Source of the DNA: Deltaproteobacteria bacterium | GTDB lineage: Bacteria > Myxococcota_A > Polyangia > JAAYKL01 | Assembly (NCBI GenBank): GCA_030595125.1 | Contig: JAUVDV010000007.1 | Location: forward strand, 9,039 to 73,038 | Reading direction: 5' to 3' | DNA length: 64,000 bases | Shown here: piece by piece, positions 1-64,000 of the stretch | Layout of the letters: the number at the start of each line of letters is the position of its first letter | Position numbering within the stretch: position 1 is the stretch's first letter | The notes under the pieces: generated by a model | Database searches by the model: none | What the model saw: only the letters and a program-made list of their open reading frames with translations | What the model was told of the DNA's origin: nothing | Program-made: the position numbers and the translations under genes

Positions 1-697
1 GCCAGAGCGGTCTTGCCCATGGCCGGGCGTCCCGCCACGATGATCAGATCGGAAGGCTGGAATCCGGCGGTCAACTTGTCCAGCTCGCGAAAACCGCTGG
101 GCATGCCCGTCACGTCTCCCTTGCGCAGGGACGCCTTCTCCATGTCCTCGATGGTAGGGGCGAGTATCTGGGAGATATGAGCGTAGCCCTCGCCGATCCG
201 GGACTGTGACGCGTTGAAGATCACCTTTTCCGCCGCGTCGAGATATTCGTCGGCTTCTTCGTGATCCCCGAAACCGTCGGCAACAACCTGCTGAGCCGCG
301 TATATCATGCGCCTCACCGCCGCCTTTGATTTGACGATGCGCGCGTAGTGCTCGACATTGGCGACAGTGGCAACGCTGGTTGTCAGATTGTCCAGGGCCA
401 TCGGCCCGCCGATCTTCTCGAGATCACCTGCCTTCAACAACTCGTTGCCGAGGGTTACGTGGTCCACCGGGAGACCCTTCAGGGAAAGATCCTGGATGGC
501 TCCGTAAATCCTGTTGTGAACCTCGACGTAGAAATCTTCCCTGTTGACGATTTCCTGCACCAGGTTGAGCGCCTGGTTGTTGAGCAGGATGCATCCGATG
601 ACCGCCGCCTCGGCTTCCTTGCTGTATGGAGGTACCCGCCCACCCGGCGAAGACTGAATGCCGGATCCATCCTTGCTGATGCTCGAGGGCTTGTTCA
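1..697 (-). CDS. dnaB: Replicative DNA helicase DnaB. The N-terminal ~230 aa are in the window and the C-terminus runs off the left edge.
   Basis: Reverse translation of 1-697 gives MNKPSS...[28 protein letters not shown]. That is the DnaB N-terminal domain leading into the Walker A motif GRPAMGKT. It heads a dnaB-rplI-rpsR-rpsF gene order on the minus strand. Confidence 0.85.
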
Positions 698-732
698 TGC
701 GGCCCCCCTTTTCAAGAGTACCTGACGGGCGT

Positions 733-1176
733 TTATTCCTTGACGACCCAGACCTTGAACTCGGCGTTCACTCCGCCACGCAACTTGGCAGTGACAGTGT
801 ACACACCCAGGGACTTGATCGGTTCCTCAATCACAATGCGGCGTCGATCCAGGGTAACCCCTTCTTCGGCCAGCGCGGATGCGACATCCTTTGTGGTGAC
901 CGATCCGAAGAGTTTTTCGTTGTCGCCGGCGGCCTTGGTGACCGTGACGCTAACATTCTCGAGCCTCGCCTTCACCTCTTCGACCCGCGCGTTCTCGACA
1001 TCGATCTGCTTTTGGATCTCCCGGAGCGTATGCTCGCTCAACTTGATGTTACGAGATGTAGCCTGAGCGGCCAGACCCTGTGGAATCAAGTAGTTGCGTG
1101 CGTATCCCGGTTTGACGTTTACAACGGTCCCGGAGTCGCCGAGATGGGGTACGTCTTCGCGTAGTATGACCTTCAT
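733..1176 (-). CDS. rplI: 50S ribosomal protein L9
   Basis: 147 aa, [36 protein letters not shown]..., the canonical L9 N-terminus. It sits between rpsR and dnaB as in the conserved operon. Confidence 0.9.
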
Positions 1177-1185
1177 GGCGCCCTC

Positions 1186-1467
1186 CTATTTCGGTGCCGT
1201 AAAGGGCATCAGGGCGATATTGCGTGCCCGTTTGATTGCAAGGCAAACCTGGCGCTGGTGCTTTGCGCACGTTCCGGAAATCCGGCGCGGCACGATCTTG
1301 CCTCGTTCGGTCATGAAGTAACGAATTGCCTGCGCGTCCTTGTAATCGATCTGGAGGGTGCTGTCGGCGCAGAACTTACATACGCGGCGCCGCCGGAAAC
1401 CTCCGCCGCCGCCACGACGCCGGGGTTCCCCCTTGCCTTTTTTGTCATCATCATATTGCTCGGACAT
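1186..1467 (-). CDS. rpsR: 30S ribosomal protein S18
   Basis: 93 aa with CKFC...IDYKD...LRRFITERGKI-like S18 signature ([44 protein letters not shown]). Confidence 0.9.
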
Positions 1468-1476
1468 ATGGTCCTC

Positions 1477-2082
1477 CTACTTGGAATCCTTATCGGCGGA
1501 GTCTTGCTCGGCCGGCTTATCGCCATCTTTTTCCTCGGTCTTCGCGACCTTGGGCTCGGGCTCCTTTTTGGGGGCCTTTTCCTCGACCTTCGCGACCTTG
1601 GGCTCGGGCTCCTTTTTGGGGGCCTTTTCCTCGGTCTTCGCGACCTTGGGCTCGGGCTCCTTTTTGGGGGCCTTTTCCTCGGTCTTGGCGACGTAGGGTT
1701 CGGGTTCCTCGTGCCTGGGCACGAAGGAGATCTCCTCCTCGCGTACAGGCCTCGCCTCCGGATCTACGTCCTCATCAACCTTGACCGTGAGGTACTTGAC
1801 CACGGTGTCGAGCATGCGAAGGTTTCGCTCGAGCTCGTGCACCATGTTCTGGTAGCCCAGGTAGCGCAGGTAGATGTAGATCCCCTTGGGGTTCTTCTTG
1901 ACCGGGTAGGCCAGGCGGCGATTACCCCAGTTTTCGGCGCGCAGAAGTTTGCCATCGAGTCGAGAGATCACTTCCTGGCACCGGCCGGCCACCTTGTCGA
2001 TAACGGCGGTGTCCGACTCCGGATGGAGGATGAAGATGGTCTCGTACTCGCGCGCCCGGTGTTTGGGCAGAACGTTGCTCAT
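1477..2082 (-). CDS. rpsF: 30S ribosomal protein S6 with a C-terminal Lys/Glu/Pro-rich extension made of 4 tandem 16-aa repeats
   Basis: The N-terminus MSNVLPKHRAREYETIFILHPE...LRAENWGNRRLAYPV is the S6 fold. The C-terminus carries 4 copies of KAPKKEPEPKVAKTEE, encoded by 48-bp tandem DNA repeats at about 1526-1700. Confidence 0.88.
   Translation of the reverse strand: MSNVLPKHRAREYETIFILHPESDTAVIDKVAGRCQEVISRLDGKLLRAENWGNRRLAYPVKKNPKGIYIYLRYLGYQNMVHELERNLRMLDTVVKYLTVKVDEDVDPEARPVREEEISFVPRHEEPEPYVAKTEEKAPKKEPEPKVAKTEEKAPKKEPEPKVAKVEEKAPKKEPEPKVAKTEEKDGDKPAEQDSADKDSK
1526..1700. repeat. 48-bp tandem repeat (about 3.5 units) encoding the rpsF C-terminal tail
   Basis: The unit cgcgaccttgggctcgggctcctttttgggggccttttcctcg(g/a)(t/c)cttcg is seen directly repeated. 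Confidence 0.8.
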
Positions 2083-2274
2083 GATGCCTCCTTACGGGTC
2101 CAGCCCCGGATCTTTGTCCGGAGCAAGGAGTTACTCGCCGGCGAAAATACCCGCCTGAGCGAAGAGAGCCTTCGTATCCGAAGGACGGGGTTGCGTCAAG
2201 CTATTCGTGGCGACAGCTCTTTGCGGTGCAGCATTAATGTAAACGGAGTACAATGACCGAAGGAGGGAATGTAA

Positions 2275-2694
2275 ATGCATAAAATGCTAATTGTGTCCTT
2301 ATTGGTGGCGTCTGGTCTGGGGGCAGTCACTTTCGGTTGCGGCAGTGATGACAGCCGTGGATCGGGAGATTCCGATTCGGACAGCGACTCGGATACCGAC
2401 ACGGACACGGATACGGATACGGACAGCGACACAGATTCTGATTCAGATACGGACACGGATGCCGACACGGATACCGACACGGATGCGGATACCGATACGG
2501 ATACCGACACTGACACCGGCACCGATACCGGCACTGATACCGGCTCTGATACCGGCTCTGATACCGGGCCGGATCCTTGCCCCCCGACTGCCCCGACACC
2601 GGGAGGTTCGTGCTCGCCCCTCGGATTGAGCTGCTCCTACATGCCCCTGACGGTCTGCGTGTGTGAGGTCTCCGGTTGGCTTTGCGCCTATTAG
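2275..2694 (+). CDS. Small secreted (S/T)D-repeat protein with a Cys-rich C-terminal module. Putative lipoprotein or secreted.
   Basis: Signal peptide MHKMLIVSLLVASGLGAVTFGCGS, then about 70 residues of SD/TD/AD dipeptide repeats, then CPPTAPTPGGSCSPLGLSCSYMPLTVCVCEVSGWLCAY. RBS-like ggaggga sits 8 nt upstream. Confidence 0.6.
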   Translation: MHKMLIVSLLVASGLGAVTFGCGSDDSRGSGDSDSDSDSDTDTDTDTDTDSDTDSDSDTDTDADTDTDTDADTDTDTDTDTGTDTGTDTGSDTGSDTGPDPCPPTAPTPGGSCSPLGLSCSYMPLTVCVCEVSGWLCAY

Positions 2695-3053
2695 ATGCAG
2701 AGCATCGCGACTAACAATACCAGCCCGGATCCCGTCACGATGATTTCCTCCACGACGAGAAACCTCGGTTTGATCACTCTCATCAGGCGGTAGACGGGCT
2801 GGCTGACGGCCAGCGGCATCAGGCCGAGGGCCAGTGGGTTGATGGCGACGCTCCTTTCCAAGTCCCCGGCGAGCAGGGCCGCCGCAGCGGTGGTGGTTCC
2901 GCAAAGGGCGCACGGCTCACCGGTCAGCCCGGTATAGGGGCACGCAGTCAGGAAGGAGATAATATCGCCGAGAAGAACAGTGACCCACGCGCTCATGACG
3001 ATCACCAGCAACGCGAGATGAACTCCCCTCGGGTTCAGGCGTGTAGCAGTCAC
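2691..3053 (-). CDS. DUF2752-like membrane protein with a CPxxGxxCPxCGxTRA-type motif
   Basis: The minus-strand translation contains LTACPYTGLTGEPCALCGTTTAAAALLAGDLERSVAINPLALGL preceded by a TM helix. The start is assigned to a GTG that overlaps the upstream stop (GTGA). An alternative start is the ATG at 2995. Confidence 0.5.
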   Translation of the reverse strand: MTATRLNPRGVHLALLVIVMSAWVTVLLGDIISFLTACPYTGLTGEPCALCGTTTAAAALLAGDLERSVAINPLALGLMPLAVSQPVYRLMRVIKPRFLVVEEIIVTGSGLVLLVAMLCI

Positions 3054-3490
3054 GGTTGTGGTTGAGGCTGGACCGGCTCCAAGGGCTCCATCGGTTGCAT
3101 GGGCTCCATCGGTTCCATGGGCTGCATCGGTTGTCCGGGCTGGTTCGACGGGAATCCACCCGGCTGCAACGGTGGAAAACCAAACGGCGGCGCTTGCTGT
3201 CCGGGAACCTGCTGACCGGGAATCTGCTGCCAGGAACCTGCCGGATCGTACATCTCCCCCTGTGAGAACATCAGCACCCACCAGATAACGACCGCTATTA
3301 TCGCCAGCGGATTTAGAATGACCCCGGCGATGGCCGTGCCCTTCGGTCCGCCCGACCTGGACTTGATCACCAGATCGACGATCCCCAGGATGAGCCCGAT
3401 GACCGCCGGGACCAGAGCCCACGTTCCGCAAAAAGGAAAGGCCCCGACAACCAGAGCGATGATTCCTATCACGAGTGAAGCTATGCCCAT
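3050..3490 (-). CDS. DUF4190-like small membrane protein with a Pro/Gln-rich C-terminal tail
   Basis: MGIASLVIGIIALVVGAFPFCGTWALVPAVIGLILGIVDLVIKSRSGGPKGTAIAGVILNPLAIIAVVIWWVL followed by a PQ/PM-rich tail. A strong RBS aggagag sits immediately upstream of the ATG at 3490. Confidence 0.6.
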   Translation of the reverse strand: MGIASLVIGIIALVVGAFPFCGTWALVPAVIGLILGIVDLVIKSRSGGPKGTAIAGVILNPLAIIAVVIWWVLMFSQGEMYDPAGSWQQIPGQQVPGQQAPPFGFPPLQPGGFPSNQPGQPMQPMEPMEPMQPMEPLEPVQPQPQP

Positions 3491-3562
3491 GCTCTCTCCT
3501 GTTGAAGTCGGGATGAGGTCTTCGTAGATCGATGATAGAACAATTCGGGTTGCGCGCAAGAA

Positions 3563-4408
3563 CTACGCGTACTCGAATAAACCCTTCGCGATGGCCTTGT
3601 CCCCCGATCCCTCCACAGTGACTGTCACTGCGGCGCGGCCCGGTTCGTCGAGTTTCCAGCCCTCCACGATGAGGGTATCGCCGGGCATCACGACCTTCGC
3701 AAACCTCGCCTCGAAGGACTTGAAGCGCGCGGGATCGTCACCCGCCAGCTCCTTCAGCGCCACCCGACCCGCGATGCCGTAGAAGCACAGTCCGTGCAAG
3801 ATGGGCCTGTCGAAACCCGCTGCGGCTGCGATCTGCGGATCCGAGTGGATGGGGTTGATGTCGCCGTTAAGCCTGTACAGGAGGGCCTGATTCTCCGTGG
3901 TGGGCACACGCACCGCAAAGTCCGGGTCTGCCCCGGCGGGTGGTCTGACGTTGAGCAATTTCGGCGGACGCTCTCCTCCGAACCCTCCCTCGCCCCGCAG
4001 GAGGAGTTGCCATGACGTCCGTGCGGTCGGCTCTCCATCCACAGCCGTCTCGGTTTCGATGACAATCATCGCGCCGATCTTCATATCCCAGATTCCGCGT
4101 ATCTTCGCTGTTGTGCTCAGAGTTCCGCTCTTTTGAAACGGTCTTACCAGCTCGGTTCGCTGCGCGCTGTGAAGGAGGGTTACCATGTTGCCGCCCGTGG
4201 CCTTCAGCAACTCGAAGACCGGTTCGAACGCCGGCACGATCCCGTATGTGGGGAGCACCTTGTGGGGCGGATTCTCCACCAGGTAGTTCAGGTCTTCGGT
4301 GCCCGCGCTCAGGCCGATGGCGTAGAGGGCGGTGTCGCGCCAGTCGTACTGTCCGGTCAGCGGACCGAGCTCGCGACCCACGGTTTGAAGGTCGATTGTC
4401 ATTTGCAT
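3563..4408 (-). CDS. MaoC-like (R)-specific enoyl-CoA hydratase/dehydratase, double hot-dog
   Basis: About 280 aa with hot-dog motifs (NGDINPIHSDPQIAAAAGFDRPILHGLCFYG). RBS gaggg 4 nt before ATGCAAATG. Confidence 0.72.
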   Translation of the reverse strand: MQMTIDLQTVGRELGPLTGQYDWRDTALYAIGLSAGTEDLNYLVENPPHKVLPTYGIVPAFEPVFELLKATGGNMVTLLHSAQRTELVRPFQKSGTLSTTAKIRGIWDMKIGAMIVIETETAVDGEPTARTSWQLLLRGEGGFGGERPPKLLNVRPPAGADPDFAVRVPTTENQALLYRLNGDINPIHSDPQIAAAAGFDRPILHGLCFYGIAGRVALKELAGDDPARFKSFEARFAKVVMPGDTLIVEGWKLDEPGRAAVTVTVEGSGDKAIAKGLFEYA

Positions 4409-4412
4409 ACCC

Positions 4413-4991
4413 TCACTTTTCACCCGTCGCCAGGCGTTGTTCATCGAAATCTGCGGCGTTTCGTCGTACCTGATCGAGGTTGTCCCCGAGGCGGATCTTT
4501 TCCTTGATCAACTCGTCACGGTATGTCGCCAGCCCCCACTCCTCGCCCGCACGGGCCATCTGAAAACTACCGCCGCGAGTGGTCTTGACCGTAGCCGTGG
4601 TTTCGGTCAGGGCGCTGATTTCCGTCACGGCTCCGAGTCCCCGGGCAAGTTTTCGCAAGCAATCGTGCCGAGAACAGAAGGCCGAAAACACCTCGTGGGC
4701 ATTCTTCGATCCGGCCGCTTTGGCCCAGGTTCCGTAGACCGTGGCGGGATCTTGGCGGTCCGCAGGGTACGATTGGTCCACGATCTCGCCGATGGTCTTC
4801 AGGGTTCGATGGATCGTGGCGAGGGACCAGCGGCTGTCGCGGTCGAGCTCCTTAAAAAGACATCCGGTATCCGCCAGATCCACGCAGGGGGCCAACCTGG
4901 CAAACGCTCCCGCCGGGTCATTTCGAGATGGTGGTGGCGATTGGCAACCGGTTGCGATGGCGAGCAGCGCGACGGCGACTATGGTTCTCAT
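4413..4991 (-). CDS. Hypothetical lipoprotein
   Basis: Signal peptide plus lipobox MRTIVAVALLAIATGCQS. No recognisable catalytic motif. Confidence 0.5.
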   Translation of the reverse strand: MRTIVAVALLAIATGCQSPPPSRNDPAGAFARLAPCVDLADTGCLFKELDRDSRWSLATIHRTLKTIGEIVDQSYPADRQDPATVYGTWAKAAGSKNAHEVFSAFCSRHDCLRKLARGLGAVTEISALTETTATVKTTRGGSFQMARAGEEWGLATYRDELIKEKIRLGDNLDQVRRNAADFDEQRLATGEK

Positions 4992-5111
4992 GGTGTGCCA
5001 ATAACACGGGGCAAGCGCGTTGGACAAGCACATGAAGAAGATGATATATCGACGCGACGGGCGTAGATAAACCGGCTCGATCCGGTCCCCTTCAAGGAGA
5101 TATTTCGACGA

Positions 5112-7217
5112 ATGAGCGGTCCCGACAAAGACAGCGGCTCGCCCTCAGTCGAATCGGCTACCGGCCCCGCGTACCAGGAAGAAGTGGACGAGGAACTTCT
5201 GGCCCTCGCGCCGCCGCCGCCGAGCATTCGCCAGGCCCTCTTCGTGGGAATCATCCTGGCGTTGACCATTGTAATGCTCGTCTGGTTCTCCCCGGAGCTC
5301 AGGTATTTTCTCCGGTCTTTCGAAGGTCCAGTTCATCTCGGCGAGGCCCCGGACATCGATACCGGAGCGCTCAGCTCGCACAGCTATGTTTCGCTCAACG
5401 GTCTGCCCATGATCAACGAAACCCTCGTATTCAACGAGGGTGTCAAGTGGTTTGCCCAGAGCGACACCGAGCGTAAAATGTTCTCCCTGTCCGGGCAGCC
5501 CGACATCTTCGTGCAATGGGCCATGTCCGACGAGCACAAGGCTTACCGCGACCCGGAATTCGACCCGGTGAGCCCCCCCTTGCCGGCGTTTTTTGAGGGG
5601 CACCTGATCAAACGCGGGGAGATCGGCCCCAATTTCGACAAGGTGTGGGTCTTCTTCGATTGCCTGAACGTGCACACCGTTTCGCGCTGCAAGTACTGTC
5701 TCGGCAGGGTCTCCATGGATTCGTGCAGAGAGGCGTTCACCTGCCTCGAACGAAACACGTCCGATCAATGCGGAGAGTTCCTCGAGCGCTCCGCCGAAGG
5801 ACTGGCCTCCGAGATTGGAGATCTGGAGAACAAGGTGAGCAGTGGGGAAAACCCACAGGAGAATCGCAAGAAGATAGCTCATCTTACGGACCTGAAAATG
5901 TCGCTCAGGGAACAGGGCGTTGCCGTCAAGGCGGTTCGCCTCGAGGAGATGTTCGCCCGGGCCGATCGATTGTTGCGGATGGTCGGTGATGGGGAACGCG
6001 AGCGACGGGATCTCGAGTCAATAAGGACCGAAGTTCTGGGTATGCAGTTTGAGGACATGGCAATCAGAGCGGGCAAACCTGCGTCCGTGGTTGATTCCTT
6101 CAAGGGCGACGATCGGGCGCAGCTGGATCTCGCCCTGGAGCGTTACAAGAATCTGGTGAAAGCGGAGCCGGCCAAGATCGAGGATCTGAAGGCCATTCAG
6201 GCTGTCATCGAGATCGGCAACGGGCTTCAGAGACTCAAGGAGAGGTTGGCCTGGATCGACGAGAGAATCGTCCGACACGATCCCGTCCACATGGAACCCT
6301 TGAAAAAGTTGAAGCTCGATCCTGAAAAATCGACCGGCGCCCAGATCCTGGCCGCGGTAGAGATGCTTGAGCAGGCCCTTTCCAAACCGTCCGATCTCCG
6401 CGAGGAGATCGACGCTGACGCAGGTCCGACTGACGAAAAGCCCGGGGCGGATATCGACGAGATCGATGAACCGGATGTCAAGCGTGCGGTCCTGGCTCTG
6501 CGGGCCGTTGCGAGCAGAGCGGATTCTCTTCAGGACAGAGTTGCTTTTGTGGAACCGGGCGCGATTCCCGATTTTGATAAATGGGCCATGAAATCCAACA
6601 CGGTCCTTCACCTGTGCAGGAGCACGTCCAAGGACGGCTGCAAGATCCCCAAGGGGCTCCGGACCGACGAGATAATAGGAGCCCTCGACCGGCTGGAGAA
6701 GATGCTCGAGGGGGTGGTGCCAGAGGACGTAGAGGTGCCCGCGCTGTCGAGCAAGCTCGATCAGGGAATAGACGATCTCGACGAAATAAAAAAAGGTATC
6801 CGGGAACTCGAGGCCCGCTCAGGCCTGGTCGAACTCGAAGTAATGGAACCCCTTCTGGCGCTTCAAGAGTCCATCGCATCCCTGGCCGACAAACCCGGCG
6901 GCGCGCGCAAGGACGTGCGGGAGCTGGAGCGCGTGAAGCGGATAATGATGGAGAGGGGCTTCTACTCCACGCAACTCAAGGGCATGCCGGAGGAGCTCGC
7001 GGCTATCGAGAAGAATCTGGACGCCGGGAAATTATCGAAGCTGGACGAGCGGCTCGATGCGCTCGGCTCGACCATCGACAGGAGCGACTGGGTGCTTGTG
7101 GACGGCGACGTGCCAATCGACAATATCTGGGTGGTATTCGTCTACTTGTTGCTGGTTGTAATGATAGTGATCAACCTCAAAAAACTCTGGCGATTCTGGC
7201 TCGCCTGGAGGGCCTGA
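5112..7217 (+). CDS. Large membrane protein: N-terminal TM, Cys-containing periplasmic domain, about 400-aa coiled coil, C-terminal TM. Function unknown.
   Basis: 701-aa ORF with RBS aaggaga upstream. It has hydrophobic segments ALFVGIILALTIVMLVWF (N-terminal) and NIWVVFVYLLLVVMIVINL (C-terminal) and a Cys cluster FFDCLNVHTVSRCKYCLGRVSMDSCREAFTCLERNTSDQC. The long E/K/R/L-rich stretch is typical of coiled coils. Confidence 0.6.
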   Translation: MSGPDKDSGSPSVESATGPAYQEEVDEELLALAPPPPSIRQALFVGIILALTIVMLVWFSPELRYFLRSFEGPVHLGEAPDIDTGALSSHSYVSLNGLPMINETLVFNEGVKWFAQSDTERKMFSLSGQPDIFVQWAMSDEHKAYRDPEFDPVSPPLPAFFEGHLIKRGEIGPNFDKVWVFFDCLNVHTVSRCKYCLGRVSMDSCREAFTCLERNTSDQCGEFLERSAEGLASEIGDLENKVSSGENPQENRKKIAHLTDLKMSLREQGVAVKAVRLEEMFARADRLLRMVGDGERERRDLESIRTEVLGMQFEDMAIRAGKPASVVDSFKGDDRAQLDLALERYKNLVKAEPAKIEDLKAIQAVIEIGNGLQRLKERLAWIDERIVRHDPVHMEPLKKLKLDPEKSTGAQILAAVEMLEQALSKPSDLREEIDADAGPTDEKPGADIDEIDEPDVKRAVLALRAVASRADSLQDRVAFVEPGAIPDFDKWAMKSNTVLHLCRSTSKDGCKIPKGLRTDEIIGALDRLEKMLEGVVPEDVEVPALSSKLDQGIDDLDEIKKGIRELEARSGLVELEVMEPLLALQESIASLADKPGGARKDVRELERVKRIMMERGFYSTQLKGMPEELAAIEKNLDAGKLSKLDERLDALGSTIDRSDWVLVDGDVPIDNIWVVFVYLLLVVMIVINLKKLWRFWLAWRA

Positions 7218-7222
7218 TCTCC

Positions 7223-8287
7223 GTGGCCCGCGATCGCGCAGTAACCAATTCTCAACAAACCCTCGAGCTGACCGTGGCCGGGTGGTTCACCCTGTTCGCC
7301 GCGATCTGGGAGCTCCTCTTCAATCGCCTGTTTGCCTACCTCGGTTTCTACTCCGGGGTGGGGGCCAACGGACCCCTGGCCTGGCTGGCAACCTCCGGTT
7401 ATCTGGCAATGACCGTAACCGGGATGATGGCCCTGGTGCTCGCGGTGCCCGCCGGAGCTCGTCTGGTGATCACCCGCCGGTTGCCCGGGGTGTGGTGGCG
7501 CGCCGTGTTGTTCCTGATCTCCCCTACCTATCTGCTGGTCATTTTCTGGGCGATCTTCAGCTCCGGTCTATCGCCGTGGCTCATCCTCGCCGGTTACTTG
7601 ACGAGCATTCTCTCCGCGTTTTTCCTGTCCGTGCTCTCCGTCACGCGCAAGATCGGCCCGGGTCGGAGACGAACCATGCTCGCCCTGGGACTCATGGTTG
7701 CGCTCCAGGCGTTTGCCTGGACGGTCCTCGATTTTCTGGAAGTGGATCGGTTCGGCGACTGGGGAGCAATTGCCATCCGCGCATATCTGGTCTCCGAGCT
7801 GTTGATGGTCGCCATCCCCATCATCGGGTTTTTCGTATTTTTCCTGGATAGTCCGCGCAAGCTCGGCGCCTTCATCAGGAGGCCCCATCTCATCGCGGTT
7901 GCAGGAGCCCTGGTTGCCACTGCGGTGGGTCTGGGTGTCGTGCTGCACACCGACGACGGCGGGAGCTTCATGTCACAGGTAGCGTACCTGTCCATGGGCA
8001 TCACCATGTCGGTTCCCGGCGGACCGGCGGTCTACCTGATTTCCCTGTTCTTCGGCTCTCTTCTCATCGGATGTCTACTGTTCTCTTTTGGGCGGTGGAA
8101 GACCGACGGAAAATCGCAGAGGCTCGGTCTTGGTCTGGCATTCGTCTGGATCGCAGGGTTGCAGCCGTATCGCGTGTACCAGTTCGCGCTGATGCTGCTG
8201 GGGTTTGTGCTGATCACCCTGAGCATGGCGGAGTTGTCGCAGGCGGGGGACAAGGGCAGGGACAGCGTAGAAGATCTGCTGTACTAG
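7223..8287 (+). CDS. Polytopic integral membrane protein (at least 8 predicted TM helices), function unknown
   Basis: The in-frame ORF continues past the upstream stop. The start is assigned to the GTG at 7223, which lies 10 nt after GGAGGG. The rest is highly hydrophobic throughout (FTLFAAIWELLFNRLF..., LVLAVPAGARLVI..., IFWAIFSSGLSPWLILAGYL...). Confidence 0.5.
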   Translation: MARDRAVTNSQQTLELTVAGWFTLFAAIWELLFNRLFAYLGFYSGVGANGPLAWLATSGYLAMTVTGMMALVLAVPAGARLVITRRLPGVWWRAVLFLISPTYLLVIFWAIFSSGLSPWLILAGYLTSILSAFFLSVLSVTRKIGPGRRRTMLALGLMVALQAFAWTVLDFLEVDRFGDWGAIAIRAYLVSELLMVAIPIIGFFVFFLDSPRKLGAFIRRPHLIAVAGALVATAVGLGVVLHTDDGGSFMSQVAYLSMGITMSVPGGPAVYLISLFFGSLLIGCLLFSFGRWKTDGKSQRLGLGLAFVWIAGLQPYRVYQFALMLLGFVLITLSMAELSQAGDKGRDSVEDLLY

Positions 8288-9042
8288 AATCCGAACTCGA
8301 CACCCACATTGAACATGATGTTCATCGAGCGAACTTGTATTTCGTCGGCGTCCGGGAAGCCGGGGCGGTCGTCCTGAATTTCTTCGTTATCCACATCGTT
8401 GATCATATGCATCATCCACGTGACGCCCGGCACGATGTAGATCGGCCCGACAGGGATGGCGTATCCGAGGAAGACCCTCGGTCCCACGTTGAACCGGCGT
8501 ACCCAGTCCCATTCGTCGTCATCCCATTCCTGGGTGATCGTGAGGCTCCCTTCCTCCCACTTGGTTTTACCCTTCACCGCGATCCATATCCCGATGCCGA
8601 GGGAAGCCTGAAACCCCTTGATGTTGAGCTTGAACGCGATCGGAATCTCAAAGTAGGTAACTTTGTCCCAAAATGTTCCATCCGAGTCGGAACCGACAAC
8701 ATCGGCGTCGACTTCCGCCTTTCCGCCCTTGCCGATGAATCCGACCCCCGCCTCGATCGCCATCATCGGCGTGATGTAGAAGTCGAAGAACAAATTGAAC
8801 GCCAGGGCCAATTTCGGCTTGGCGTCAATGTTGTCTTCTACGTTGCCCCCGTAATGGTTCGCAGCCAGGAGGGTCTCGTAGTCTCCGGCGATCATGGCCA
8901 TTCCAATGCCGAATGTCGCACCAACGACAAATTTGTGGTCGCCACCTGCCGTGTCGGCCCCGACAGTTGCGCCCTCCGCAAAAGCGTCGGCTCCGCCAAG
9001 AGCCGAAACAAGAACAATCATTGCCATAAATGTCTTCTTCAT
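8284..9042 (-). CDS. Outer-membrane beta-barrel protein (OmpA-like/porin-family barrel)
   Basis: Signal peptide MKKTFMAMIVLVSALGGADAFA, alternating hydrophobic beta-strand pattern, and a C-terminal ...NVGVEFGF ending in Phe as in OM barrels. Confidence 0.68.
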   Translation of the reverse strand: MKKTFMAMIVLVSALGGADAFAEGATVGADTAGGDHKFVVGATFGIGMAMIAGDYETLLAANHYGGNVEDNIDAKPKLALAFNLFFDFYITPMMAIEAGVGFIGKGGKAEVDADVVGSDSDGTFWDKVTYFEIPIAFKLNIKGFQASLGIGIWIAVKGKTKWEEGSLTITQEWDDDEWDWVRRFNVGPRVFLGYAIPVGPIYIVPGVTWMMHMINDVDNEEIQDDRPGFPDADEIQVRSMNIMFNVGVEFGF

Positions 9043-9161
9043 AATTCCTCCAATAAGTTGAGGAAAATTTTATCCGCTAGTCCGGGTAGCGTCAATTGTC
9101 GGCGAGGCGTTGTTATGCTTCATTTTTCTCGTCGGTGGTCGAAAACCGGTATGATCCCTCC

Positions 9162-10193
9162 ATGTATATAAAAACAACCATTTCGATCTTTTCCCTGACG
9201 TTCATTGTCTCCGCGTGCGGATCCACATGCTCCGATGATCGCAGTGGCGCCGCGCAATCGACCGAACCACCAGAACAGACGAGCGCCACCCCCGATCCTC
9301 CCGCAAAGATCGCGGTGTCCCCTCTGAGTGTCGAGGCAAGGGAGTCGGGCATCAAGCCTCTCGTTCACACCGCTTCTCTTTCAACAGCCGGGACCGACGA
9401 TACATCCGATCCGGAGGCCCTGATCGTGGTTCGCGCCGGCGAATCGTCCGCGCTGCAAGGGATCACCCACGGGAAGGGAACGGAATGCTGGGTAGAGTCG
9501 GGATGGGAGGTCGATTTCGGGCTCGGACCCCTCGAGGATTTGTTGATGAAGTGGGTTACGATCGACAAGCGCGGAGCGGTTACCATCAAACCGCCAAGAG
9601 AAGCGCTCGGAGTCGCATTCATGTTGAGCGGCTGTGATCCGAAGAAGCCCGAGTGGACACGAAAAATTATTGCGATCGGCGCGGAGGGTCTTCATTCATA
9701 CAGATCCGCTCGCAGATACATTGAATCTCGATCAGGTGATACTGCCCTTCCCCCCGGCTTTCCGGACGAGGATCCGGTGCACTCGGTGAAGCTCACGCCG
9801 GTGGTCGTCTTTCGCTCTGACCTGGACGGGGACGGAAAGGGGGAGGTTCTGGTCTATGGATTCAAGAGCTGGCTGGACGACGAAGGGGATCAACTGGCCC
9901 AGGCGGGGGAGTTGGGAATAGTGTGGTCAAATCCCGAGAAGCGATCGTCTTCCGCTGTCTTTGGCCTTTCCCAGGGAGTTGCTTTTCCGTTTTTTCACGT
10001 GGTGCCCCCCGAGTTGAACGGCGGCTCCCATTTGTTCTACGGCGTACACCGCTGCTGCGGCGGGACCACCCTGCGCCACCATCACCTGTCAGGCACGATC
10101 TTCTCCGATGAGATATTCGAGACGAAGGAGGGAGATCGCTCCGTTTTCCTGACTCCCTCCGCCGATGGGCGGGCCAGGATCGCCATCGATTGA
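9162..10193 (+). CDS. Hypothetical lipoprotein with an FG-GAP-like DxDGDG segment
   Basis: Start MYIKTTISIFSLTFIVSACGS (lipobox). Contains FRSDLDGDGKGEVLVYGF. Confidence 0.5.
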   Translation: MYIKTTISIFSLTFIVSACGSTCSDDRSGAAQSTEPPEQTSATPDPPAKIAVSPLSVEARESGIKPLVHTASLSTAGTDDTSDPEALIVVRAGESSALQGITHGKGTECWVESGWEVDFGLGPLEDLLMKWVTIDKRGAVTIKPPREALGVAFMLSGCDPKKPEWTRKIIAIGAEGLHSYRSARRYIESRSGDTALPPGFPDEDPVHSVKLTPVVVFRSDLDGDGKGEVLVYGFKSWLDDEGDQLAQAGELGIVWSNPEKRSSSAVFGLSQGVAFPFFHVVPPELNGGSHLFYGVHRCCGGTTLRHHHLSGTIFSDEIFETKEGDRSVFLTPSADGRARIAID

Positions 10194-10418
10194 GCGGCGC
10201 AGACGATTCTTAATGACAACCAGGTTGGCAGGTAACCGCAAACTCGGTTGACATAATGGTCGTGAAAAATGTGTCTGGCACCCTTGTGGTTGGGTTGTTA
10301 GAGATGGCTGAAAGATTAATATAATCATATGTTTGGCGATAACACCTCCATGTGGCCGGCTATTTGCAATTTAGCAGAATGCCATGGGTTGGACACCCGG
10401 TCGGTTGCTGACAAGGAG

Positions 10419-12437
10419 GAAAATGTCATGAAAAGGTTATCTCTCGCAATAATGGTTCTGGTCGTCGGTTACGCGATGATGCACATGAGTTGCATGGATC
10501 GAGAGCCCGCGCCGGTCTGCCCGGTTCCCACCGAACTCAACGTGACCGAGGCGATGATCGGTGGTTTCGAGGGCGTGGACATGCTGGTTGTCGTGGATAA
10601 CTCCGGTTCCATGGCGGAGGAGCAGGAGATCCTGGCCACCGCGTTTTTCCCCCTGGTAAATTCGCTGGTCAATCCGCTCCCCGACTGGGGTTGGCCCAGT
10701 GTGGACGATGTTCGCATCGCCATCGTCACGTCGGACATGGGGCTATCCTGGGGCGGAAATCCCTACGAGGAGGGCGACGGATGGCCGGGAACACCTCCGT
10801 GCACCGCGACGGGTGACAACGGTGTGTTTCAGACATACGACAGCGGCATGACTATAGACATCGAGCACGACGTGATTTCGTGCGACAGCACCAATGCCCA
10901 GTGCCCAACCGGCTGGACCTGCAGCGCAAGCGATTCAGATGAAATCGGCACTTGCCAGGCCCCCGGCGGAGATGGCGCCAACCAGCTTTGTCCGGACTTG
11001 AACTCCACCTGGTCCGAGATCCTGCCGAACTCCCCCAACGCGGACATGGCGTTCGAGGTGGCGTGCCTGGCGGATCAGGGGACCAACGGCTGCGGTTTCG
11101 AGCAGCAGCTTCAGTCCGCCGCAGCGGCGCTGAGTCGATCCGATCAGGATACCTTCGTTCGAGAAAAGCGCCTGCTGACCATCTTGGTAGTCAGCGACGA
11201 GGGTGACTGCTCCATGGAGGACGGTCCGGCAATGTTCGCCTCCGACGAGATCCAGGATGAGAGCGGAATATCCAAGAAGAATATCGCTTGCGGGGAAAAC
11301 CCGGATTTCCTGTACGATGTCGAGCACTATTTCACCACGTTCACCGGGTTCAAAGAAGCTCCCAACAGCGTGATCTTTGCGTCCATCATCGGTGTGCCCA
11401 CGGAGAATGTTTGTCAGGGCACCGGCGACACTCTGGGCGATTGTCTCGATCACCCGGACATGGAGCTCAACCCGGTGGTCAAACCGGGTCCGACCGGCAC
11501 CGACACCTGGTACTACGAGGACGCGTGTACTCGCGGCACCGTGACCCAGGCCAAGCCGGGACGTCGCTACGTCCAGCTGGCCAACGAAGAGTTTGGAAAA
11601 ATGAGCTACGTCTACTCCATTTGTAATGCCGATTGGGGCCCCGCCATGGCGGAGATCGCGCGTCTCATCGCGTCCCAGATAGAGGGAACCTGCTACGAGA
11701 AACCCCTCGACTGGGATCCCTCCACCAGACAGGCCAAGTGCGACGTGGTAGTCGAGTACATCAACCCGGAAGACGACGAGTGTCCCGGCAATTTCGACGA
11801 CGACGAACCGGTCATTGTCAAAGATGAGAACGATGACGAGGTGGAGAACACCTTCGTATACTGCCGCATGCCCAAGATCGCGGCGCCCAAAGACTGCGCC
11901 GATATCGACGAGGGCAGCATGAACGACAAGTTCGGCTGGTACTACTGTGAGAATCTCGGTCGTGAGGATTTCAAGGATGCGTGCGAGGATGGCAGCGACA
12001 ACGACAACGACGGTCTGGTGGATTGCGATGACCCGGATTGTCAGGCCTGCCAGCTTTGCGGCGGCACCGAGGCGTGTACCGGCCTCTGCAAGTACATGGT
12101 CCAGCTCACCGCACCCGCCGAGGAAGAATCCATGCACCGTTCCATCTCCGTACAGTGCCTGCAGCAGTTCTCATTCGAGGACGAGAACTGCCAGGAGGAC
12201 TCACAAAAGGCGTGCGAAGATGGTCTGGACAACGACGGGAACGGCATCTGGGACTGCGACGCCGTGAGCGTCGACGATGACGAGGACAATCCGCACATGG
12301 CGGATCCCAATTGCTGCCCCATGATCAAGGAAGGCACGTCCTGTAAAAAGGTCAACACCGATTATTGCGGCGGAGGCGATGCCGGCAATATCGACGCCTG
12401 TCTGGCACACGCCAGCCTGCTCGGTTGCACTCTTTAG
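10419..12437 (+). CDS. Secreted von Willebrand factor A (VWA) domain protein with an extensive Cys-rich region and two CxDGxDNDxDG metal-binding-like motifs
   Basis: RBS aaggagg 8 nt upstream. Signal peptide MKRLSLAIMVLVVGYAMMHMSC. MIDAS-type motif VVVDNSGSM. More than 40 Cys in total, including ACEDGSDNDNDGLVDCDDPDC and ACEDGLDNDGNGIWDCDA. Confidence 0.7.
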   Translation, partial: ENVMKRLSLAIMVLVVGYAMMHMSCMDREPAPVCPVPTELNVTEAMIGGFEGVDMLVVVDNSGSMAEEQEILATAFFPLVNSLVNPLPDWGWPSVDDVRIAIVTSDMGLSWGGNPYEEGDGWPGTPPCTATGDNGVFQTYDSGMTIDIEHDVISCDSTNAQCPTGWTCSASDSDEIGTCQAPGGDGANQLCPDLNSTWSEILPNSPNADMAFEVACLADQGTNGCGFEQQLQSAAAALSRSDQDTFVREKRLLTILVVSDEGDCSMEDGPAMFASDEIQDESGISKKNIACGENPDFLYDVEHYFTTFTGFKEAPNSVIFASIIGVPTENVCQGTGDTLGDCLDHPDMELNPVVKPGPTGTDTWYYEDACTRGTVTQAKPGRRYVQLANEEFGKMSYVYSICNADWGPAMAEIARLIASQIEGTCYEKPLDWDPSTRQAKCDVVVEYINPEDDECPGNFDDDEPVIVKDENDDEVENTFVYCRMPKIAAPKDCADIDEGSMNDKFGWYYCENLGREDFKDACEDGSDNDNDGLVDCDDPDCQACQLCGGTEACTGLCKYMVQLTAPAEEESMHRSISVQCLQQFSFEDENCQEDSQKACEDGLDNDGNGIWDCDAVSVDDDEDNPHMADPNCCPMIKEGTSCKKVNTDYCGGGDAGNIDACLAHASLLGCTL

Positions 12438-12564
12438 CTCACGTTCCGCGCCCTCTTTATCCATAAACGGTCTTTGCCCTACACTTCGGTTGACAGACAC
12501 AAACCTCTTGGAGCCTAATTGACCGAAACCGCCATTCCCCGTGGGGGAAAAGGAGAGTCGACTC

Positions 12565-13362
12565 ATGATCCCATCGACGTTGCGCCAACCCCTTTTCGCA
12601 TTTTGCGGCTTTGTGTTTGTCACCGCTTCTGCCGTGCTGATGATCGGCTGTTGCGACGAGATCGAAGCAAGGAGAGCCGAACTCGAGCAGCTCAACATCA
12701 CGCGGGTCTCCGAGGTGAGAGACCTGCGCGCCAAAGTTGTGAGCATAGAGGAATTGCAGCAACAGCTCGCCGCGACCAAATCCAAGCTCGACTCCACTGC
12801 GGGTCGAATGAACGATCTGGAGGCGCGAGAGGAGCTGGCTGACAAGCGATTGCAGACTCTCAAGGACCTGCTCGAAAGGCTCAAGGGCGTGATCGAATCC
12901 GGTGATCTCACGGTGCGCATCAAGCGTGGACGCATGGTCCTCGAACTCCCCAGCGCGATCCTGTTCAAGTCGGGCGAGGCTGACCTGAGCGACAAGGGCA
13001 AGGAGACCCTCGACAAGGTCGCCACCGTGCTCAAGGATATCAAGGACCGGAACTTCCAGGTGGCCGGCCACACCGACAACGTGCCCCTGAGCAAGGACAA
13101 CCCATTCGGCAGCAATTGGCATCTCAGCGCGGCCCGCGCCGTGTCTGTGGTGCAGTACCTGGTCGAGCAAAAGGTGAACCCCAGGAACCTCTCGGCCGCG
13201 GGTTACTCCCGCTATCGCCCGGTCGCGTCCAACAAGGGCGCCAAGGGCAAGGCCCGCAACCGCCGGATCTCCATCGCGCTGATGCCCAACCTCAAGGAAC
13301 TCCCCGACCTGACCACCCTCGAGGCCGAGTTCGGCCTCAAGGAGCCCGAGGTGGGGTATTGA
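12565..13362 (+). CDS. OmpA/MotB C-terminal-domain lipoprotein with an N-terminal coiled coil
   Basis: RBS aaggagag 7 nt upstream. Lipobox VLMIGCC. Coiled-coil region. OmpA_C signature FQVAGHTDNVP...NWHLSAARAVSVVQYL...AAGYS...NRRISI. There is a paralog at 62215. Confidence 0.78.
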   Translation: MIPSTLRQPLFAFCGFVFVTASAVLMIGCCDEIEARRAELEQLNITRVSEVRDLRAKVVSIEELQQQLAATKSKLDSTAGRMNDLEAREELADKRLQTLKDLLERLKGVIESGDLTVRIKRGRMVLELPSAILFKSGEADLSDKGKETLDKVATVLKDIKDRNFQVAGHTDNVPLSKDNPFGSNWHLSAARAVSVVQYLVEQKVNPRNLSAAGYSRYRPVASNKGAKGKARNRRISIALMPNLKELPDLTTLEAEFGLKEPEVGY

Positions 13363-13375
13363 GGAAAGTCATCAG

Positions 13376-14029
13376 ATGAACGAGAAGACATGCCGCCTGG
13401 CCGTCCTTCTGTCCGGGGCCGGTTCAACCATGGTCAACCTGCAGGAGCATATAGAGCGGGGCGACGTTCCCGCCAGTATCGAGATCGTCGTATCCAGCCG
13501 GCGCGGGGTCAAGGGGCTGGAACGGGCGGAGAGTGTCGGCATCCCCACGAGAGTGCTCACCAGAAAGGGTTTCAGAAGGGAAGGGGGCCTCGATATTGAG
13601 GCCTACTCGGCGGCGCTGGCCGACTTGCTGGAGGAGTATTCCCCAGATCTGGTGGTGATGGCGGGCTTCATGACTCGCCTGGCCGAACCCCTGCTGTCCC
13701 GTTACCCGGTCATGAACGTGCACCCTGCGCTTTTGCCCATGTTCGGCGGCGAGGGATATTACGGTCATCACGTGCACGAGGCGGTGCTGGAGGCCGGGGT
13801 CAAGGTGTCGGGAGCGACCGTCCATTTCGCTGAGGCCGAGTACGATCAAGGCCCTATCATCATGCAGGAGGCGGTCGAAGTGCGGCACGACGACACCGCA
13901 GATACCCTGGCAGCCCGTGTACAGGATGCCGAGCGCAGGATTTACCCGAAGGCCGTCGCCGCCTTCGCCAGAGGGCTCATTCGGGTGGATGGGCGCAGGG
14001 CGATCCTGGCGCCTGTGGAGGGAGAATGA
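13376..14029 (+). CDS. purN: Phosphoribosylglycinamide formyltransferase
   Basis: LAVLLSGAGSTMVNL...NVHPALLPMFGG...SGATVHF, the formyl transferase signature. Confidence 0.85.
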   Translation: MNEKTCRLAVLLSGAGSTMVNLQEHIERGDVPASIEIVVSSRRGVKGLERAESVGIPTRVLTRKGFRREGGLDIEAYSAALADLLEEYSPDLVVMAGFMTRLAEPLLSRYPVMNVHPALLPMFGGEGYYGHHVHEAVLEAGVKVSGATVHFAEAEYDQGPIIMQEAVEVRHDDTADTLAARVQDAERRIYPKAVAAFARGLIRVDGRRAILAPVEGE

Positions 14030-14517
14030 TGCTGTCGAGACACACCAGGCGTTTCCTTGCGGTCTTTTCGGTTCTGGCGCTTTTCGGCTGTTTCGCCTGC
14101 TCGGCGAAGAAGGCTCCAAATCCCGGTGACACCGTCCTGAAGCTACTCGATCTGCACAACCTGGCAGGGAAACTGCCCGGGGAACGGACGAAGGAGAATC
14201 GGGAAGTGGAGGTGGACAGGGCGAAGCTCACGGCGCTCATCGTGGATCTCGATGAGCACGATCCCTTCGTCGCCGATATCTACGTCGGCTTCGTGCTCGG
14301 TGTGCTTGCCAGTCACCAGGCACGCCTTTTCGTCACAGTGGAGGGATCCCGCGCCGAGGTCGCGGCGGGGAAGGCCGTAATCAAGATGCGTCTCGTAGAC
14401 GGCAACTGGAAGATAGCGCTCGGCGAGTCTGTGCCCCGTGAGATCAAGGAACGCGCTATTGTGGAGAAGAAGAATTACGAGGAGGCGAAGGCCGCGGGCG
14501 CTTCGGCCTCTCAGTAA
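14026..14517 (+). CDS. Hypothetical lipoprotein
   Basis: ATGA start/stop overlap with purN. Signal peptide and lipobox FLAVFSVLALFGCFACS. Confidence 0.5.
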   Translation: MMLSRHTRRFLAVFSVLALFGCFACSAKKAPNPGDTVLKLLDLHNLAGKLPGERTKENREVEVDRAKLTALIVDLDEHDPFVADIYVGFVLGVLASHQARLFVTVEGSRAEVAAGKAVIKMRLVDGNWKIALGESVPREIKERAIVEKKNYEEAKAAGASASQ

Positions 14518-14526
14518 ACCGGTTTC

Positions 14527-14967
14527 TCAGTTGGGAAGGCACACCTTGCGGTTCTCGGTTCCTCCACCTGTGGAGCGGCAATGGAACTCGGGATGAACGT
14601 AGTACTCGCAGTAGTTCTCTTCGTCTTCCACATTTTCGCAGGTTACAAAACAGTATTTTTCGGGTGCGGATTCCAGCGGCGCGCACACCTGGGGAAGGTC
14701 TGATTTGCATTCACCGTCGACGGCACAGCAATTTTCGTCGTCCAGACAGGTGTGGGTGCAGTATCCCCCCTCGACGTTTTCCGACAGGCACTCGATATCC
14801 CCCTCGATGGCGTCCGTGTCCGCCTCGGGGTAACATTCTTCCGGTCCTTCACATGGTTGTCCGGCGTACTCTTCGTTGTAATCGTCATTGTCATCATCAT
14901 AATCGCAGGCTGTGACATACACGCTCGCAACCAGCAGGAATACAGGCAGAACTATGACTATTTTCAT
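14527..14967 (-). CDS. Small secreted acidic Cys-rich protein
   Basis: RBS aaggagg 7 nt upstream. Signal peptide MKIVIVLPVFLLVASVYVTAC. 16 Cys in about 120 mature residues. Acidic (D/E-rich). Confidence 0.5.
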   Translation of the reverse strand: MKIVIVLPVFLLVASVYVTACDYDDDNDDYNEEYAGQPCEGPEECYPEADTDAIEGDIECLSENVEGGYCTHTCLDDENCCAVDGECKSDLPQVCAPLESAPEKYCFVTCENVEDEENYCEYYVHPEFHCRSTGGGTENRKVCLPN

Positions 14968-15087
14968 GAAGGGGCCTCCTTGTGAAGCAAATGTCATATT
15001 ATACAGGACGTTATGGGATTACAAAAGGGGTCCCGGGTTTGCTCTGCGCTTCTTCGAGTCGTGACACCTTTGCCCGGTGTGGTACTA

Positions 15088-15108
15088 TCCCGCCGAGTTG
15101 ATCCAACT
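15088..15108 (+). promoter_or_regulatory. Perfect 8-bp stem/3-nt loop hairpin (CCGAGTTG-ATC-CAACTCGG) immediately 5' of the RBS of the HdrD-like gene
   Basis: Seen directly: ccgccgagttgatccaactcggaaaaggagagagaaATG. Confidence 0.4.
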
Positions 15109-15125
15109 CGGAAAAGGAGAGAGAA

Positions 15126-17159
15126 ATGCCTGAGCTATCCGAAGCAACGCGACCTCTATATTGGAACATTTCTGCCGTGTGGCTCATGTATACGTTGTTC
15201 CTCATCGCTTTCGGAATCTTTTGTTGGGGTCTGTACAGACGGGTTTCTTCGTGGAGAAAAGGAAAGCCGGATGGCGAGCGGTTTTCCGACTGGGGCAAGC
15301 GTCTGTGGCTGCTCATCAAGGAGCTCGCCCTGCAGCAACGCGTGCGTGACTCCTGGCTCCCGGGCCTGTTTCACAGTTTGATCTTCTATTCATTTTTGGT
15401 CCTCATTTTCACGACGACAATCGTTGCCCTGGACTGCGATTTCGGGACCACCCTGTTTAGGGGATACCTGTACGTGGCCCTGACCATCGGCGCTGAGTTG
15501 GCCGGCTTGTTGGTTCTCATTGGAGTGGCAATCGCCATCCTCCGCCGCGCTGTGAAGCGTCCCAAAACACTGGACAACAGTTTCAGCGATACGTGGCCCC
15601 TGTGGTTGATCGCCGCGATCATATTGACCGGGTTCCTCATTGAAGGGCTGCGGATCTCTACCAGGGGAGATGAGTGGGCGGTCCTTTCTCCGGTGGGCCA
15701 GGGGCTCAGCCTGTTGTTTGCCGGGCTTTCGGAAGAATCCGGCGCCTGCGCGCACAAGATCTTGTGGTGGACACACACCGTCCTTTCCATGGCTTGGATC
15801 GCGCTGATACCATACACAAAGTTTTTCCATTTACTGGCCCTGCCCACCAATATCTTTTTTGCCAAACTGAAACCGCGAGGCGAGCTCTCCAGGGTCAACC
15901 TGGAGGAGCTCATGGATAGCGACGATTTCGACGAAGACACCTTTTCGGTCGGTGTGGAAACCGCGGTGGATTTCACCTGGAAGCAGCGGCTCGATTTTGA
16001 CGCCTGCATCTCCTGTGGCCGCTGTGAGGAGGTCTGTCCCGCGTTCGACATCGGCAATATCTTTTCTCCCAAGCAGTTTATTTCCTCGTGTCTGGACTTT
16101 CTCGACAAGAAGGCCGCAGACGGCGGTGACGCCGGTGAAACGGAGCCTCCAACCGTGGTAGGCGACGGGCTCGAAGGCGAGGAGTTCATCTGGTACTGCC
16201 GGACCTGCGCCGCTTGTATGGAGGTCTGCCCGGCCTGTATCGACCATGTGGATACGTTTATCGAGGTGAGGCGCAATCAGGTTCTGATTCAAGGAGAGCT
16301 GCCGGACGAGGCCGCGCGCGCGTTGCGAACGATGGACACCACGGGCAACCCGTTCGGTCATCAGGACGACCGGATGGATTGGATGAAAGATCTGGACATC
16401 CGCGTAGTCGGTTCGGGCGAGAAGTGCGATGTGATTTACTGGCCCGGATGTTTTACATCGTTTGATCTGACCAAGCAGCAGATCGCCCGGGACTTCTGCA
16501 AGCTGCTTTCCCAGTGCGGGGTAGAGTTTGGAGTGCTTGGCAAGGATGAAATATGTTGCGGTGATCCGGCGCGGGTCATCGGCGATGAGCGTATATTTCA
16601 GGAGGCCGTGGACAAACAGGTCGAATTGCTCAACAAGCGCGAGTTCCGTGTGTTGGTTACCTCATGCCCCCATTGTTACAACACCCTCAAGAACGAGCAT
16701 CCGCAGTTCGGCGGCAATTACAACGTCGTGCATTACACCGAGTTCCTGCACGAATTGATCTCGTCCGGCAAGCTCGCGCCCGAGTCCGCAAGCACCAGGC
16801 GAGTCACCTACCAGGATCCGTGCTACCTGGGGCGCTATCAGAACGTTTACGACGAACCGCGGAAGGTCATCCAGAAGGTCGCCAACTCAAAGATCCTGGA
16901 GATGAAGGACTCGCAGCGGCGCTCAATGTGTTGCGGCGGAGGCGGCGGTCATTACTGGATGGACCTGAAGAGCGACGATCGTATCAACAACATGAGGATC
17001 CAGCAGGCGATCGACGCCGGGGCGGAAACCGTGGTCACCAGCTGCGCCTATTGCAAGCAGATGCTGGAGGATGCGGTCAAGGCCCTGGATCTCGATGAGC
17101 AACTCGAGGTTATGGATGTCGCGTCCCTCGTGGTCTTTAATTCACCGACTGACGAATAG
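15126..17159 (+). CDS. Membrane-bound Fe-S oxidoreductase, HdrD/DsrK-like. NarI-like heme-b membrane domain fused to 2x[4Fe-4S] ferredoxin and 2 CCG domains.
   Basis: N-terminal 5-6 TM helices. CISCGRCEEVCP and CRTCAACMEVCP cluster motifs. Two cysteine-rich CCG motifs (EICCGDP..., SMCCGGGGGHYW...CAYCKQ). RBS aaaaggagagag upstream. Confidence 0.72.
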   Translation: MPELSEATRPLYWNISAVWLMYTLFLIAFGIFCWGLYRRVSSWRKGKPDGERFSDWGKRLWLLIKELALQQRVRDSWLPGLFHSLIFYSFLVLIFTTTIVALDCDFGTTLFRGYLYVALTIGAELAGLLVLIGVAIAILRRAVKRPKTLDNSFSDTWPLWLIAAIILTGFLIEGLRISTRGDEWAVLSPVGQGLSLLFAGLSEESGACAHKILWWTHTVLSMAWIALIPYTKFFHLLALPTNIFFAKLKPRGELSRVNLEELMDSDDFDEDTFSVGVETAVDFTWKQRLDFDACISCGRCEEVCPAFDIGNIFSPKQFISSCLDFLDKKAADGGDAGETEPPTVVGDGLEGEEFIWYCRTCAACMEVCPACIDHVDTFIEVRRNQVLIQGELPDEAARALRTMDTTGNPFGHQDDRMDWMKDLDIRVVGSGEKCDVIYWPGCFTSFDLTKQQIARDFCKLLSQCGVEFGVLGKDEICCGDPARVIGDERIFQEAVDKQVELLNKREFRVLVTSCPHCYNTLKNEHPQFGGNYNVVHYTEFLHELISSGKLAPESASTRRVTYQDPCYLGRYQNVYDEPRKVIQKVANSKILEMKDSQRRSMCCGGGGGHYWMDLKSDDRINNMRIQQAIDAGAETVVTSCAYCKQMLEDAVKALDLDEQLEVMDVASLVVFNSPTDE

Positions 17160-17162
17160 GGC

Positions 17163-18056
17163 TCAGATCCAGGTGATGGCAGAGACCGTGTACCCGTTGT
17201 AGGTGATCGAATAGTCGCTATCGACACACGTTATCGCCTGATCATCTTGTACGAGCTGGCTGTAAGAGCCGTTGTAGGTCCCGGTGAAGAGGATGGTGCC
17301 CGAGCCGTTCTTCACGTAGAAATCGTCGCAGCACGACTCCACGTCGTAGGTGCCGACAATGCACAGGGCCACCGCTCCGAGACCGCTCAGGTCCCACAGC
17401 CTATAAGCGCTGTCCGATGAATAGCAATACTCGTCATCGTAGTAGCCGCTCGTGTCGAAGGGGATTCCCGTGGTGTAACTATTGGGCAGGGGGCAGCTGA
17501 GCGCGGCCCACTCCAATTCGGCGGTGAAGGCGCTCTCTAGCGGGGTTCCGCACACGTCGGTCACGCCGGTGCTCACCTCGATGGTGTAGGTTTCGCCCCA
17601 GCTGACCCCGGAGAACGCGATATCGTAGGTCGCTCCATCTACCTGAGTGATCGAGTCGAGCACTCCCGAGCCGCCGGAAGTGGCGGTCCAGGTGACGGAG
17701 GCGCCGTCCACGTTTTCCACGTCCTCGCTGAAGGTGAGCTGGTACGTGCCCGAGGTGTCGACCGCTTGCAAGCTAATCGCGATGTCACTTGTTACTGACG
17801 GCGCCCCGGCTACCGGATCGGTACACTCGGAATCGGTATCGGAGTCGGTGTCGGAATCAGTGTCAGAATCGGTATCGGAGTCGGTATCAGAATCGGAGTC
17901 GGTATCGGAGTCCGTATCGGAGTCGGAGTCCGAATCGGAGTCCGAATCCGTATCCCCTCCTCCGGTGGGCTTGATCTCCGTATCCACGCATCCGGACACC
18001 AGCCCGATCAGCGCGAGCGTGGTTACAATGTACCGGATCATTTTTAGTTGCCGCAT
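17163..18056 (-). CDS. (S/T)D-repeat lipoprotein with a Cys-containing C-terminal globular domain
   Basis: RBS gaggag. Lipobox LALIGLVSGC. 60-aa DSDSDTDSD tract. C-terminal domain with about 8 Cys. Confidence 0.6.
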   Translation of the reverse strand: MRQLKMIRYIVTTLALIGLVSGCVDTEIKPTGGGDTDSDSDSDSDSDTDSDTDSDSDTDSDTDSDTDSDTDSDTDSECTDPVAGAPSVTSDIAISLQAVDTSGTYQLTFSEDVENVDGASVTWTATSGGSGVLDSITQVDGATYDIAFSGVSWGETYTIEVSTGVTDVCGTPLESAFTAELEWAALSCPLPNSYTTGIPFDTSGYYDDEYCYSSDSAYRLWDLSGLGAVALCIVGTYDVESCCDDFYVKNGSGTILFTGTYNGSYSQLVQDDQAITCVDSDYSITYNGYTVSAITWI

Positions 18057-18181
18057 GAAAGGTCTCCTCACACTTATTGCGCCCGATATGTTTTTTTCAA
18101 CTCTTCGCACGCTGTGAAGGGTATTTTATCATAGGAACTGTTATAAATGGGACATCGTTTTTAAAGGGACTTGGGACTAAT

Positions 18182-19798
18182 ATGAGCGCGGACACTTATA
18201 CGGGAAAAACCCTCGACGGGAAGTATCGCCTGACCACTCTTCTGGGCCAGGGCGGTATGGGCTCTGTGTACAAGGGAGAGCACATCATCATTGGAAAGAT
18301 GGTGGCGATCAAATTCCTGCACTCGGAGCTCGCTCAGAACGAGGAAGTGGTCAAACGTTTCTACCGGGAGGCCCAGGCCGCCGCAGCCATCGGGCACGAC
18401 GCCATCATCGATGTGCTCGACGTGGGCATCTCTCCGAAGGGCGAACCTTACCTGGTCATGGAGTACCTGGAAGGGGAGAGCCTCGGCGAGATGCTGGCCC
18501 GCACGGGTCCCATGGAGCTGGGTGCGGCGTGCGGGATCATGGAGCCCGCCCTGCTGGCTCTCAACGCAGCGCATATCAAGGGAATAGTGCACAGGGATCT
18601 CAAGCCCGACAACATCTTCATTGTCCGCCAGGAAAATGCCCCCCCGAAGATCAAGCTCATCGACTTCGGGATATCCAAATTCATCGAGGGAGTTGGCGGG
18701 GAAAAACTCACCCAGACCGGTTCCGTCATGGGCACGCCGGCCTACATGGCCCCCGAGCAGGCCCGTGGCTCCGCCGATCTCGACCACAGGGCCGACATTT
18801 ACTCGATGGGCGTCATTTTCTATGAGATGCTCACCGCCAAGCTTCCCTTCAATGGAAGCAACTTCACCGAGATCATCATCAGCATCCTCACCGAGAACCC
18901 CGTTCCTCCTCTGGAGGCCTTCGAGGGATTTCCGGTCGAGGCACATGACGCGCTGTTTTGCTCGCTCAACAAGGATCCCGCCGACAGATATCAGAACGCG
19001 GTGGAATTTGTGGAGACCCTCAAGGGACTTACCGCGTTCGATGGTCGTCAGGACAAACTCACCCGGATAGCCGCAGCCGCCAACAAGATCACATTCGCCG
19101 GCGGAAGCCTGGGGGATACCTCCGGTGGGGGACTCGAAGACAGCCAGGTCGCGGCCAACGTGCTGTCCCAGGTGGCTGCCCGCCAGGGTACTCCAGCCGG
19201 GTGGACGCAGACGAAGCCCGCGTCAGGATCCCAGACCAGGACGCTCCTGCTCGTGGTCGCCGCCGCCGCAATCATAACAATCGGTGGTGTGATTACAGCT
19301 GTGCTCGTTTCGGGCAACAGTTCGGATCCGGCCCCGGGAACACTTGCGCCCGTTGAGGCCCCAACCGCGCCGCAGCCCACCTCGGTGACTATCAGCGTCG
19401 AAGGAGCGCCTGACGGCGCCCGCATCTTCTTCGACGATATGCTGGTGACCATAAATCCCTTCACGGTAAACAGGGTCGACTCGAACGCTATCCTGCGTGT
19501 CGAGAAAGATGGTTTCGAGCCCTTCGTGGCCTCGGTGATGCAGAACGCCGATCAGAAGATAGTCGTTTCGCTCAAGCCCGGATCGGCGGATTCGGCCTCG
19601 AGTGTTGTGCCCGAAAAGAGCGGGTCGGCAAAAAGCTCGTCCAGGTCGAAGAAGAAAAAGAAGAAGTCCAAATCGTCGACCGCGTCGCCTCCCGCGATTA
19701 CTTCCGCACCGGGACCCAAGACCACAAAGCCGCCAAAGAAAAATTCCTCGCTGCAAAAAGGAGCAAAGGGGACTAAGATGGCGGATAAATTCGAGTAG
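18182..19798 (+). CDS. Hanks-type Ser/Thr protein kinase with a TM segment, an extracytoplasmic PEGA domain and a Lys-rich tail
   Basis: GQGGMGSVYKG...VAIK...HRDLKPDNIF...DFGISK...GTPAYMAPE kinase subdomains. TM LLLVVAAAAIITIGGVITAVLV. PEGA-like SVTISVEGAPDGARIFFDDMLV...VEKDGFEPFV. KKKKKKSK tail. Confidence 0.85.
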   Translation: MSADTYTGKTLDGKYRLTTLLGQGGMGSVYKGEHIIIGKMVAIKFLHSELAQNEEVVKRFYREAQAAAAIGHDAIIDVLDVGISPKGEPYLVMEYLEGESLGEMLARTGPMELGAACGIMEPALLALNAAHIKGIVHRDLKPDNIFIVRQENAPPKIKLIDFGISKFIEGVGGEKLTQTGSVMGTPAYMAPEQARGSADLDHRADIYSMGVIFYEMLTAKLPFNGSNFTEIIISILTENPVPPLEAFEGFPVEAHDALFCSLNKDPADRYQNAVEFVETLKGLTAFDGRQDKLTRIAAAANKITFAGGSLGDTSGGGLEDSQVAANVLSQVAARQGTPAGWTQTKPASGSQTRTLLLVVAAAAIITIGGVITAVLVSGNSSDPAPGTLAPVEAPTAPQPTSVTISVEGAPDGARIFFDDMLVTINPFTVNRVDSNAILRVEKDGFEPFVASVMQNADQKIVVSLKPGSADSASSVVPEKSGSAKSSSRSKKKKKKSKSSTASPPAITSAPGPKTTKPPKKNSSLQKGAKGTKMADKFE

Positions 19799-19831
19799 AG
19801 GTTGTTGGAAACCAGCGTTCCTGGAGGTGAG

Positions 19832-21100
19832 ATGAAATCGAGATTCTCGTGCGTGGCACATGCCGTGGTAGTCGGTCTGGCCTTTATCGCAGTTACCGCA
19901 GTTGTACATGCGAACGAAAAAGAAGAGGCAAAGACCCATTTCCAGAACGGCTTCGCCATGATGGAATTGGAAGACTTTGCGGGCGCCGCAGTGGAATTCG
20001 AGGCGTCCGTGGCGAAATTCCCCACCAAGAACGCCATGTTCAATCTGGGCATGTGTCTCAAGGCAATGCACAAGTACCCTCAGGCGTTACAGGTTTTTCG
20101 GAAGATCCTCACACAGTTCGGCGCGGATCTTGGCGGCGAGATGCGATCGGAGGTCAGGAAAAACATTGCGTCGATAAACAAGATGATCGCGCAGGTGGAG
20201 GTCAACACCAATGTTCCGGGGGCAACGGTGCTGGTTGACGGGGAGGCAATGGGCACCACTCCACTGGGTCAGCCGCTGGTGATCGGCGCGGGGGAACACA
20301 GGATTCGCGTGTCTCTCGCCGGGTACGAGGATGTCGAGAAGACGGTGACCGTTGTTTCCCAGACCCGCAAGATCGTCGAATTCACCATGGCGCCGGCTGC
20401 CGGCGGGGGGGGTACCGGAGGCGTTCCGTTGGATATGGACGCCAAGGGAGCCCTTTTCTTTGCGCCCGGCGCGATCGCGCCGCCGCGGCCCGTACAGGGA
20501 TCGAGCGCGCCTCCGCCGCCCGGATCACTGACGCCTCCGCCGACCCCGCCCCTTCCCCCGATACCGTCTTCGGACGTTGGGCACACAATGAAAATCTACG
20601 GCATGGGCGTGGCGGTTCAGGCCGTGGGGATTGCGATCGGGCTCACCGTTCACTACGGATATGGTGGCACCTTGCCTCTCATCACGGCCGGAGGGCTGTA
20701 CTTCCTGGGATCCGCCGCAGCGGGGGGTGTGGTCACGTGGTTGTATGGAAACAAAAACAATTTCTATGATCTTCCCCCGTGGGCCGGTTTCCTCGGATCA
20801 GTGGCCGGCAACGGTCTGGCTTATGGAGTGGACGCATTGATATGGGTTGGTGTCATGGGGCAGGACAGCCCGGACGACGCCAACGAGAGCATGACCCTGT
20901 TTTCGCTTTACATGATCGCGATACTGATTCCCCCGGCCCTGGAGGCCGTTTCCTACGCAATCTTCAAGAAACCCGAGCCAAGATTCCAAAAAGCGGCCGC
21001 CTCGTTGGAAATCAGTGGCCCGATGATCGCCCCGATCATATCGATGGACGGCACGGGGCGCACAACCCTCGGTTGTCACATCATCGGCGGCAAGTTCTGA
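19832..21100 (+). CDS. Secreted TPR-like/PEGA-domain protein with a Pro-rich linker and a C-terminal hydrophobic Gly-rich domain
   Basis: RBS ggaggtg. Signal peptide MKSRFSCVAHAVVVGLAFIAVTAVVHA. PEGA-like NTNVPGATVLVDGEAMGTTPLGQPLVIGAGEHRIRVSLAGYEDVEKTV. It lies directly downstream of the kinase on the same strand. Confidence 0.6.
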   Translation: MKSRFSCVAHAVVVGLAFIAVTAVVHANEKEEAKTHFQNGFAMMELEDFAGAAVEFEASVAKFPTKNAMFNLGMCLKAMHKYPQALQVFRKILTQFGADLGGEMRSEVRKNIASINKMIAQVEVNTNVPGATVLVDGEAMGTTPLGQPLVIGAGEHRIRVSLAGYEDVEKTVTVVSQTRKIVEFTMAPAAGGGGTGGVPLDMDAKGALFFAPGAIAPPRPVQGSSAPPPPGSLTPPPTPPLPPIPSSDVGHTMKIYGMGVAVQAVGIAIGLTVHYGYGGTLPLITAGGLYFLGSAAAGGVVTWLYGNKNNFYDLPPWAGFLGSVAGNGLAYGVDALIWVGVMGQDSPDDANESMTLFSLYMIAILIPPALEAVSYAIFKKPEPRFQKAAASLEISGPMIAPIISMDGTGRTTLGCHIIGGKF

Positions 21101-21204
21101 TCAGCATTTGCTGTGACGAAACTTCCATATTTTTGGAAAAATCTACCGAAAAAGAACTCTAATCGGTTAAAATCAGTAGCTTCGTTTTTCAGACAGGAGT
21201 TGTG

Positions 21205-22923
21205 ATGACCCGTATAAATTCGTTTGTCATTTTCATTTTGGTTTGTTTCGTTTTCTTGTGGTCGAGCTGTGGCGAAGGTTCGGGGCTGAGCCAGTTCATG
21301 GATTCGGGAACGAACGATACGGACGGCGATTCGGATACGGACGGCGATTCGGATACGGACGGGGATTCGGATTCGGACGGCGATACGGACGGGGATTCGG
21401 ATTCAGATACGGATACGGATGCCGATTCGGACACGGATTCGGATACTGACGCCGACACTGATACGGATTCCGACCCGGAGTGCCTCGACATGGATTCGGA
21501 CTGGTGGTGCGAGGACTTCGATTGCAACGATACGGATTCGTCCATCAACCCTGGCATGACCGAGATTCCCGGCAACTCGATCGATGACGATTGCGACGGG
21601 TTTACCGACGAGACCGGGACCGACACTGACACGGACACTGACACCGACACGGATACGGATACGGGCACCGACACGGACACCGACACTGATACTTCGACAT
21701 GCGGAACCAGTGTTTTCGTACCGGAATGCGGAACCCCCACGGGTTGTAACTACTCGCTCGTAAACGAGGCAGCGCATTGCGATGGTCTCGACAACAACTG
21801 CAACGGCACCGTGGACGAGGGTTGCTCGTGTCAGATCGGGATGGTTCAGAGCTGCTTCCTCGGACCCCCCAACTACCACAACGTGGGCGCGTGCGTTGAC
21901 GGGTCGCAGAGCTGCGTGCCCGTGGGAGAATTCGGAACATGGGGCCCGTGCACCGGCGGAATAGTACCAACTCCCGAAGTCTGCGATTACGTGGACAACG
22001 ATTGCGACGGGTGCGTTGACGACGATCTCTGTTGCTCACCGCCCATCGATTGCTCGTACCCCGTGGGCGATGCCCAGCCTTTCGTAACCAAAACGATCAC
22101 CGGTTATCCGGGAATCTACAACGCATCCGACTGGAACACCGCCATATGGACCTGGTCGCTCACGCAGGGGCCGTGCGATATCGTGCTGGGAACCAACAGC
22201 TTCACCATGAACGGATCCGCCGTCACCTCGGTCTCGGGAGCGGGTCTGTCGACACTCAATCTCTATTTCAATCTGTCGGGAACGCACACATTGACGCTCA
22301 CCATCGTGTCCCCGATTAACGGAACCCTCACCTGTACCTGGGTGATAAACGTGGTTGCCCAGGGACTTCGTGTCGAGCTGTGCTGGGATACCACCGGAAC
22401 AGCGGACATAGATCTGAGACTGGGTAGAACGGATTCCAGTTACACGAGCGACTGGTTCTCGACCACGTTCGGGCACGAGGACTGCGGGTACAACAACTGT
22501 AAAGACTACAACCACGCCGTTAACTGGGGTTATCCGGATGTCGGCGGCAACCCGAACCCTCGCCTCGATATAGACAACATTTCCACGTCTGGTATTCCGG
22601 AGAATATCAATCTCGACAATCCGGGTTCGGGTCACAGCTTCCGGGTGCTCGTGCACTACTACGGCACATCGACCACCACACACCCGGTGGTCAATATCTA
22701 CTGCGGCGGAATACGCAAGACCACCTTCGGGTTGAGCCCGCAGGTCACCGGTTTCAACAACGCTGGATATTGGGACGGCGGGGACGGATGGAAGGTCGCC
22801 GATATCGAATGGGCCGGCGGCGTGTGGAGCGACACGTGCGTCATCGACCCGGTGCTGACCACGTCGTCGGCTTACTGGGTGGAGACCGGGCCGTTCAGCT
22901 GGAACAACCCCACATTCCCGTAA
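21205..22923 (+). CDS. (S/T)D-repeat lipoprotein with three CxDxDNDCDG metal-binding-like motifs and a large C-terminal beta-rich domain
   Basis: RBS aggag 5 nt before ATG. Lipobox FLWSSCGEGS. Two TD/SD tracts. Motifs SIDDDCDGFTDE, CDGLDNNCNGTVDEGC and CDYVDNDCDGCVDDD. Confidence 0.65.
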   Translation: MTRINSFVIFILVCFVFLWSSCGEGSGLSQFMDSGTNDTDGDSDTDGDSDTDGDSDSDGDTDGDSDSDTDTDADSDTDSDTDADTDTDSDPECLDMDSDWWCEDFDCNDTDSSINPGMTEIPGNSIDDDCDGFTDETGTDTDTDTDTDTDTDTGTDTDTDTDTSTCGTSVFVPECGTPTGCNYSLVNEAAHCDGLDNNCNGTVDEGCSCQIGMVQSCFLGPPNYHNVGACVDGSQSCVPVGEFGTWGPCTGGIVPTPEVCDYVDNDCDGCVDDDLCCSPPIDCSYPVGDAQPFVTKTITGYPGIYNASDWNTAIWTWSLTQGPCDIVLGTNSFTMNGSAVTSVSGAGLSTLNLYFNLSGTHTLTLTIVSPINGTLTCTWVINVVAQGLRVELCWDTTGTADIDLRLGRTDSSYTSDWFSTTFGHEDCGYNNCKDYNHAVNWGYPDVGGNPNPRLDIDNISTSGIPENINLDNPGSGHSFRVLVHYYGTSTTTHPVVNIYCGGIRKTTFGLSPQVTGFNNAGYWDGGDGWKVADIEWAGGVWSDTCVIDPVLTTSSAYWVETGPFSWNNPTFP

Positions 22924-22969
22924 CCCCATCCCGGCCTTCCCCTGAGATAGGGGAAGGGGAAGATGATGG
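22924..22969 (+). repeat. About 45-nt conserved hairpin element, copy A (ccccatcccggccttcccct-loop-aggggaaggggaagatgatgg)
   Basis: 9-bp stem ccttcccct/aggggaagg with loop gagat. Lies between convergent gene ends. The same element occurs at 52841, 58478 and 60927. Confidence 0.8.
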
Positions 22970-22979
22970 GGGCCAACTT

Positions 22980-23297
22980 CTAGTGCCCTATTGAGCGCGT
23001 GAGCAGCCGCTCAATTAATCCCTGACTGTAGGTGGTGAGTTCGGTGAAGACCACGCCCATACCCGGCGGATCGTCCTCCACGCGCACCACCTCGCCGGTG
23101 CCCTCGATGGTTTCGATGTCCTCCATGATGACCGTGAACCGCAGGTTGACATAGGTGCCGATCTCGAGCGGAACCTTGGACCGGATGAAGACACCGCTCC
23201 TCGAAATATTCGTCACGTACTCATGGATGAACGCGTCGAAGCTCTCGAACTCCTTGTTGATCGTGACTCGTTCCTGGTCTCTATTTGAATCGTTCAT
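22980..23297 (-). CDS. PilZ-domain protein (c-di-GMP-binding type)
   Basis: 105 aa starting MNDSNRDQERVTINKEFESFDAFIHEY...LSRSGVFIRS...GTYVNLRF...GEVVRV, which matches the PilZ fold pattern. RBS aggagg upstream. ATGA overlap with the rng stop. Confidence 0.65.
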   Translation of the reverse strand: MNDSNRDQERVTINKEFESFDAFIHEYVTNISRSGVFIRSKVPLEIGTYVNLRFTVIMEDIETIEGTGEVVRVEDDPPGMGVVFTELTTYSQGLIERLLTRSIGH

Positions 23298-24847
23298 GAT
23301 TCCTCCTGGCCCTTGCCCGGGTGGCGGGCACGAACCTGAAATTCTTCCAAATGGACCGTCTTGTCGGACGTGACGATCACCTTTTTTCCGATCTTGTTCT
23401 GGAGCGCTTTCAAGGGGCGCGAGCCCTCGCCCTTGAAGACCTCGGCCACGAACGGGTGGACCTTGATCTCGATCTGAGGGCTTCGGATCTCGTCGTGACG
23501 TCGCCGGATCTCTCGAAGCACCTCGTTTGCCACCGTTACCCGCGAAAGGGTGTTTCCGGTTCCGTCGCAGTATATGCACCTCTCGTGGAGGGTGCGCCCG
23601 AGGCTCTCTCGTGTGCGCTCCCGGGTCATCTCCACCAGGCCGAATCGCGAGATCTGAATTACCGATGTCTTGGCCCGGTCGTTTTCGAGGACCCCCTTGA
23701 GGATCTCCATGACCTTGTTTCGGTTGGCAGGACGGTCCATGTCGATGAGGTCGAGCACTATCAATCCGCCGATGTTGCGAAACCGTACCTGGTAGGCGAT
23801 TTCCTTGACGGCCTCGAGATTGGTGCGCAGGATCATTTCTTCCTGATCCCTCGACCCCTTGCCCACAAACTTCCCGGTGTTGACGTCGATGGCGGTCAGC
23901 GCCTCACCCTGGTCGATGACCAGGGATCCACCCGATGGGAGTTCAACTACCCGGTCCAGAGCACGCTTGATTTCCTCCTCGATACCGAACGCGTCGAAGA
24001 TGGGCTCATCACCGTCGTAGACCTGGATAGAATCGAGCCGGGCGGGCATCAAACTGTCCACGAAATCCCTGAGTTGATTCGCGGTCTGGACGTCGTCGAT
24101 CACCATTCGCCCCACAGAATCGTTTAGGCGATCTCTTGCCGCGCGCAGGGGAAGCGACAGCTCCTCGTAAAGCAGCCCGGGTTTCGAACGCTTCTTGTAG
24201 CGGTCCAGGATCGATCTCCAGGTATCGGTCAGGTATCCGGAGTCCGCTTCGAGGGCGTCGGCGCTCGCGGATTCGGCAACGGTCCTGGCGATGAGGCCTC
24301 CCTTTCCCGGAGCGATGCGCTTCAGGATCTTGGAGAGCCTCTTGCGCTCCTCTTCCGTGGAGATTTTCCTGCTGATGCCTCCCCTGTCGCTGAAGGGCAT
24401 GTATACGAGGTGTCGCCCTGCCAGGGACACTTCGGCGGTGATCCGGCATCCCTTGGTGCCGATTGGATCCTTGGAGATCTGAACGCAGAGGGGTTCACCT
24501 TCCTTGACTATTTCCTTGATCGAGGTGCGTCGCGATTTTCGGCGAGGCTTGTCCCCGTTCTCGCGACCGTTCGTTTCGCCCGAGTTCGCATCGGTGAACG
24601 GTTCGAGTTCGTCACTGGTGACTATGTCGGACACGTGGAGGAAGCCGTGTTTCTCCAGGCCAACATCGACGAACGCCGCCTGCATCTGAGGAAGTACGCG
24701 ATTCACTCTTCCCCTGTAGATGTTGCCTACCAGGGAACGATTCTGAGCGCGCTCCAGCATCAACTCCACGATCATGCCGTCTTCGATCGCCGCCACCCGG
24801 GTTTCTCCGAAATCGACGTTGATGACAATTATGTTTTCTTGCGACAT
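23294..24847 (-). CDS. rng: Ribonuclease G/E family endoribonuclease (S1 domain plus RNase E/G catalytic domain)
   Basis: MSQENIIVINVDFGETRVAAIEDG...LVGNIYRGRVNRVLPQMQAAFVDVGLEKHGFLH...DVNTGKFVG...FRNIGGLIVLD.... Confidence 0.85.
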   Translation of the reverse strand: MSQENIIVINVDFGETRVAAIEDGMIVELMLERAQNRSLVGNIYRGRVNRVLPQMQAAFVDVGLEKHGFLHVSDIVTSDELEPFTDANSGETNGRENGDKPRRKSRRTSIKEIVKEGEPLCVQISKDPIGTKGCRITAEVSLAGRHLVYMPFSDRGGISRKISTEEERKRLSKILKRIAPGKGGLIARTVAESASADALEADSGYLTDTWRSILDRYKKRSKPGLLYEELSLPLRAARDRLNDSVGRMVIDDVQTANQLRDFVDSLMPARLDSIQVYDGDEPIFDAFGIEEEIKRALDRVVELPSGGSLVIDQGEALTAIDVNTGKFVGKGSRDQEEMILRTNLEAVKEIAYQVRFRNIGGLIVLDLIDMDRPANRNKVMEILKGVLENDRAKTSVIQISRFGLVEMTRERTRESLGRTLHERCIYCDGTGNTLSRVTVANEVLREIRRRHDEIRSPQIEIKVHPFVAEVFKGEGSRPLKALQNKIGKKVIVTSDKTVHLEEFQVRARHPGKGQEES

Positions 24848-24968
24848 GCGACCGTTAGCGCACTTTCTGTAATAGGACGGCCGGCGACAACCGCGGACCG
24901 ACCGGATGGAAGTGCTGAACAAAGGTACACTCCCATGCCATTGATGATCAAGATAACGATGAGGGCGC

Positions 24969-25664
24969 TCAGGGCCTAATAATTTTGGCTCCTTTGGGGG
25001 GCACGAAGATGAATCGCTTGTGGCCGATGCCGATGTTGGTCTTGACGTTGGTCAGGGTGAAACGGGTGGCGGTGCCGGCGCGGTCGATCAGGACGACCCG
25101 GCTCACCGATGGGCAGGAACCTTCCATGGTCAGGAGTATACGTTCCACCAGCGGGATCGGTGTTCGGGGAACCAGCTCGACGACCCCTCGGGATCCTTTC
25201 GCCGGCTGCGCATCCCCTCCCACAAAACGGGTGTCGAACGCCTGTGTCTCGCGCTCTCCGAGCACAAAGCCAAATGCCAGCGCGACCATATCCTTGCGTG
25301 AAGATCCCTCGATGACGGTCCTGGTTTCAGGTTTCCAGGCGCGGACCACCTTTCCGTCTGAAACCACCAGCATGCGCTGCGGTTTCTTGTATTCCAGACG
25401 GATCCTCGATCCCCGACGGAGTTGAACCGTGCCCTCCATCACCTCCATGTCACCGCCCAGAACGTGGATTGTCTCCTGCGTGAAGTCGGCCTCCAGGCTG
25501 AACACACCATCGAGGCAACCACGTCCGTGGTCCAGCCATGCCTCGATCGGATCCGTCTGGGCGCCGAGTCGATCTCCGGGGAAAGAGGCCAGGGAGATCG
25601 TCGCCAGAACCCAGATACAGGCAACCGCCGGGGTAACTTTCAACGATGTGATGAAGTGTTTCAC
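24969..25664 (-). CDS. LolA-like periplasmic lipoprotein-carrier family protein
   Basis: Signal peptide. Size and beta-rich pattern resemble LolA/LppX-fold proteins. Assignment is tentative. Confidence 0.45.
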   Translation of the reverse strand: MKHFITSLKVTPAVACIWVLATISLASFPGDRLGAQTDPIEAWLDHGRGCLDGVFSLEADFTQETIHVLGGDMEVMEGTVQLRRGSRIRLEYKKPQRMLVVSDGKVVRAWKPETRTVIEGSSRKDMVALAFGFVLGERETQAFDTRFVGGDAQPAKGSRGVVELVPRTPIPLVERILLTMEGSCPSVSRVVLIDRAGTATRFTLTNVKTNIGIGHKRFIFVPPKGAKIIRP

Positions 25665-25672
25665 TGCTTGTC

Positions 25673-27013
25673 TCAGGGAAGGGCGATGGCCTGCCTCGCG
25701 GCCTCGAGGAGATCATTCATTTCCGATCCCCTGGTGAGATCCAGAACGCGAACACCCAAGCGGACGACCTCGGAGCGCCTGGTCTCCAGATGCGGAAGCA
25801 CCCCGTTCGCCAGGGAGGTATCGTCCGGTCCCTTCAGGCGCGTGGAAGTGATCTGAATAGCCGAACCGTCCTTGAACGGGTGAATAGTTTCCTGGGTGTC
25901 GACCCCGGCGGACCGACGACCGATCAGTATACCGCGCCCGGCTTTTCGAATGGCAGATGCGAAAATTTCCGCCAGGCCACTGGTTCCGCCGTTGATTACC
26001 ACTGCCACGGGAACGTCCAGGCGTTCACCGGGCGACCCGGGCTTCGCAGCCCATTTCCGGCTGCCCAGATCCCCGCGCATTTCCTTTGAACCGATGGAAC
26101 CCTTCTTGAGCAACAGGTCCGCCAGGGCGATCATTTCGTCCTCGCCGCCCGCCGCCGCGTTCCTCAGATCGAGCACCAGCCCGCCACAGGATCCGGCGAG
26201 TTCGCGAGCGACGGTTTTTGCCAGACCCTTTCCGAAATATCTCACGTGAATCGAGACCAGGTCCCCGTGACGTTCGAGCAAGAAGGGTGTGAAACTCCAC
26301 GGCGAATAACAGATCTTGATATCTCGTGTGACGCCTCCCCTCCGGGTAACCGAAACCTGGATCTTGTGACCGTCCGCTCCCCACAGCGCGGCGAGCGCAA
26401 TCGGACGCCTGACTCCCGAAACGCCCTTGCCGTTGATCCGGATGATCCTGTCCCCGTGAAGCAGGCCCGCATCGTACGCAGGGGAGCCCTCGTGAACCGC
26501 TATGATCTCGAGGACGTCGTCTTTTGGATAGACTCGCAATCCGAAGCCGACGAAATCTTCCGGAATGGATCCGATCTTCTTGTACGCGGACGGCAGAATG
26601 TAGAACCCGGAGGGATCTTCCATCGCCTCGACCATGGCGTCCATCACGTAGCGCTGGAAGACCGTCTTGTCGAAATCCTCTTGTGAAAGGCTGGCGGCGG
26701 CCAGGGCGGACTCCAGAATTCCGCGCCATGCTCGATTAGCGTCCGGTCCGCTCACCCCCTTTTTTGGAGGGAACATGCCGGGGATCTTGCATCCGGGCGC
26801 CGCAAGATCTTCCCCGCAGACACGCACAGTCCCCGCGCGCAACAGTGTTGCCTCGGGCGGTGGGGCAAGGGCCTTGTTCCGCAGAAAACGCAGGGCCTTT
26901 TCCACCAGGGGCATGGTGACGTTGACGCCCCGCGAGTCGGCAGAGGTCAAAACCGGGATCATTAGAGCACAAAGGAGAACGACCGTTTTAGTGTTCCGAA
27001 GGCGTCCGCGCAT
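25673..27013 (-). CDS. ctp: C-terminal processing peptidase, S41 family, with a PDZ domain
   Basis: PDZ-like GFGLRVYPKDDVLEIIAVHEGSPAYDAGLLHGDRIIRING. S41 core GLVLDLRNAAAGG...VVINGGTSGLAEIFASA. Confidence 0.8.
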   Translation of the reverse strand: MRGRLRNTKTVVLLCALMIPVLTSADSRGVNVTMPLVEKALRFLRNKALAPPPEATLLRAGTVRVCGEDLAAPGCKIPGMFPPKKGVSGPDANRAWRGILESALAAASLSQEDFDKTVFQRYVMDAMVEAMEDPSGFYILPSAYKKIGSIPEDFVGFGLRVYPKDDVLEIIAVHEGSPAYDAGLLHGDRIIRINGKGVSGVRRPIALAALWGADGHKIQVSVTRRGGVTRDIKICYSPWSFTPFLLERHGDLVSIHVRYFGKGLAKTVARELAGSCGGLVLDLRNAAAGGEDEMIALADLLLKKGSIGSKEMRGDLGSRKWAAKPGSPGERLDVPVAVVINGGTSGLAEIFASAIRKAGRGILIGRRSAGVDTQETIHPFKDGSAIQITSTRLKGPDDTSLANGVLPHLETRRSEVVRLGVRVLDLTRGSEMNDLLEAARQAIALP

Positions 27014-27033
27014 GATCGATGAGTTCCTTTCCC

Positions 27034-27894
27034 TCAAGGATGCCAACCCCATCCAGGATACCATCGATTCGCGATCATGTAGAAGAGCACGGTATCGATC
27101 ATCAGGTGCAGGATGATGATGTAGGCGAGCGATTGGGTTTTCTTGTACGTGTAGCCTTGAATCAGCGCAAAGGCGAAGATCAATATCGGGCCCACACCGA
27201 AGAAAGCCATGTCGTAGAGAAAGGCGGTGAAGAAGACCGCCTGGGCCAGGTTTGCCTCACGGAAACTGAAGTGTCGCAACAGGAGCACGAAGGCGAAGTT
27301 GATCCACGCCAGCTCGTCCCATATTCCGACCAGGTTGCAACCCCAGAATATTCGCCAAAGGCCCTCGGTCCGGTCTCCTTCCAGGGGCAGTGGCCATGCG
27401 TGATGGAGGGTCGGCGTCCATTTGAAGAAATAGGCCCACAGTATTGCGAAAGCCAGAGCGGTGCCCAGAGGCAGCCAGATCCACATTTGGAGGGACCATC
27501 GGCCGCTGAACCACCGGTAGTCCAGCGGTGTCTTGAGCCAGTATTTTGCGAGCAGGGCGGGCACCACAAGGATCCCGACGCCGAGCGTGAGGGTCAGTTC
27601 GAGCACGTGCAAATTGGATGTGTCCCCGTCGACCCTGGTGAACCAGAGCACCGTCATTGTGTACGCGAAAAGGACGCAGGTCTTGAACCAATTTCGGTCC
27701 GGACAGCGCCTGGAGAGCAGCAACGATGCCCCCATGAGGGGCCAGCCGAAGAGATTCCAGAAGGGCCAGCCGACCCGGTCTTCCTTGAGGGCGACGATGA
27801 AGATCATGGCCGCGCACATGAGCCACAGAGAGACCCTCTTGGACGTCAACAGGGACGTTGCGCGGGGTGTGTTGTCCATTGCGTTCGTCATCAT
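27034..27894 (-). CDS. CPBP (CAAX protease/Abi) family intramembrane metalloprotease
   Basis: Polytopic protein. Motif 1 EE-like WDELAWINFAFVLLLRHF (E-E-x-x-x-R), then FxxxH-like TAFLYDMAFFG, then HLMIDT (HxxxD/N). Confidence 0.65.
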   Translation of the reverse strand: MMTNAMDNTPRATSLLTSKRVSLWLMCAAMIFIVALKEDRVGWPFWNLFGWPLMGASLLLSRRCPDRNWFKTCVLFAYTMTVLWFTRVDGDTSNLHVLELTLTLGVGILVVPALLAKYWLKTPLDYRWFSGRWSLQMWIWLPLGTALAFAILWAYFFKWTPTLHHAWPLPLEGDRTEGLWRIFWGCNLVGIWDELAWINFAFVLLLRHFSFREANLAQAVFFTAFLYDMAFFGVGPILIFAFALIQGYTYKKTQSLAYIIILHLMIDTVLFYMIANRWYPGWGWHP

Positions 27895-28003
27895 GGAACC
27901 AGGGAGAACTTACACCGAACCGGGGTTCCTGCTCAAGCTCCGGATTGCGACCGGCCCATATCGGGTCTATGTTAGCAATTGAGATGAAAGGTAAATATAG
28001 ATC

Positions 28004-29092
28004 ATGCAAACTACTTTATTCACAACAGCGCTGGCCCTGATCATACTTGGAGTCGTTTCGTGCGAACCGAGCTTGCAAGAACAGATCGATGCGGAGCTGC
28101 GGTCCCACAATGAGTATCTTCTGAATGTGGAGGCCGGTGGGACGACGGTCCCATTGGCCCTGAAGGCGGTATCCGCTGACAAGTCGCCGGATTCAACCCT
28201 GGCAACGGTCTTCAGTACCGATTTCGAAGCCAGCAACGGCGGTTTCACCGGAACCCTCGATTGGGAGTGGGGAGTGTATTCGTTCTCTCCGGTCTGCACT
28301 TCCTACGCTGCGCCGACGGCGCCCCATTCCGGTACCAACATGTGGGGTACGGTGCTGAATGACTGCCATACGAACATAGGAAACAACGACGGATACGATA
28401 CCTGCATCGCGACCAACACTGCGGATGACAGCATCCTCTCCTTCTCCGTCGATCTTTCGCCCTATACCACCGCAACCCTCTCGTTTTGGGAATGGACGGA
28501 CCTTTTCGCCAATTGGGACTGGGCCGAAATCTACGTAAACGGGACGAGCGTCTTTCAGCACTGTGGAGGTTCATACGTGGCGCCGACCGCATGGGTTGAG
28601 CAGACAGTGGACCTGACACCTTTCGTGGGCGGCAGCGCCGCAATCGAGTTTCACATGATGGCGTCGAGTGTTGTGGAACGGGCCGGCTGGTACATCGATG
28701 ACGTCACTGTTTACGAAGGCGGATCGACTGACACCGACACGGACACCGACACGGATACGGATACCGATACGGATACGGACACCGACACGGATACCGACAC
28801 GGACACAGGCACCGACACGGACACAGAGACAGACGCCGATGCTGGCACAGATACAGACGCCGATGCGGACTCCGACACCGATGTCGATACGGATTCCGAT
28901 GCCGATGCGGACACAGACGCCGATGCGGACTCTGACAGCGACGCCGATACGGATTCCGACTCGGATTCCGACTCGGACTCCGACTCGGATTCCGACTCCG
29001 ACTCGGATAGCCTCACCACCGATTCTTGTGCGTGCACTGCGGTGGGCCCTTCGGGAAAACGTTCTATCCTGTCTGTGTTGTCAGGGCTCTGA
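28004..29092 (+). CDS. (S/T)D-repeat lipoprotein with an N-terminal beta-sandwich-like domain (WYIDDVTV ending)
   Basis: Lipobox [11 protein letters not shown]. Globular domain ending [29 protein letters not shown]. Then a 90-aa TD/AD/SD tract. C-terminus [27 protein letters not shown]. Confidence 0.65.
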
Positions 29093-29146
29093 GCAACTGA
29101 ATCCATCGCCGCTGTAACTGTATTGTTGTCGTGCACCCGCCATTGA

Positions 29147-30687
<1,541 letters not shown>

Positions 30688-30688
<1 letters not shown>

Positions 30689-31014
30689 TGCCGTCCGGAT
30701 CTCCAGCCCGGGTGTTCTTGTTTTTTTTGGTTTCGGTTTTTCTGGTTTCCTGCGGAGGGGCGCACAAGCCGGTCGATCCCGGGCCGAGAGGCACAGTCAG
30801 ATTTAAATGCGAGCCCAAAACCGCGGTGCTCGAGGTGGACGAGACGAGGCTCGGTCCGGTGAAGATGTTCGAGAAGACGGGGGTGCTCCTGCGTCCCGGC
30901 CAACATCGGGTGAGCCTGAGCGCAAAGGACCACTTTTCGGAGATGAAGCTGATCGAGGTGGTGGAGGGCAAAGTGACCATCGTGGAGATCAACCTGCGCG
31001 AAGTCCCCGAATGA
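30688..31014 (+). CDS. Small PEGA-domain lipoprotein
   Basis: The ATG overlaps the guaB TGA (TGATG). Lipobox VFLVSCGG. PEGA-like PKTAVLEVDETRLGPV...LRPGQHRVSLSAKDHFSEMKLIEVVEGKV. Confidence 0.55.
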
Positions 31015-31072
31015 CCTGGAGGCCTGTTGTGTCTGTGATCGTAGTACCCTGCGGGCGAACAGAGGGAGAATC

Positions 31073-31699
31073 GTGAAAAGCAGCGTTTTTGGAACGATCC
31101 TCATCGGGACGCTCCTGATAATTTTCGTCTGGTCCTATTTCGGCCCGGCGGACACCTTCACCTGGTTTCTGGAGATCGCCCCGGTCCTCATCGGCGCGGT
31201 TGTGCTGGCGGTCACTTACCGCCGTTTCAAGCTGACCCGGTTGACCTACTTCCTGCTGTGGGTTCACGCGATCATCCTGATCGTCGGGGGGCGCTACACC
31301 TACGCTCTGAACCCGGCCTTCGAGTGGCTGAAGGTGACCTTCGACCTGAGTCGCAACTACTACGATCGGCTGGGCCACTTCGCCCAGGGCTTCATCCCGG
31401 CGATCCTCGTCCGGGAGGTGCTGCTGCGCACTTCACCGCTCAGGCGGGGCAAGTGGCTCTTCTTCATCGTGACTTGCATATGCCTGGCGGTGAGCGCGGT
31501 CTACGAGTTCATCGAGTGGTGGGTGGCGCTGGGCACAGGCGAGGCGGCGGACGACTTCCTCGGCACCCAGGGCGACATATGGGACACCCAGTGGGACATG
31601 TTCCTGTGCACCTGTGGGGCGATCATCTCCCTGCTGGCACTGACGCGGTTGCATGATCGCTACTTGAGCCGGATAAATTCAGAGAAAAAAAGTGACTGA
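31073..31699 (+). CDS. DUF2238 (YjdF-like) inner-membrane protein
   Basis: 208 aa, 5-6 TM. Motifs RYTYA..P...WL, DRLGHF.QGF.P and EFIEWW.A are typical of the family. Confidence 0.62.
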   Translation: MKSSVFGTILIGTLLIIFVWSYFGPADTFTWFLEIAPVLIGAVVLAVTYRRFKLTRLTYFLLWVHAIILIVGGRYTYALNPAFEWLKVTFDLSRNYYDRLGHFAQGFIPAILVREVLLRTSPLRRGKWLFFIVTCICLAVSAVYEFIEWWVALGTGEAADDFLGTQGDIWDTQWDMFLCTCGAIISLLALTRLHDRYLSRINSEKKSD

Positions 31700-31721
31700 C
31701 ACCACAAATGGAGGTGAATCA

Positions 31722-32114
31722 ATGGATGAAAAAGTAAAACAGATGTTTTCCAATGAAAACATGGACTTCGAGACACTGGCCGAGGCATTTCCCGGAATAA
31801 AAGAGTATTTCCAGGGCACAAAACCCGGCGTGATCAACCGCTATGACAATGGCGTGATGAGCGCTTCAATTGAAGGCCAGGGCAAAAAATCCCCATCGAC
31901 GTTCGGGTATCTGCCGGTGGGCGAGTTCGTGTTCAATGTCGGGGGTAACCAGGAGACAATGCATTTTCTGTCTGGAGAAATAGACTGGGGTTATGGAAAG
32001 AACCCGACAATAAGGCCGAATCAGTATGATATTCTGCTGATACCGGCGGGCGAGGATCTGTTTCTGAACGTCAAGAAGCCCACCTTGTACGTTTGCGATT
32101 ACGTGAAGCAATGA
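31722..32114 (+). CDS. Hypothetical protein in a locally lower-GC patch
   Basis: RBS ggaggtga 5 nt before ATG (MDEKVKQMF...). Local GC is about 48%, against about 62% in the flanks. No recognised motif. Confidence 0.4.
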   Translation: MDEKVKQMFSNENMDFETLAEAFPGIKEYFQGTKPGVINRYDNGVMSASIEGQGKKSPSTFGYLPVGEFVFNVGGNQETMHFLSGEIDWGYGKNPTIRPNQYDILLIPAGEDLFLNVKKPTLYVCDYVKQ

Positions 32115-32166
32115 ACCAAGGTGGAACTTGACCAGCCCTCACCCCCGTCGATAGACTTGGTCGAAC

Positions 32167-33300
32167 ATGGAAGACAATTCTAGAATAATGATCAAGCGAT
32201 GGCTGTGGGGCCTAGGCATTCTGGTGGTCTTCCTCATCCTCGCCTGGAAGCTGGAGCGCCTGGCCACCCTCGCCATTCTTTCCTTCATTGTGGCGTACGT
32301 CCTCAACCCACTGGTCACGCGCCTCTCGAGGATCAAGTTCATCGGGCGCGCCGCCGCCACCGTCATCACCATGTTCGGCCTCACCGTCGGATTTCTCACG
32401 GTCCTGTTCTTTATCATCCCCGAGGTGTTCGAGGAGTTCAGAGCCTTTATTGGGCGCCTTCCGGCTCTCGCCGACAAGTTCCAGACCACCGCAATCCCCT
32501 GGGTGGAAAGCAACCTGGGTATGGAGGTTCCCGGATCCTGGAACGAGGCTTTCGGCCAGGTGCTGAATAGAGTTGAGAAGGGCGGCTCCGAAATGATCGC
32601 CCCGGCGGCCAGCGTTGCCACCAAGGTGTTCGGCACAACATTCTCCGCGTTTTTCACCATCATCGGCGCCCTCATGTTCCCCCTGTTCCTCTTCTTCCTG
32701 CTCAAGGATTTCCCGGAGATCATAACTGCGGTCGACCGCCTCATCCCCGGCAGGAACCGCGAGACCATTCACTCGCTCGCCAGGGACGTGGACAAGAGCC
32801 TCTCGGCCTTCCTGCACGGTCAGTTCACGGTGATGCTGGTGCTCGGAACCCTGTATTCCATCGGCTACTCGATCGTGGGCGTCCCGGTGGCGATCGGGGT
32901 GGGCCTGCTGACGGGCCTGCTGTGCTTCATACCATACGTGGGCGCCGCTTCCGGTTTCGTCCTCGCCCTTGTGTTGGCCGCCCTGGAGATGAAGGGATGG
33001 GGCTCTATCATCGGGGTTTCCGTGGTGTTCGGAGTGGTACAGCTGCTCGACGCCGTGCTGATCACACCCAAGATTCTCGGTGGAAAGCTCGGCCTCCAGC
33101 CTCTATGGATCATTGTCGCACTTATGGCCGGCGGGGAGTTGTTCGGTTTCCTGGGAGTCCTCCTGGCCGTGCCCACGACAGCGGTCATCAAGATTTTCGT
33201 GGCTCATTCCATCAAGAAATACAAGAAGAGCGCCCTGTTCCTCTCGGGTCGCTCCCCTGAAAAAGAGGGAACGAAACCGGACGGGGATCCCGAGGAATGA
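32167..33300 (+). CDS. AI-2E family transporter (PerM/YdiK/TqsA-like, UPF0118)
   Basis: 8 TM. Conserved ...LSAFLHGQFTVMLVLGTLYSIGYSIVGVP...FIPYVGAASG...VPTTAVIKIF pattern. Confidence 0.8.
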   Translation: MEDNSRIMIKRWLWGLGILVVFLILAWKLERLATLAILSFIVAYVLNPLVTRLSRIKFIGRAAATVITMFGLTVGFLTVLFFIIPEVFEEFRAFIGRLPALADKFQTTAIPWVESNLGMEVPGSWNEAFGQVLNRVEKGGSEMIAPAASVATKVFGTTFSAFFTIIGALMFPLFLFFLLKDFPEIITAVDRLIPGRNRETIHSLARDVDKSLSAFLHGQFTVMLVLGTLYSIGYSIVGVPVAIGVGLLTGLLCFIPYVGAASGFVLALVLAALEMKGWGSIIGVSVVFGVVQLLDAVLITPKILGGKLGLQPLWIIVALMAGGELFGFLGVLLAVPTTAVIKIFVAHSIKKYKKSALFLSGRSPEKEGTKPDGDPEE

Positions 33301-35495
33301 CCCGCCCGTCACCCTGGCGCTGGCCGACATCGATATTGACCGGCGGCGCGGCGGGTGCGGCGATCGGTTTTGGGGAAGGATTTACATGCCACTCGCAGGA
33401 TAAGCTGGCGGCCGGCGTCCTGGACGCGGGGCTGGTCACCGTCCCCGGAATGATAGCAGGCCTTCTTGCGGCCACAGGTGTTTTTCTGCTGGCAGGCGCG
33501 GATCCCATGCGGCGGTTGACGGAAACCAAAAAACGCCTCGCGACCGATGCCAATTTCGCCGCCCTGTTTACCGTCCGATCGATCCTCGTCCAGCTCGCCG
33601 GGTTAGTGTGGCTGACTGCGGCATTTCACGCGGGGCGCATCTCATTTGCGGCCTTTCACCACATGGGCCTGGCTGCGTTCCTCCTGACAGTCGGCCTGAT
33701 CGGCTTGGGCATTTGCATCTTCGTCGTGTCGCAGGCGCTTTGTCGCGTTGCGGTCCCCATGCTTGCTCGGATCGTGCCGGGGAGCGCCATGCGAATTCTT
33801 GCCGTAGCTTCCATCTTCCTTGCGCCCATAATGCTGACAGGTTTCATTGCCCTCTCACCCGTAGACGGATCCGGATGGTTCGGATTTCTGGGCCTGGTCA
33901 AGAGGGATGAGCTCGAGATTCGTCACGTCCTTCTCATGTTCGTTCCCTTTATCGCCGCCGGCGCGGCGTTTGTAGTCACCTCCAATTTTCGTTACCGATG
34001 GCTCATTCCCGTTGTATCGCTGATGACGGGAGCCGGACTCGCCGGAACCTTCATGGCCGCGCGTCAATTCGATTCAGGCGCCGACGCCTGTTCTGCAGTG
34101 GAAGTAGAGACGGCCCTGGGTAGCAGGATTCTCCCCCACGCAAGAGGAATGTTCGACAGGGACGGTGACGGGGCGTCAGCTCTCTTCTGGGGAGGCGATT
34201 GCGACGACGACGATCCCGGGCGCCGGCCGGGAGCCATCGACAGGCCGGGCAACGGCATCGACGAGGACTGCTCCGGAAAGGATGCGGTCCCGCTGCCAAC
34301 CGTGGATCCGGAGCCCGACGAATCTATTAGCGAGGACGACGCCGGAGTTGTTATCCCAGAGGGGCTCTCATTGATAATGATCACTGTGGACGCCCTTCGG
34401 TGGGATGTGGGCTACATGGGGTACGAGCGAGATCTCTCTCCCAATATCGACGAGCTCGCGAGCAGGGGCATCGTGTTCGAGAGGTCTTACGCGCTCTCCT
34501 CCTTCACCGGGAGGTCCATCGGGCCGAGCCTGATCGGACGATATCCGTCGGAGACCTTCTGCAGCGCGAATCATCTGGGGATCTACTACAACAAGAACGA
34601 GATGCTGGCGGAGACCCTGAAGGCCGCCGGCTTTCGGACCGGCGGAGTCCAGGCTCACCCGTACTTCAAGCGCTCGGGCCTCGAGCAGGGTTTCGATCGC
34701 TGGGAGATGGTCATCCCACCAGGTGACAAGGCCCAGGACCAGAAGATCACGAGCCCGGCGATAACGGACAAGCTGGTCGATATTCTCGAGGACGACGAGT
34801 TCACGGGCGACAGGTTCTTCTTGTGGGCCCACATGATGGACCTCCACAAGGCGTACTTGCCCCACAAGGGTTTTGCGAGTTTCGGCGACACGAACCGGGA
34901 CAGGTACGACGGGGAGGTGGCCTTCGTCGATCACCATGTCGGGCGCATCATCGACAAAGTGAAAAAACTCGGTCTTGCCGATCGCACTATCATCATGATC
35001 TCTTCAGATCACGGGGAGGCGTTTATGGAACACGACATCCTGTTTCACGGGCGTCGCCTGTGGGAGGAGGTTGTGCGGGTTCCATGGGTATGGGTGGTGC
35101 CCGGAGTTGAGACCAGGCGCGTGAAGGGGCGTGTTTCTCAGGTGGATCTGGCGGCCACGGTGTACGATCTGCTCGGGGTGAAGCCCCCGGCACATTCGCG
35201 GGGCAAAAGCCTTGTTCCCATGATGATCGGAAAAGAAGAGGGCGATCGCCAAATTTTCCTGGAGCAGCCTCTCGGGGAGTATATGCCGGAGATGTACGCA
35301 ATCATCGACGGTGGATACAAGCTAATCCACACAGTCGCGGGAAACCGCTACCGGTTGTTCAACCTGGAGACCGACCCCGGGGAGAAAACCGACCTCTCCA
35401 GATCGCACCCGGACAAGCTCGCCGCCATGAAGGAAATCTACCAGCAGACCCGCGGATCGCTGGAGATGAACGCGGACATCTGGAAGAGGGACTGA
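33297..35495 (+). CDS. Membrane-anchored sulfatase/alkaline-phosphatase-superfamily protein (N-terminal multi-TM domain, DCDDDD...GIDEDCSG linker, C-terminal sulfatase domain)
   Basis: ATGA overlap with the upstream gene. TM region residues about 60-260. GGDCDDDDPGRRPGAIDRPGNGIDEDCSG. Sulfatase motifs ITVDALRWD...SSDHGEAF. Confidence 0.72.
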   Translation: MTRPSPWRWPTSILTGGAAGAAIGFGEGFTCHSQDKLAAGVLDAGLVTVPGMIAGLLAATGVFLLAGADPMRRLTETKKRLATDANFAALFTVRSILVQLAGLVWLTAAFHAGRISFAAFHHMGLAAFLLTVGLIGLGICIFVVSQALCRVAVPMLARIVPGSAMRILAVASIFLAPIMLTGFIALSPVDGSGWFGFLGLVKRDELEIRHVLLMFVPFIAAGAAFVVTSNFRYRWLIPVVSLMTGAGLAGTFMAARQFDSGADACSAVEVETALGSRILPHARGMFDRDGDGASALFWGGDCDDDDPGRRPGAIDRPGNGIDEDCSGKDAVPLPTVDPEPDESISEDDAGVVIPEGLSLIMITVDALRWDVGYMGYERDLSPNIDELASRGIVFERSYALSSFTGRSIGPSLIGRYPSETFCSANHLGIYYNKNEMLAETLKAAGFRTGGVQAHPYFKRSGLEQGFDRWEMVIPPGDKAQDQKITSPAITDKLVDILEDDEFTGDRFFLWAHMMDLHKAYLPHKGFASFGDTNRDRYDGEVAFVDHHVGRIIDKVKKLGLADRTIIMISSDHGEAFMEHDILFHGRRLWEEVVRVPWVWVVPGVETRRVKGRVSQVDLAATVYDLLGVKPPAHSRGKSLVPMMIGKEEGDRQIFLEQPLGEYMPEMYAIIDGGYKLIHTVAGNRYRLFNLETDPGEKTDLSRSHPDKLAAMKEIYQQTRGSLEMNADIWKRD

Positions 35496-35502
35496 TTTCA
35501 AG

Positions 35503-36615
35503 TCAATCCCAGGGGAAGGTATAGCCGGTCAGCTTTAGTTCCCGGCGCATGGTGTCTATCTCCGTGCGCAGGCTCTCGTTGATGGGAGCTCCGCGGTCCT
35601 TGCGATAGACATAGTTGTCGTGCTCCTTCTCCCAGGCGGTGTAGATGCGCTCGGCGCCTGGCGCCTTATCCGACGCGCGCAGGCTCCTGGTGATGTTGCC
35701 GGCGATGAGTTTGAACGTCTCGACGGGCACGAAGTTCTCCACGTTGATGGCCAAAAAGAAATGGCCCAACTTGTAAGGAACCCTTTTTCCATCCTCATCG
35801 ATACCCAGGAGCTGTTTCATGTACGATCCGTCCTGGAGCGCCGCGCACATGATCTCTATGAAGGTGGCGTATCCGTATCCCTTGAACCCGGCTGTCTCCT
35901 CGCCGATACCCCCCACCGGCACCAGCGCTGCTGTGCCTGCAACCAGATCCTTCAGAATCTGCACCGAGTCGGTGCTCGTCTCGCCCTCCCGGTTGATAAC
36001 CCACCCCGCCGGGAGCTGCTTGCCCTCGCGTGCGTACACCTCGATCTTGCCGCGCTGGCTCACTGATGTGGCGCAGTCCAGAAGGAACGGGAAGGGATCG
36101 TCCGTGGGGCAACCGAGGGTGAGCGGGTTGGTGCCGAGCATGTTCTCCACCCCGAAGGTGGGAGCGATGGACGGGCGAGCGTTGGTGCCCGTTATTCCTA
36201 TCATGCCGTTCTCGATGGCCATCAGCGGGTAGTACCCCGCTATTCCGTAATGGGTGGAGTTGCGCACCGCGACCATCCCGAGCCCATATTCCCGCGCCTT
36301 GTCGATGGCCATCTGCATGGAGCGTTTTGCAACTACGTGTCCCATTCCGTGGTGGCCGTCGATCAATGCCGTGGTAGGCGTTTCCTTGACCACCTCGAAT
36401 TCCGTGACCGGTTGCTGGATACCGATGTTGATCCGATCGTAGTAGATCGGCTTGCATCTGGAGATCCCGTGGGAATCGATGCCGTACCTGTCTGCGGTCG
36501 TCAGCACTTCCGCACACACCTCCGCATCATCTGCGGGCACGCCCACTCCAATGAAAACATCCTTCATGAAACTCTCGAGTTGATCGAATTTTACCCAATA
36601 TGTCTTGTCAGTCAT
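35503..36615 (-). CDS. Ldh2-family (malate/L-lactate/L-sulfolactate) dehydrogenase
   Basis: RBS aagggaga. GIDSHGISR...GHHGMGHVVA...HYGIAGYY, the Ldh_2 family pattern. Confidence 0.78.
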   Translation of the reverse strand: MTDKTYWVKFDQLESFMKDVFIGVGVPADDAEVCAEVLTTADRYGIDSHGISRCKPIYYDRINIGIQQPVTEFEVVKETPTTALIDGHHGMGHVVAKRSMQMAIDKAREYGLGMVAVRNSTHYGIAGYYPLMAIENGMIGITGTNARPSIAPTFGVENMLGTNPLTLGCPTDDPFPFLLDCATSVSQRGKIEVYAREGKQLPAGWVINREGETSTDSVQILKDLVAGTAALVPVGGIGEETAGFKGYGYATFIEIMCAALQDGSYMKQLLGIDEDGKRVPYKLGHFFLAINVENFVPVETFKLIAGNITRSLRASDKAPGAERIYTAWEKEHDNYVYRKDRGAPINESLRTEIDTMRRELKLTGYTFPWD

Positions 36616-36700
36616 GGTTCTCCCTTCATTTCGGCAGAACACTATATCCAGAACAACGAAGAAACGCGAATCGTTGATGGTTTCGTGCTAGAAACGCTTC

Positions 36701-38944
36701 ATGAAGCGCGAGATCGCAGGCGGCCTGATTGCCGGAGCTACCGGGGCGTTGATCGTCTCTATCGTCGAGCCGCTGCTCGGTGAGGGCGCGCCGCTCTTTG
36801 CATCCATTGCCGTGGCGTCAGGCCTTAACCTTCCCGTGGGCCTCTTGACGGGTCTTGTCCTGGTGCTGGTTCGCGCGCTCGCGCCGGAGGGTTGCAAGCC
36901 GTCCGACTGGATTCGCACGCTCGCCTCCCGGGATAACGCGGGCGCCGCCGCCCGGATCCTTGGCGTGGGCCTGGGGTCTCTCGCGTTGTTCCCGGTGTAC
37001 TACCGGATGATCTTCTTTTTCCTCACCGGCTTTCACCACCACGGCCTCGCCGCACTTGCCCTTTCTGTCTCTTCACTGCTTCTGACCGCGATCGCCGTCC
37101 TCATGGGCGTGAGGCTCGTCTCCTGGATGACCGTGCTCATCTCGCGATCCCCCGGGTTTCTCGGGGTTATTCGACGCCCCGCCGTCTGTCTGGCGGTTGT
37201 CGTCGCGGCATGGACCGCAGCCCTCGCTCCCCCGCTGCACACGGGATCCGACGCTACGGGCATCTTCGGCTTCGTGGGTTTTTTGATGAAGGACGGCCTC
37301 GGTGCGGGTCCTCTTTTCTCATGGATCGTCCTGACGACGATTGCCATTGCCATCCTCTGGCCTCTTCTCAAGCGGGATCGCGTGTGGCTCGTCCCGGCGG
37401 CCGGCGCCTGTCTTTTACTCGGCTTCCTGGGCCCCGTCTGGGCCGGTTCGATGATCGCGCACACTCCGCAAACCCTGGACAGGATCGACTCCGCAGGCGG
37501 GATGTCTCCGATGATCGGCAAGATCATCCGCAAGCTGGGAGACGGTGACGGCGACGGCCATGCCCGCTGGATGGGTGGCCTGGATTGCAACGACGAGGAT
37601 CCGTCCATCCGCCCGGGCGCACGGGAGATCCCGAACAATGGTGTAGATGAGGACTGCTCCGGCGCCGACCTGGATCTCGACGAGCTTCGCGCCGCCGCCT
37701 CGGGTGGTTCTGCCGGGGCCACGGGGGAGGGGACAACCTCCTTGAAACGCCCGGATCTGCCGAAAGACGTCTCCCTCTTCTTCCTCACGGTGGACGCGCT
37801 GCGCTGGGACGGGCCGGGGTTCATGGGCTACGACCGCCCGGTGACGCCGAACCTGGACAGGCTTGTGAAAAACGGAACCATCTACGATCGCGCCTACGCG
37901 CTGGGATCGTACACCGGCCAGTCCATACCCGCCGTGTTGACGGGCAAGTATGTCTCGGAGTTATTGAGGAACGACAAGCACGAGCTGCGCGTGTCGGGCA
38001 AGGAGAAATTTGCCGCCGAGTACATATGCGGCGATAACGTCCGCTGCAACGCCGTCCTCTCGCACTTTCTGTTCAAGCCCCACTACGGCTGGAGCCAGGG
38101 TTTTCAGGAGTGGCGAGTGTCGGGCGCGTCCCCGGAAGGCCCCGGGCATATTGACTCAAAGTACAACTCTCACCTGGTGGCGAATATGGCCATGAAGTGG
38201 TTGAAGGACCCGGAGAACACGAAGGGTCGATTCTGGATATGGACCCACTTCATGGATCCTCACAAGGAATACCTGGACCACAAGGGGTTCAAGCGGTTCG
38301 GAGACGATCGACGATCCCGCTACGACCAGGAAGTACTCTTCACCGATCACCATGTGGGGCGGATGCTCGACTTCTTCATGACCCTCCCCGCGGCGAAGCG
38401 CACAATCTTCATTGTGACCTCGGACCACGGGGAGGCGTTCAACGAGCATGGGCGATGGTGTCACGGCAAGGAGCTGTGGGAGGAAATTGTGCGCGTACCC
38501 TTGGCAGTGGTCGGACCGGGAATTGCCAAAAAGCGGATCGCGCGGCAGACCAGCCACATCGACCTGTTTCCCACCTTCCTGGATATCTTCAACCAGAAGA
38601 TCCCCGACGGTATACACGGAAGAAGTTTGCTGCCCGACTGGGTGGATGGGCAGGAGATCCCGGAGAAACCCATAGTGGTCGACCAGCCGAAGAACCCGTA
38701 CTACGAAACACGGCGAGTGTTCATCAAAGACGGCTGGAAGCTCCATGATCTCCCCGATACGGGCACCCACCGACTCTATCAAATTACCGACGACTACGAG
38801 CGAGGCGATTCCCTGGTAGAGACCGAGCCCGATAAGTTCACCGAGATCAAGGCGGCGTACGACCTCTTCATGGCCACGGAGTTCAAGCCCGTCTCGACTG
38901 TCAATTACGGAGCGGGCGACGTGAACAAGATGCCCCTGCCTTAG
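36701..38944 (+). CDS. Membrane-anchored sulfatase-family protein, paralog of 33297-35495 with the same three-part architecture
   Basis: N-terminal TM domain. GDGDGDGHARWMGGLDCNDEDPSIRPGAREIPNNGVDEDCSG. LTVDALRWD...TSDHGEAFNEHGRWCHG. Confidence 0.72.
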   Translation: MKREIAGGLIAGATGALIVSIVEPLLGEGAPLFASIAVASGLNLPVGLLTGLVLVLVRALAPEGCKPSDWIRTLASRDNAGAAARILGVGLGSLALFPVYYRMIFFFLTGFHHHGLAALALSVSSLLLTAIAVLMGVRLVSWMTVLISRSPGFLGVIRRPAVCLAVVVAAWTAALAPPLHTGSDATGIFGFVGFLMKDGLGAGPLFSWIVLTTIAIAILWPLLKRDRVWLVPAAGACLLLGFLGPVWAGSMIAHTPQTLDRIDSAGGMSPMIGKIIRKLGDGDGDGHARWMGGLDCNDEDPSIRPGAREIPNNGVDEDCSGADLDLDELRAAASGGSAGATGEGTTSLKRPDLPKDVSLFFLTVDALRWDGPGFMGYDRPVTPNLDRLVKNGTIYDRAYALGSYTGQSIPAVLTGKYVSELLRNDKHELRVSGKEKFAAEYICGDNVRCNAVLSHFLFKPHYGWSQGFQEWRVSGASPEGPGHIDSKYNSHLVANMAMKWLKDPENTKGRFWIWTHFMDPHKEYLDHKGFKRFGDDRRSRYDQEVLFTDHHVGRMLDFFMTLPAAKRTIFIVTSDHGEAFNEHGRWCHGKELWEEIVRVPLAVVGPGIAKKRIARQTSHIDLFPTFLDIFNQKIPDGIHGRSLLPDWVDGQEIPEKPIVVDQPKNPYYETRRVFIKDGWKLHDLPDTGTHRLYQITDDYERGDSLVETEPDKFTEIKAAYDLFMATEFKPVSTVNYGAGDVNKMPLP

Positions 38945-38965
38945 TAGGGGGTAGGGAAGAACCGT
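38881..38965 (+). repeat. Direct repeat copy 1: the last 60 bp of the sulfatase gene plus about 25 bp downstream
   Basis: gttcaagcccgtctcgactgtcaattacggagcgggcgacgtgaacaagatgcccctgcc is 60/60 identical to 40108-40167. The next ~25 nt are imperfectly conserved (ggaagaaccgttga). Confidence 0.9.
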
Positions 38966-38989
38966 TGATATATGTCAAGTGGAGGGGCG

Positions 38990-39976
38990 CTATTCGACTC
39001 CGGCCGAGAACTTCATGAACTGCACCCGCTCCCAGGCAGCCGGGTTGTCGGATTCGGCATGGCTCAGCAAACCCCTGAAAGCATCGACAGTCTCGAACTC
39101 GTGCTCCTCCATCCAGGTAAATAGTTGCTGGTTGAGGGTAGTAATGTAGTCGACACCGTTCTTGTACAGGGCGGAGACGACCTGAACGGTGGTCGCCCCT
39201 GCCAGGAGCAGCTTGATAACTGTCGCCGCGTTATGAACCCCTGTGGTAGCGCTCAGATCGCAATCCACCCGACCGTGCAGGAGAGAAATCCACCTCAGTG
39301 GAAGAATGAACTCACCTGGATCGCTCAGGACCGGCCCCTTCTTTAACTCCATGCTATCGATATCGATATCCGTGCTGAAAAAGCGATTAAACAGCGTTAG
39401 AGCTGCAACACCATCTTTGGACAGTTGCCGAGCGGTATTCGCCAGCCCCGAGAAATAGCTGCCCAGCTTGAGGGCCACCGGGATGTCGACGCGATCCCGA
39501 ACGGCCTTCGCGAGATCGCCGTAGAGTTGCTCAATTTGCCCTGCGGTTCGATCTGGATCGGAAGGAAGAACAAATGCGTTGAGCTCCAGGGCGTGGGCTC
39601 CCGCCGATTCGAGCCGCTTCGCGAAATCCGGCCACGCAGCGGCGGAAACACAGTGCACACTGGCGATGACAGGGATTTCCACCTTCTTGCGCGTTTCATC
39701 CACCAGCTTGAGGTATCTGGAAACCTCGTTCTCCCGAGTGTAAGCCCGTGTGTACTGAAGCGCCTCGGGATGCCACAGGCTCTCTTCCGCCGCAGATATC
39801 TCCGATTCAGTTTCGTGGGCTATCACCTCCTCGAAAATCGATTTGAGCACGACAGCACCGGCACCCGCCTGGGCGCACTTTTCCACGCCTTCGATATTCC
39901 TTGTGAGCCCGCAACTACCCACAATAAGAGGACTGTCGAGCTCCATGCCCATGTAAGTGGTTTTTAATGTTTTCAT
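38990..39976 (-). CDS. Dihydroorotate dehydrogenase-like (PyrD/PreA-family TIM-barrel flavoprotein)
   Basis: MKTLKTTYMGMELDSPLIVGSCGLT...GAGAVVLKSI...IPVIASV...LELN.S.P......VALKL, the DHODH-like pattern. The start is tentative. Confidence 0.58.
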   Translation of the reverse strand: MKTLKTTYMGMELDSPLIVGSCGLTRNIEGVEKCAQAGAGAVVLKSIFEEVIAHETESEISAAEESLWHPEALQYTRAYTRENEVSRYLKLVDETRKKVEIPVIASVHCVSAAAWPDFAKRLESAGAHALELNAFVLPSDPDRTAGQIEQLYGDLAKAVRDRVDIPVALKLGSYFSGLANTARQLSKDGVAALTLFNRFFSTDIDIDSMELKKGPVLSDPGEFILPLRWISLLHGRVDCDLSATTGVHNAATVIKLLLAGATTVQVVSALYKNGVDYITTLNQQLFTWMEEHEFETVDAFRGLLSHAESDNPAAWERVQFMKFSAGVE

Positions 39977-40107
39977 GAAGGAAAGATAACCCCAGCGCCG
40001 CTCAAAGGAAACCCTGAATGGGGTCAGGCCTGGAATGGGGTGGAAGGTTTCATGGCGATTCGGGTACGATGTTGCACTTCTCAATGACTCCCACTCCTGC
40101 AACCAGG

Positions 40108-40192
40108 GTTCAAGCCCGTCTCGACTGTCAATTACGGAGCGGGCGACGTGAACAAGATGCCCCTGCCGCCGGGTTACGGAAAGAACCGTTGA
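40108..40192 (+). repeat. Direct repeat copy 2 (duplicate of the sulfatase 3' end), at the left boundary of the low-GC island
   Basis: Identical 60-mer plus the imperfect tail gg-aaagaaccgttgaca. Confidence 0.9.
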
Positions 40193-40223
40193 CAAGTATA
40201 GCTTTAACCCTTTTGTTATTCGT

Positions 40224-41186
40224 TTACGCCCCCCCAGCAATACTGTTTAGGATAATGTCCCTTATAAAAATGTCCTTTCCAGTAATTACATCCACAACTG
40301 GCAAGTGCCTTATTAATTCTATGCGATTCCTTCCCCCTATATGCGACAAAGAACCATCCTTATTGCGCGATTCTCTAATATGACCCTCAATATATCCTGA
40401 CTTTGCTGTTAATACTTTAAATTTATTAGATAAATCCTTTCTTACGAAAAAAGCATTACTTCCCGCACTATTTGATCCTACAAAATCATATCCCTTTTTC
40501 TCTGCCAGATAACATAGTGCCGGCAATGAGGCGCCATAATACAGATTAGAATAATGGGCTTTTGTGCGTACAAAGCACGGATCATACGGAATAGTTACAG
40601 CTTTCACATTACCAAATACATTGTTATATTCACAGATAATGATTATGGGTTGCACAACATCAATGGCATCCCAGACCCAGTAGTCATTTCCATCTATATC
40701 AATACTCAACAATCCTATATCACCTTTAAAGCCGCTCATCTCAATAATATTGTTTATATTTTCTCTTGTAATGAAATGACTCTCCGCTGTTAACTCATAT
40801 TTCCAATATATATTATTTTTCTTGACGCGCTCAATATTTTTCTCCGAGCCATCAAATATCAAACCCTTCCAGTTATTATTCATCAATAAGAAACGTGTAT
40901 TTGCCTCCCTATAATCTTCAACACCAAACTCAATGAATGTCTTCTTTTTTTCTATTGAGATTTGATTAATTAAATATTGTATAATTCCATCTTCTCCCCA
41001 TTGGGAAAAAACCTTAAATTCTACCTCACTAAGCGAATTTATTGAACCTAATTGTTTTATCCTGCCAATATGGAGGCCTGCAGTAAGGAATAAGTTGGCT
41101 TCCAAATCACCTCGAAGTTCTCTATTAATAAAAGTTCGATATTTGGATGACAATTTTGAAAGTAATTTACTAATATCGCTAATCAT
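40224..41186 (-). CDS. Hypothetical protein of the low-GC glycan cassette. Possible sugar-modifying enzyme.
   Basis: 320 aa, GC about 35%. Motif FSQWGEDGII. I cannot place the family from memory. Confidence 0.45.
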   Translation of the reverse strand: MISDISKLLSKLSSKYRTFINRELRGDLEANLFLTAGLHIGRIKQLGSINSLSEVEFKVFSQWGEDGIIQYLINQISIEKKKTFIEFGVEDYREANTRFLLMNNNWKGLIFDGSEKNIERVKKNNIYWKYELTAESHFITRENINNIIEMSGFKGDIGLLSIDIDGNDYWVWDAIDVVQPIIIICEYNNVFGNVKAVTIPYDPCFVRTKAHYSNLYYGASLPALCYLAEKKGYDFVGSNSAGSNAFFVRKDLSNKFKVLTAKSGYIEGHIRESRNKDGSLSHIGGRNRIELIRHLPVVDVITGKDIFIRDIILNSIAGGA

Positions 41187-41198
41187 TTTACATCCTAA

Positions 41199-42464
41199 CT
41201 ATAAGATCGGCATCGCATTTATTATATCTTGATCTTCTTCTGACAATTCTACTCCCAATATTTTTCGATAATATGCTCGGAAATGGCGGCAAGTACGCTC
41301 CCATGTAAACCCATTTACATTTAGTTTTCCCTTTATAGACAGTTTTTCTCTTAATTTATCGTCTAACCATAATGTTTTAATGGCATTGGCAATACTTTGC
41401 TTGTCATAAGGGTCAAAGACCAGCGCTGCATTGTCTGCTTGTGCTGGAAGTGAAGTAACATTAGAACAAGCAACTGGCGCACCTGCATAAAAGGCCTCCC
41501 ATAGAGGAAAACTTGCTGCTTCAAATTTTGTCGGTATAATTACACAGCGGCATAATCTATAAAGTGCCTGTAACTCCCGTGGGGACACAAACCCTAAAAA
41601 TTTAACCTGATCATCCATTCTATATTTTTTGATAGCTTCCTGTATTCTAAGGTAAAATACATTTTTATGTCCAGAAAAAACAAGAGGTATTTTAATATCT
41701 AGTTCATCTCGCAAAGATGCCACTGCTTCAATTAAAGTAATGTGATTTTTATGCTCCCATGTTTGTGCAGGATAAAAAACAAAATCAGTCTGAAGTGCAT
41801 ACTTCTTTTTGGTGTCACATAAATCATCTTCTGTTGGCATTGGATACCCTACAGTGGGTGGCGCCAAAGGAATTACTTGTACCTTTTGATTTTGTAAGCC
41901 ATACTGAATTATTAAATCTTTTTTTGTCCATGTAGATACCACAGCAACTATTTTTGCTTGTTCACAAAATTTTCTGTATTGCACCTCTCGATTCAAATAC
42001 TGCCACTTGCTGAAAAATTCAGGCAAATGAATATGCTGAAGATCATGTGGATGATAGATGCTTGGCACATCTGTTAAAAATGCACCCTGTGATACAAAAT
42101 GAATTAAATTGATACCATGTTTTTCGATTAGACCGTCGGAACAGGCTATCTTAATCGCCCTGCTACCAATGATTGTGTATTGTGCAGACTTGATGAAACG
42201 CCATATTTTATTTGTAATTGGATATCGCTTGCTTATTCTGGTTTTCCAATGCGGAACAGAAGGGTTACTACGGCAAGTTATTATTTCACATGACCCATGA
42301 GTATAATTCTCCAACCAATTTTGAGACTCTGGATAAGTAAGAAAATAATATTTCTCATCGCCATCTACTAATTTTGAGAAACCTTGAGCCAGGCCAATAA
42401 CAACCTGCTCAACACCGCCGGATTTACCGGGTTCAACTCGAGCGTCTATGCAGATTTTTGGCAC
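41199..42464 (-). CDS. Glycosyltransferase family 4 (GT-B, RfaB-like)
   Basis: C-terminal GT4 signature PTKFEAASFPLWEAFYAGAPVACSNVTSLP. 421 aa. Confidence 0.78.
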   Translation of the reverse strand: MPKICIDARVEPGKSGGVEQVVIGLAQGFSKLVDGDEKYYFLTYPESQNWLENYTHGSCEIITCRSNPSVPHWKTRISKRYPITNKIWRFIKSAQYTIIGSRAIKIACSDGLIEKHGINLIHFVSQGAFLTDVPSIYHPHDLQHIHLPEFFSKWQYLNREVQYRKFCEQAKIVAVVSTWTKKDLIIQYGLQNQKVQVIPLAPPTVGYPMPTEDDLCDTKKKYALQTDFVFYPAQTWEHKNHITLIEAVASLRDELDIKIPLVFSGHKNVFYLRIQEAIKKYRMDDQVKFLGFVSPRELQALYRLCRCVIIPTKFEAASFPLWEAFYAGAPVACSNVTSLPAQADNAALVFDPYDKQSIANAIKTLWLDDKLREKLSIKGKLNVNGFTWERTCRHFRAYYRKILGVELSEEDQDIINAMPIL

Positions 42465-42922
42465 AGTCTAAACGTACCTATAAGCTCTTCATCGTTCAGC
42501 TGTTCAAAACTATAGCCAAAACTTTTATACATTTTTAAAGCTACTTCGTTGTCTTTGTATACCTTCAGTCTGACAATTTGAGCTTTTTTATTGCGGGCTA
42601 CATCATGAAGATATTGTATTAGCAATTTTCCTGCCCCCTTACCTCTTTTTTGGGGTGATATTGCAATCCCAAGGAATGGCACTTCATATCCCTCATCCCA
42701 ACCTCTTAATATGCCATAACCAATAATTTTGTTTTCATGCGTCATTACGCAATATATATCTTTACCTTTATAATTGACTACATTAAAGGCTTCTTTTTTA
42801 GTCAGAGGATGTGGATGAAAAAATTTATCATCACCAGAAGCTCTTAACTCCAAAAAATAATTGAATAATGCATCGCCCCATGAGGGTGACAAGTGTCTAA
42901 TTTCCAAAGAAGATGAGCACAT
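42446..42922 (-). CDS. GNAT-family N-acetyltransferase (WecD-like)
   Basis: 158 aa. Acetyl-CoA-binding motif-like ISPQKRGKGAGKLLI. Overlaps its neighbours. Confidence 0.7.
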   Translation of the reverse strand: MCSSSLEIRHLSPSWGDALFNYFLELRASGDDKFFHPHPLTKKEAFNVVNYKGKDIYCVMTHENKIIGYGILRGWDEGYEVPFLGIAISPQKRGKGAGKLLIQYLHDVARNKKAQIVRLKVYKDNEVALKMYKSFGYSFEQLNDEELIGTFRLCQKSA

Positions 42923-44046
42923 TAATGGTTGTCACTATAGTTTCTAATTATCTGTGATATTTCTGAAATATTATCATCCCTTAAATCAGCGTATGTAGGC
43001 AAATTCATTCCTGAAAAACTTAATTTACACGTAACTGGTAGTACCTCATTTCTACACTTAGACTCTTCCCGAAACGGTGGCAAAGTATGCAACGGAACAA
43101 AAAAAGGTCGAGTATCAACTCCTTTCTCTGCAAGAAATTCCATTAACTCATCTCGGGAACGTCCATAACTTTCTTGATCAACGGTGATACAAAACAACCA
43201 CGGCGCAGGATCTGCCCATTCTGCAAAGGGCTGAAATCCGATTCCGGGAATATCCCGAAGTAATTCACGGTAGGTCTTAAATATCTCCATTCTTCGTGCA
43301 ATTATTTCTTCAGAACGTTCCAACTGAGCACAAAGGATTGCGCAGGCAATATTTGTTAGGCGAAAATTGTATCCCGTGACGGGGAAATAATATTGTCTTA
43401 TGGGATCCATGCCTTGTCCACGCAAGGTTCTGGCTCGAACCGCCAATTGTTTATCGTGAAGAGCAATTGCTCCGCCTTCGCCACAAGTGAGGATCTTGTT
43501 GCCATAGAATGAAAAAGTTCCAATCTGTCCCAATCCCCCTACAGGTATGCCCTTATATTTTGCAAAATGTGCCTCAGCAGCATCTTCTACAACCCATAGG
43601 CCATGAACAGCTGCAATGTGATTAATTGCATCCATATCTGCAGGATGACCATACAAGTGGACGGCTATAATCCCCTTGGTACGACGGGTTATGTTTTCCT
43701 CTAAAAGATTCGGATCAATACACCAGGTATCTGGATCAATATCCACAAAAACAGGCTCAGCGCCTACATAGCGCACCGCATTTGCGGTGGCAATATAAGT
43801 TAACGAAGGAATAAGAACCTCATCTCCAGGCCGGACATCTAAAGCAAGCAACGCAAGATGCAAAGCAACAGTTCCGTTACATACACTCAGCACATGATCT
43901 GTATCGCACTTGTTTGCAAACTCTTCTTCAAATTGATCTATGTATGCCCCAGTAGATGAAATCCAAGTGCTTTCGATAGCATCGGATACATATTTATTTT
44001 CATTTCCTGACAAGTCAGGAATTGCTACTGGTATTTTAGTCACCAA
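42922..44046 (-). CDS. DegT/DnrJ/EryC1/StrS-family PLP-dependent sugar aminotransferase (WecE-like)
   Basis: LSVCNGTVALHLAL...GDEVLIPSLTY.AT.NA...GA.PVFVDID...FSFYGNKILTCGEGGA. Confidence 0.85.
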   Translation of the reverse strand: MVTKIPVAIPDLSGNENKYVSDAIESTWISSTGAYIDQFEEEFANKCDTDHVLSVCNGTVALHLALLALDVRPGDEVLIPSLTYIATANAVRYVGAEPVFVDIDPDTWCIDPNLLEENITRRTKGIIAVHLYGHPADMDAINHIAAVHGLWVVEDAAEAHFAKYKGIPVGGLGQIGTFSFYGNKILTCGEGGAIALHDKQLAVRARTLRGQGMDPIRQYYFPVTGYNFRLTNIACAILCAQLERSEEIIARRMEIFKTYRELLRDIPGIGFQPFAEWADPAPWLFCITVDQESYGRSRDELMEFLAEKGVDTRPFFVPLHTLPPFREESKCRNEVLPVTCKLSFSGMNLPTYADLRDDNISEISQIIRNYSDNH

Positions 44047-44960
44047 AATAATTTCCTCAACCTTCTGAATTGAGTTTTAAAGCTGTTTGTTTTTGAACGC
44101 TTCTTTTTATAAAAACTAATTATCATTTCCCTTGCATGAGTATTCTCTACAATATCAATTGTAACTAGGTTCACTTGATGATCAAGAGATAGTACCATAT
44201 CATAGTAACTATTTTTAACACAATGAGTTCCACTTCCGTCGTGGCCAATATTTCTCACCAAGCTTTTCCCAGGCATTAAGTGTAGCTTTTTATTTATAAA
44301 GTTAGATGCATACCATCTTATTGCCCAGGAATCAATTTTCCCATCAATTTGATTAAGTAACATACTATAAAAAGAGAAAGTTCCATCAAGATCAAACTGT
44401 TTCTTTTTTTTACTGCGATTTATTTCAAATAATAGCCGGTTGGCATCTTTTTCAAAAGAATTCCATGTTTTTTCCCAAGTAGCCCACCCCCAGCTACTCC
44501 CCTTTTCTAAAAAAAAGTTTTCAGGCAAACCAACTATCGGTTCAATAAAACCACTTATTGATGCGATATTATCATTATTAGCATATTTGTTCAGAGCATC
44601 ATTCATAAATCTCAAGAAATATGGACTGGTTACCAGATCATCCTCAAGGACAATGACTCTCCCATATTTGTTAACTACCTTGCTAACGCCATCAATAATA
44701 GAATCTGCCAGCCCCAGATTTTTTTCTCCAATTCGGATGGTCACTGTTTTAAATCCATCAATAGTGTGAATATACTTCCTCACCTTTTGAACAGCTTCTT
44801 CACTTTGCTCGTCTTTGGGGGCATCTGAATAGATGAAAAGGTCACTTCGATCGGACAGCTCATTCTTCTGCAAAGTTTCAACAGTTTGTTGCGTATGCCA
44901 GGGGCGGTTGTATACAAAGAGAACTATTGGGGCTAATTCCATCTTGTACTCTTTCATCAT
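44040..44960 (-). CDS. GT-A fold glycosyltransferase (family 2-like) with a DxD motif
   Basis: PIVLFVYNRPWHTQQTVETL, then VIVLEDDLV (DxD). Low GC, no SD (consistent with a Bacteroidota-like donor). Confidence 0.6.
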   Translation of the reverse strand: MMKEYKMELAPIVLFVYNRPWHTQQTVETLQKNELSDRSDLFIYSDAPKDEQSEEAVQKVRKYIHTIDGFKTVTIRIGEKNLGLADSIIDGVSKVVNKYGRVIVLEDDLVTSPYFLRFMNDALNKYANNDNIASISGFIEPIVGLPENFFLEKGSSWGWATWEKTWNSFEKDANRLLFEINRSKKKKQFDLDGTFSFYSMLLNQIDGKIDSWAIRWYASNFINKKLHLMPGKSLVRNIGHDGSGTHCVKNSYYDMVLSLDHQVNLVTIDIVENTHAREMIISFYKKKRSKTNSFKTQFRRLRKLFW

Positions 44961-45435
44961 AGCAAATATCGGAAAAACCACTAAATGCTTGGGTATAGCT
45001 TGTTAGATGCCTCAGATACCTGTCTGTTTGGTGGTGTTTAGGCAGTTAAAATCCAGAAACAACACCGCTGTTTTTAGCGGATGCGGCGGAATAAACGTAT
45101 TTGATGAACTATTTTGCACATCGCCCTCTATTTAAAACTCAATAATTTAGAACTCAAAAATCTTTCAAAATACACAATAGTCTTTACAAGCCCATCTTTC
45201 AGCTTGATCTCCGGCTAACAATCCGGCTCCTCCTTTGCCACGATGATATAATGGGAGTCTTTTTCACGATAATACCTCTTTAATATCCATTCTTCGGAAG
45301 CACGTAGCCCGTATTAAGATATGTCATTATTGACAAACTACTGTCTAAAACAGCTTTTCAGCTGAGAAATGTTAAAATTGACACCTTCGATTAATGGCAA
45401 AATGCCATCGCTAAACACCAAAGGAGGGCACAGCG

Positions 45436-45981
45436 ATGGTACCACGAACAGCGAGAATCTTCAGTCAACTTCTAAAAATATTCCCGCAGACCGAGTTCGC
45501 GAAAATCGTAAGGAAACACGGGGCCGAGAGCCACTCCAAGGGTTTCACGAGCTGGTCCCAGTTTGTCTCGATGCTGTTTTGCCAACTCGCGGGGGCGGAG
45601 TCGCTGCGCGAGATCTGCACCGGGTTGGGTTGTTGCCTCGGAAAACGGCGACACCTGGGCGTGAACACGCCTCCCAACAAGTCAACGTTATCGTACGCCA
45701 ACGCCCACAGGCCCGCCGCGATGTTCGAGGAGCTGTTCGTGAACACAATCGCACGTTTCAGATCTCTGGGCGAGTTGGGTCCCGGGAAGTACAAGTTCCG
45801 GTTCAAGAACAAGCTGTACAGCATGGACGCCACGGTCATCTCGCTGTGCCTGTCAATGTTCCCTTGGGCCAGGTACCGCACCGCCAAGGGCGGCGTGAAG
45901 GCTCACGTTCTCATCAGCCACAGCGATTACATGAACCCGCCCCTACTCGGGTACGATGTTGCCCCATTCGGGCTCGGATGA
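45436..45981 (+). pseudogene. Truncated IS4-family (DUF4372-type N-terminus) transposase fragment, an IS remnant
   Basis: 181 aa FSQLLKIFPQTEFAKIVRKHGAESHSKGFTSWSQFVSMLFCQLAGAESLREICTGL...TLSYANAHRPAAMFEELF matches the N-terminal region of IS4-family transposases. It lacks the DDE catalytic part and ends inside the neighbouring gene's 3' end. Confidence 0.6.
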
Positions 45982-48324
45982 CGGCGCCTCGCCGTCGTAT
46001 TCCTCGTCGTCTTCAGGCAGCACCCGGATCCCGCTTCGGCTGATGGGTATCCTCGATTCCGGAAGAGGATCTCCCTCGTAGTAGAACCGGAGTTCCTGGT
46101 TCAGCCCCTCCGCAAGCTCCGCCCGGTCGATTCTCCCGCGATCGAACATGGTTTTCATCACCCGGTGCAGGGAGTTCATCTTGCGCTCGGACACCTGGTT
46201 TCGCACGTAGGTTCCGTGGCGGGTTATCGGGCTGGGCAGAAGCTTGATCAGGAAGACCGACTCCACGAGGTTGAGCTCGTATGGCTCCCGTCCGAAGTAA
46301 TGGTTTGCCGCCTCCTTGATTCCGTACAGAGACGGGCCGAATTCGATGACGTTGAAATACAACTCCAGGATCTCGTCTTTTGTGAACTGGGACTCCAGGT
46401 ACCAGGTGAAGAAGAGCTCCTGCAGCTTTCTGGCCACGGTCCGCTCCCGGTTCATGAAGAGGTTCTTGGCCAGCTGCATGGTGATGGTGCTGGCCCCGTG
46501 GCTCAGGCTGTCCTTCTTGAGGTTGAGCTCGATGGCTCTTCTTATCTCCGGGATGGTCACGCCCCGATGATGCCGAAACTTCCCATCTTCGGTGGTGAGC
46601 GCCGCCTCCACGAGGTACGGCGAGATCGCGGAGTACGGCGTCCATCTGTCCGTCCCCTGACCGCTGATCAGTCGCATGGGTTCTGCGTCGGCGTCATAGA
46701 CGGTGTAAGAGAACGGTCTTCGGAAATCCTGCGGGTTCGGTATAGTGCCGAAGTCTGTGATCTGGCATCGGTTGTCCAGGTTCACCTCCAGCGCCGTTTT
46801 TTTAGGTGCGTCCTCGTCGATGCCCAGTCGCATGTCCAGGGCGAACAACCCCTTCAGCTGTGTCCCTTCCAGGCGAGGCTTCAGCTGCGAGGGCACCGCC
46901 GCGAGGATCTGGCGACAGGCCGTGGGAGGGACGTTACCGGAGATATCAAAGGCGAAACGATCAAACATCACGTTGCCTCGCAGGGTGATCCTGGCAAGCC
47001 CTCGCACCACCATCAACCGCTCCAGGTTGAGCTGCTCCTTGCCCTTCTCGTAGCTCGCCTTGAAATCCAGATGGGCGTCGATATCCTCGATGGGCTCCGC
47101 CGCCAGCTTCGGATGACTCACCTCAACCCCCGAGATCGAAGCCTGGCCTTCGAACGCCAACTTCTCCCCGTTGTCCTGCAACTCCACAACTACGGTTCCG
47201 TCGACCGATGCATGCCCCCACTTTACGTGTTCGTTGGGCACAAACATCTCACCGACGGTCTTCAGCGGCATGTCCGGTATTTCGAAAGAAGCGCTGGGAT
47301 CCCCTTCTTTGGGCCAACTCGCCCCCAACACCCATCGAGCATCGGTTCCCGGCATCTGTCCGCTCGCCCGGATCATCAACGCCTTTTTTCGTGTCATGGA
47401 AATCTCCCCGGATACGCCGGAGAGCTTTACCTCCAGATCCACGTCGCCCGATTTCGACAGCACGCCGGCCGCATCCAGGACGTCTACCTTCACCGAGATA
47501 CCCTCATCATCATCTGCCGGACCGGCCTCCACCGGCTCGGCGCCCCCATCGGTCGTGCCCGGGCCTCCCTGCGAATCAAGCATGCCGAGCGCGCGTGCGC
47601 TATCCCTGGCGTCATTGACGAGTTTTTCAAGATCATTGAAGGCCACGGGCAGATCGAAGCCCGGTTGATTGAGGGAAAGAGATACATGTTCTCTCTCGCT
47701 TCTTATCTGGACCTCGCAGGATTCCCCGACAACAAGATTTTGCCCGAGATGAACCAGCGTGAAATCATCGGTGTTGACTACAGCTCCTCCCCCGTCCGAC
47801 AGCCGCCCGGACAACCCCTCTACAGTCACCGAGAATCTTCCATCATCCGCGACGAGACGACCCGAGACGATGTGGACCTCGGGGATGGATCGCATCGGAC
47901 CGTCGCCTTTCGCCTCCGCGTCCGTTCTGCTGGCAACCCGTTCGATCACCCCCCTCCATTCTGCGGCCGGTGCTCCGTCGAGGGGTTCACCCATCCTGAT
48001 CTCGAGGCCGTCCACCCGGATGCCGGTGAGATCGAGATCTCCCATCAACAACGACCCTACCCGCACCCCGACTCCGAGGCTCTCGATCAGGGCGAGCGGC
48101 CGTGAACCCTCCGTCGACCGGACCTCTACATTTTCGAAAACCACTGAAGAAAGCGAGATGTCTACATCTTCGAAGGATATTCTAACGCCAAGTCGCTCCT
48201 CGACCCTGGGAATCAAGCCCTCGATGATACGCTCGTCGGCCCCGGATTGAAGAAACAGAAGCGCCAGGAGGCCCAGAACGAGCACCAATATGAAGAGGGC
48301 GAGGAGCCAGCGCTTGATACCCAT
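45943..48324 (-). CDS. Large membrane-anchored protein with a C-terminal monofunctional peptidoglycan transglycosylase (GT51) domain and an about 550-aa N-terminal AsmA-like region
   Basis: N-terminal TM LLALFILVLVLGLLALLFL. C-terminal EDGKFRHHRGVTIPEIRRAIELNLK...GASTITMQLAKNLF...RKLQELFFTWYLE...KDEILELYFNVIEFG (GT51 motifs). Confidence 0.72.
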   Translation of the reverse strand: MGIKRWLLALFILVLVLGLLALLFLQSGADERIIEGLIPRVEERLGVRISFEDVDISLSSVVFENVEVRSTEGSRPLALIESLGVGVRVGSLLMGDLDLTGIRVDGLEIRMGEPLDGAPAAEWRGVIERVASRTDAEAKGDGPMRSIPEVHIVSGRLVADDGRFSVTVEGLSGRLSDGGGAVVNTDDFTLVHLGQNLVVGESCEVQIRSEREHVSLSLNQPGFDLPVAFNDLEKLVNDARDSARALGMLDSQGGPGTTDGGAEPVEAGPADDDEGISVKVDVLDAAGVLSKSGDVDLEVKLSGVSGEISMTRKKALMIRASGQMPGTDARWVLGASWPKEGDPSASFEIPDMPLKTVGEMFVPNEHVKWGHASVDGTVVVELQDNGEKLAFEGQASISGVEVSHPKLAAEPIEDIDAHLDFKASYEKGKEQLNLERLMVVRGLARITLRGNVMFDRFAFDISGNVPPTACRQILAAVPSQLKPRLEGTQLKGLFALDMRLGIDEDAPKKTALEVNLDNRCQITDFGTIPNPQDFRRPFSYTVYDADAEPMRLISGQGTDRWTPYSAISPYLVEAALTTEDGKFRHHRGVTIPEIRRAIELNLKKDSLSHGASTITMQLAKNLFMNRERTVARKLQELFFTWYLESQFTKDEILELYFNVIEFGPSLYGIKEAANHYFGREPYELNLVESVFLIKLLPSPITRHGTYVRNQVSERKMNSLHRVMKTMFDRGRIDRAELAEGLNQELRFYYEGDPLPESRIPISRSGIRVLPEDDEEYDGEAPSSEPEWGNIVPE

Positions 48325-48471
48325 GACCGACGAAGTCTTTCATGAACACTGAATTAATTCAACGTACCCGCATACGAATCATGGGTGATCGGTCAAGCAA
48401 CATGCGCTTGAGGAAACTGCGACCTTTTGCGAAGATGACCGGCGATGGGACGTTTGATCAGGCAAACAGAA

Positions 48472-48957
48472 ATGGAGACAATGGCCGGAACACTGGTGGC
48501 GCAGCTGGCCGATTTCGATCCGCAAGCGGTGGTCTACATCCATTCCCAGGGTCATTTCTTCGGTGAGTTGATCGCTCGTTCCTACGGTGTGGATCTTTTC
48601 AAGCTGGACCTTCGATATCCCTTCAGCCGTGTACTCACCTCGATCCCGAGGCCGCTCCACATTCCCCTGTGGCCGCTGAAGGAGTTGATTTACAAGGTTT
48701 CGGCTCCTTCATTCAATGGAGCCGTGCAACTGCCACGCCCGGGTGTTCGGGTAACCCTGGTGGATGACTCGGCGAGCAGCGGGCGAACGATCCGAATTGC
48801 CCTGCGTATCCTCGAGGACAACGGTCACAAGCGCAAAGACATTCGCGTTGCCGTGCTTCGATGCGGCGGCAGGGCTCGGGAACTGGTAGATCATTACGTT
48901 ACCGGGAGTCCGAGGATATTCAGTCCTCCAAAGAGCCGGGGCGTAAAGGAAGCATGA
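48472..48957 (+). CDS. Phosphoribosyltransferase-like protein
   Basis: PRPP-binding-type motif VTLVDDSASSGRTI. Confidence 0.5.
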   Translation: METMAGTLVAQLADFDPQAVVYIHSQGHFFGELIARSYGVDLFKLDLRYPFSRVLTSIPRPLHIPLWPLKELIYKVSAPSFNGAVQLPRPGVRVTLVDDSASSGRTIRIALRILEDNGHKRKDIRVAVLRCGGRARELVDHYVTGSPRIFSPPKSRGVKEA

Positions 48958-49651
48958 GCTCAAGGGCCTGGCCCCCTTCGGTATCACCAACTGCGGCGGA
49001 ACCGCGCAGAAAGTTTGCTGCGAGCCCCACGGCGTACAGGCCGAGCGCCCGCCCGTACCGCGAGCCGGAATCCGATTTCGACCGGGTCTGATGGGACTTG
49101 GTAAAAATATCTTCGTGGTGCTCCCTGGCAATGGGCGCACCCTGATCTCGCACAACGAACAAGGCATTGTTCCCCTCGACTCGCGCGCTTACTTTTACGA
49201 CGCCGTCGGTGGGGGAGTACCGGCTGGCAGTGACAATCAGATTATCCAGCGCGAGTTCGGCGTACGGGGTCTCCCACTCGCAAATTTGGGGCACAATCCC
49301 ATCATCGATCTCGATGGGCGGGCTCGAAGCCGAAAACAGCTTGCGACACCTTTCCACCGATCTGTTCACGAATTCGTCGAGCTTCACGGAACCCACCCCT
49401 TGATGCTCGCCAGCTTCCAGTCGCCCGATCTGAGTAAAATTGCCTATCATGGCCAGGAGGGAATTGACGGCCTGAATGGAATCTTCAATGGCTTCACGGG
49501 TATCCTCGTCTGCATCCTCCATCACGGTTTTTATGTAACTCAGATTAGTTATGATCGCGGAAATGGGGTTCCGAAAATCGTGGGTGAGAAGCTTGACGGA
49601 GCTTGAATTACCGTTGATCCAGTCCTCTAGAGCGTTATCTGGTCCGGGCAT
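48920..49651 (-). CDS. Cytoplasmic sensor histidine kinase (HisKA plus HATPase_c only)
   Basis: H-box LTHDFRNPISAI. N-box/G-box-like regions ...DNLIVTASRYS...GLGLYAV.... Confidence 0.68.
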   Translation of the reverse strand: MPGPDNALEDWINGNSSSVKLLTHDFRNPISAIITNLSYIKTVMEDADEDTREAIEDSIQAVNSLLAMIGNFTQIGRLEAGEHQGVGSVKLDEFVNRSVERCRKLFSASSPPIEIDDGIVPQICEWETPYAELALDNLIVTASRYSPTDGVVKVSARVEGNNALFVVRDQGAPIAREHHEDIFTKSHQTRSKSDSGSRYGRALGLYAVGLAANFLRGSAAVGDTEGGQALELMLPLRPGSLED

Positions 49652-50054
49652 GCCTTACGAATCTTCTTGCCACGTAGCAACGTAGCTGTTCCCTGGCGTC
49701 GTGACCCATGTCACAGAATGCCACGCCCATCCCCGCGCTTCCCTGGCCGTCTCCAACGTCGGCCCGGACGACCTTTCCCTTGACGGAAAACGGACGCCGG
49801 CTGGAGGGCAGGGAAAGTCGAAGGAGCAACTCCTCACCCTCGTATAACAGGAGATCCGAGTGCAGATAAACTCCCACGGCGCTCAGGTCGAAGCAGTCGA
49901 ATGCCATGGCATCCCCCTGTTCGTCCACCAGCTCGATTGACACATCCTCCATTGATCTTCGGGTACTTGTCCTGCGATTCACCCGGCGGGACGACCCCGT
50001 GGCAGTCACTGCAACTTGCTTTGCGGCGTGTCCGGAGCGTCGCGGATTAACCAT
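49635..50054 (-). CDS. PilZ-domain protein
   Basis: RRVNRRTSTRRSMEDVSIELVDEQGDAMAFDCFDLSAVGVYLHSDLLLYEGEELLLRLSLP (RxxxR...DxSxxG PilZ motifs). The start is uncertain (ATG at 50054 or TTG at 50114). Confidence 0.55.
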   Translation of the reverse strand: MVNPRRSGHAAKQVAVTATGSSRRVNRRTSTRRSMEDVSIELVDEQGDAMAFDCFDLSAVGVYLHSDLLLYEGEELLLRLSLPSSRRPFSVKGKVVRADVGDGQGSAGMGVAFCDMGHDAREQLRCYVARRFVRHARTR

Positions 50055-50149
50055 GAAATCAATTATTTCACAACTGGGACCCGGGGTCAAAATCTTTCTA
50101 TTATACTTCGCCAATCGATGCTAATATGCTCTTTATCAAGGAGCCAAAC

Positions 50150-51325
50150 ATGCCCAAAATTGCCTCGATGAATTTTGATGCGCCGCCGAAGGTGGACAAA
50201 ACCATAGGAGCCATCGGGCCGGCGCTGGTCGGGGGCAAGATTATGTACCGTCCGAACAGCTCGATCTGGAACGGCCATTATCAGCACATATTCTGGATTG
50301 GCGTGAACGGGTACGTCATCGTGAATCATTACGAGCCCAGAGAAATAGTGCTGGTCGATCCCTGGCCGACCTACAGACCCTGGTTGAACAGGCTCACCAA
50401 GAAAGAGCACTGGAAGCGGCTCCTGGAACTGGCCAACTTCCTTCGTCGAGGTGTCGAGGAAGGGTACGCACTGTCCGGAGTATTGCTCACCCACGTTCAC
50501 TATGATCACACCAGGGATGTCCCGTTCCTTTTCGAGTTGCTGACCATGGCGCCGGGAAAACGAAAGAACCACAAGAGGGTCAAGTTCAACCTCGAAGGGC
50601 CAAAGGTGCCCGTCAACAAGTTGCCGACGATATGCTGCGATGGTGACACCGGGAAGGATTTAAAGAAGCGCTTCAAGAAGATATCGAAGCTCGCCGGATA
50701 CGATGGTTGGCACGACATCACCGATACAGGGGGAAAAAAACTGCATTATGACGACGTGTACAACGGTCACTCCCAAAATCCGCTCATGGCCGGAGTAGCG
50801 GCCCCGAGTTTTCCTGTCGGGGGGTTCACCGTACAGCCGTACATCTGGGATCATCTCAACGTGGGCCCCGCTGACAAGTGGGGAATCGGTCTTATCTCGG
50901 GAAGCTACCAGCGCATGTCGGCATTTCTCGTCTACAAATCGGAGGTGAAAAAAGCCAGACGGACGTTCATTGTCGGCAGCGCAGGTGAGATGAGCCGTGC
51001 GCACACAATCACGGTCGCCGATTCCGATATCAAGACCGATCTCCTGATTCAGTCCATCTGCAGCAATCGTGATCGCACCAACGAACTCGTGAAATACCAG
51101 TTGAGATGTGTGAAGAACCCCCGCTTCATTGCATGCTCCCACTGGGAGAAATTCGTCGGGGGGCCCGCCGATGGGAGCAGGCGAAAAAAGGACTTCCGCA
51201 AAAGGGTGAAAACGTACGTGAAAGCACTCGAGGGCAGCGGCGTGGATTCCCGGGTCTTTGTCTTTGCCAGGGCCGGGTTCGAGATGGATATGCCGGATAA
51301 ACCTTCGGAATTTTTGCACATCTGA
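50150..51325 (+). CDS. MBL-fold metallo-hydrolase-like protein
   Basis: LLTHVHYDHTRD (HxHxDH). Otherwise unrecognised. Confidence 0.55.
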   Translation: MPKIASMNFDAPPKVDKTIGAIGPALVGGKIMYRPNSSIWNGHYQHIFWIGVNGYVIVNHYEPREIVLVDPWPTYRPWLNRLTKKEHWKRLLELANFLRRGVEEGYALSGVLLTHVHYDHTRDVPFLFELLTMAPGKRKNHKRVKFNLEGPKVPVNKLPTICCDGDTGKDLKKRFKKISKLAGYDGWHDITDTGGKKLHYDDVYNGHSQNPLMAGVAAPSFPVGGFTVQPYIWDHLNVGPADKWGIGLISGSYQRMSAFLVYKSEVKKARRTFIVGSAGEMSRAHTITVADSDIKTDLLIQSICSNRDRTNELVKYQLRCVKNPRFIACSHWEKFVGGPADGSRRKKDFRKRVKTYVKALEGSGVDSRVFVFARAGFEMDMPDKPSEFLHI

Positions 51326-51332
51326 TCTGATA

Positions 51333-52334
51333 TCACGGAAAAACCAGGATGCGCTCCTCTCCGTGTTTAGCGATCAATTCGTCCACGTGGGCGATCAATG
51401 CGTCTCTTCTGGCTAGCAAGAGCGCGATCTCCGATTTACGAAGCAGCGCTCGACCCGGGCCGGTGGGTCCCCACTCCACGGCATCCGTCACCGCTCTTTC
51501 TTCGAGCTCTCGCAATCGGGAAATCAGGGCGACGGAGAATCTCTGACACGACGAAAGCAGATCGTCCATTCTCTCGTGCTGCCGTTTCGACCAGTTCGAG
51601 AAAGAGCCGTTATTATCGATCAGCACGAGGGAAGAGCCGGAGCTGTCGGCGAACAGGTTCCCGCCCGAGAACCGATCCCAGTTTCCGGTCACGTAGTCGA
51701 GCACTACCATTGACGACGCGGGCGCAACGAGCGGTTCTTCGCCGGACGTGGGACCGTCAATGGAGAGGAGCAAGTCAAGCTTCACGCGACCCTTGCGACC
51801 ATCGAATCCGGACTCGACGATATCGTCCATCCAGGCGATCATTGCGCCGGAGACCGCCCCGTTGTTACCCGTGAGCGCCTCTTTCCCAAGGGATGAAGCT
51901 ACATCCGGGAAGTGTTTGTCCAGGTGTCCCATGAGCCTGGAAAGTGGGATCTCGTGCATGATCGAGGGGGGCACCCTCTCCACCCCGAGCAATTTTGCGA
52001 GGCGGAAGTAAGCAACCTCGAAACGGGCGGTGCGGTTGTCACGGCGCATGGGCTTGAAGACCGCAACATCGCCTTGCGCCAGCCTGATCTTCAACGACAG
52101 GGACCGCATCGAGATTGGACGCACTCCAACCATTTTCCCGCCGACGAGATTTTTTGTCATGTCTTCGGGCAAGCTTGCCGGTGGGGCAGGTTCTTCCACC
52201 TGAACGCGAGGGATCACGTCCTCCTTCGCCACCCGGGTAACCGGCCGATCTTTCTCGCCCGAATGCTCACCCGTTCCCGAGCAACTCAAAGTCAGGACTC
52301 CGAACAAAAACGTCCGTATGGTTATTCTGGTCAT
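51333..52334 (-). CDS. Hypothetical lipoprotein. Possible Fam20/Fjo-like secretory-kinase fold (speculative).
   Basis: Lipobox FGVLTLSCSG. Segments VLDYVTGNWDRFSGGN and LVLIDNNGSF are reminiscent of the DxG/DNGRGF region of FAM20-type kinases. Confidence 0.45.
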   Translation of the reverse strand: MTRITIRTFLFGVLTLSCSGTGEHSGEKDRPVTRVAKEDVIPRVQVEEPAPPASLPEDMTKNLVGGKMVGVRPISMRSLSLKIRLAQGDVAVFKPMRRDNRTARFEVAYFRLAKLLGVERVPPSIMHEIPLSRLMGHLDKHFPDVASSLGKEALTGNNGAVSGAMIAWMDDIVESGFDGRKGRVKLDLLLSIDGPTSGEEPLVAPASSMVVLDYVTGNWDRFSGGNLFADSSGSSLVLIDNNGSFSNWSKRQHERMDDLLSSCQRFSVALISRLRELEERAVTDAVEWGPTGPGRALLRKSEIALLLARRDALIAHVDELIAKHGEERILVFP

Positions 52335-52464
52335 TAACTCCCTCTTGTCTGGGATATACTAACCGAATGCTGTCTTTACAAAACTAAAACGGTGGTCCTT
52401 GACAGCGGGCGGGGGCACCCTTTAAGGTGCTTGCCTCGTTTCGACGAGGTGGAGGGATAAGAAA

Positions 52465-52830
52465 ATGAAGAAAAAAGAGAAAGACAAGTTTAAAAAGATA
52501 TTGATGGGCAAGCGGGACAAGCTCCTGGTCAACGCGCGCCAGACTCTCGATGAAGACATGACCCTTGACAAGGCCGATCTCGCGGACGAAATGGATCTCG
52601 CCTCCAGCGAATATCTGCAGTCCTTCCAGTTCCGGTTGAGAGGCAGGGAGCGAACCTTCCTGAGCAAAATCGACAAGGCGTTGACAAAGCTGAAGGACGG
52701 ATCTTTCGGTGTTTGCGAGTACTGCGGCGAGCCCATCCACACCAAGCGCCTCGAAGCAAGGCCCGAGACCAATTTGTGCATCAGGTGCAAGGAAGAGCAA
52801 GAACGCGAAGAACAGCAGTTCGGCGACTAG
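52465..52830 (+). CDS. DksA/TraR-family C4-type zinc-finger protein
   Basis: Coiled-coil N-terminus plus CEYCGEPI...RLEARPETNLCIRCK. Confidence 0.7.
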   Translation: MKKKEKDKFKKILMGKRDKLLVNARQTLDEDMTLDKADLADEMDLASSEYLQSFQFRLRGRERTFLSKIDKALTKLKDGSFGVCEYCGEPIHTKRLEARPETNLCIRCKEEQEREEQQFGD

Positions 52831-52840
52831 AAGCTGGCCT

Positions 52841-52884
52841 CCATCATCTTCCCCTTCCCCTCGCAGGGGAAGGCCGGGATGGGG
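52841..52884 (-). repeat. Conserved hairpin element, copy B (reverse orientation)
   Basis: ccatcatcttccccttcccctcgcaggggaaggccgggatgggg. Lies between the convergent dksA-like and histidine-kinase stops. Confidence 0.8.
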
Positions 52885-52886
52885 TC

Positions 52887-54623
52887 CTACCGGACCGGAA
52901 TGCTCACCAGGAACGTCGTTCCCCCGCCTCGCACAGTCGTGAAATTGATTTTACCCCCATGCGCTTCGACGATCTCTCTGGCCACCGCCAGACCCAGCCC
53001 CGTACCGTTTTCTTTGCCCAGGGTGACGAATGACTGAAACAGGGAACCCTGAATCTCATCCGGTATTCCCGGACCCGTGTCGGTGAAGCTGAAGATCAGC
53101 TCATTGCCGAGTCTGTCCACCTCGAAAATCATCTTTCCACCACCGACCATTGCCTCGGCGGCATTGATGGCAATGTTATTGAACGCGCGGATCATCTTCT
53201 CGGTGTCCAGCCGTACGGAGCCCGCCGTGCGCAGGTGGATCTCCAGTTCCACATTGTTCGACTTGAGGTGCTGCTCGACCTGTCCCCTGAACTCATCGAC
53301 GAACTCGGGAAGAAGACAATTGCTGGGAAGGACCCGGCGCTCCCCCCTGGAGAAGGCGATGATCTCCGCAGCCATCATTGTGATCCTGTCGAGGGCCGCG
53401 TTCACGTGTTCGAGGTAATCATCACCCTCCCGCGTGTCGACCCTGGCCGCCAGCATCTCCGCATACCCGGAGACCACGGTGATGGGCGACTTGAGGTCGT
53501 GAAGGACGCCTGCCAGAAGCCTGCCTACGGTTGCGAGTCGTCGTTCGCGCTCACGCACGACACGATCCGTGAGATGGTCCACGGCGGACGCGAGCTGGGC
53601 GGCCACGAGCCGCAGCAACATCAGATCGGGCTCCGTGAACCCGCCCTCCGCGCCCCTGTTGGCCACGAGCAGAGCCCCTCGCATGTTTCTATCCTCGGGG
53701 AACGGAAGCGGAACTGCGGCCAGGTTCTTCACGGCGATGCCGATGCGTTTCTCGATGCTGGACTGAAAACGCGGATCTCCCGCCGGCTCGTCGATCAGTA
53801 GTTCCTGACCCCTGGCGGACACCCATCCGCAAAACCCCCTCCCTGCATCCACCCGGATGACCCGGCTCGTCTTTGCGTCCGAGGTCAGTACTCGGATCTG
53901 TGCTCCGGAGTCGTCCATGCTATGGAGGATGGCCACCCCTGCATCGCAGATCTTCAGCACCCTGCCGAGAATTGACGCTGCCAGGGAGTCCAGATCCTCG
54001 GCCCGCGCCACGAGACGCTCGAGATCGAGCAGGAGGTTCAGCTCCCTGTTTCGACGCTCGACGTCGATCTTTGCATTGGTGATGGCGCGGTTCTTTTCGA
54101 CCAGGTCGATCATCATGACCGAATTCTCGACCGTGAGCGCGAGCTGCCCGCAGAGCAGGCCCAGGATCTCCAGATCCTCCTGGTCGAAAGTACCGTCGAT
54201 CCTGTTGAGCACCTCGGCGACACCGATGACCGTGCCGTGCCGCCCGAGGATCGGATGACACATGATGTCTCGCGTGACGAAGCCTGTTTTCTCGTCCCAG
54301 GTGGGATCGAATCGCTCGTCCAGGCTGGTGTCGGTCACGATCAACGGTCTTGCGTGACGGGCAGCCCAGCCGGCAACTCCCTGTCCTGGCGCGAGGTGGA
54401 TCTCGTTTACGCCGTCACCTTCGATGACTCTCGACAACAGATCACCATCGGAATTCACCAGGAAGAGCGTGGATCGCTCCGCTCCCATGAGTCGAGTCGT
54501 CCTCTCCACCGCCATGGTGAGAATCTCGTCGAATGTCATGGTGGATTCGAGGGCCAGGCCGATCTCTCTCAACACACTGAACTGCTGCTCGGCTTTTTCG
54601 AGCCGACGCTCCATTTCGGTCAT
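52887..54623 (-). CDS. Sensor histidine kinase with two GAF domains
   Basis: GAF-like regions. H-box LHDLKSPITVV. HATPase GTGLGLAVAREIVEAHGGKI. The upstream part of the long ORF is an out-of-frame read of the neighbouring gene, so the start is set at MTEMERR (54623), with a GTG four codons upstream as an alternative. Confidence 0.68.
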   Translation of the reverse strand: MTEMERRLEKAEQQFSVLREIGLALESTMTFDEILTMAVERTTRLMGAERSTLFLVNSDGDLLSRVIEGDGVNEIHLAPGQGVAGWAARHARPLIVTDTSLDERFDPTWDEKTGFVTRDIMCHPILGRHGTVIGVAEVLNRIDGTFDQEDLEILGLLCGQLALTVENSVMMIDLVEKNRAITNAKIDVERRNRELNLLLDLERLVARAEDLDSLAASILGRVLKICDAGVAILHSMDDSGAQIRVLTSDAKTSRVIRVDAGRGFCGWVSARGQELLIDEPAGDPRFQSSIEKRIGIAVKNLAAVPLPFPEDRNMRGALLVANRGAEGGFTEPDLMLLRLVAAQLASAVDHLTDRVVRERERRLATVGRLLAGVLHDLKSPITVVSGYAEMLAARVDTREGDDYLEHVNAALDRITMMAAEIIAFSRGERRVLPSNCLLPEFVDEFRGQVEQHLKSNNVELEIHLRTAGSVRLDTEKMIRAFNNIAINAAEAMVGGGKMIFEVDRLGNELIFSFTDTGPGIPDEIQGSLFQSFVTLGKENGTGLGLAVAREIVEAHGGKINFTTVRGGGTTFLVSIPVR

Positions 54624-54669
54624 ATTGAGTTCGGTCACCAGCTCCCCCCTGTCATGAATGGGACCGATA

Positions 54670-55875
54670 TTACGACTTGGTGCCGCACTCGGGGCAGAAC
54701 TTTGCGTCGTCTTCGAGTTTGGCACCGCAGTTGCTGCAAAACTTGGGACCCTGCGCCAGGGGCTGGCCACACTCCGCGCAGAACTTGCCCGGCGCCACCA
54801 GCTTGCTGCATCCGGGACACGTGACGCCCGCGCCTGCTGTCGCCTGGCCGGCTGGAGTTTGCGCGCCCGCGAGGGCGCCCGCGCCACCCTGGGCTCCACC
54901 CTGGGGATAACCCTGCTGCTGGGGTGGCAAGGGAGGCGCCTGCTGCTGCTGCATTCCCTGCTGCTGGAACATCCCGGCCATCCCGAACCCGACGCCGAGC
55001 GCCGCGCCTCCGAGCATGGCGTTTCCGCCGCCGCCACCGCCGCCGCCGCCTTCTCCACCACCGCCACCGCCCGCAGCCATCCCTTCTCCGGCGCCCATCA
55101 GTGCCTTGCCCGAAGCGAACTGCTGGAACCCCTGCATGCCGCCGGCCATCCGCACATACGCGGCGTCGGTGTACAGCTTCTTGAGGGTCTTCTCGTCCTC
55201 TTCCTTGATCCCGATGACGAAGTTGCCCATCTGGGCGATGCGCACGCCGTAGTGCTCAGTGTACTTCTTGACGCCCTCGAGGACCGTTACCTCGATCTCC
55301 TCGGTGTACGCGCCGGAGACCACGTCGAGCAACGGCCACTTCTCCTTGACGACGAGCTCGGCGATCTGATCGCGGATGACCTTCAACACCTGCTGCTTGA
55401 ACCAGTTGAAGAAAGAATCGTTGTCCGACTGCTGCATGCCCACGAGCCCGATGATGAGTTGCTCCGGGTTGAAGACCTGCAAGGCGAAGTCACCGTGGAC
55501 CAACGTCTCGACGGGAACGCCGGACTTGGGATCCTCCACCGAGCCGATTCGCCCGCCGAACTTGATGCCCGGAAACTGCCGCGTGGAGACGAAAAACACC
55601 TCGGCGATAAGGACGTTGCCGCCGGTGAACGAGTCGACCAGGTTGGACAGGAACGGTATGTTTGAGGAATTCAGGGTATGCCGCCCCGGTGGGAGCTTGC
55701 CCTCAACCTTACCGTCCTTGAAGAAGACGGCTACCTCGTCCGAATCGACGGTCAACTGAGCGTAGTTGGGAATGGTTTGATCCGGGTGCTTGTAAATCGC
55801 GAAGTTTTTGGCTTCGTCCGGTCGCGCGATCATCATCTCCTGGACGCCGCGCTTCAGAAAACTGCCGATACCCAT
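54670..55875 (-). CDS. SPFH (band-7) domain protein with a Gly/Gln-rich linker and a C-terminal double zinc ribbon
   Basis: RBS aaggagag. The SPFH region runs from MGIGSFLKRG to YVRMAGG. Then GGGGGGEGGGGGGGGG and Q-rich stretches. Then CPGCSK...CAECG...CSNCG...CPECG. Confidence 0.68.
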   Translation of the reverse strand: MGIGSFLKRGVQEMMIARPDEAKNFAIYKHPDQTIPNYAQLTVDSDEVAVFFKDGKVEGKLPPGRHTLNSSNIPFLSNLVDSFTGGNVLIAEVFFVSTRQFPGIKFGGRIGSVEDPKSGVPVETLVHGDFALQVFNPEQLIIGLVGMQQSDNDSFFNWFKQQVLKVIRDQIAELVVKEKWPLLDVVSGAYTEEIEVTVLEGVKKYTEHYGVRIAQMGNFVIGIKEEDEKTLKKLYTDAAYVRMAGGMQGFQQFASGKALMGAGEGMAAGGGGGGEGGGGGGGGGNAMLGGAALGVGFGMAGMFQQQGMQQQQAPPLPPQQQGYPQGGAQGGAGALAGAQTPAGQATAGAGVTCPGCSKLVAPGKFCAECGQPLAQGPKFCSNCGAKLEDDAKFCPECGTKS

Positions 55876-56083
55876 GTCTCTCTCCTTCGCCTGATAAAAA
55901 AAAGGCGGATGCTTAAAAAACTCTCGTACTCGAAGCCTGAAAGTATAGTGTCCACCCGCTATTCGGTCAACGAGCCCGCTCGTCAATCCCGCAGCATCTC
56001 GGGTGTATCCGGTCGAGCCTCTTTTTCTGTAAGAGATCGGTCGAAAAAACGCTACAATAACGCACCCTAATCTGGAGGTTGCC

Positions 56084-57262
56084 ATGCGATTCCACTTCAC
56101 GCTCCTGTTCAAGACGATACTGCTCCTGTCGCTCCTCATCGGCTGCGGCGGGTCCGGGAAAAGGCCCGGGAGGTCGTCCGATCCCGACGCGGAGGAAACC
56201 GATACGGAAGAGCGGATGACCTCGGAGGATATGATCCCCCGGGCCGTGCTTGTTCGCGCCGAGTTTACCCGTGAGGTGGACTTGCAACGCTTCAAGGCCA
56301 CGGGCGAGATCCTCAAGGAATTCGATCCGACCGTGGATGTCATTTACCTGGTGGGCAAACTCAAGCGGGTGCCCACCCAGGCGACGATCGAGGTTCGCTG
56401 GTTTCGGGATTCCAGGAGGGATCCCATTCTTATCTCGGACGTCCTTGGTTCGGACAGCTTCTCCTTTGTGGCCGATTTTCGACCCGTCGAGGAGGATTTC
56501 ATCCCCGGATCACACACGGCGCGCGTATTTATTGACGGCGCGGAGGTGAGTGGCGCCTCGTTCACGATCACGGGGGAAGATCCCTTCGCCGCCGGGGTGC
56601 GCGTCAAGAAGCCGACCGTTTCCACCCGGGTGACCCGGAAGATGAAGCCCCGGCAGCCATCCAAACTATTCAAGGAAAAGACAAAAAGGCTCCACGTCAC
56701 TTTCGACATCGAGAACGCTACGCCTGGAACCGAAGTTACCGTGCGCTGGCTACGCAACGGCAACCTGTTCAACGAACAGGAGGTCGGCGTGGCGCCAAAG
56801 GGACGGTTCGGGAGCGAGATCGAATCCCCCTCCGGGCTGCCCTCGGGAAACTACACTGTGGAGATCGAGGCAAACGGCGAATCGAAGGCCGAAACCCGCT
56901 TCACTATCGGGGAGGTGTCCAATGGACCGGCGGTTGATCTCCTGGCCCTCGGTCTCGCTCTGGGCGGCGATAACCTGCCCACGGTGGAGCAGACGGTGTT
57001 CAAGGTGGGTCACCCGGCCGTCAAGTGCGGCTTGAGATTTCTGGACGTGCCCCCGGAATCGATCGTCGAGGTTCGCTGGATCCAGTTGGAGGAAGACAAC
57101 GAATCCACCTGGCACACCACGCGCACCGCTGTGACCGCCGGAGGATCCGGGACATTGAGCGCTGTGTGGGAAGCGAACGGCTCTTTTTCGGAAGGGGCGT
57201 ACAAGGTCGTCGTGCTGATCAACGACGTGGCCGTGGCCGAAAAGGAATTCACTATCGAGTGA
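56084..57262 (+). CDS. Hypothetical lipoprotein with internal repeats
   Basis: Lipobox LLSLLIGCGGS. Two related segments (IEVRWFRD... and VEVRWIQLEED...). Confidence 0.5.
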   Translation: MRFHFTLLFKTILLLSLLIGCGGSGKRPGRSSDPDAEETDTEERMTSEDMIPRAVLVRAEFTREVDLQRFKATGEILKEFDPTVDVIYLVGKLKRVPTQATIEVRWFRDSRRDPILISDVLGSDSFSFVADFRPVEEDFIPGSHTARVFIDGAEVSGASFTITGEDPFAAGVRVKKPTVSTRVTRKMKPRQPSKLFKEKTKRLHVTFDIENATPGTEVTVRWLRNGNLFNEQEVGVAPKGRFGSEIESPSGLPSGNYTVEIEANGESKAETRFTIGEVSNGPAVDLLALGLALGGDNLPTVEQTVFKVGHPAVKCGLRFLDVPPESIVEVRWIQLEEDNESTWHTTRTAVTAGGSGTLSAVWEANGSFSEGAYKVVVLINDVAVAEKEFTIE

Positions 57263-57890
57263 TGTTGTTCATGGAGATAATTATCTCCTGATTCGGGGCG
57301 CCGTGCATGTGTTTCATGGGATCCACTGCCTTTCCCCTCACCAGCAGGGCGAAGTGCAGGTGCGACCCCCTCGATATACCCGTGTTGCCCACATTGCCGA
57401 TCACATCGTTCCGCTCGAGTCGTTGTCCCGGCTCGACCTTGAAGCGATCGAGATGCGCGTACAGGGTGACCCATCCTCCCGTATGCAACACCATTACCAG
57501 ATTGCCGTACCCCTTCACTTCGTTGTCCGAGTAGCCGACTATCCCCGGCGCCATCACGTGGACGGGAGTTCCTGTGTCCGCCGTGATATCGACGGCGCGA
57601 TGTCGCCCGTTGTCCGATTTGAAGCCCCTCCCGAGGCGATGATTGGGGATCGGCCACTGGAGATAGCCCGGAGGCTCAAATCCACCCGCGGCCATCTCCC
57701 AGTTTATGGGGAATTCTCCGTTCAACAACAGAGTTGCCGCCCTCCGGGTTCCAAGACCCAATTCATCGGCCAGCTTTCGCGCTTCGACGTGACTGAAGAC
57801 CGTGCCCTGGGCACGACTGCTCAGGGAAACGGAAAAAAAGGCGGTCAAAGACGCCAGAAGCAAGGCTGTTGTTAAAAAAGGATATTTCAT
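57252..57890 (-). CDS. M23-family (LytM-type) metallopeptidase
   Basis: Signal peptide. HRAVDITADTGTPVHVMAPG...GNTGISRGSHLHFAL (HxxxD ... HxH). Confidence 0.75.
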   Translation of the reverse strand: MKYPFLTTALLLASLTAFFSVSLSSRAQGTVFSHVEARKLADELGLGTRRAATLLLNGEFPINWEMAAGGFEPPGYLQWPIPNHRLGRGFKSDNGRHRAVDITADTGTPVHVMAPGIVGYSDNEVKGYGNLVMVLHTGGWVTLYAHLDRFKVEPGQRLERNDVIGNVGNTGISRGSHLHFALLVRGKAVDPMKHMHGAPNQEIIISMNNITR

Positions 57891-57988
57891 TATCTTCGCG
57901 TTCCTCGAACGTTCGAAACGCGATGATTATCGCGGTTATTCCCGTCTCGTTCAAGAAACTTGGGTTCGATCCCGATGAAACGCCGGAG

Positions 57989-58459
57989 CTATGCGAACTC
58001 TTCGATGAGCTTGTCGTCCCACTCATCCGCAACTGTGGCGACCGTGTGTAAAATGTCCTCGAACTCGGCATATTCGAGCCCGTTGACGGAGCGGAGCGCG
58101 CGCAGGCACACAGTGTCGGTTTCCTTTTCGATGGCAAACGCGCCGTCCGAGGTGGCCAGGAAATTCAACTCGAGCAGGTGTCTGTAAAACTCGGTACTAC
58201 GTTCTTTCGGGATCTTCATTATGCGAGACAGGAAGAGCAACACACCCTGCTCCTCGATGACGTTGATCCCGATGGTCGCCGACCCCCTGTTTATGCTCGT
58301 GTATCCGTCACCATCTAGGGGATCGAACATCACCGAGTCACCGGTCGCCTCCGACACCTTCTGAGAAAACCTCTTGATGAACTCGTTGATCAACGCAACC
58401 GCAGTGGGATGCTCCTGCCCCGTATCCCGATCGATATATCGGTTGTCCATCTCGGTCAT
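57989..58459 (-). CDS. YbjN-like domain protein (putative sensory-transduction/chaperone-like)
   Basis: Size and secondary-structure pattern only. Weak. Confidence 0.45.
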   Translation of the reverse strand: MTEMDNRYIDRDTGQEHPTAVALINEFIKRFSQKVSEATGDSVMFDPLDGDGYTSINRGSATIGINVIEEQGVLLFLSRIMKIPKERSTEFYRHLLELNFLATSDGAFAIEKETDTVCLRALRSVNGLEYAEFEDILHTVATVADEWDDKLIEEFA

Positions 58460-58477
58460 TTTGGATCCTCCTTTTTG

Positions 58478-58524
58478 AAGCCGGCTACCATCATCTTCCC
58501 CTTCCCCTGCCGCCAGGGGAAGGT
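58478..58524 (-). repeat. Conserved hairpin element, copy C (reverse orientation, 6-nt loop)
   Basis: ccatcatcttccccttcccctgccgccaggggaaggtcgggatgggg. Confidence 0.8.
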
Positions 58525-58544
58525 CGGGATGGGGTTTTTAAAAA

Positions 58545-59567
58545 CTATCTGAATCCAACAATCTCTTCGAGTGCAATTGTAACCATGCGATCGAGCTTCG
58601 ACGGTTCCTGCGCGGGCAACGGCAACCTGCGGCTCCGAAGGAACTCCTCCGTCCAGGTAGTCTCGAACCGCGCCGCGCTCATCCGTCGCTTGAAAAACGC
58701 CCCGACGGACCAGCGGCACGTCTTGTCCATGCGAGACAGCGCACGACGGGCACCCGCCGCCAGATCGAATCCAGCCGGAACATGCTCCCTCGCAGACACC
58801 GAGATCCCGTCCACGATTTTCCCGGTGTCGCCTCCGAATCGAGAGAGGAGGTGGAGGGTTCTGCCACCGGGGTCCGGATCGACATCCTTCAGGCCTACCA
58901 CCACGTCGACCAGGTAATCCAGATCCGTGAGGATGAGCTGCCCGTTTCCCTCCCAGGGGGTGGAGTCCCCGGCGGCCAGGCACAGATGAACCAGCGGGCA
59001 CAGATTTTCACCCTCTCCGACGATCCAGCCTGACCGGATCACCGTTATGGGTACGTCTCCGAAGTGCCTGCGATACACCCGCTCGGCGGCGAGACGCATC
59101 TTTGCAGATCCCCCGTCGAACCGCTGGCCCACGATAAGATCCACTTCGCGAAAAGTTTCTCGGTGATTTCCCGCAACGTCCAGATGGGACAACACGACCA
59201 CCTGTTGAAGGTTCTTCGCCGCCGCCGCCAGCTCCAGCACCTCTCGACCGGTGGTCCTGGCGGATTCGAGGTCGTCTCCGTCCGGATAGGAACACGGGGG
59301 CACCAGGTTGTAAATCGATGAGACCTGTTCGCTCAGGCGTCCGAACCGTTCCCCGGACAAGCCGAAATCAATATGGTTCCAGTCGCCTTCAATAATCTCG
59401 ATTTTCGCGCTCTCTCGTCGGATTAGCTCCCTTGCTCGAGGTAAATCGGATGGGCGGACTATTACCTCGACGGACATCTCGTTGCCGGATGCCAGTCCCA
59501 GGGCCACGCGACAGGCCGGCTCCGCAGGGAAACCCAGGATCAGAGCTGTTCTGCCGGGTTCGCTCAT
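58545..59567 (-). CDS. Hypothetical protein. Possibly a degenerate NAD(P)-binding epimerase/reductase-like fold.
   Basis: 340-aa ORF whose stop overlaps the coaE start. No clean GxxGxxG. Confidence 0.4.
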   Translation of the reverse strand: MSEPGRTALILGFPAEPACRVALGLASGNEMSVEVIVRPSDLPRARELIRRESAKIEIIEGDWNHIDFGLSGERFGRLSEQVSSIYNLVPPCSYPDGDDLESARTTGREVLELAAAAKNLQQVVVLSHLDVAGNHRETFREVDLIVGQRFDGGSAKMRLAAERVYRRHFGDVPITVIRSGWIVGEGENLCPLVHLCLAAGDSTPWEGNGQLILTDLDYLVDVVVGLKDVDPDPGGRTLHLLSRFGGDTGKIVDGISVSAREHVPAGFDLAAGARRALSRMDKTCRWSVGAFFKRRMSAARFETTWTEEFLRSRRLPLPAQEPSKLDRMVTIALEEIVGFR

Positions 59568-60193
59568 TTCACTTCTCCCGAGTAACGTTCTTTCAACACA
59601 GCGATCAGCTTTTGCGTTTCTTCCTTCAGTTCCTCGACAGTTCCATTATTTTGAATCACATGGTCGGCCACTGCCAGCTTTTCGTCTATGGGAAGCTGCG
59701 CCGCAATGCGCACGGCGGCGGCTTGCCTGGAATACCCCTCTCGGAAGCCCAGCCTTGTCAGCTGGTTTTCCAGAGAACATGAGACGACAATCAGGGCTTC
59801 GAGGCTCTCGTGGATTCCGGTTTCCACCAGCAGCGCCGCTTCGTATACGGCCAAGTGTAGTCCTTTTTGCGCGATCATGTGAAGGCCCTGGCCGGCGAGC
59901 TGTCCTATGGCGGGGTGGGTGATCGCCTCAAGAGCCGCCCGCCGGTCTGGATTATCGAACACTATCTTGCCGAGCTTCTGCCGGTCTATGGTGCGATCGT
60001 CGACTCCGAGAATCCCGGTTCCGAACTCGTCAACGACAGCCTGGTAAGCGATGCCGTCCGGCTCCAGGGACAGGTGCCCAAGGCCGTCCGCGTCGATTAC
60101 CGGGATGCCGGCGCTCCTCATTATTTCCGCTACAGTGCTTTTGCCCGAAGCGATGCCGCCGGTGAGTCCGACAACGGTGAGATTGGTGGTCAT
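59564..60193 (-). CDS. coaE: Dephospho-CoA kinase
   Basis: VGLTGGIASGKST P-loop. ...THP.I... Confidence 0.85.
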   Translation of the reverse strand: MTTNLTVVGLTGGIASGKSTVAEIMRSAGIPVIDADGLGHLSLEPDGIAYQAVVDEFGTGILGVDDRTIDRQKLGKIVFDNPDRRAALEAITHPAIGQLAGQGLHMIAQKGLHLAVYEAALLVETGIHESLEALIVVSCSLENQLTRLGFREGYSRQAAAVRIAAQLPIDEKLAVADHVIQNNGTVEELKEETQKLIAVLKERYSGEVK

Positions 60194-60226
60194 GGCATTG
60201 TCAGATTCTGCGCCCCCCAAAAGTGT

Positions 60227-60853
60227 TTAGAAGAGCCCGTCAAGGGAGTCGTCATCCCCGCCCTCGTCTTCCTCCGGCTCCGGCTCCGCCATGCCGCCCA
60301 CTTCCTTCTCATCCTCCGGAGTTGTCCCGAAGCCGGCGGAAGTGGCGAAATCGTCGTCCATCACCGTGGTCGGGCCCTTGTTATCGGCGGGTTTGAGGCG
60401 CTTCTTTGCGCGCTGCAGTTTGACCGCCTCCCATTTTTTTCCCGCGTCGTCCTCGCCGTAACCCCACTCGCCCTTGACCCAGTGCACCATACGTTTCTTG
60501 GTGGTGCCTTCTTCAATGACAATGTACTTGAAATACCCGCCTCCCGTGGAATCGGCTATCTTGCCGCCCACCTTGGTGTTGGTGCTGGTCCATCGGAATT
60601 TATACAGATCTCCGGTGACCGTACCCTCCATGCGTCCGTACCTGCTGTCGCTCTCGAAGAGCCCGACCGCGTTTGATCCATCCACCGTGATCTCCAAACG
60701 GCCCCATGCGGGGGACTGATATATCCCGTCGAAGGTGCCGTCCTGCGGCATATTTCCCGCCCTGGCAGCGGATTTTCCGGGCTGAGGGCCGCCACAGCCG
60801 AATGCCACAGCCAAACCCAGAACGATAATTGTGTTTACAATCCAGTTTTTCAT
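60227..60853 (-). CDS. Hypothetical lipoprotein with an acidic C-terminal tail
   Basis: RBS gggagga. Lipobox VLGLAVAFGCGG. C-terminus EPEPEEDEGGDDD. Confidence 0.45.
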   Translation of the reverse strand: MKNWIVNTIIVLGLAVAFGCGGPQPGKSAARAGNMPQDGTFDGIYQSPAWGRLEITVDGSNAVGLFESDSRYGRMEGTVTGDLYKFRWTSTNTKVGGKIADSTGGGYFKYIVIEEGTTKKRMVHWVKGEWGYGEDDAGKKWEAVKLQRAKKRLKPADNKGPTTVMDDDFATSAGFGTTPEDEKEVGGMAEPEPEEDEGGDDDSLDGLF

Positions 60854-60926
60854 GGCTTCCTCCCATTCATTGGACGCGGTGCAGTTTAGCAAGCCGCAAT
60901 TCAAGCTGCAACGTTGAACTCCATTT

Positions 60927-60970
60927 ACCCCATCCCGGCCTTCCCCTGCGAGGGGAAGGGGAAGTTGTTG
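60927..60970 (+). repeat. Conserved hairpin element, copy D
   Basis: ccccatcccggccttcccctgcgaggggaaggggaagttgttgg, in the divergent intergenic region upstream of mglB. Confidence 0.8.
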
Positions 60971-61099
60971 GAGGCCAGCATCATATTGATTTGATCTTGT
61001 AGGGAGCGGGAAGGTTTGGTAATGATTGTTACTTCTCTTTGTCGAGGGAGTGGTGTGCTTTTCGACGCTGTCGGCGATAGCACCAAGGGAGAACAATAA

Positions 61100-61582
61100 A
61101 TGGTCGATCCGCAGATGGTGATGTACGAGGAGGAGTTCAACCACATTCAGGTGGTTTGCGACAAGCTCGTACGCGATGCTAATGCCCTCGTGGTTTTCAT
61201 AGTGGACAAGAACGGGCAGTTGATTGCCACGTCAGGGGAATACGAGCATCTGGACACAACGTCCCTGGCTTCCCTGACCGCAGGCAACATCGCTGCAACC
61301 GGTGGAATGGCGAAGCTCCTCAAGGAGAACGAGTTCGCCACCCAGTTTCATGAGGGCGAGCATCAGAACATTCATATTCAGATAGTCGGGCAGCGTGTCA
61401 TTCTGGTAGTCATTTTCGACGAGCGTTCCTCCCTGGGCCTGGTGAGGTTGAGGGTTCGCAAGGCAACCGCTGAGCTGGACAGGATCTTCGAGAGTCTGTT
61501 GAGAAAAGTTCAGGATCCCGGCACGCCTTCACCGTTCGCCGAGATCACCGATGATGACATCGACAACTTGTTCAACGATTAG
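61100..61582 (+). CDS. mglB: Roadblock/LC7-domain protein MglB (GAP of MglA)
   Basis: 160 aa. It lies immediately upstream of mglA, 18 bp apart. Roadblock-like VVFIVDKNGQLIATSGE. Confidence 0.82.
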   Translation: MVDPQMVMYEEEFNHIQVVCDKLVRDANALVVFIVDKNGQLIATSGEYEHLDTTSLASLTAGNIAATGGMAKLLKENEFATQFHEGEHQNIHIQIVGQRVILVVIFDERSSLGLVRLRVRKATAELDRIFESLLRKVQDPGTPSPFAEITDDDIDNLFND

Positions 61583-61599
61583 GAAAAGGGCCCCAATAG

Positions 61600-62187
61600 A
61601 TGTCGTTCATCAATTACTCATCGCGCGAAATCAACTGCAAGATCGTTTACTATGGTCCCGGGTTATGCGGAAAGACAACCAATCTCCAGTACATTTACAA
61701 CCGTACAAATCCCGATGCCAAGGGCAAGATGATCTCCCTTGCCACCGAAACCGAGAGGACATTGTTTTTCGACTTTCTGCCGCTCTCGTTGGGAGAAATT
61801 CGCGGATTTAAAACAAGGTTCCATCTCTACACCGTCCCAGGGCAAGTCTTCTACGATGCTTCGAGAAAGCTCATCCTCAAGGGGGTGGACGGTGTTATTT
61901 TCGTGGCCGACTCTCAGATTGACCGCATGGAAGCCAACATCGAGTCACTGGAGAACCTGCGGTATAACCTGCAAGAGCAAGGTTACGAGCTCGACAATCT
62001 TCCGTATGTGGTCCAGTACAACAAGCGCGATCTGCCGAACGTGGCCTCCGTCGACGAGCTTCGCGAATTGCTGAACATCACAATGGCTCCCGATTTCGAG
62101 GCCATCTCTACCACCGGCCAGGGAGTTTTCGATACCCTCAAGGCGGTCGCCAAGGCGGTGCTCACGGATCTCAAGCGCGGCAGCTGA
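61600..62187 (+). CDS. mglA: Ras-like small GTPase MglA (motility/polarity regulator)
   Basis: MSFINYSSREINCKIVYYGPGLCGKTTNLQYIYN...LPLSLGEIRGFKTRFHLYTVPGQVFYDASRKLILKGVDGV.FVADSQ..RMEAN.ESLENL...YNKRDLPN. By recollection this is nearly identical to M. xanthus MglA. Confidence 0.93.
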   Translation: MSFINYSSREINCKIVYYGPGLCGKTTNLQYIYNRTNPDAKGKMISLATETERTLFFDFLPLSLGEIRGFKTRFHLYTVPGQVFYDASRKLILKGVDGVIFVADSQIDRMEANIESLENLRYNLQEQGYELDNLPYVVQYNKRDLPNVASVDELRELLNITMAPDFEAISTTGQGVFDTLKAVAKAVLTDLKRGS

Positions 62188-62214
62188 TTTAATAGCCTAC
62201 ACAAGGAGACAACA

Positions 62215-63036
62215 ATGAAAATTCCGGTTTGCCTTTTCATCGGATTCTCGATGGTATTGCTCATCGCCGCCGGTTGCGGCATTCCCGAGGAGCAGTACAA
62301 CGCCAAGGTCAAGGAAGCGGCAAAGTTGCGGGCGGATCTGGACCAGGCCACTGCGGCGAACAAGAAGCTCGAGGAGCAGCTCTTCGAAATGCGCTCCGAG
62401 AACCAGACTCTGGCGGCTCGCTTGCTGGAGCTGGGTGATGACGTTGAGAAGCTCCTGGGCGAGAAGAGCGCTCTCTCTTCCGACTTGCAGCAAACACGGG
62501 ATCGCGAGATGCGCCTGCGCCGTGAGCAGGAAGCCCAGCGCGCCAGGATGGCCAAGTACCGCCAGGTCATCGAGAAGTTCAAGGCCCTGATCAGCTCCGG
62601 CAAGCTCAAGATCCGCATCGTTCGCGGACAGCTGGTGGTGGAGCTGTCATCCAGCATCCTGTTCGAGTCGGGCAAGGCCATTCTGAGCGAGGAGGGCGAG
62701 GCGGCCCTTGCGGAGTTGGCGTCCATCCTGTCCACCATCAAGGGTCGAAGCTTCCAGGTCGCCGGGCACACAGACAATGTCCCCATGAAGTCCAAAAAAT
62801 TCCCATCCAACTGGGAGCTCTCCGGGGAGCGTGCGGTCAAGGTTGTCAGGTTCCTCCAGGACTCGGGCGTCAACCCGAACAACCTGTCGGCGGCTGGCTA
62901 TGCAGAATTCCAGCCGGCAACGAGCAACGACACCAGAGAAGGCAAGGCCAGTAATCGCCGTATCGAAATCGTTCTCATGCCCAACCTCGACGAGCTCCCG
63001 GACCTCAGCGATCTCGAAAGCGACATCGGCAAGTAA
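62215..63036 (+). CDS. OmpA/MotB C-terminal-domain lipoprotein with an N-terminal coiled coil (paralog of 12565-13362)
   Basis: RBS aaggaga. Lipobox LLIAAGCG. FQVAGHTDNVP...NWELSGERAVKVVRFL...AAGYAEF...NRRIEIV. Confidence 0.78.
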   Translation: MKIPVCLFIGFSMVLLIAAGCGIPEEQYNAKVKEAAKLRADLDQATAANKKLEEQLFEMRSENQTLAARLLELGDDVEKLLGEKSALSSDLQQTRDREMRLRREQEAQRARMAKYRQVIEKFKALISSGKLKIRIVRGQLVVELSSSILFESGKAILSEEGEAALAELASILSTIKGRSFQVAGHTDNVPMKSKKFPSNWELSGERAVKVVRFLQDSGVNPNNLSAAGYAEFQPATSNDTREGKASNRRIEIVLMPNLDELPDLSDLESDIGK

Positions 63037-63041
63037 CCACC

Positions 63042-63977
63042 GTGAACGACACCGAGTTACCACGCTGCGCCGTCGGCCTGGATATCGGATCCAATACATT
63101 CAGTTGTGCAGAGATCGTGGTTGACCCGTCGGGTGCCCCCCTCGTCGTCAAGGACATTTCGAGGGCTGTCCGGCTCTCGGAAGATCTCTTGCCCGGCGGG
63201 CGGCTCAAGCAATCTGCGGTAGCTCGTGGACTCGACGCCCTGGGCGATCTGGCGCGGGATTTCGACATGGCAAGGAAGCCGTTTCGCGTTGTGGCAACAG
63301 CGGTTCTGAGGATGACGTCGCACCCCCAAGACTTCACCGACCCGGCAAAAGAAATTCTGGGCTCCGACGTGGAAATCATCGACGGTGAAGGGGAGGCGCT
63401 GCTCGTCAGCAGGGGCGCGGTACTCGATCTCGAGCCGGCCGCGAACGGAGCCGGCTGGATAATCGCGGACGTCGGAGGTCAGTCGACCGAGGTGTGCCAG
63501 ATCGGTGGTGCAGCCACGGCGAACCCGGTCAGCATGCCCCTCGGGGTGGTGGGGCTCACCGAGCGGTTTCTCAACGACGATCCGCCAACAGTTGAACAGA
63601 TCTCAAACCTCGAAGATTACGTGTTCGAGCAAGTTTCGAAACTCTTACCCGGTAACCCGGCCGGCCAGCTCGTGGGCGTCGCCGGAACCGCAACCACCCT
63701 GGGGATGCTGGAGCTTGGCCGGGCGAGATGGGACAGGTCGGCGGTCCACGGACTGGAGATCTCCCGATCGGCGAGCCTCGATTGGCAAGAGCGAATGACG
63801 GAAATCGACGCACAGGCTCGTCAGGATCGTTTTGGCATCACGGGTCTGCGGGCGGATGTCTTCCCTGCCGGTCTCTGTATAATCAATACGTTGTTGAAGT
63901 ACTTCGAGCGAGATGTATTCACGGTCAGCGCCAACGGCCTGCGGATCGGCGCCGCGCTTTCCATTTTGAAAGGTTAA
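63042..63977 (+). CDS. Ppx/GppA-family phosphatase (N-terminal actin-like ATPase domains only)
   Basis: GTG start. AVGLDIGSNTFSC...ATAVLRMTS...DGEGEALL...ADVGGQSTEV. Confidence 0.72.
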   Translation: MNDTELPRCAVGLDIGSNTFSCAEIVVDPSGAPLVVKDISRAVRLSEDLLPGGRLKQSAVARGLDALGDLARDFDMARKPFRVVATAVLRMTSHPQDFTDPAKEILGSDVEIIDGEGEALLVSRGAVLDLEPAANGAGWIIADVGGQSTEVCQIGGAATANPVSMPLGVVGLTERFLNDDPPTVEQISNLEDYVFEQVSKLLPGNPAGQLVGVAGTATTLGMLELGRARWDRSAVHGLEISRSASLDWQERMTEIDAQARQDRFGITGLRADVFPAGLCIINTLLKYFERDVFTVSANGLRIGAALSILKG

Positions 63978-64000
63978 AAAATGGATCTCGGACTGACAGG

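Follow-up and report, generated by a model that had tools for sequence, protein, structure and literature searches.

A low-GC glycan-gene island, probably of recent Desulfobacterales-like origin, at a rearranged chromosomal junction in a Polyangia-like myxococcote

How did a compact run of AT-rich glycan genes come to lie in a GC-rich chromosome, and what could it do there? We analyzed the locus in a window of 64 kb (64,000 nucleotides) from a metagenome-assembled contig. Judged by its genes, the host is an uncultured Polyangia-like Myxococcota: the best named matches of its IMPDH are Polyangia, Myxococcota and 'Deltaproteobacteria' MAGs (73-77% identity), and the flanks hold genes typical of the Polyangia/Myxococcota group (MopE-motif proteins, a Ser/Thr kinase and PEGA). 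Across 40193-45336 the GC content is 37.5%, compared to 58.5% in the rest of the window, and the ranges measured in 500-nt windows do not overlap (0.314-0.462 inside, 0.478-0.700 outside). Third-position GC (GC3) of the five genes is 0.28-0.33, and that of the flanking genes 0.66-0.79. The sharp GC drop and AT-rich codon usage described in an initial annotation of this DNA are therefore real, and its five packed minus-strand reading frames were all found where it had placed them, with the domains it had ascribed to them and in the correct gene classes:

40193-45336, no strand: low-GC island of 5,144 bp, comprising five genes and a 394-nt AT-rich upstream spacer
40224-41186, minus strand: 320-aa protein with a class I SAM-methyltransferase fold, from a large family that has no Pfam model, distantly FkbM-like
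41199-42464, minus strand: GT4 (GT-B fold) glycosyltransferase, 421 aa (PF00534, 90 bits; PF13439, 50.6 bits)
42446-42922, minus strand: GNAT N-acetyltransferase (PF00583, 57.4 bits), its start overlapping the aminotransferase stop
42922-44046, minus strand: DegT-family PLP-dependent sugar 4-aminotransferase (PF01041, 411 bits), closest to GDP-perosamine synthase
44040-44942, minus strand: GT-A-fold glycosyltransferase, 300 aa, GT13/GT2-like, with an invariant E-D-D motif
44943-45336, no strand: AT-rich spacer ahead of the operon, non-coding, 38% GC

Read along the minus strand, the order is thus GT-A glycosyltransferase, aminotransferase, GNAT, GT4 and 320-aa protein; all five genes are intact, full length, and overlapping or nearly abutting. 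The true start of the GT-A gene lies at 44942, giving the 300 residues seen in homologues, and the aminotransferase probably starts at a GTG at 44043. Shine-Dalgarno sequences had been reported as lacking, which holds only in part: three of the five starts have purine-rich, SD-like motifs (GAAAGAG, GAGGAAA, TAGGAT) 6-10 nt upstream. No homology of the spacer to any fetched locus was found, and a promoter scan of it gave no signal above chance.

The surroundings of the island are considerably less tidy than its interior:

36701-38944, plus strand: sulfatase with a MopE-type metal-binding motif, host flank
38881-38968, plus strand: copy A-prime, the current sulfatase 3' end, with 60 nt 100% identical to copy A
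38990-39952, minus strand: dihydroorotate-dehydrogenase-like (DHOD-like) gene of the PRK07565 family (NF005741, 398 bits), host flank, between A-prime and A
40060-40075, plus strand: left copy of a 16-nt direct repeat, TCGGGTACGATGTTGC, upstream of the DHOD-like gene
40076-40107, no strand: 32-nt stretch between the left 16-mer and copy A, of unmatched origin
40108-40192, plus strand: copy A, the displaced authentic sulfatase 3' end (...MPLPPGYGKNR*), directly abutting the island
45337-45936, plus strand: IS4-family remnant, with an intact left terminus and transposase residues 1-166 of ~398, DDE domain missing
45943-48324, minus strand: AsmA-like domain fused to a peptidoglycan transglycosylase (PBP gene), host flank, its stop 9 nt from the truncated IS
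45947-45962, plus strand: right copy of the 16-nt repeat, forming the five terminal codons of the PBP gene

The island is limited on the right by the IS left end and on the left by the stop codon in copy A, and its similarity to the donor-type contigs described below tails off near 40236. Comparison with sister genomes, which the initial annotation had recommended, placed no island at this site in either of two close relatives. Relative L003 (90% nucleotide identity) shares synteny with the window as far as the sulfatase stop codon, beyond which it has unrelated genes, and L005 (97% nucleotide identity) carries the sulfatase, the DHOD gene and the 16-mer, followed by a different high-GC gene. 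The simple empty site that an insertion model predicts (DHOD, 16-mer, PBP) was not seen in L005.

Close counterparts of the island lie instead in low-GC (36-40%) metagenome contigs, at 83-94% nucleotide identity. L006 matches at 89.5% over 2,983 nt (GT4 94%, GNAT 93%, methyltransferase-like gene 88%), L007 at 84.5% over 3,783 nt and L027 at 83.2% over 3,800 nt. L007 has the block as part of a complete Wzx-type polysaccharide locus, where Wzx is followed by the aminotransferase, GNAT, GT4, the methyltransferase-like gene and four more glycosyltransferase genes, and the non-glycan flanks also have ~40% GC. The proteins encoded in these flanks fall into clusters of at least 90% identity with Desulfobacterales / Thermodesulfobacteriota MAG proteins, a result at odds with the Bacteroidota- or Firmicutes-like donor proposed earlier. 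The donor was probably a Desulfobacterales-like, low-GC anaerobe, a phylum call based on the 90%-identity cluster mates of this one contig's flanking genes. Among GTDB species representatives the best match is Desulfosarcina cetonica (GT4 56%, aminotransferase 71%); L027 has been binned as Ca. Aenigmarchaeota.

The GC content of polysaccharide loci often lies below that of the genomes that carry them, and an ancestral host locus of aberrant composition, like many O-antigen clusters, would resemble the island in this respect. We give this reading almost no credence, as the block is missing at this site in the relatives of 90% and 97% identity, no other glycan genes were found around it, the contigs most similar to it also have low-GC non-glycan genes, and the best species-representative match is to Desulfobacterales, not Myxococcota. 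Together, composition, absence at this site in close relatives and identity to low-GC contigs provide good support for horizontal acquisition of a glycan-gene island, as originally proposed. The transfer also appears recent, since amelioration was not detected: the island has 35.9% GC in this comparison, against 35.3-35.4% in its relatives, AT-to-GC changes are not over-represented on the window branch, and no drift towards host GC is detectable. Its genes have dN/dS values of 0.13-0.33.

The junctions bear on how the island arrived and on whether it belongs to this chromosome at all. An att-like repeat had been noted at the left edge; the repeat exists, but it is an 85-nt duplication of the sulfatase 3' end that brackets the DHOD-like gene rather than the island, and only its right copy abuts the island. 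Copy A matches the sulfatase end of L003 (...PPGYGKN*). In A-prime, a 15-nt patch comes after the 60 identical nucleotides; its 8 differences introduce an early stop (...MPLP*), and the same patch is present in L005. That relative departs from the window exactly at the right edge of the left 16-mer, and relative L004 has 14/16 bases at the right one; the exact 16-mer occurs only twice in the window, compared to 0.04 occurrences expected by chance. The 32 nt at 40076-40107 had no match in any fetched locus. The site is a rearrangement-prone chromosomal junction.

Such a structure could also result from an assembly or binning artefact, in which a foreign low-GC contig and a Myxococcota contig were fused at short repeats, and the island is not in the genome. 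The source is a metagenome-assembled 87-kb contig, the 60-nt and 16-nt repeats bracket the island where assemblers may err, and breaks occur in the Logan contigs of run SRR18920792 at 40138, 44646 and 45873. Only the deposited NCBI assembly documents junctions 40075/40076 and 40107/40108 and the stretch 44646-45873. We nevertheless regard an artefact as very improbable. Logan contig L001, which was built separately, spans the A-to-island junction: beyond the island it continues for 55 nt in GC-rich DNA, which is the displaced authentic Myxococcota sulfatase 3' end and matches L003. On the other side, the low-GC DNA directly adjoins an IS of high-GC type whose terminus is correctly defined. Furthermore, 16 nt is shorter than the k-mers used by assemblers, and A-prime and A differ in the specific patch shared with L005, and therefore do not represent a collapsed repeat.

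At the right edge, the truncated IS4-family element of the initial annotation is present, but its extent is 45337-45936 and not 45436-45981, the tail of that reading frame being a read-through that enters the last part of the PBP gene; nor does it belong to the low-GC block, as its GC3 of 0.78 is host-like. Its left end was set by comparing ten independent full copies. As in IS4-family elements with DUF4372 and DDE_Tnp_1 domains, the remnant has DUF4372 (90 bits) and the shared left terminus, and in tblastn searches it is 89% identical to full-length transposases of 396-401 aa. In contrast to these, it ends after residue 166 (the match stops at 45933) and lacks the DDE domain, the right end and a target-site duplication. 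Because its composition is host-type, the remnant does not look like the island's vehicle, and the element was probably inserted after the island and then truncated. It is the only copy in the 64-kb window, and the island is therefore not a composite transposon. As no intact mobility gene accompanies the island, we infer that it entered by illegitimate or short-homology recombination. A host-type IS4-family element would later have inserted at its right edge and lost its distal 60% in a deletion ending 9 nt past the PBP stop codon, and the same deletion may have taken the rest of the original locus.

Next, we considered what the five proteins might do. The aminotransferase and GNAT had been likened to WecE and WecD, a pair that would make dTDP-Fuc4NAc or a similar dTDP-linked 4-acetamido-4,6-dideoxyhexose. 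The island does have the pairing of WecE/WecD and PseC/PseH, in that the DegT aminotransferase gene directly precedes and overlaps the GNAT gene; WecE-type models match the aminotransferase (PRK11706, 259 bits; TIGR02379, 222 bits), and the WecD model matches the GNAT at E 6e-4. However, both WecE-type NCBIfam cut-offs (375 and 435 bits, respectively) are missed, the WecD score of 19.8 bits is far from its cut-off of 219, and the PseC (256 bits) and PseH (35 bits) models likewise stay below cut-off. The best solved relative of the aminotransferase is a GDP-perosamine synthase, that of Caulobacter (3BN1; E 3.4e-98, 46% identity over 356 aligned positions, with the PLP-lysine motif ...SFYGNKIL... 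aligned), whereas a WecE-type enzyme reaches only E 1e-47, and the score for GDP-perosamine synthase is double that for WecE-type structures (332 versus 166 bits). All NCBIfam equivalog cut-offs are missed, the nearest model being that of the LegC family (342 bits, cut-off 420), which also acts on GDP-linked sugars. Finally, a 90%-identity cluster mate has been named 'perosamine synthetase' by JGI, and neither rmlA nor rmlB was found nearby. We therefore consider the dTDP-linked pathway unlikely, and set aside the WecE- and WecD-like labels, although an identity of 46% to GDP-perosamine synthase would not allow sugar specificity to be read reliably. The GNAT itself falls below the cut-off of every NCBIfam equivalog model (RimI 56, PseH 35, WecD 20 bits), with RimI-type models nearest.

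For the GT-A glycosyltransferase, a Foldseek search returned POMGnT1 and GnT-I as best matches (E 5e-11 to 3e-10), with SpsA and KfiA next; its AF2 model has a pLDDT of 90.6, E100-D101-D102 is invariant, and many homologues carry PF00535. The 320-aa protein had been described as unknown with an FSQWGEDGII motif. The motif is there, as are EFG and DIDGNDYW, but the protein can now be placed in the methyltransferase fold. Across phyla, members of its family retain 55-60% identity, and six of the ten long members examined have GT2 domains fused to the methyltransferase-like domain. Next to a Per-like aminotransferase gene, the methyltransferase-like gene is found in Anabaena, a Nostocales MAG, a Planctomycetaceae MAG and Desulfofarcimen acetoxidans; cyanobacterial loci share the aminotransferase-GNAT-GT4 order, and the four-gene module of aminotransferase, GNAT, GT4 and methyltransferase-fold protein recurs across phyla. 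In the window, this gene has lost a stop codon kept in relatives, which adds 8 residues.

These assignments suggest a route that would begin with a GDP-mannose 4,6-dehydratase encoded elsewhere in the host, yielding GDP-4-keto-6-deoxymannose. The Per-like aminotransferase would convert this to a GDP-4-amino-4,6-dideoxyhexose of the perosamine type, the GNAT would N-acetylate its amine, GT4 and the GT-A enzyme would place the N-acetylated sugar and a neighbouring sugar on a lipid-linked glycan, and the methyltransferase-fold protein may methylate a sugar of that glycan. The block encodes neither a dehydratase or nucleotidyltransferase nor an initiating transferase, flippase or polymerase, so the cassette could do no more than decorate a glycan of the host's own making. 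GMD, ManC, a flippase and other glycan genes were not found elsewhere in the 64-kb window either, and the required host pathway is thus assumed.

Accordingly, the cassette either modifies an existing host glycan or is inert cargo, a dead-end remnant of a larger locus that is unexpressed or useless in this host and intact only because it arrived recently. The block lacks functions that the full locus in L007 includes, a truncated IS adjoins it and its junctions are scrambled, amelioration is absent, codon usage is extremely foreign (GC3 ~0.3 against ~0.75), no promoter signal exceeds chance, and the stop codon of the methyltransferase-like gene has already been lost. Conversely, five full-length reading frames persist although stop codons arise easily in AT-rich DNA, their overlapping start and stop codons are retained, and the same four-gene module has been kept across phyla and therefore works as a portable unit. 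Inert cargo is a possibility we take seriously yet find doubtful; it concerns function only and is compatible with horizontal transfer. We favor, with reasonable confidence, a recent island from a low-GC polysaccharide locus, probably Desulfobacterales-like, that would be expressed and modify a glycan in its Polyangia-like Myxococcota host. Horizontal transfer of this kind is ordinary; what stands out is only one uncharacterised family of enzymes and the untidy state of the insertion site.

Comparison with characterized systems places the cassette in context. In the GDP-perosamine pathway (GMD plus Per/RfbE; Caulobacter crescentus Per, PDB 3BN1 and 3DR4), Per aligns with the island aminotransferase from end to end. 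That pathway differs in its N-acylating enzymes after Per, PerB and WbdR, which are left-handed beta-helix enzymes and not GNATs, and in its gmd gene, which is missing from the 64-kb window; we know of no GNAT acting on GDP-perosamine. FkbM-family SAM-dependent methyltransferases (PF05050) resemble the 320-aa family through weak PF05050 matches in 11 of 32 members, and the D-I-D-G-x-D of the island protein, which we take to be the counterpart of the FkbM 'KiDvEG' motif, sits at such a match (residues 142-189). Yet its PF05050 score is 19.3 bits against a Pfam cut-off of 22.7, no relative in the PDB is detectable by sequence, and the family is marked by an N-terminal motif of its own, FSQWGEDGI, which is strongly conserved. 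Low-GC, horizontally exchanged O-antigen and capsule clusters are well established, for example the enterobacterial rfb clusters. The island differs from them in having five genes only, without wzx, wzy, wzz, an initiating transferase or sugar-activation genes, and in lying outside a conserved polysaccharide locus, between the sulfatase/DHOD-like pair and the peptidoglycan transglycosylase gene. It resembles them in a GC content far below that of the host, in combining sugar-modification genes with glycosyltransferases, and in gene content that is mosaic among relatives, as GT4 and the methyltransferase-like gene differ in their identity to L006 (94% and 88%).

The drop in GC content described in the initial annotation of this DNA is borne out by sliding-window GC and third-position GC (GC3), both of which set a block of five glycan genes apart from its flanks. 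GC content is 37.5% over window positions 40193-45336 (5,144 bp) compared with 58.5% in the rest of the window, and 500-nt windows span 0.314-0.462 inside the block and 0.478-0.700 outside it, with no overlap between the two distributions. The five genes have GC3 values of 0.28-0.33, whereas the flanking sulfatase, DHOD-like and PBP (AsmA-like/peptidoglycan transglycosylase) genes have values of 0.79, 0.66 and 0.74, respectively. The composition break is thus real and sharp. The features of the locus are as follows:

38881-38968: A-prime, copy of the sulfatase gene 3' end
38990-39952: DHOD-like gene
40060-40075: left copy of a 16-nt direct repeat
40108-40192: A, second copy of the sulfatase gene 3' end
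40193-45336, minus strand: island of five genes (GT-A glycosyltransferase, aminotransferase, GNAT acetyltransferase, GT4 glycosyltransferase and a 320-aa methyltransferase-fold protein)
45337-45936: remnant of an IS4-family insertion sequence
45943-48324, minus strand: PBP gene, the right host flank
45947-45962: right copy of the 16-nt direct repeat

All five minus-strand open reading frames were found where they had first been placed. They overlap or lie almost end to end: the stop codons of GT-A and of the aminotransferase run into the starts of the aminotransferase and GNAT genes, respectively, and 19 nt are shared between GNAT and GT4. The accompanying statement that the genes lack Shine-Dalgarno sequences holds only in part, as three of the five starts carry purine-rich motifs 6-10 nt upstream. 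Promoter and terminator scans of 39.9-46.1 kb gave counts no higher than those of shuffled controls, and an Rfam scan of the window returned no match. ARAGORN detected no tRNA or tmRNA in the window, so that the island shows no tRNA- or tmRNA-adjacent insertion, and the Pfam and NCBIfam searches revealed no integrase among the island reading frames, the sole mobility gene being the truncated IS4 transposase of host-type composition. The model of a tRNA-targeted integrative element was rejected.

We then considered the host. The window derives from an 87,030-bp NCBI contig, and its IMPDH finds its best named matches in metagenome-assembled genomes (MAGs) of Polyangia, Myxococcota and "Deltaproteobacteria" (73-77% identity); host-type flank genes for MopE-motif proteins, a Ser/Thr kinase, a PEGA protein and RNase G fit that group. 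Three host relatives were available, all as short contigs, and the island was seen in none of them. L003 (GCA_030591725.1, ~90% nucleotide identity) is collinear with the window between 26.9 kb and the stop codon of the sulfatase gene, beyond which it runs into unrelated genes; L005 (an ENA contig, 97% nucleotide identity) carries the sulfatase, the DHOD-like gene and the next 123 nt, followed by a different high-GC gene; and L004 (GCA_030621295.1, 97% nucleotide identity) stops shortly beyond the PBP stop codon, within a 28-nt tandem repeat. Presence or absence in sister genomes, which had been proposed as a check on the island, is thereby answered at the same site, since L003 and L005 lack the island at this junction.

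The same comparisons revealed other differences between these genomes. Directly after the PBP stop codon, L004 holds at least four head-to-tail copies of the 28-nt unit (GACGTTCGACGCTTGTCCGCCGTCGGAT; L004 4617-4727). A 399-aa reading frame on the plus strand (50126-51325; GC3 host-like at 0.71, no match in Pfam) is missing from the 97%-identical L004 exactly from one reading-frame boundary to the other, a gene-sized presence/absence difference. The stretch 27914-29131, with a 362-aa reading frame (28004-29092; no Pfam match), is missing from L003, and the internal repeat of this reading frame is also seen near window position 2.4 kb. Conversely, an AAA_14/DUF4143 ATPase gene of L003 (4084-5412) is missing from the window at 32110/32112.

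A chimeric assembly, in which the island would not truly belong to this genome, has in its favor that the deposited assembly is the sole source for 44646-45873 and for the joins 40075/40076 and 40107/40108. However, the separately built Logan contig L001 (run SRR18920792), 100% identical to window 40138-44646, extends beyond the island by 55 nt of GC-rich sequence, which is the end of a Myxococcota sulfatase gene (...MPLPPGYGKNR*; ...PPGYGKNQ* in L003), and thus links the island to an authentic host sulfatase end. A second Logan contig, L002, covers 45873-52859 and so takes in the transition from the IS remnant to the PBP gene. We therefore consider a chimera very improbable.

Next, we examined the origin of the island. 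Its closest relatives are three contigs of low-GC DNA (36-40%) with 83-94% nucleotide identity to the island: L006 (89.5% overall; 94% for GT4 and 93% for GNAT), L007 (84.5% over 3.8 kb) and L027 (83.2% over 3.8 kb, including the GT-A gene). L007 is the most informative of them: the block there is part of a full locus, in which a Wzx flippase gene precedes the aminotransferase, GNAT, GT4 and methyltransferase-like genes and a further four glycosyltransferase genes come after them. The non-glycan flanks of L007 are likewise ~40% GC and encode proteins that cluster at ≥90% identity with those of Desulfobacterales and Thermodesulfobacteriota MAGs. A scan of GTDB species representatives with the GT4 protein found no close donor; the best match was Desulfosarcina cetonica (Desulfobacterales) at 56% identity. 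The Bacteroidota- or Firmicutes-like donor suggested in the initial annotation is not borne out, as both the L007 flanks and the best GTDB representative point to Desulfobacterales, and the donor would have been a low-GC bacterium most like that order. Horizontal acquisition itself, also proposed at the outset, is upheld by composition, by absence from close relatives and by nearest homologues in an unrelated low-GC lineage. As a side observation, L027 (GCA_021161725.1) is a 5.5-kb contig binned as a Ca. Aenigmarchaeota archaeon (DPANN), with the gene order GT-A, aminotransferase, GNAT, GT4 and then a pyruvyl transferase gene; either it is mis-binned or the module has crossed between domains, too.

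The dN/dS values between the island and its relatives are 0.13-0.33. Over the stretch from GNAT to the methyltransferase-like gene, GC content is 35.9% in the island and 35.3-35.4% in the relatives, and when the direction of substitutions was compared between the window branch and those of L006, L007 and L027, the window branch showed neither a significant GC bias nor an excess of AT-to-GC changes. Together, these data indicate that the acquisition was recent. Searches with the island DNA gave a single partial match (65% identity, a Spirosoma plasmid) in plasmid collections and none in phage collections. Among IMG/VR viral contigs, there was no GT4 relative and the methyltransferase-like relatives were distant only (30-54% identity), on the basis of which a viral vector was rejected.

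We then turned to the junctions. At the left edge, homology to donor-type contigs fades ~12 nt past the stop codon of the relatives' methyltransferase-like gene; this stop codon is lost in the window copy, adding eight residues. Another 43 nt separate the end of donor homology from copy A, the displaced true sulfatase 3' end, whereas the functioning sulfatase gene ends in A-prime. The two copies share 60 identical nt and then differ at eight positions of a 15-nt patch, which creates a premature stop in A-prime and truncates the sulfatase by 8-9 residues; the A-prime patch is also present in L005. The more distant relative, L003, has an undisturbed sulfatase gene end followed by other genes. 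JGI metagenomes were scanned twice with exact patterns from the sulfatase 3' end, once for the A type and once for the core, with no match. The A/A-prime arrangement gives the impression of an earlier integration or rearrangement event at this gene end. The att-like repeat (85 nt) initially assigned to the left edge of the island is real, but it brackets the neighboring gene rather than the island, since A-prime and A enclose the DHOD-like gene.

A different repeat brackets the entire novel segment (40076-45946, 5.87 kb). This exact 16-nt direct repeat, TCGGGTACGATGTTGC, is found only at 40060-40075 and 45947-45962, against a chance expectation of 0.04 occurrences. The PBP gene has its last five codons in the right copy, 14 of whose 16 bases are present in L004, and L005 parts from the window precisely at the right-hand end of the left copy, beyond which it carries a different gene. 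Judged from sequence, this arrangement would fit insertion of a circular intermediate by recombination in a 16-nt core, at a site whose cargo varies between strains; microhomology-mediated joining would also fit. No recombinase gene is present that could be connected with either the 16-nt or the 85-nt repeat. The 16-nt repeat may be a recombination hot spot holding strain-specific cargo. Separately, a terminator-like hairpin (40013-40028, minus strand) is found immediately downstream of the left 16-mer, still upstream of the DHOD-like gene, a placement that one would expect if the end of a PBP-like gene once sat there.

At the right edge, the left terminus of the insertion sequence, ACTACTGTC(C/T)AAAACAGCTTTTCAGCTGAG, starts at 45337 and is common to ten aligned full-length copies in ten different contexts. 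The transposase remnant comprises residues 1-166 of ~398 (89% identity); the match stops at 45933, and the PBP stop codon (45943-45945) follows 9 nt past its end. The remnant scores 90 bits for DUF4372 and 83.7 for NF033592 (cut-off 115), and the DDE_Tnp_1 domain is absent as the gene is cut after residue 166. The truncated IS4 element reported at this edge is therefore present, with its left terminus, but its GC3 of 0.78 is host-like, which speaks against its being part of the acquired DNA or its vehicle. Full copies of the element are found in GC-rich contexts and, together with the host-like codon usage, this makes a resident element that inserted into the new DNA more likely than a vehicle. 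The simple model in which IS4 brought in the island is for the same reason of codon usage unlikely, and a composite transposon was rejected because the 64-kb window holds a single, truncated IS copy. Following insertion of the resident element, its distal 60% would have been lost by deletion, and the same deletion may also have taken away whatever else the locus originally contained; the island lacks the flippase gene and the additional glycosyltransferase genes of L007. Apart from the identical Logan contig, none of the fetched loci contains a homologue of the 394-nt spacer, the left-edge 43 nt or a 32-nt segment.

We next evaluated what the five genes encode. The aminotransferase belongs to the DegT family (PF01041, 411 bits) and reaches no NCBIfam equivalog cut-off, the top model being the LegC family TIGR04181 (341.7, cut-off 420). 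Its top solved match, by far, is the Caulobacter GDP-perosamine synthase 3BN1 (E 3.4e-98, 332 bits, 46% identity over 356 columns), with which its PLP-lysine motif ...FSF(Y/F)GNKI... is aligned, compared with 166 bits for a WecE-type enzyme among solved structures; one 90%-identity cluster mate carries the JGI label "perosamine synthetase". The WecE models PRK11706 (258.8, cut-off 375) and TIGR02379 (222.4, cut-off 434.85) both remain below threshold. Similarly, the GNAT protein matches PF00583 (57.4 bits, gathering cut-off 20.7) and falls short of the equivalog models for RimI (56, cut-off 86), PseH (35, cut-off 93) and WecD (PRK10975; 19.8, cut-off 219). With none of the WecE and WecD cut-offs reached and the aminotransferase nearest to GDP-perosamine synthase, the WecD/WecE-like pair proposed earlier is not supported, and the cassette is not a WecE/WecD system.

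GT4 is well above threshold for both PF00534 (Glycos_transf_1; 90.0 bits, cut-off 26.4) and PF13439 (Glyco_transf_4; 50.6, cut-off 28.5). A start at 44942 gives the GT-A protein 300 aa, the same length as its homologues. In Pfam it matches GNT-I only (18.4 bits, cut-off 25.4), with the PF00535 and PF03071 gathering scores not reached, and many of its homologues have precomputed PF00535 matches. Its AlphaFold model (pLDDT 90.6) matches POMGnT1, GnT-I, GnT-II, SpsA and KfiA, and E100-D101-D102, a DxD-type motif, is invariant in the family. The modeled structure identifies the predicted product as a GT-A-fold glycosyltransferase, GT2/GT13-like.

The 320-aa protein with the FSQWGEDGII motif represents a very large family, with more than 8,000 matches scored in a first search, and 9,344 cluster representatives at E ≤1e-3 and 1,847 at E ≤1e-30 in an exhaustive profile search. 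Its conservation is unusually high, as members from Firmicutes, Bacteroidota, Gammaproteobacteria and others are still 55-60% identical. Pfam has no model for the family, a profile search of the PDB gave chance-level matches only, and PHROGs gave none. The protein has a Rossmann-like class I SAM-dependent methyltransferase fold; the FkbM model PF05050 scores 19.3 bits (cut-off 22.7), with weak matches in 11 of 32 homologues (best E 3e-4), and the invariant E86-x-G88 and D112, at the end of strand 2, would fit a predicted SAM-binding site. Six of the ten long members examined have N-terminal GT2 domains. The methyltransferase-like gene has a Per-like aminotransferase gene as its immediate neighbor in Anabaena sp. 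54, a Nostocales MAG, a Planctomycetaceae MAG and Desulfofarcimen acetoxidans, and from the neighboring genes in those genomes, the aminotransferase, GNAT, GT4 and methyltransferase-like genes therefore constitute a recurrent portable module. Distant members of the family (30-54% identity) also occur on 15 IMG/VR viral contigs, on none of which a Per-like aminotransferase gene is adjacent. Two separate proposals, taken jointly, are speculative and rather unlikely to both hold: that the family may be an undescribed glycan or nucleotide-sugar methyltransferase partnering perosamine-type aminotransferases and GT2 enzymes, and that the 16-nt repeat may be a recombination hot spot with strain-varying cargo and no integrase of its own.

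The gene classes, the folds and the conservation of the module are shown by the analysis; the following pathway is inferred. A host GDP-mannose 4,6-dehydratase (GMD) would supply GDP-4-keto-6-deoxymannose, from which the aminotransferase would make a GDP-perosamine-type sugar for acetylation by GNAT. GT4 and GT-A would attach the acetylated sugar and a neighboring sugar to a lipid-linked glycan, and the methyltransferase-fold protein would methylate a sugar, the GT2 fusions suggesting that it acts at the stage of glycan assembly. A tblastn search with a bona fide GMD (TIGR01472, 622 bits) gave no match in the 64-kb window, and donor-locus proteins used as queries likewise revealed no GMD, ManC, Wzx or further glycosyltransferase there. 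With no means to start, flip or polymerize a glycan, the cassette is limited to redecorating one that is already made, unless it is inert cargo. The latter, an island of no use to its host, is a minority possibility that would be compatible with horizontal acquisition.

We regard the island as a clean, well-bounded case in which surface-glycan genes recently passed from one phylum to another, from a Desulfobacterales-like lineage to Myxococcota, both formerly classed as Deltaproteobacteria; such transfers are useful for calibrating island detection in metagenome-assembled genomes. The portable four-gene module (Per-like aminotransferase, GNAT, GT4 and methyltransferase-fold protein) recurs in Cyanobacteria, Planctomycetota and Firmicutes, and its fourth member represents a very large, highly conserved family that has neither a name nor a solved structure. 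This uncharacterized and widespread family offers a modest lead for glycobiology and, if the 320-aa protein is indeed a glycan or nucleotide-sugar methyltransferase that partners perosamine-type aminotransferases and GT2 enzymes, the island would give its host a methylated N-acetyl-perosamine-like decoration. The junction anatomy, with its displaced gene end, 16-nt bracket and truncated IS, records how integrase-less DNA can settle in a chromosome. Neither the module nor the junction anatomy touches a long-standing open question.

Compared with known systems, the cassette is like the Per-type amino-sugar branch, except that it has a GNAT where a beta-helix acetyltransferase is usual. The island is an instance of the already familiar phenomenon of horizontally exchanged low-GC polysaccharide genes, which it resembles in kind, although it is a five-gene fragment and sits in a non-glycan neighborhood.

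Follow-up and report, generated by a model that had tools for sequence, protein, structure and literature searches.

A coiled-coil OmpA-domain lipoprotein gene and a Ppx/GppA phosphatase gene behind mglBA in an uncultured myxobacterium: probably an older gene pair that moved

Introduction

When a gene starts 27 nt after a well-known motility switch and public pipelines label its product "MotB," does it belong to the motility machinery? The question is raised by a stretch of 64,000 nucleotides of DNA (here called the window), in which the polarity genes mglB and mglA are followed by genes for a lipoprotein with an OmpA-like domain and for a phosphatase of the Ppx/GppA family. Such a lipoprotein looks like a motility part, but adjacency is not function, and the comparative data point instead to an older gene pair that was relocated once, in one lineage. 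The features of the locus, in window coordinates, are as follows.

60227..60850, minus strand: lipoprotein-like gene, family unassigned, divergent and upstream of mglB; listed for context and not counted with the system
61100..61582, plus strand: mglB, 160 aa, Roadblock/LC7-fold GAP for MglA
61600..62187, plus strand: mglA, 195 aa, Ras-like polarity GTPase
62188..62214, plus strand: mglA-lipoprotein spacer, 27 nt; ribosome-binding site AAGGAG, 6 nt ahead of the start codon ATG; too short for a terminator
62215..63036, plus strand: coiled-coil OmpA lipoprotein, 273 aa, with a lipobox signal peptide, a coiled coil and a MotB-type OmpA-like domain
63042..63977, plus strand: short two-domain Ppx/GppA-family phosphatase, 311 aa, without the C-terminal HD domain; cytoplasmic

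The polarity switch and its host

Open reading frames, Pfam and NCBIfam bear out the four genes from mglB to ppx at the positions and with the names that the original prediction had given them. They lie head to tail on the plus strand with gaps of 17, 27 and 5 nt; the short spacing had been noted correctly, but the 18 and 28 bp reported for the first two gaps were each off by one.

MglB matches the Pfam family Robl_LC7 (E = 4.7e-16) and the NCBIfam MglB model (E = 7e-26). Its 91 bits against the Thermus-type NCBIfam MglB equivalog are below the cutoff of 200, which is expected because that model was built on another lineage. The M. xanthus MglB structures 6h5b, 6hjm and 6izw match the protein with E values of about 5e-67 and 66% identity (103/156). 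Conservation extends to the MglA-contacting segment SLASLTAGN and to the C-terminal helix, SPFAEITDDDIDNLF. MglA, assigned to the small GTPases by Pfam and NCBIfam, shares 155 of 194 residues (80%) with its M. xanthus counterpart in an alignment without gaps (PDB 6hjh; E = 3e-105). It has the features of a group 1 Ras-like GTPase: the P-loop (GPGLCGKTT), the Arg finger (intrinsic Arg53), T-x-x-G-Q in place of D-x-x-G-Q (TVPGQ at 78 to 82, with Thr78 and Gln82) and NKxD (NKRD at 141 to 144). The cognate mglB stands directly upstream, across the 17-nt gap, and likewise in essentially all 80 reference loci. Two genes in this order, with a short gap, are also found in M. xanthus (MXAN_1925/1926), and every catalytic and interface residue that was checked in the M. 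xanthus proteins is present in those of the window. Judged by sequence, positions 61100 to 62187 encode an ordinary MglA/MglB polarity switch (GTPase plus GAP), orthologous to the M. xanthus pair. The gene identification in the original prediction holds, with an MglA identity above the 60% line that had been drawn for it, but "almost identical," as the MglA proteins had been called, is too strong a description of 80%, or of 66% for MglB.

In M. xanthus the described operon is mglBA; upstream of it lie the divergent operon masABK and, further out, recR (PMC3546991). The window differs in that mglA is followed by two more genes, after gaps of 27 and 5 nt, and in that the gene upstream of mglB encodes an unrelated small lipoprotein.

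The original prediction had also read membership in the Myxococcota from MglA. The placement stands, but MglA alone is not proof of it, since proteins with 80 to 85% identity occur in Geobacter, Geomonas, Desulfuromonadales and metagenome-assembled genomes labelled Nitrospirota. Window MglB is 76 to 89% identical to the proteins of Polyangia-type loci versus 63 to 67% for Geobacter-type loci, and it is on these MglB identities, together with lipoprotein orthologs in Sandaracinus and Polyangia, that the placement rests. These protein relationships assign the host to the Myxococcota as an uncultured, Polyangia-like member.

Architecture of the lipoprotein

The product of 62215-63036 has the signature of a bacterial lipoprotein: its signal peptide runs into a lipobox (...LLIAAG-C21-G), and Cys21-Gly22 does not vary among 44 aligned orthologs and is present in every N terminus inspected. 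After the signal peptide come a helical or coiled-coil stretch of ~103 residues (25 to 127) and an OmpA-like domain (approximately 130 to 257). Heptads can be followed in one register, without a break, from residue 24 to about 135, and the AlphaFold2 model (mean pLDDT, 83) has one helix from 25 to 127 at a pLDDT of about 90. The protein scores 72 bits against Pfam OmpA (PF00691; E = 5.6e-20; cutoff, 27.2). Residues H185, D187, N199/W200, R206 and R248/R249 are invariant in the 44 aligned orthologs. They include the Asp and Arg positions that are conserved in the mDAP-binding site (D187, R206, R248/R249), and the domain is a putative peptidoglycan binder. One might guess from the Gly at position +2 that the protein is anchored in the outer membrane.

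The orthologous family is very large, with >4000 and >7000 database matches. Defined by the lipobox, the ~100-residue coiled coil and the MotB-type OmpA domain, it represents, as far as these matches can be read, a large and previously uncharacterized Myxococcota family with thousands of members, for which the role of a spacer or tether in the envelope is a reasonable proposal. Nothing relevant to a coiled-coil OmpA lipoprotein in myxobacteria was found in the literature searched.

The best PDB sequence matches are the periplasmic domains of MotB, PomB and MotS, in agreement with Foldseek. B. subtilis MotB aligns to the C-terminal region (about residues 94 to 257; E = 3e-25), superposition of the model with MotS, PomB and MotB gives an rmsd of 2.3 to 2.8 Å and a TM(target) of about 0.8, and the motifs GHTD...SNW.LS..RA...NRRIE are common to the lipoprotein and the flagellar stator B subunits. 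Scores against the NCBIfam MotB, MotD and MotS models are all below the cutoffs (at most 152 versus at least 250 bits). MotB, PomB and MotS possess an N-terminal transmembrane helix with a proton- or ion-binding Asp and a plug, whereas the lipoprotein has neither; unlike MotB, it begins with a signal peptide, and its mature form passes from the Cys straight into the ~100-residue helix. No partner of the MotA/TolQ/ExbB type was present among the window genes scanned or the called genes of the related loci L081 to L089. True membership of the MotB or stator proteins was rejected on these grounds (no transmembrane helix, no Asp, no MotA partner), and the labels "chemotaxis protein MotB" and "endoflagellar motor protein" that annotation pipelines give this lipoprotein family are, in our view, overannotations.

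Two well-known envelope lipoproteins offer partial parallels. Like Lpp, the protein has a lipidated N terminus and then a coiled coil able to set the membrane-to-wall distance; periplasm width is controlled by Lpp length, according to one study (PMC8824477). Like Pal, it is a lipoprotein that carries a noncovalent OmpA-like peptidoglycan-binding domain. Lpp, however, has about 58 residues and is covalently attached via its C-terminal Lys, whereas here a helix of ~103 residues leads to an OmpA-like end, and Pal has a short linker in place of such a coiled coil and is encoded in a tol-pal cluster. Genes of the tol type were not found adjacent to the lipoprotein gene, either in the window or in the relatives' loci scanned, and PDB Pal is only a weak match (E = 1e-4). 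Pal identity was ruled out by gene context and architecture, and on context and sequence relationships the lipoprotein is assigned to neither the Lpp nor the Pal family. PapS of Rhodospirillum was rejected as the nearest known protein, its N-terminal domain being globular and not a coiled coil (PMC11369160). The "peptidoglycan-binding protein" models of the PRK09039 type (NCBIfam NF006543-6) have the coiled-coil and OmpA layout in common with the lipoprotein (query 34 to 254 versus model 113 to 339 of 342), but its scores of 79 to 112 bits are far under their cutoffs of 305 to 615, its N terminus bears a lipobox, and the models are themselves uncharacterized.

The window holds exactly two such lipoprotein genes. 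The second, whose presence had been predicted correctly, is the following.

12541..13362, plus strand: paralogous coiled-coil OmpA lipoprotein, start at 12541 (GTG) or 12565 (ATG), Pfam OmpA E = 3.5e-22

With its lipobox (LMIGC), coiled-coil heptads and OmpA domain, it has the same architecture as the product of 62215-63036, to which it is 46% identical in a local alignment (105/226) and 41% identical over about 278 aa in tblastn. The gene that comes after it (13376-14029) is not a ppx gene and encodes a purN-like formyltransferase (Formyl_trans_N).

The Ppx/GppA protein

The last gene of the four scores 140 bits against Pfam Ppx-GppA (PF02541; E = 1e-40; cutoff, 27) and 168 bits against the NCBIfam exopolyphosphatase model TIGR03706, below the cutoff of 307; the cutoff of the GppA equivalog is likewise missed. 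The best PDB match, over the full length, is the Aquifex aeolicus Ppx/GppA protein of about 310 aa (2j4r/1t6c; E = 1e-31), which has the same length and catalytic motifs. The latter are intact in the window protein (DIGSN14, GEGEA115 and DVGGQSTE, to residue 145), which has the two ASKHA domains and is a putative polyP or pppGpp enzyme. Short-type Ppx/GppA enzymes can use pppGpp as well as polyP, as has been established for the Aquifex enzyme. We found nothing relevant to an OmpA/MotB-Ppx pairing or to an M. xanthus Ppx in the literature searched.

Transcription and conservation of the gene order

In the relatives L081 to L084, the spacer between mglA and the lipoprotein gene measures 26 to 74 nt. 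From mglB to the end of ppx, no terminator-like sites were seen save one inside the 3' end of ppx; the promoter and terminator scan yielded 1 promoter-like site versus 1.2 expected and 2 terminator-like sites versus 3.8 expected. Because the spacer is only 27 nt long and no terminator intervenes, the lipoprotein and Ppx genes probably share a single transcript with mglBA, started at the mglBA promoter.

Viewed from the side of mglA, the arrangement is rare. Among 80 reference-genome mglA loci, the lipoprotein gene was found downstream of mglA in two: in L001 it is adjacent and followed by ppx, and in L003 it lies 2.7 kb from mglA, with three genes between. This contradicts an adjacency to mglBA across the Myxococcota, which the original prediction had considered; what is conserved is the adjacency in one narrow clade, in which the block is kept despite differing flanks. 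None of the 80 loci has a ppx gene at mglA without the lipoprotein gene. Downstream recurrence was scored in 68 of the loci, and the most recurrent gene family occurs in at most 7 of them, in agreement with the wide variation described for group 1 MglA neighborhoods (PMC4316618).

Viewed from the side of the lipoprotein, the orthologs at 91, 75, 71 and 67% identity are all found in the order mglB-mglA-OmpA-Ppx, and L084 keeps the four-gene block between unrelated flanking genes. The orthologs at 61, 59, 53 and 49% identity, including that of Sandaracinus amylolyticus, retain Ppx and lack mglBA. The same trend runs through the wider set of loci, the counts for which are limited by the shortness of most metagenome contigs: at an identity to the window lipoprotein of at least 65%, Ppx is present in 4/4 and mglA in 5/5 loci; at 53 to 64%, Ppx is present in 4/4, and mglA is adjacent in one locus, nearby in one and absent in three; at 45 to 52%, the figures are 5/21 for Ppx and 0/18 for mglA; and below 45%, they are 0/5 for both. 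Overall, Ppx follows the lipoprotein in 13 of the 34 informative loci. A universal lipoprotein-Ppx pair was rejected on its absence from the other 21 in this metagenome sample, an absence upheld by profile HMM and so not due to tblastn insensitivity. Where it exists, the pair occurs in at least 7 different genomic contexts, with gaps of -4 to 74 nt. By these gene orders the more persistent partner of the lipoprotein, overlooked in the original prediction, is the Ppx gene and not mglA.

In a neighbor-joining tree that is rough and has weak deeper nodes, all mglBA-linked lipoproteins group together with one copy whose flanks could not be read, and this clade is recovered in 499 of 500 bootstraps. 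CarD/CdnL is encoded downstream in ten Ppx-less loci, with RNase E/G further on in some; the CarD/CdnL-RNase E/G order is the same in the Ppx-bearing loci L087, L103, L158 and L161, and more distant lipoprotein orthologs often have either Ppx or a CarD/CdnL-RNase E/G-PilZ block behind them. In the window, the RNase E/G and PilZ genes lie at 23 to 25 kb, without the lipoprotein-Ppx pair.

Origin and possible roles of the arrangement

We consider it likely that the locus consists of an ordinary mglBA operon and an older lipoprotein-Ppx pair that moved behind it once, and that the lipoprotein is a general envelope strut. The pair would be older than, and separate from, mglBA; in one clade ancestor it would have moved from a place upstream of cdnL-rng-pilZ to just behind mglA, a direction that we infer. 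Lipidated at Cys21, the lipoprotein would be anchored there in a membrane, reach out from it with a coiled coil about 15 nm long and grip peptidoglycan with its MotB-type OmpA-like domain, so that it would act as a strut or spacer tying the membrane to the cell wall, like Braun's lipoprotein and Pal combined. As the lipoprotein stands beside mglBA in one small group of uncultured myxobacteria only, it is most likely a neighbor moved in by rearrangement. Between the two options that had been offered for it, a component of motility or focal-adhesion machinery or an unrelated neighbor, the 2 of 80 loci favor the latter; the lipoprotein is probably not a dedicated motility part, and we infer that it has no functional tie to MglA.

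Some observations do not sit easily with this reading. The block survives in L084 and L001 despite changed flanks, and its spacers are tight (26 to 74 nt); inertia may not be the whole cause, and selection for coexpression with mglBA could have contributed. In type, the peptidoglycan-binding domain is specifically that of stators (MotB/PomB/MotS), which would suit a force-bearing role. With the deeper nodes of the tree weak, any order of gain and loss of Ppx is tentative, and so is the direction of the move.

The kept block, its tight spacers and the stator-type domain also speak for a different reading, to which we give a small chance: that in this clade the lipoprotein is an accessory of MglA-controlled motility, a peptidoglycan anchor for gliding or pilus complexes that was recruited into the mglBA operon. 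MotB serves as a wall anchor for the flagellar stator, and AgmT does so for M. xanthus gliding. The tight spacers without a terminator, the retention of the block in L084 and L001 and an OmpA-like domain closest to stator anchors would all fit such a role. So would the older context of the gene, where genes for PilZ and FHA-PATAN proteins lie no more than about 5 kb away; an earlier study remarked on PATAN domains in the vicinity of MglB homologs (PMC4316618). Against it, 78 of the 80 mglA loci lack the linkage, which is also missing in all orthologs below ~59% identity, including that of the gliding species Sandaracinus amylolyticus, and three inserted genes are tolerated in L003. The protein has no MotA/TolQ-type partner, transmembrane helix or Asp, the paralog adjoins purN, and a family of this size (>4000 and >7000 matches) is what would be expected of a housekeeping envelope protein. 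If the arrangement were functional after all, mglBA would be fused in one operon with a rigid, stator-type-anchored rod of ~15 nm, an unrecognized wall anchor for the MglA-controlled gliding or pilus machinery. More broadly, the family may play in the Myxococcota the part that Braun's lipoprotein plays elsewhere and set the membrane-wall distance; we regard all this as a doubtful prospect. The clades with the (probably cotranscribed) mglBA linkage and those without it provide a natural experiment for tests of a link between the polarity switch and the cell wall.

It also seems unlikely that the lipoprotein and Ppx are coupled to each other, for instance in envelope stress or polyphosphate-linked wall remodeling. 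Such coupling would account for their recurrent adjacency in at least 7 contexts at gaps of -4 to 74 nt; however, the two proteins occupy different compartments, the lipoprotein the periplasm and Ppx the cytoplasm, 21 of the 34 informative loci, many of them otherwise syntenic, are without Ppx, and no such pair was found in the literature searched. A functional unit of mglA and Ppx/GppA, in which tuning of guanine nucleotides or of (p)ppGpp and polyP would link starvation to the GTPase with the lipoprotein as a passenger, is very improbable: the intact catalytic motifs, the activity of short-type enzymes such as that of Aquifex on pppGpp and polyP and the presence of Ppx at every scorable mglBA-linked locus are in its favor, but substrate specificity is not readable from sequence, no mglA locus of the 80 has Ppx without the lipoprotein, Ppx is missing from 21 lipoprotein loci, many otherwise syntenic, and in all non-mglBA loci it is linked to the lipoprotein and not to mglA.

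On the other side of mglBA, the divergent gene at 60227..60850 has no match in Pfam or NCBIfam; its homologs stand upstream of mglB in L003, L005, L025, L054, L056, L062, L070 and L078, as well as in L081 to L083.

Gene content of the mglBA block

All four genes come from families already known, their order (mglB-mglA-OmpA-Ppx) is a lineage-specific variant, and the finding is for the most part ordinary. Four open reading frames (ORFs) lie on the plus strand exactly where the original prediction placed them, and Pfam and NCBIfam bear out the names it gave them.

61100-61582, plus strand: mglB, 160 aa
61600-62187, plus strand: mglA, 195 aa
62215-63036, plus strand: OmpA-domain coiled-coil lipoprotein (OmpA-CC), 273 aa
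63042-63977, plus strand: Ppx/GppA-family protein (Ppx), 311 aa

Gaps of 17, 27, and 5 nt separate the genes; in the second of these, between mglA and OmpA-CC, lies an AAGGAG ribosome-binding site. Since another plus-strand ORF (63981-64000) begins 3 nt past the ppx stop and exits the window, and a short-chain dehydrogenase gene (adh_short) overlaps or abuts ppx at the same position in three loci fetched through OmpA-CC orthologs (L081-L083), the transcription unit may extend past the four genes.

MglA aligns without gaps to Myxococcus xanthus MglA (PDB 6hjh; E=3e-105), with 155 of 194 residues identical (80%) and its hallmarks complete (P-loop, Arg53, T78-V-P-G-Q82, and NKRD); MglB shares 103 of 156 residues (66%) with its M. 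xanthus counterpart. By sequence, both are clearly orthologs of the M. xanthus proteins; the description of MglA as almost identical was overstated, although the value lies above the 60% set as a lower limit in that prediction. The Ppx gene encodes the short two-domain form of the family, with its catalytic motifs intact in the sequence, and is best matched over its full length by an Aquifex enzyme of ~310 aa.

The coiled-coil OmpA lipoprotein

OmpA-CC begins with a signal peptide closing in a lipobox, in which Cys21-Gly22 is invariant among 44 aligned orthologs. A single heptad register runs without a break from residue 24 to ~135, with 62-88% hydrophobic residues at positions a and d versus 15-35% at the others. 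In an AlphaFold2 model built from the 44 sequences (mean pLDDT, 83), residues 25-127 are predicted to form one helix of 103 residues, ~15 nm long, followed by an alpha/beta domain. In sequence and fold, this domain most resembles those with which the flagellar stator proteins MotB, PomB, and MotS and the type VI secretion anchor TssL bind peptidoglycan, and the OmpA-CC residues predicted to contact peptidoglycan are invariant in the same alignment. A fold search found the long helix and such an OmpA domain together in no solved structure.

Identity as MotB was ruled out: OmpA-CC lacks the transmembrane helix and its proton-binding Asp, and no partner gene of MotA type was found among the neighboring genes scanned. 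Every NCBIfam MotB-type score is well under its cutoff, and the public labels "chemotaxis protein MotB" and "endoflagellar motor protein" for this family are over-annotations. The family is very large: of the candidates scored, 4187 and 7634 matched at E<=1e-10. Exactly two copies lie in the window; the second (12541 or 12565 to 13362), also predicted originally, is real and has the same architecture, with 46% identity over 226 aa. All 120 of the best matches listed are nearer to the copy behind mglA.

Neighborhoods of mglA and of the lipoprotein

We sampled 80 mglA loci from species-representative genomes, covering Polyangia, Kofleriaceae, Anaeromyxobacter, Sorangium, Minicystis, Geobacter/Geomonas, Desulfuromonadales, and some Nitrospirota-labelled metagenome-assembled genomes (MAGs). 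The gene mglB is immediately 5' of mglA in essentially all of them, and a recR-containing cluster lies 5' in ~28, in agreement with the M. xanthus mgl map (PMC3546991). At most 7 of 68 loci share any one gene family 3' of mglA; the neighborhoods of group 1 MglA have been noted to "vary widely" (PMC4316618). OmpA-CC lies 3' of mglA in only two of the 80, L001 and L003, which also have the top MglA identity (88%), and its expected synteny with mglBA thus does not hold for Myxococcota as a whole. In L001 it adjoins mglA and is followed by Ppx; in L003 it is 2.7 kb away, with three genes between. The latter, in this close relative, encode 440, 230, and 157 aa (L003 5164-7659), the first and third with lipoprotein-like N termini.

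Seen from the lipoprotein, the four-gene order surrounds all orthologs of 91, 75, 71, and 67% identity; three share the wider context of the window, and the fourth (L084) has unrelated flanks. Orthologs at 61, 59, 53, and 49% identity, and that of Sandaracinus amylolyticus, from its complete genome, have Ppx directly downstream and no mglBA nearby, each in a different upstream context. A further 80 OmpA-CC loci came from a metagenome scan and were scored by tblastn and a Ppx profile HMM.

Genes next to OmpA-CC, by identity to the window copy
>=65%: Ppx downstream 4/4; mglA adjacent 5/5
53-64%: Ppx 4/4; mglA adjacent in 1, nearby in 1, absent in 3
45-52%: Ppx 5/21; mglA 0/18
<45%: Ppx 0/5; mglA 0/5

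The mglBA-linked copies all group, along with one copy whose short flanks precluded scoring, in a clade recovered in 499 of 500 neighbor-joining bootstraps; the juxtaposition thus had a single origin.

Origin and meaning of the arrangement

In ten OmpA-CC loci lacking Ppx, the next gene is of the CarD/CdnL family, followed, where contigs are long enough, by RNase E/G, PilZ, and a convergent FHA-PATAN gene. Four loci (L087, L103, L158, and L161) have the identical order with Ppx between lipoprotein and CarD, so that Ppx is variably present in an otherwise syntenic block. In L087 (6001-12189), the order is OmpA-CC, Ppx, CarD/CdnL, a small ORF, RNase E/G, PilZ, DnaJ, and convergent FHA-PATAN; the OmpA-CC-CarD/CdnL block recurs in L094, L100, L103, L119, L134, L158, and L161. 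PATAN domains are also reported close to homologs of MglB (PMC4316618). The window keeps RNase E/G and PilZ in the order of the block, with two other genes at the expected place of OmpA-Ppx-CarD.

22980-23297, minus strand: PilZ, 77% identical to that of L087
23294-24922, minus strand: RNase E/G
24969-25664, minus strand: LolA, at the expected place
25673-27064: S41/PDZ peptidase, at the expected place

The simplest history has the lipoprotein and Ppx genes moving together, in the clade ancestor, from the CarD-RNase E/G-PilZ block to a position 3' of mglA, a direction that we infer.

The best-supported reading, which we consider likely, is that rearrangement joined an ordinary mglBA polarity switch, a general envelope-strut lipoprotein, and a cytoplasmic Ppx phosphatase, which because of it are probably cotranscribed in this clade. 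OmpA-CC would be lipid anchored at Cys21, its modeled rod of ~15 nm probably being a dimer or trimer, and would hold peptidoglycan noncovalently. By the lipoprotein sorting rules, Gly at +2 would be an outer membrane signal, and our guess from the sequence is that the anchor lies there. That the block outlasts the turnover of its flanks in L084 and L001 is the main support for three other proposals: that OmpA-CC is a true motility anchor, that MglA and the GppA-type protein share a nucleotide link, or that lipoprotein and Ppx form a functional pair. Weighing mainly against all three are the narrow distribution, the genes inserted in L003, and the inconstant occurrence of Ppx, and we regard each proposal as improbable. 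Under the preferred reading of an ordinary switch joined to a general strut, mglA and OmpA-CC offer a clear case of adjacency without implied function, and the annotation of a large, unstudied family of coiled-coil OmpA lipoproteins of Myxococcota is corrected.

Other genes near mglBA

A PilZ ortholog of that in L087 and the window lies convergent, 0.4-2.6 kb 3' of mglA, in three Polyangiaceae loci (L043 11214-11504, L046 9096-9380, and L061 8965-9249). The finding of mglBA with 80-81% MglA identity in MAGs labelled Nitrospirota or Nitrospiraceae (L069 and L080) reflects either a real spread of group 1 MglA past the former Deltaproteobacteria or a mistake in binning or labelling. Upstream in the window (57989-58459 and 58545-59567, both minus strand) is a set comprising a CesT/YbjN-like chaperone-fold gene, an NAD_binding_4 reductase-like gene, and coaE, which is kept in L003 and L081-L083. 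Divergent from mglB, a small lipoprotein-like gene (60227-60850, minus strand; ...AVAFGCGG...) matches no Pfam or NCBIfam family. Eight or more further reference loci, spanning several Myxococcota families, carry homologs of it (32-41% identity) 0.7-4.8 kb 5' of mglB, and L081-L083 have them too; its linkage with mglBA is thus steadier than that of OmpA-CC.
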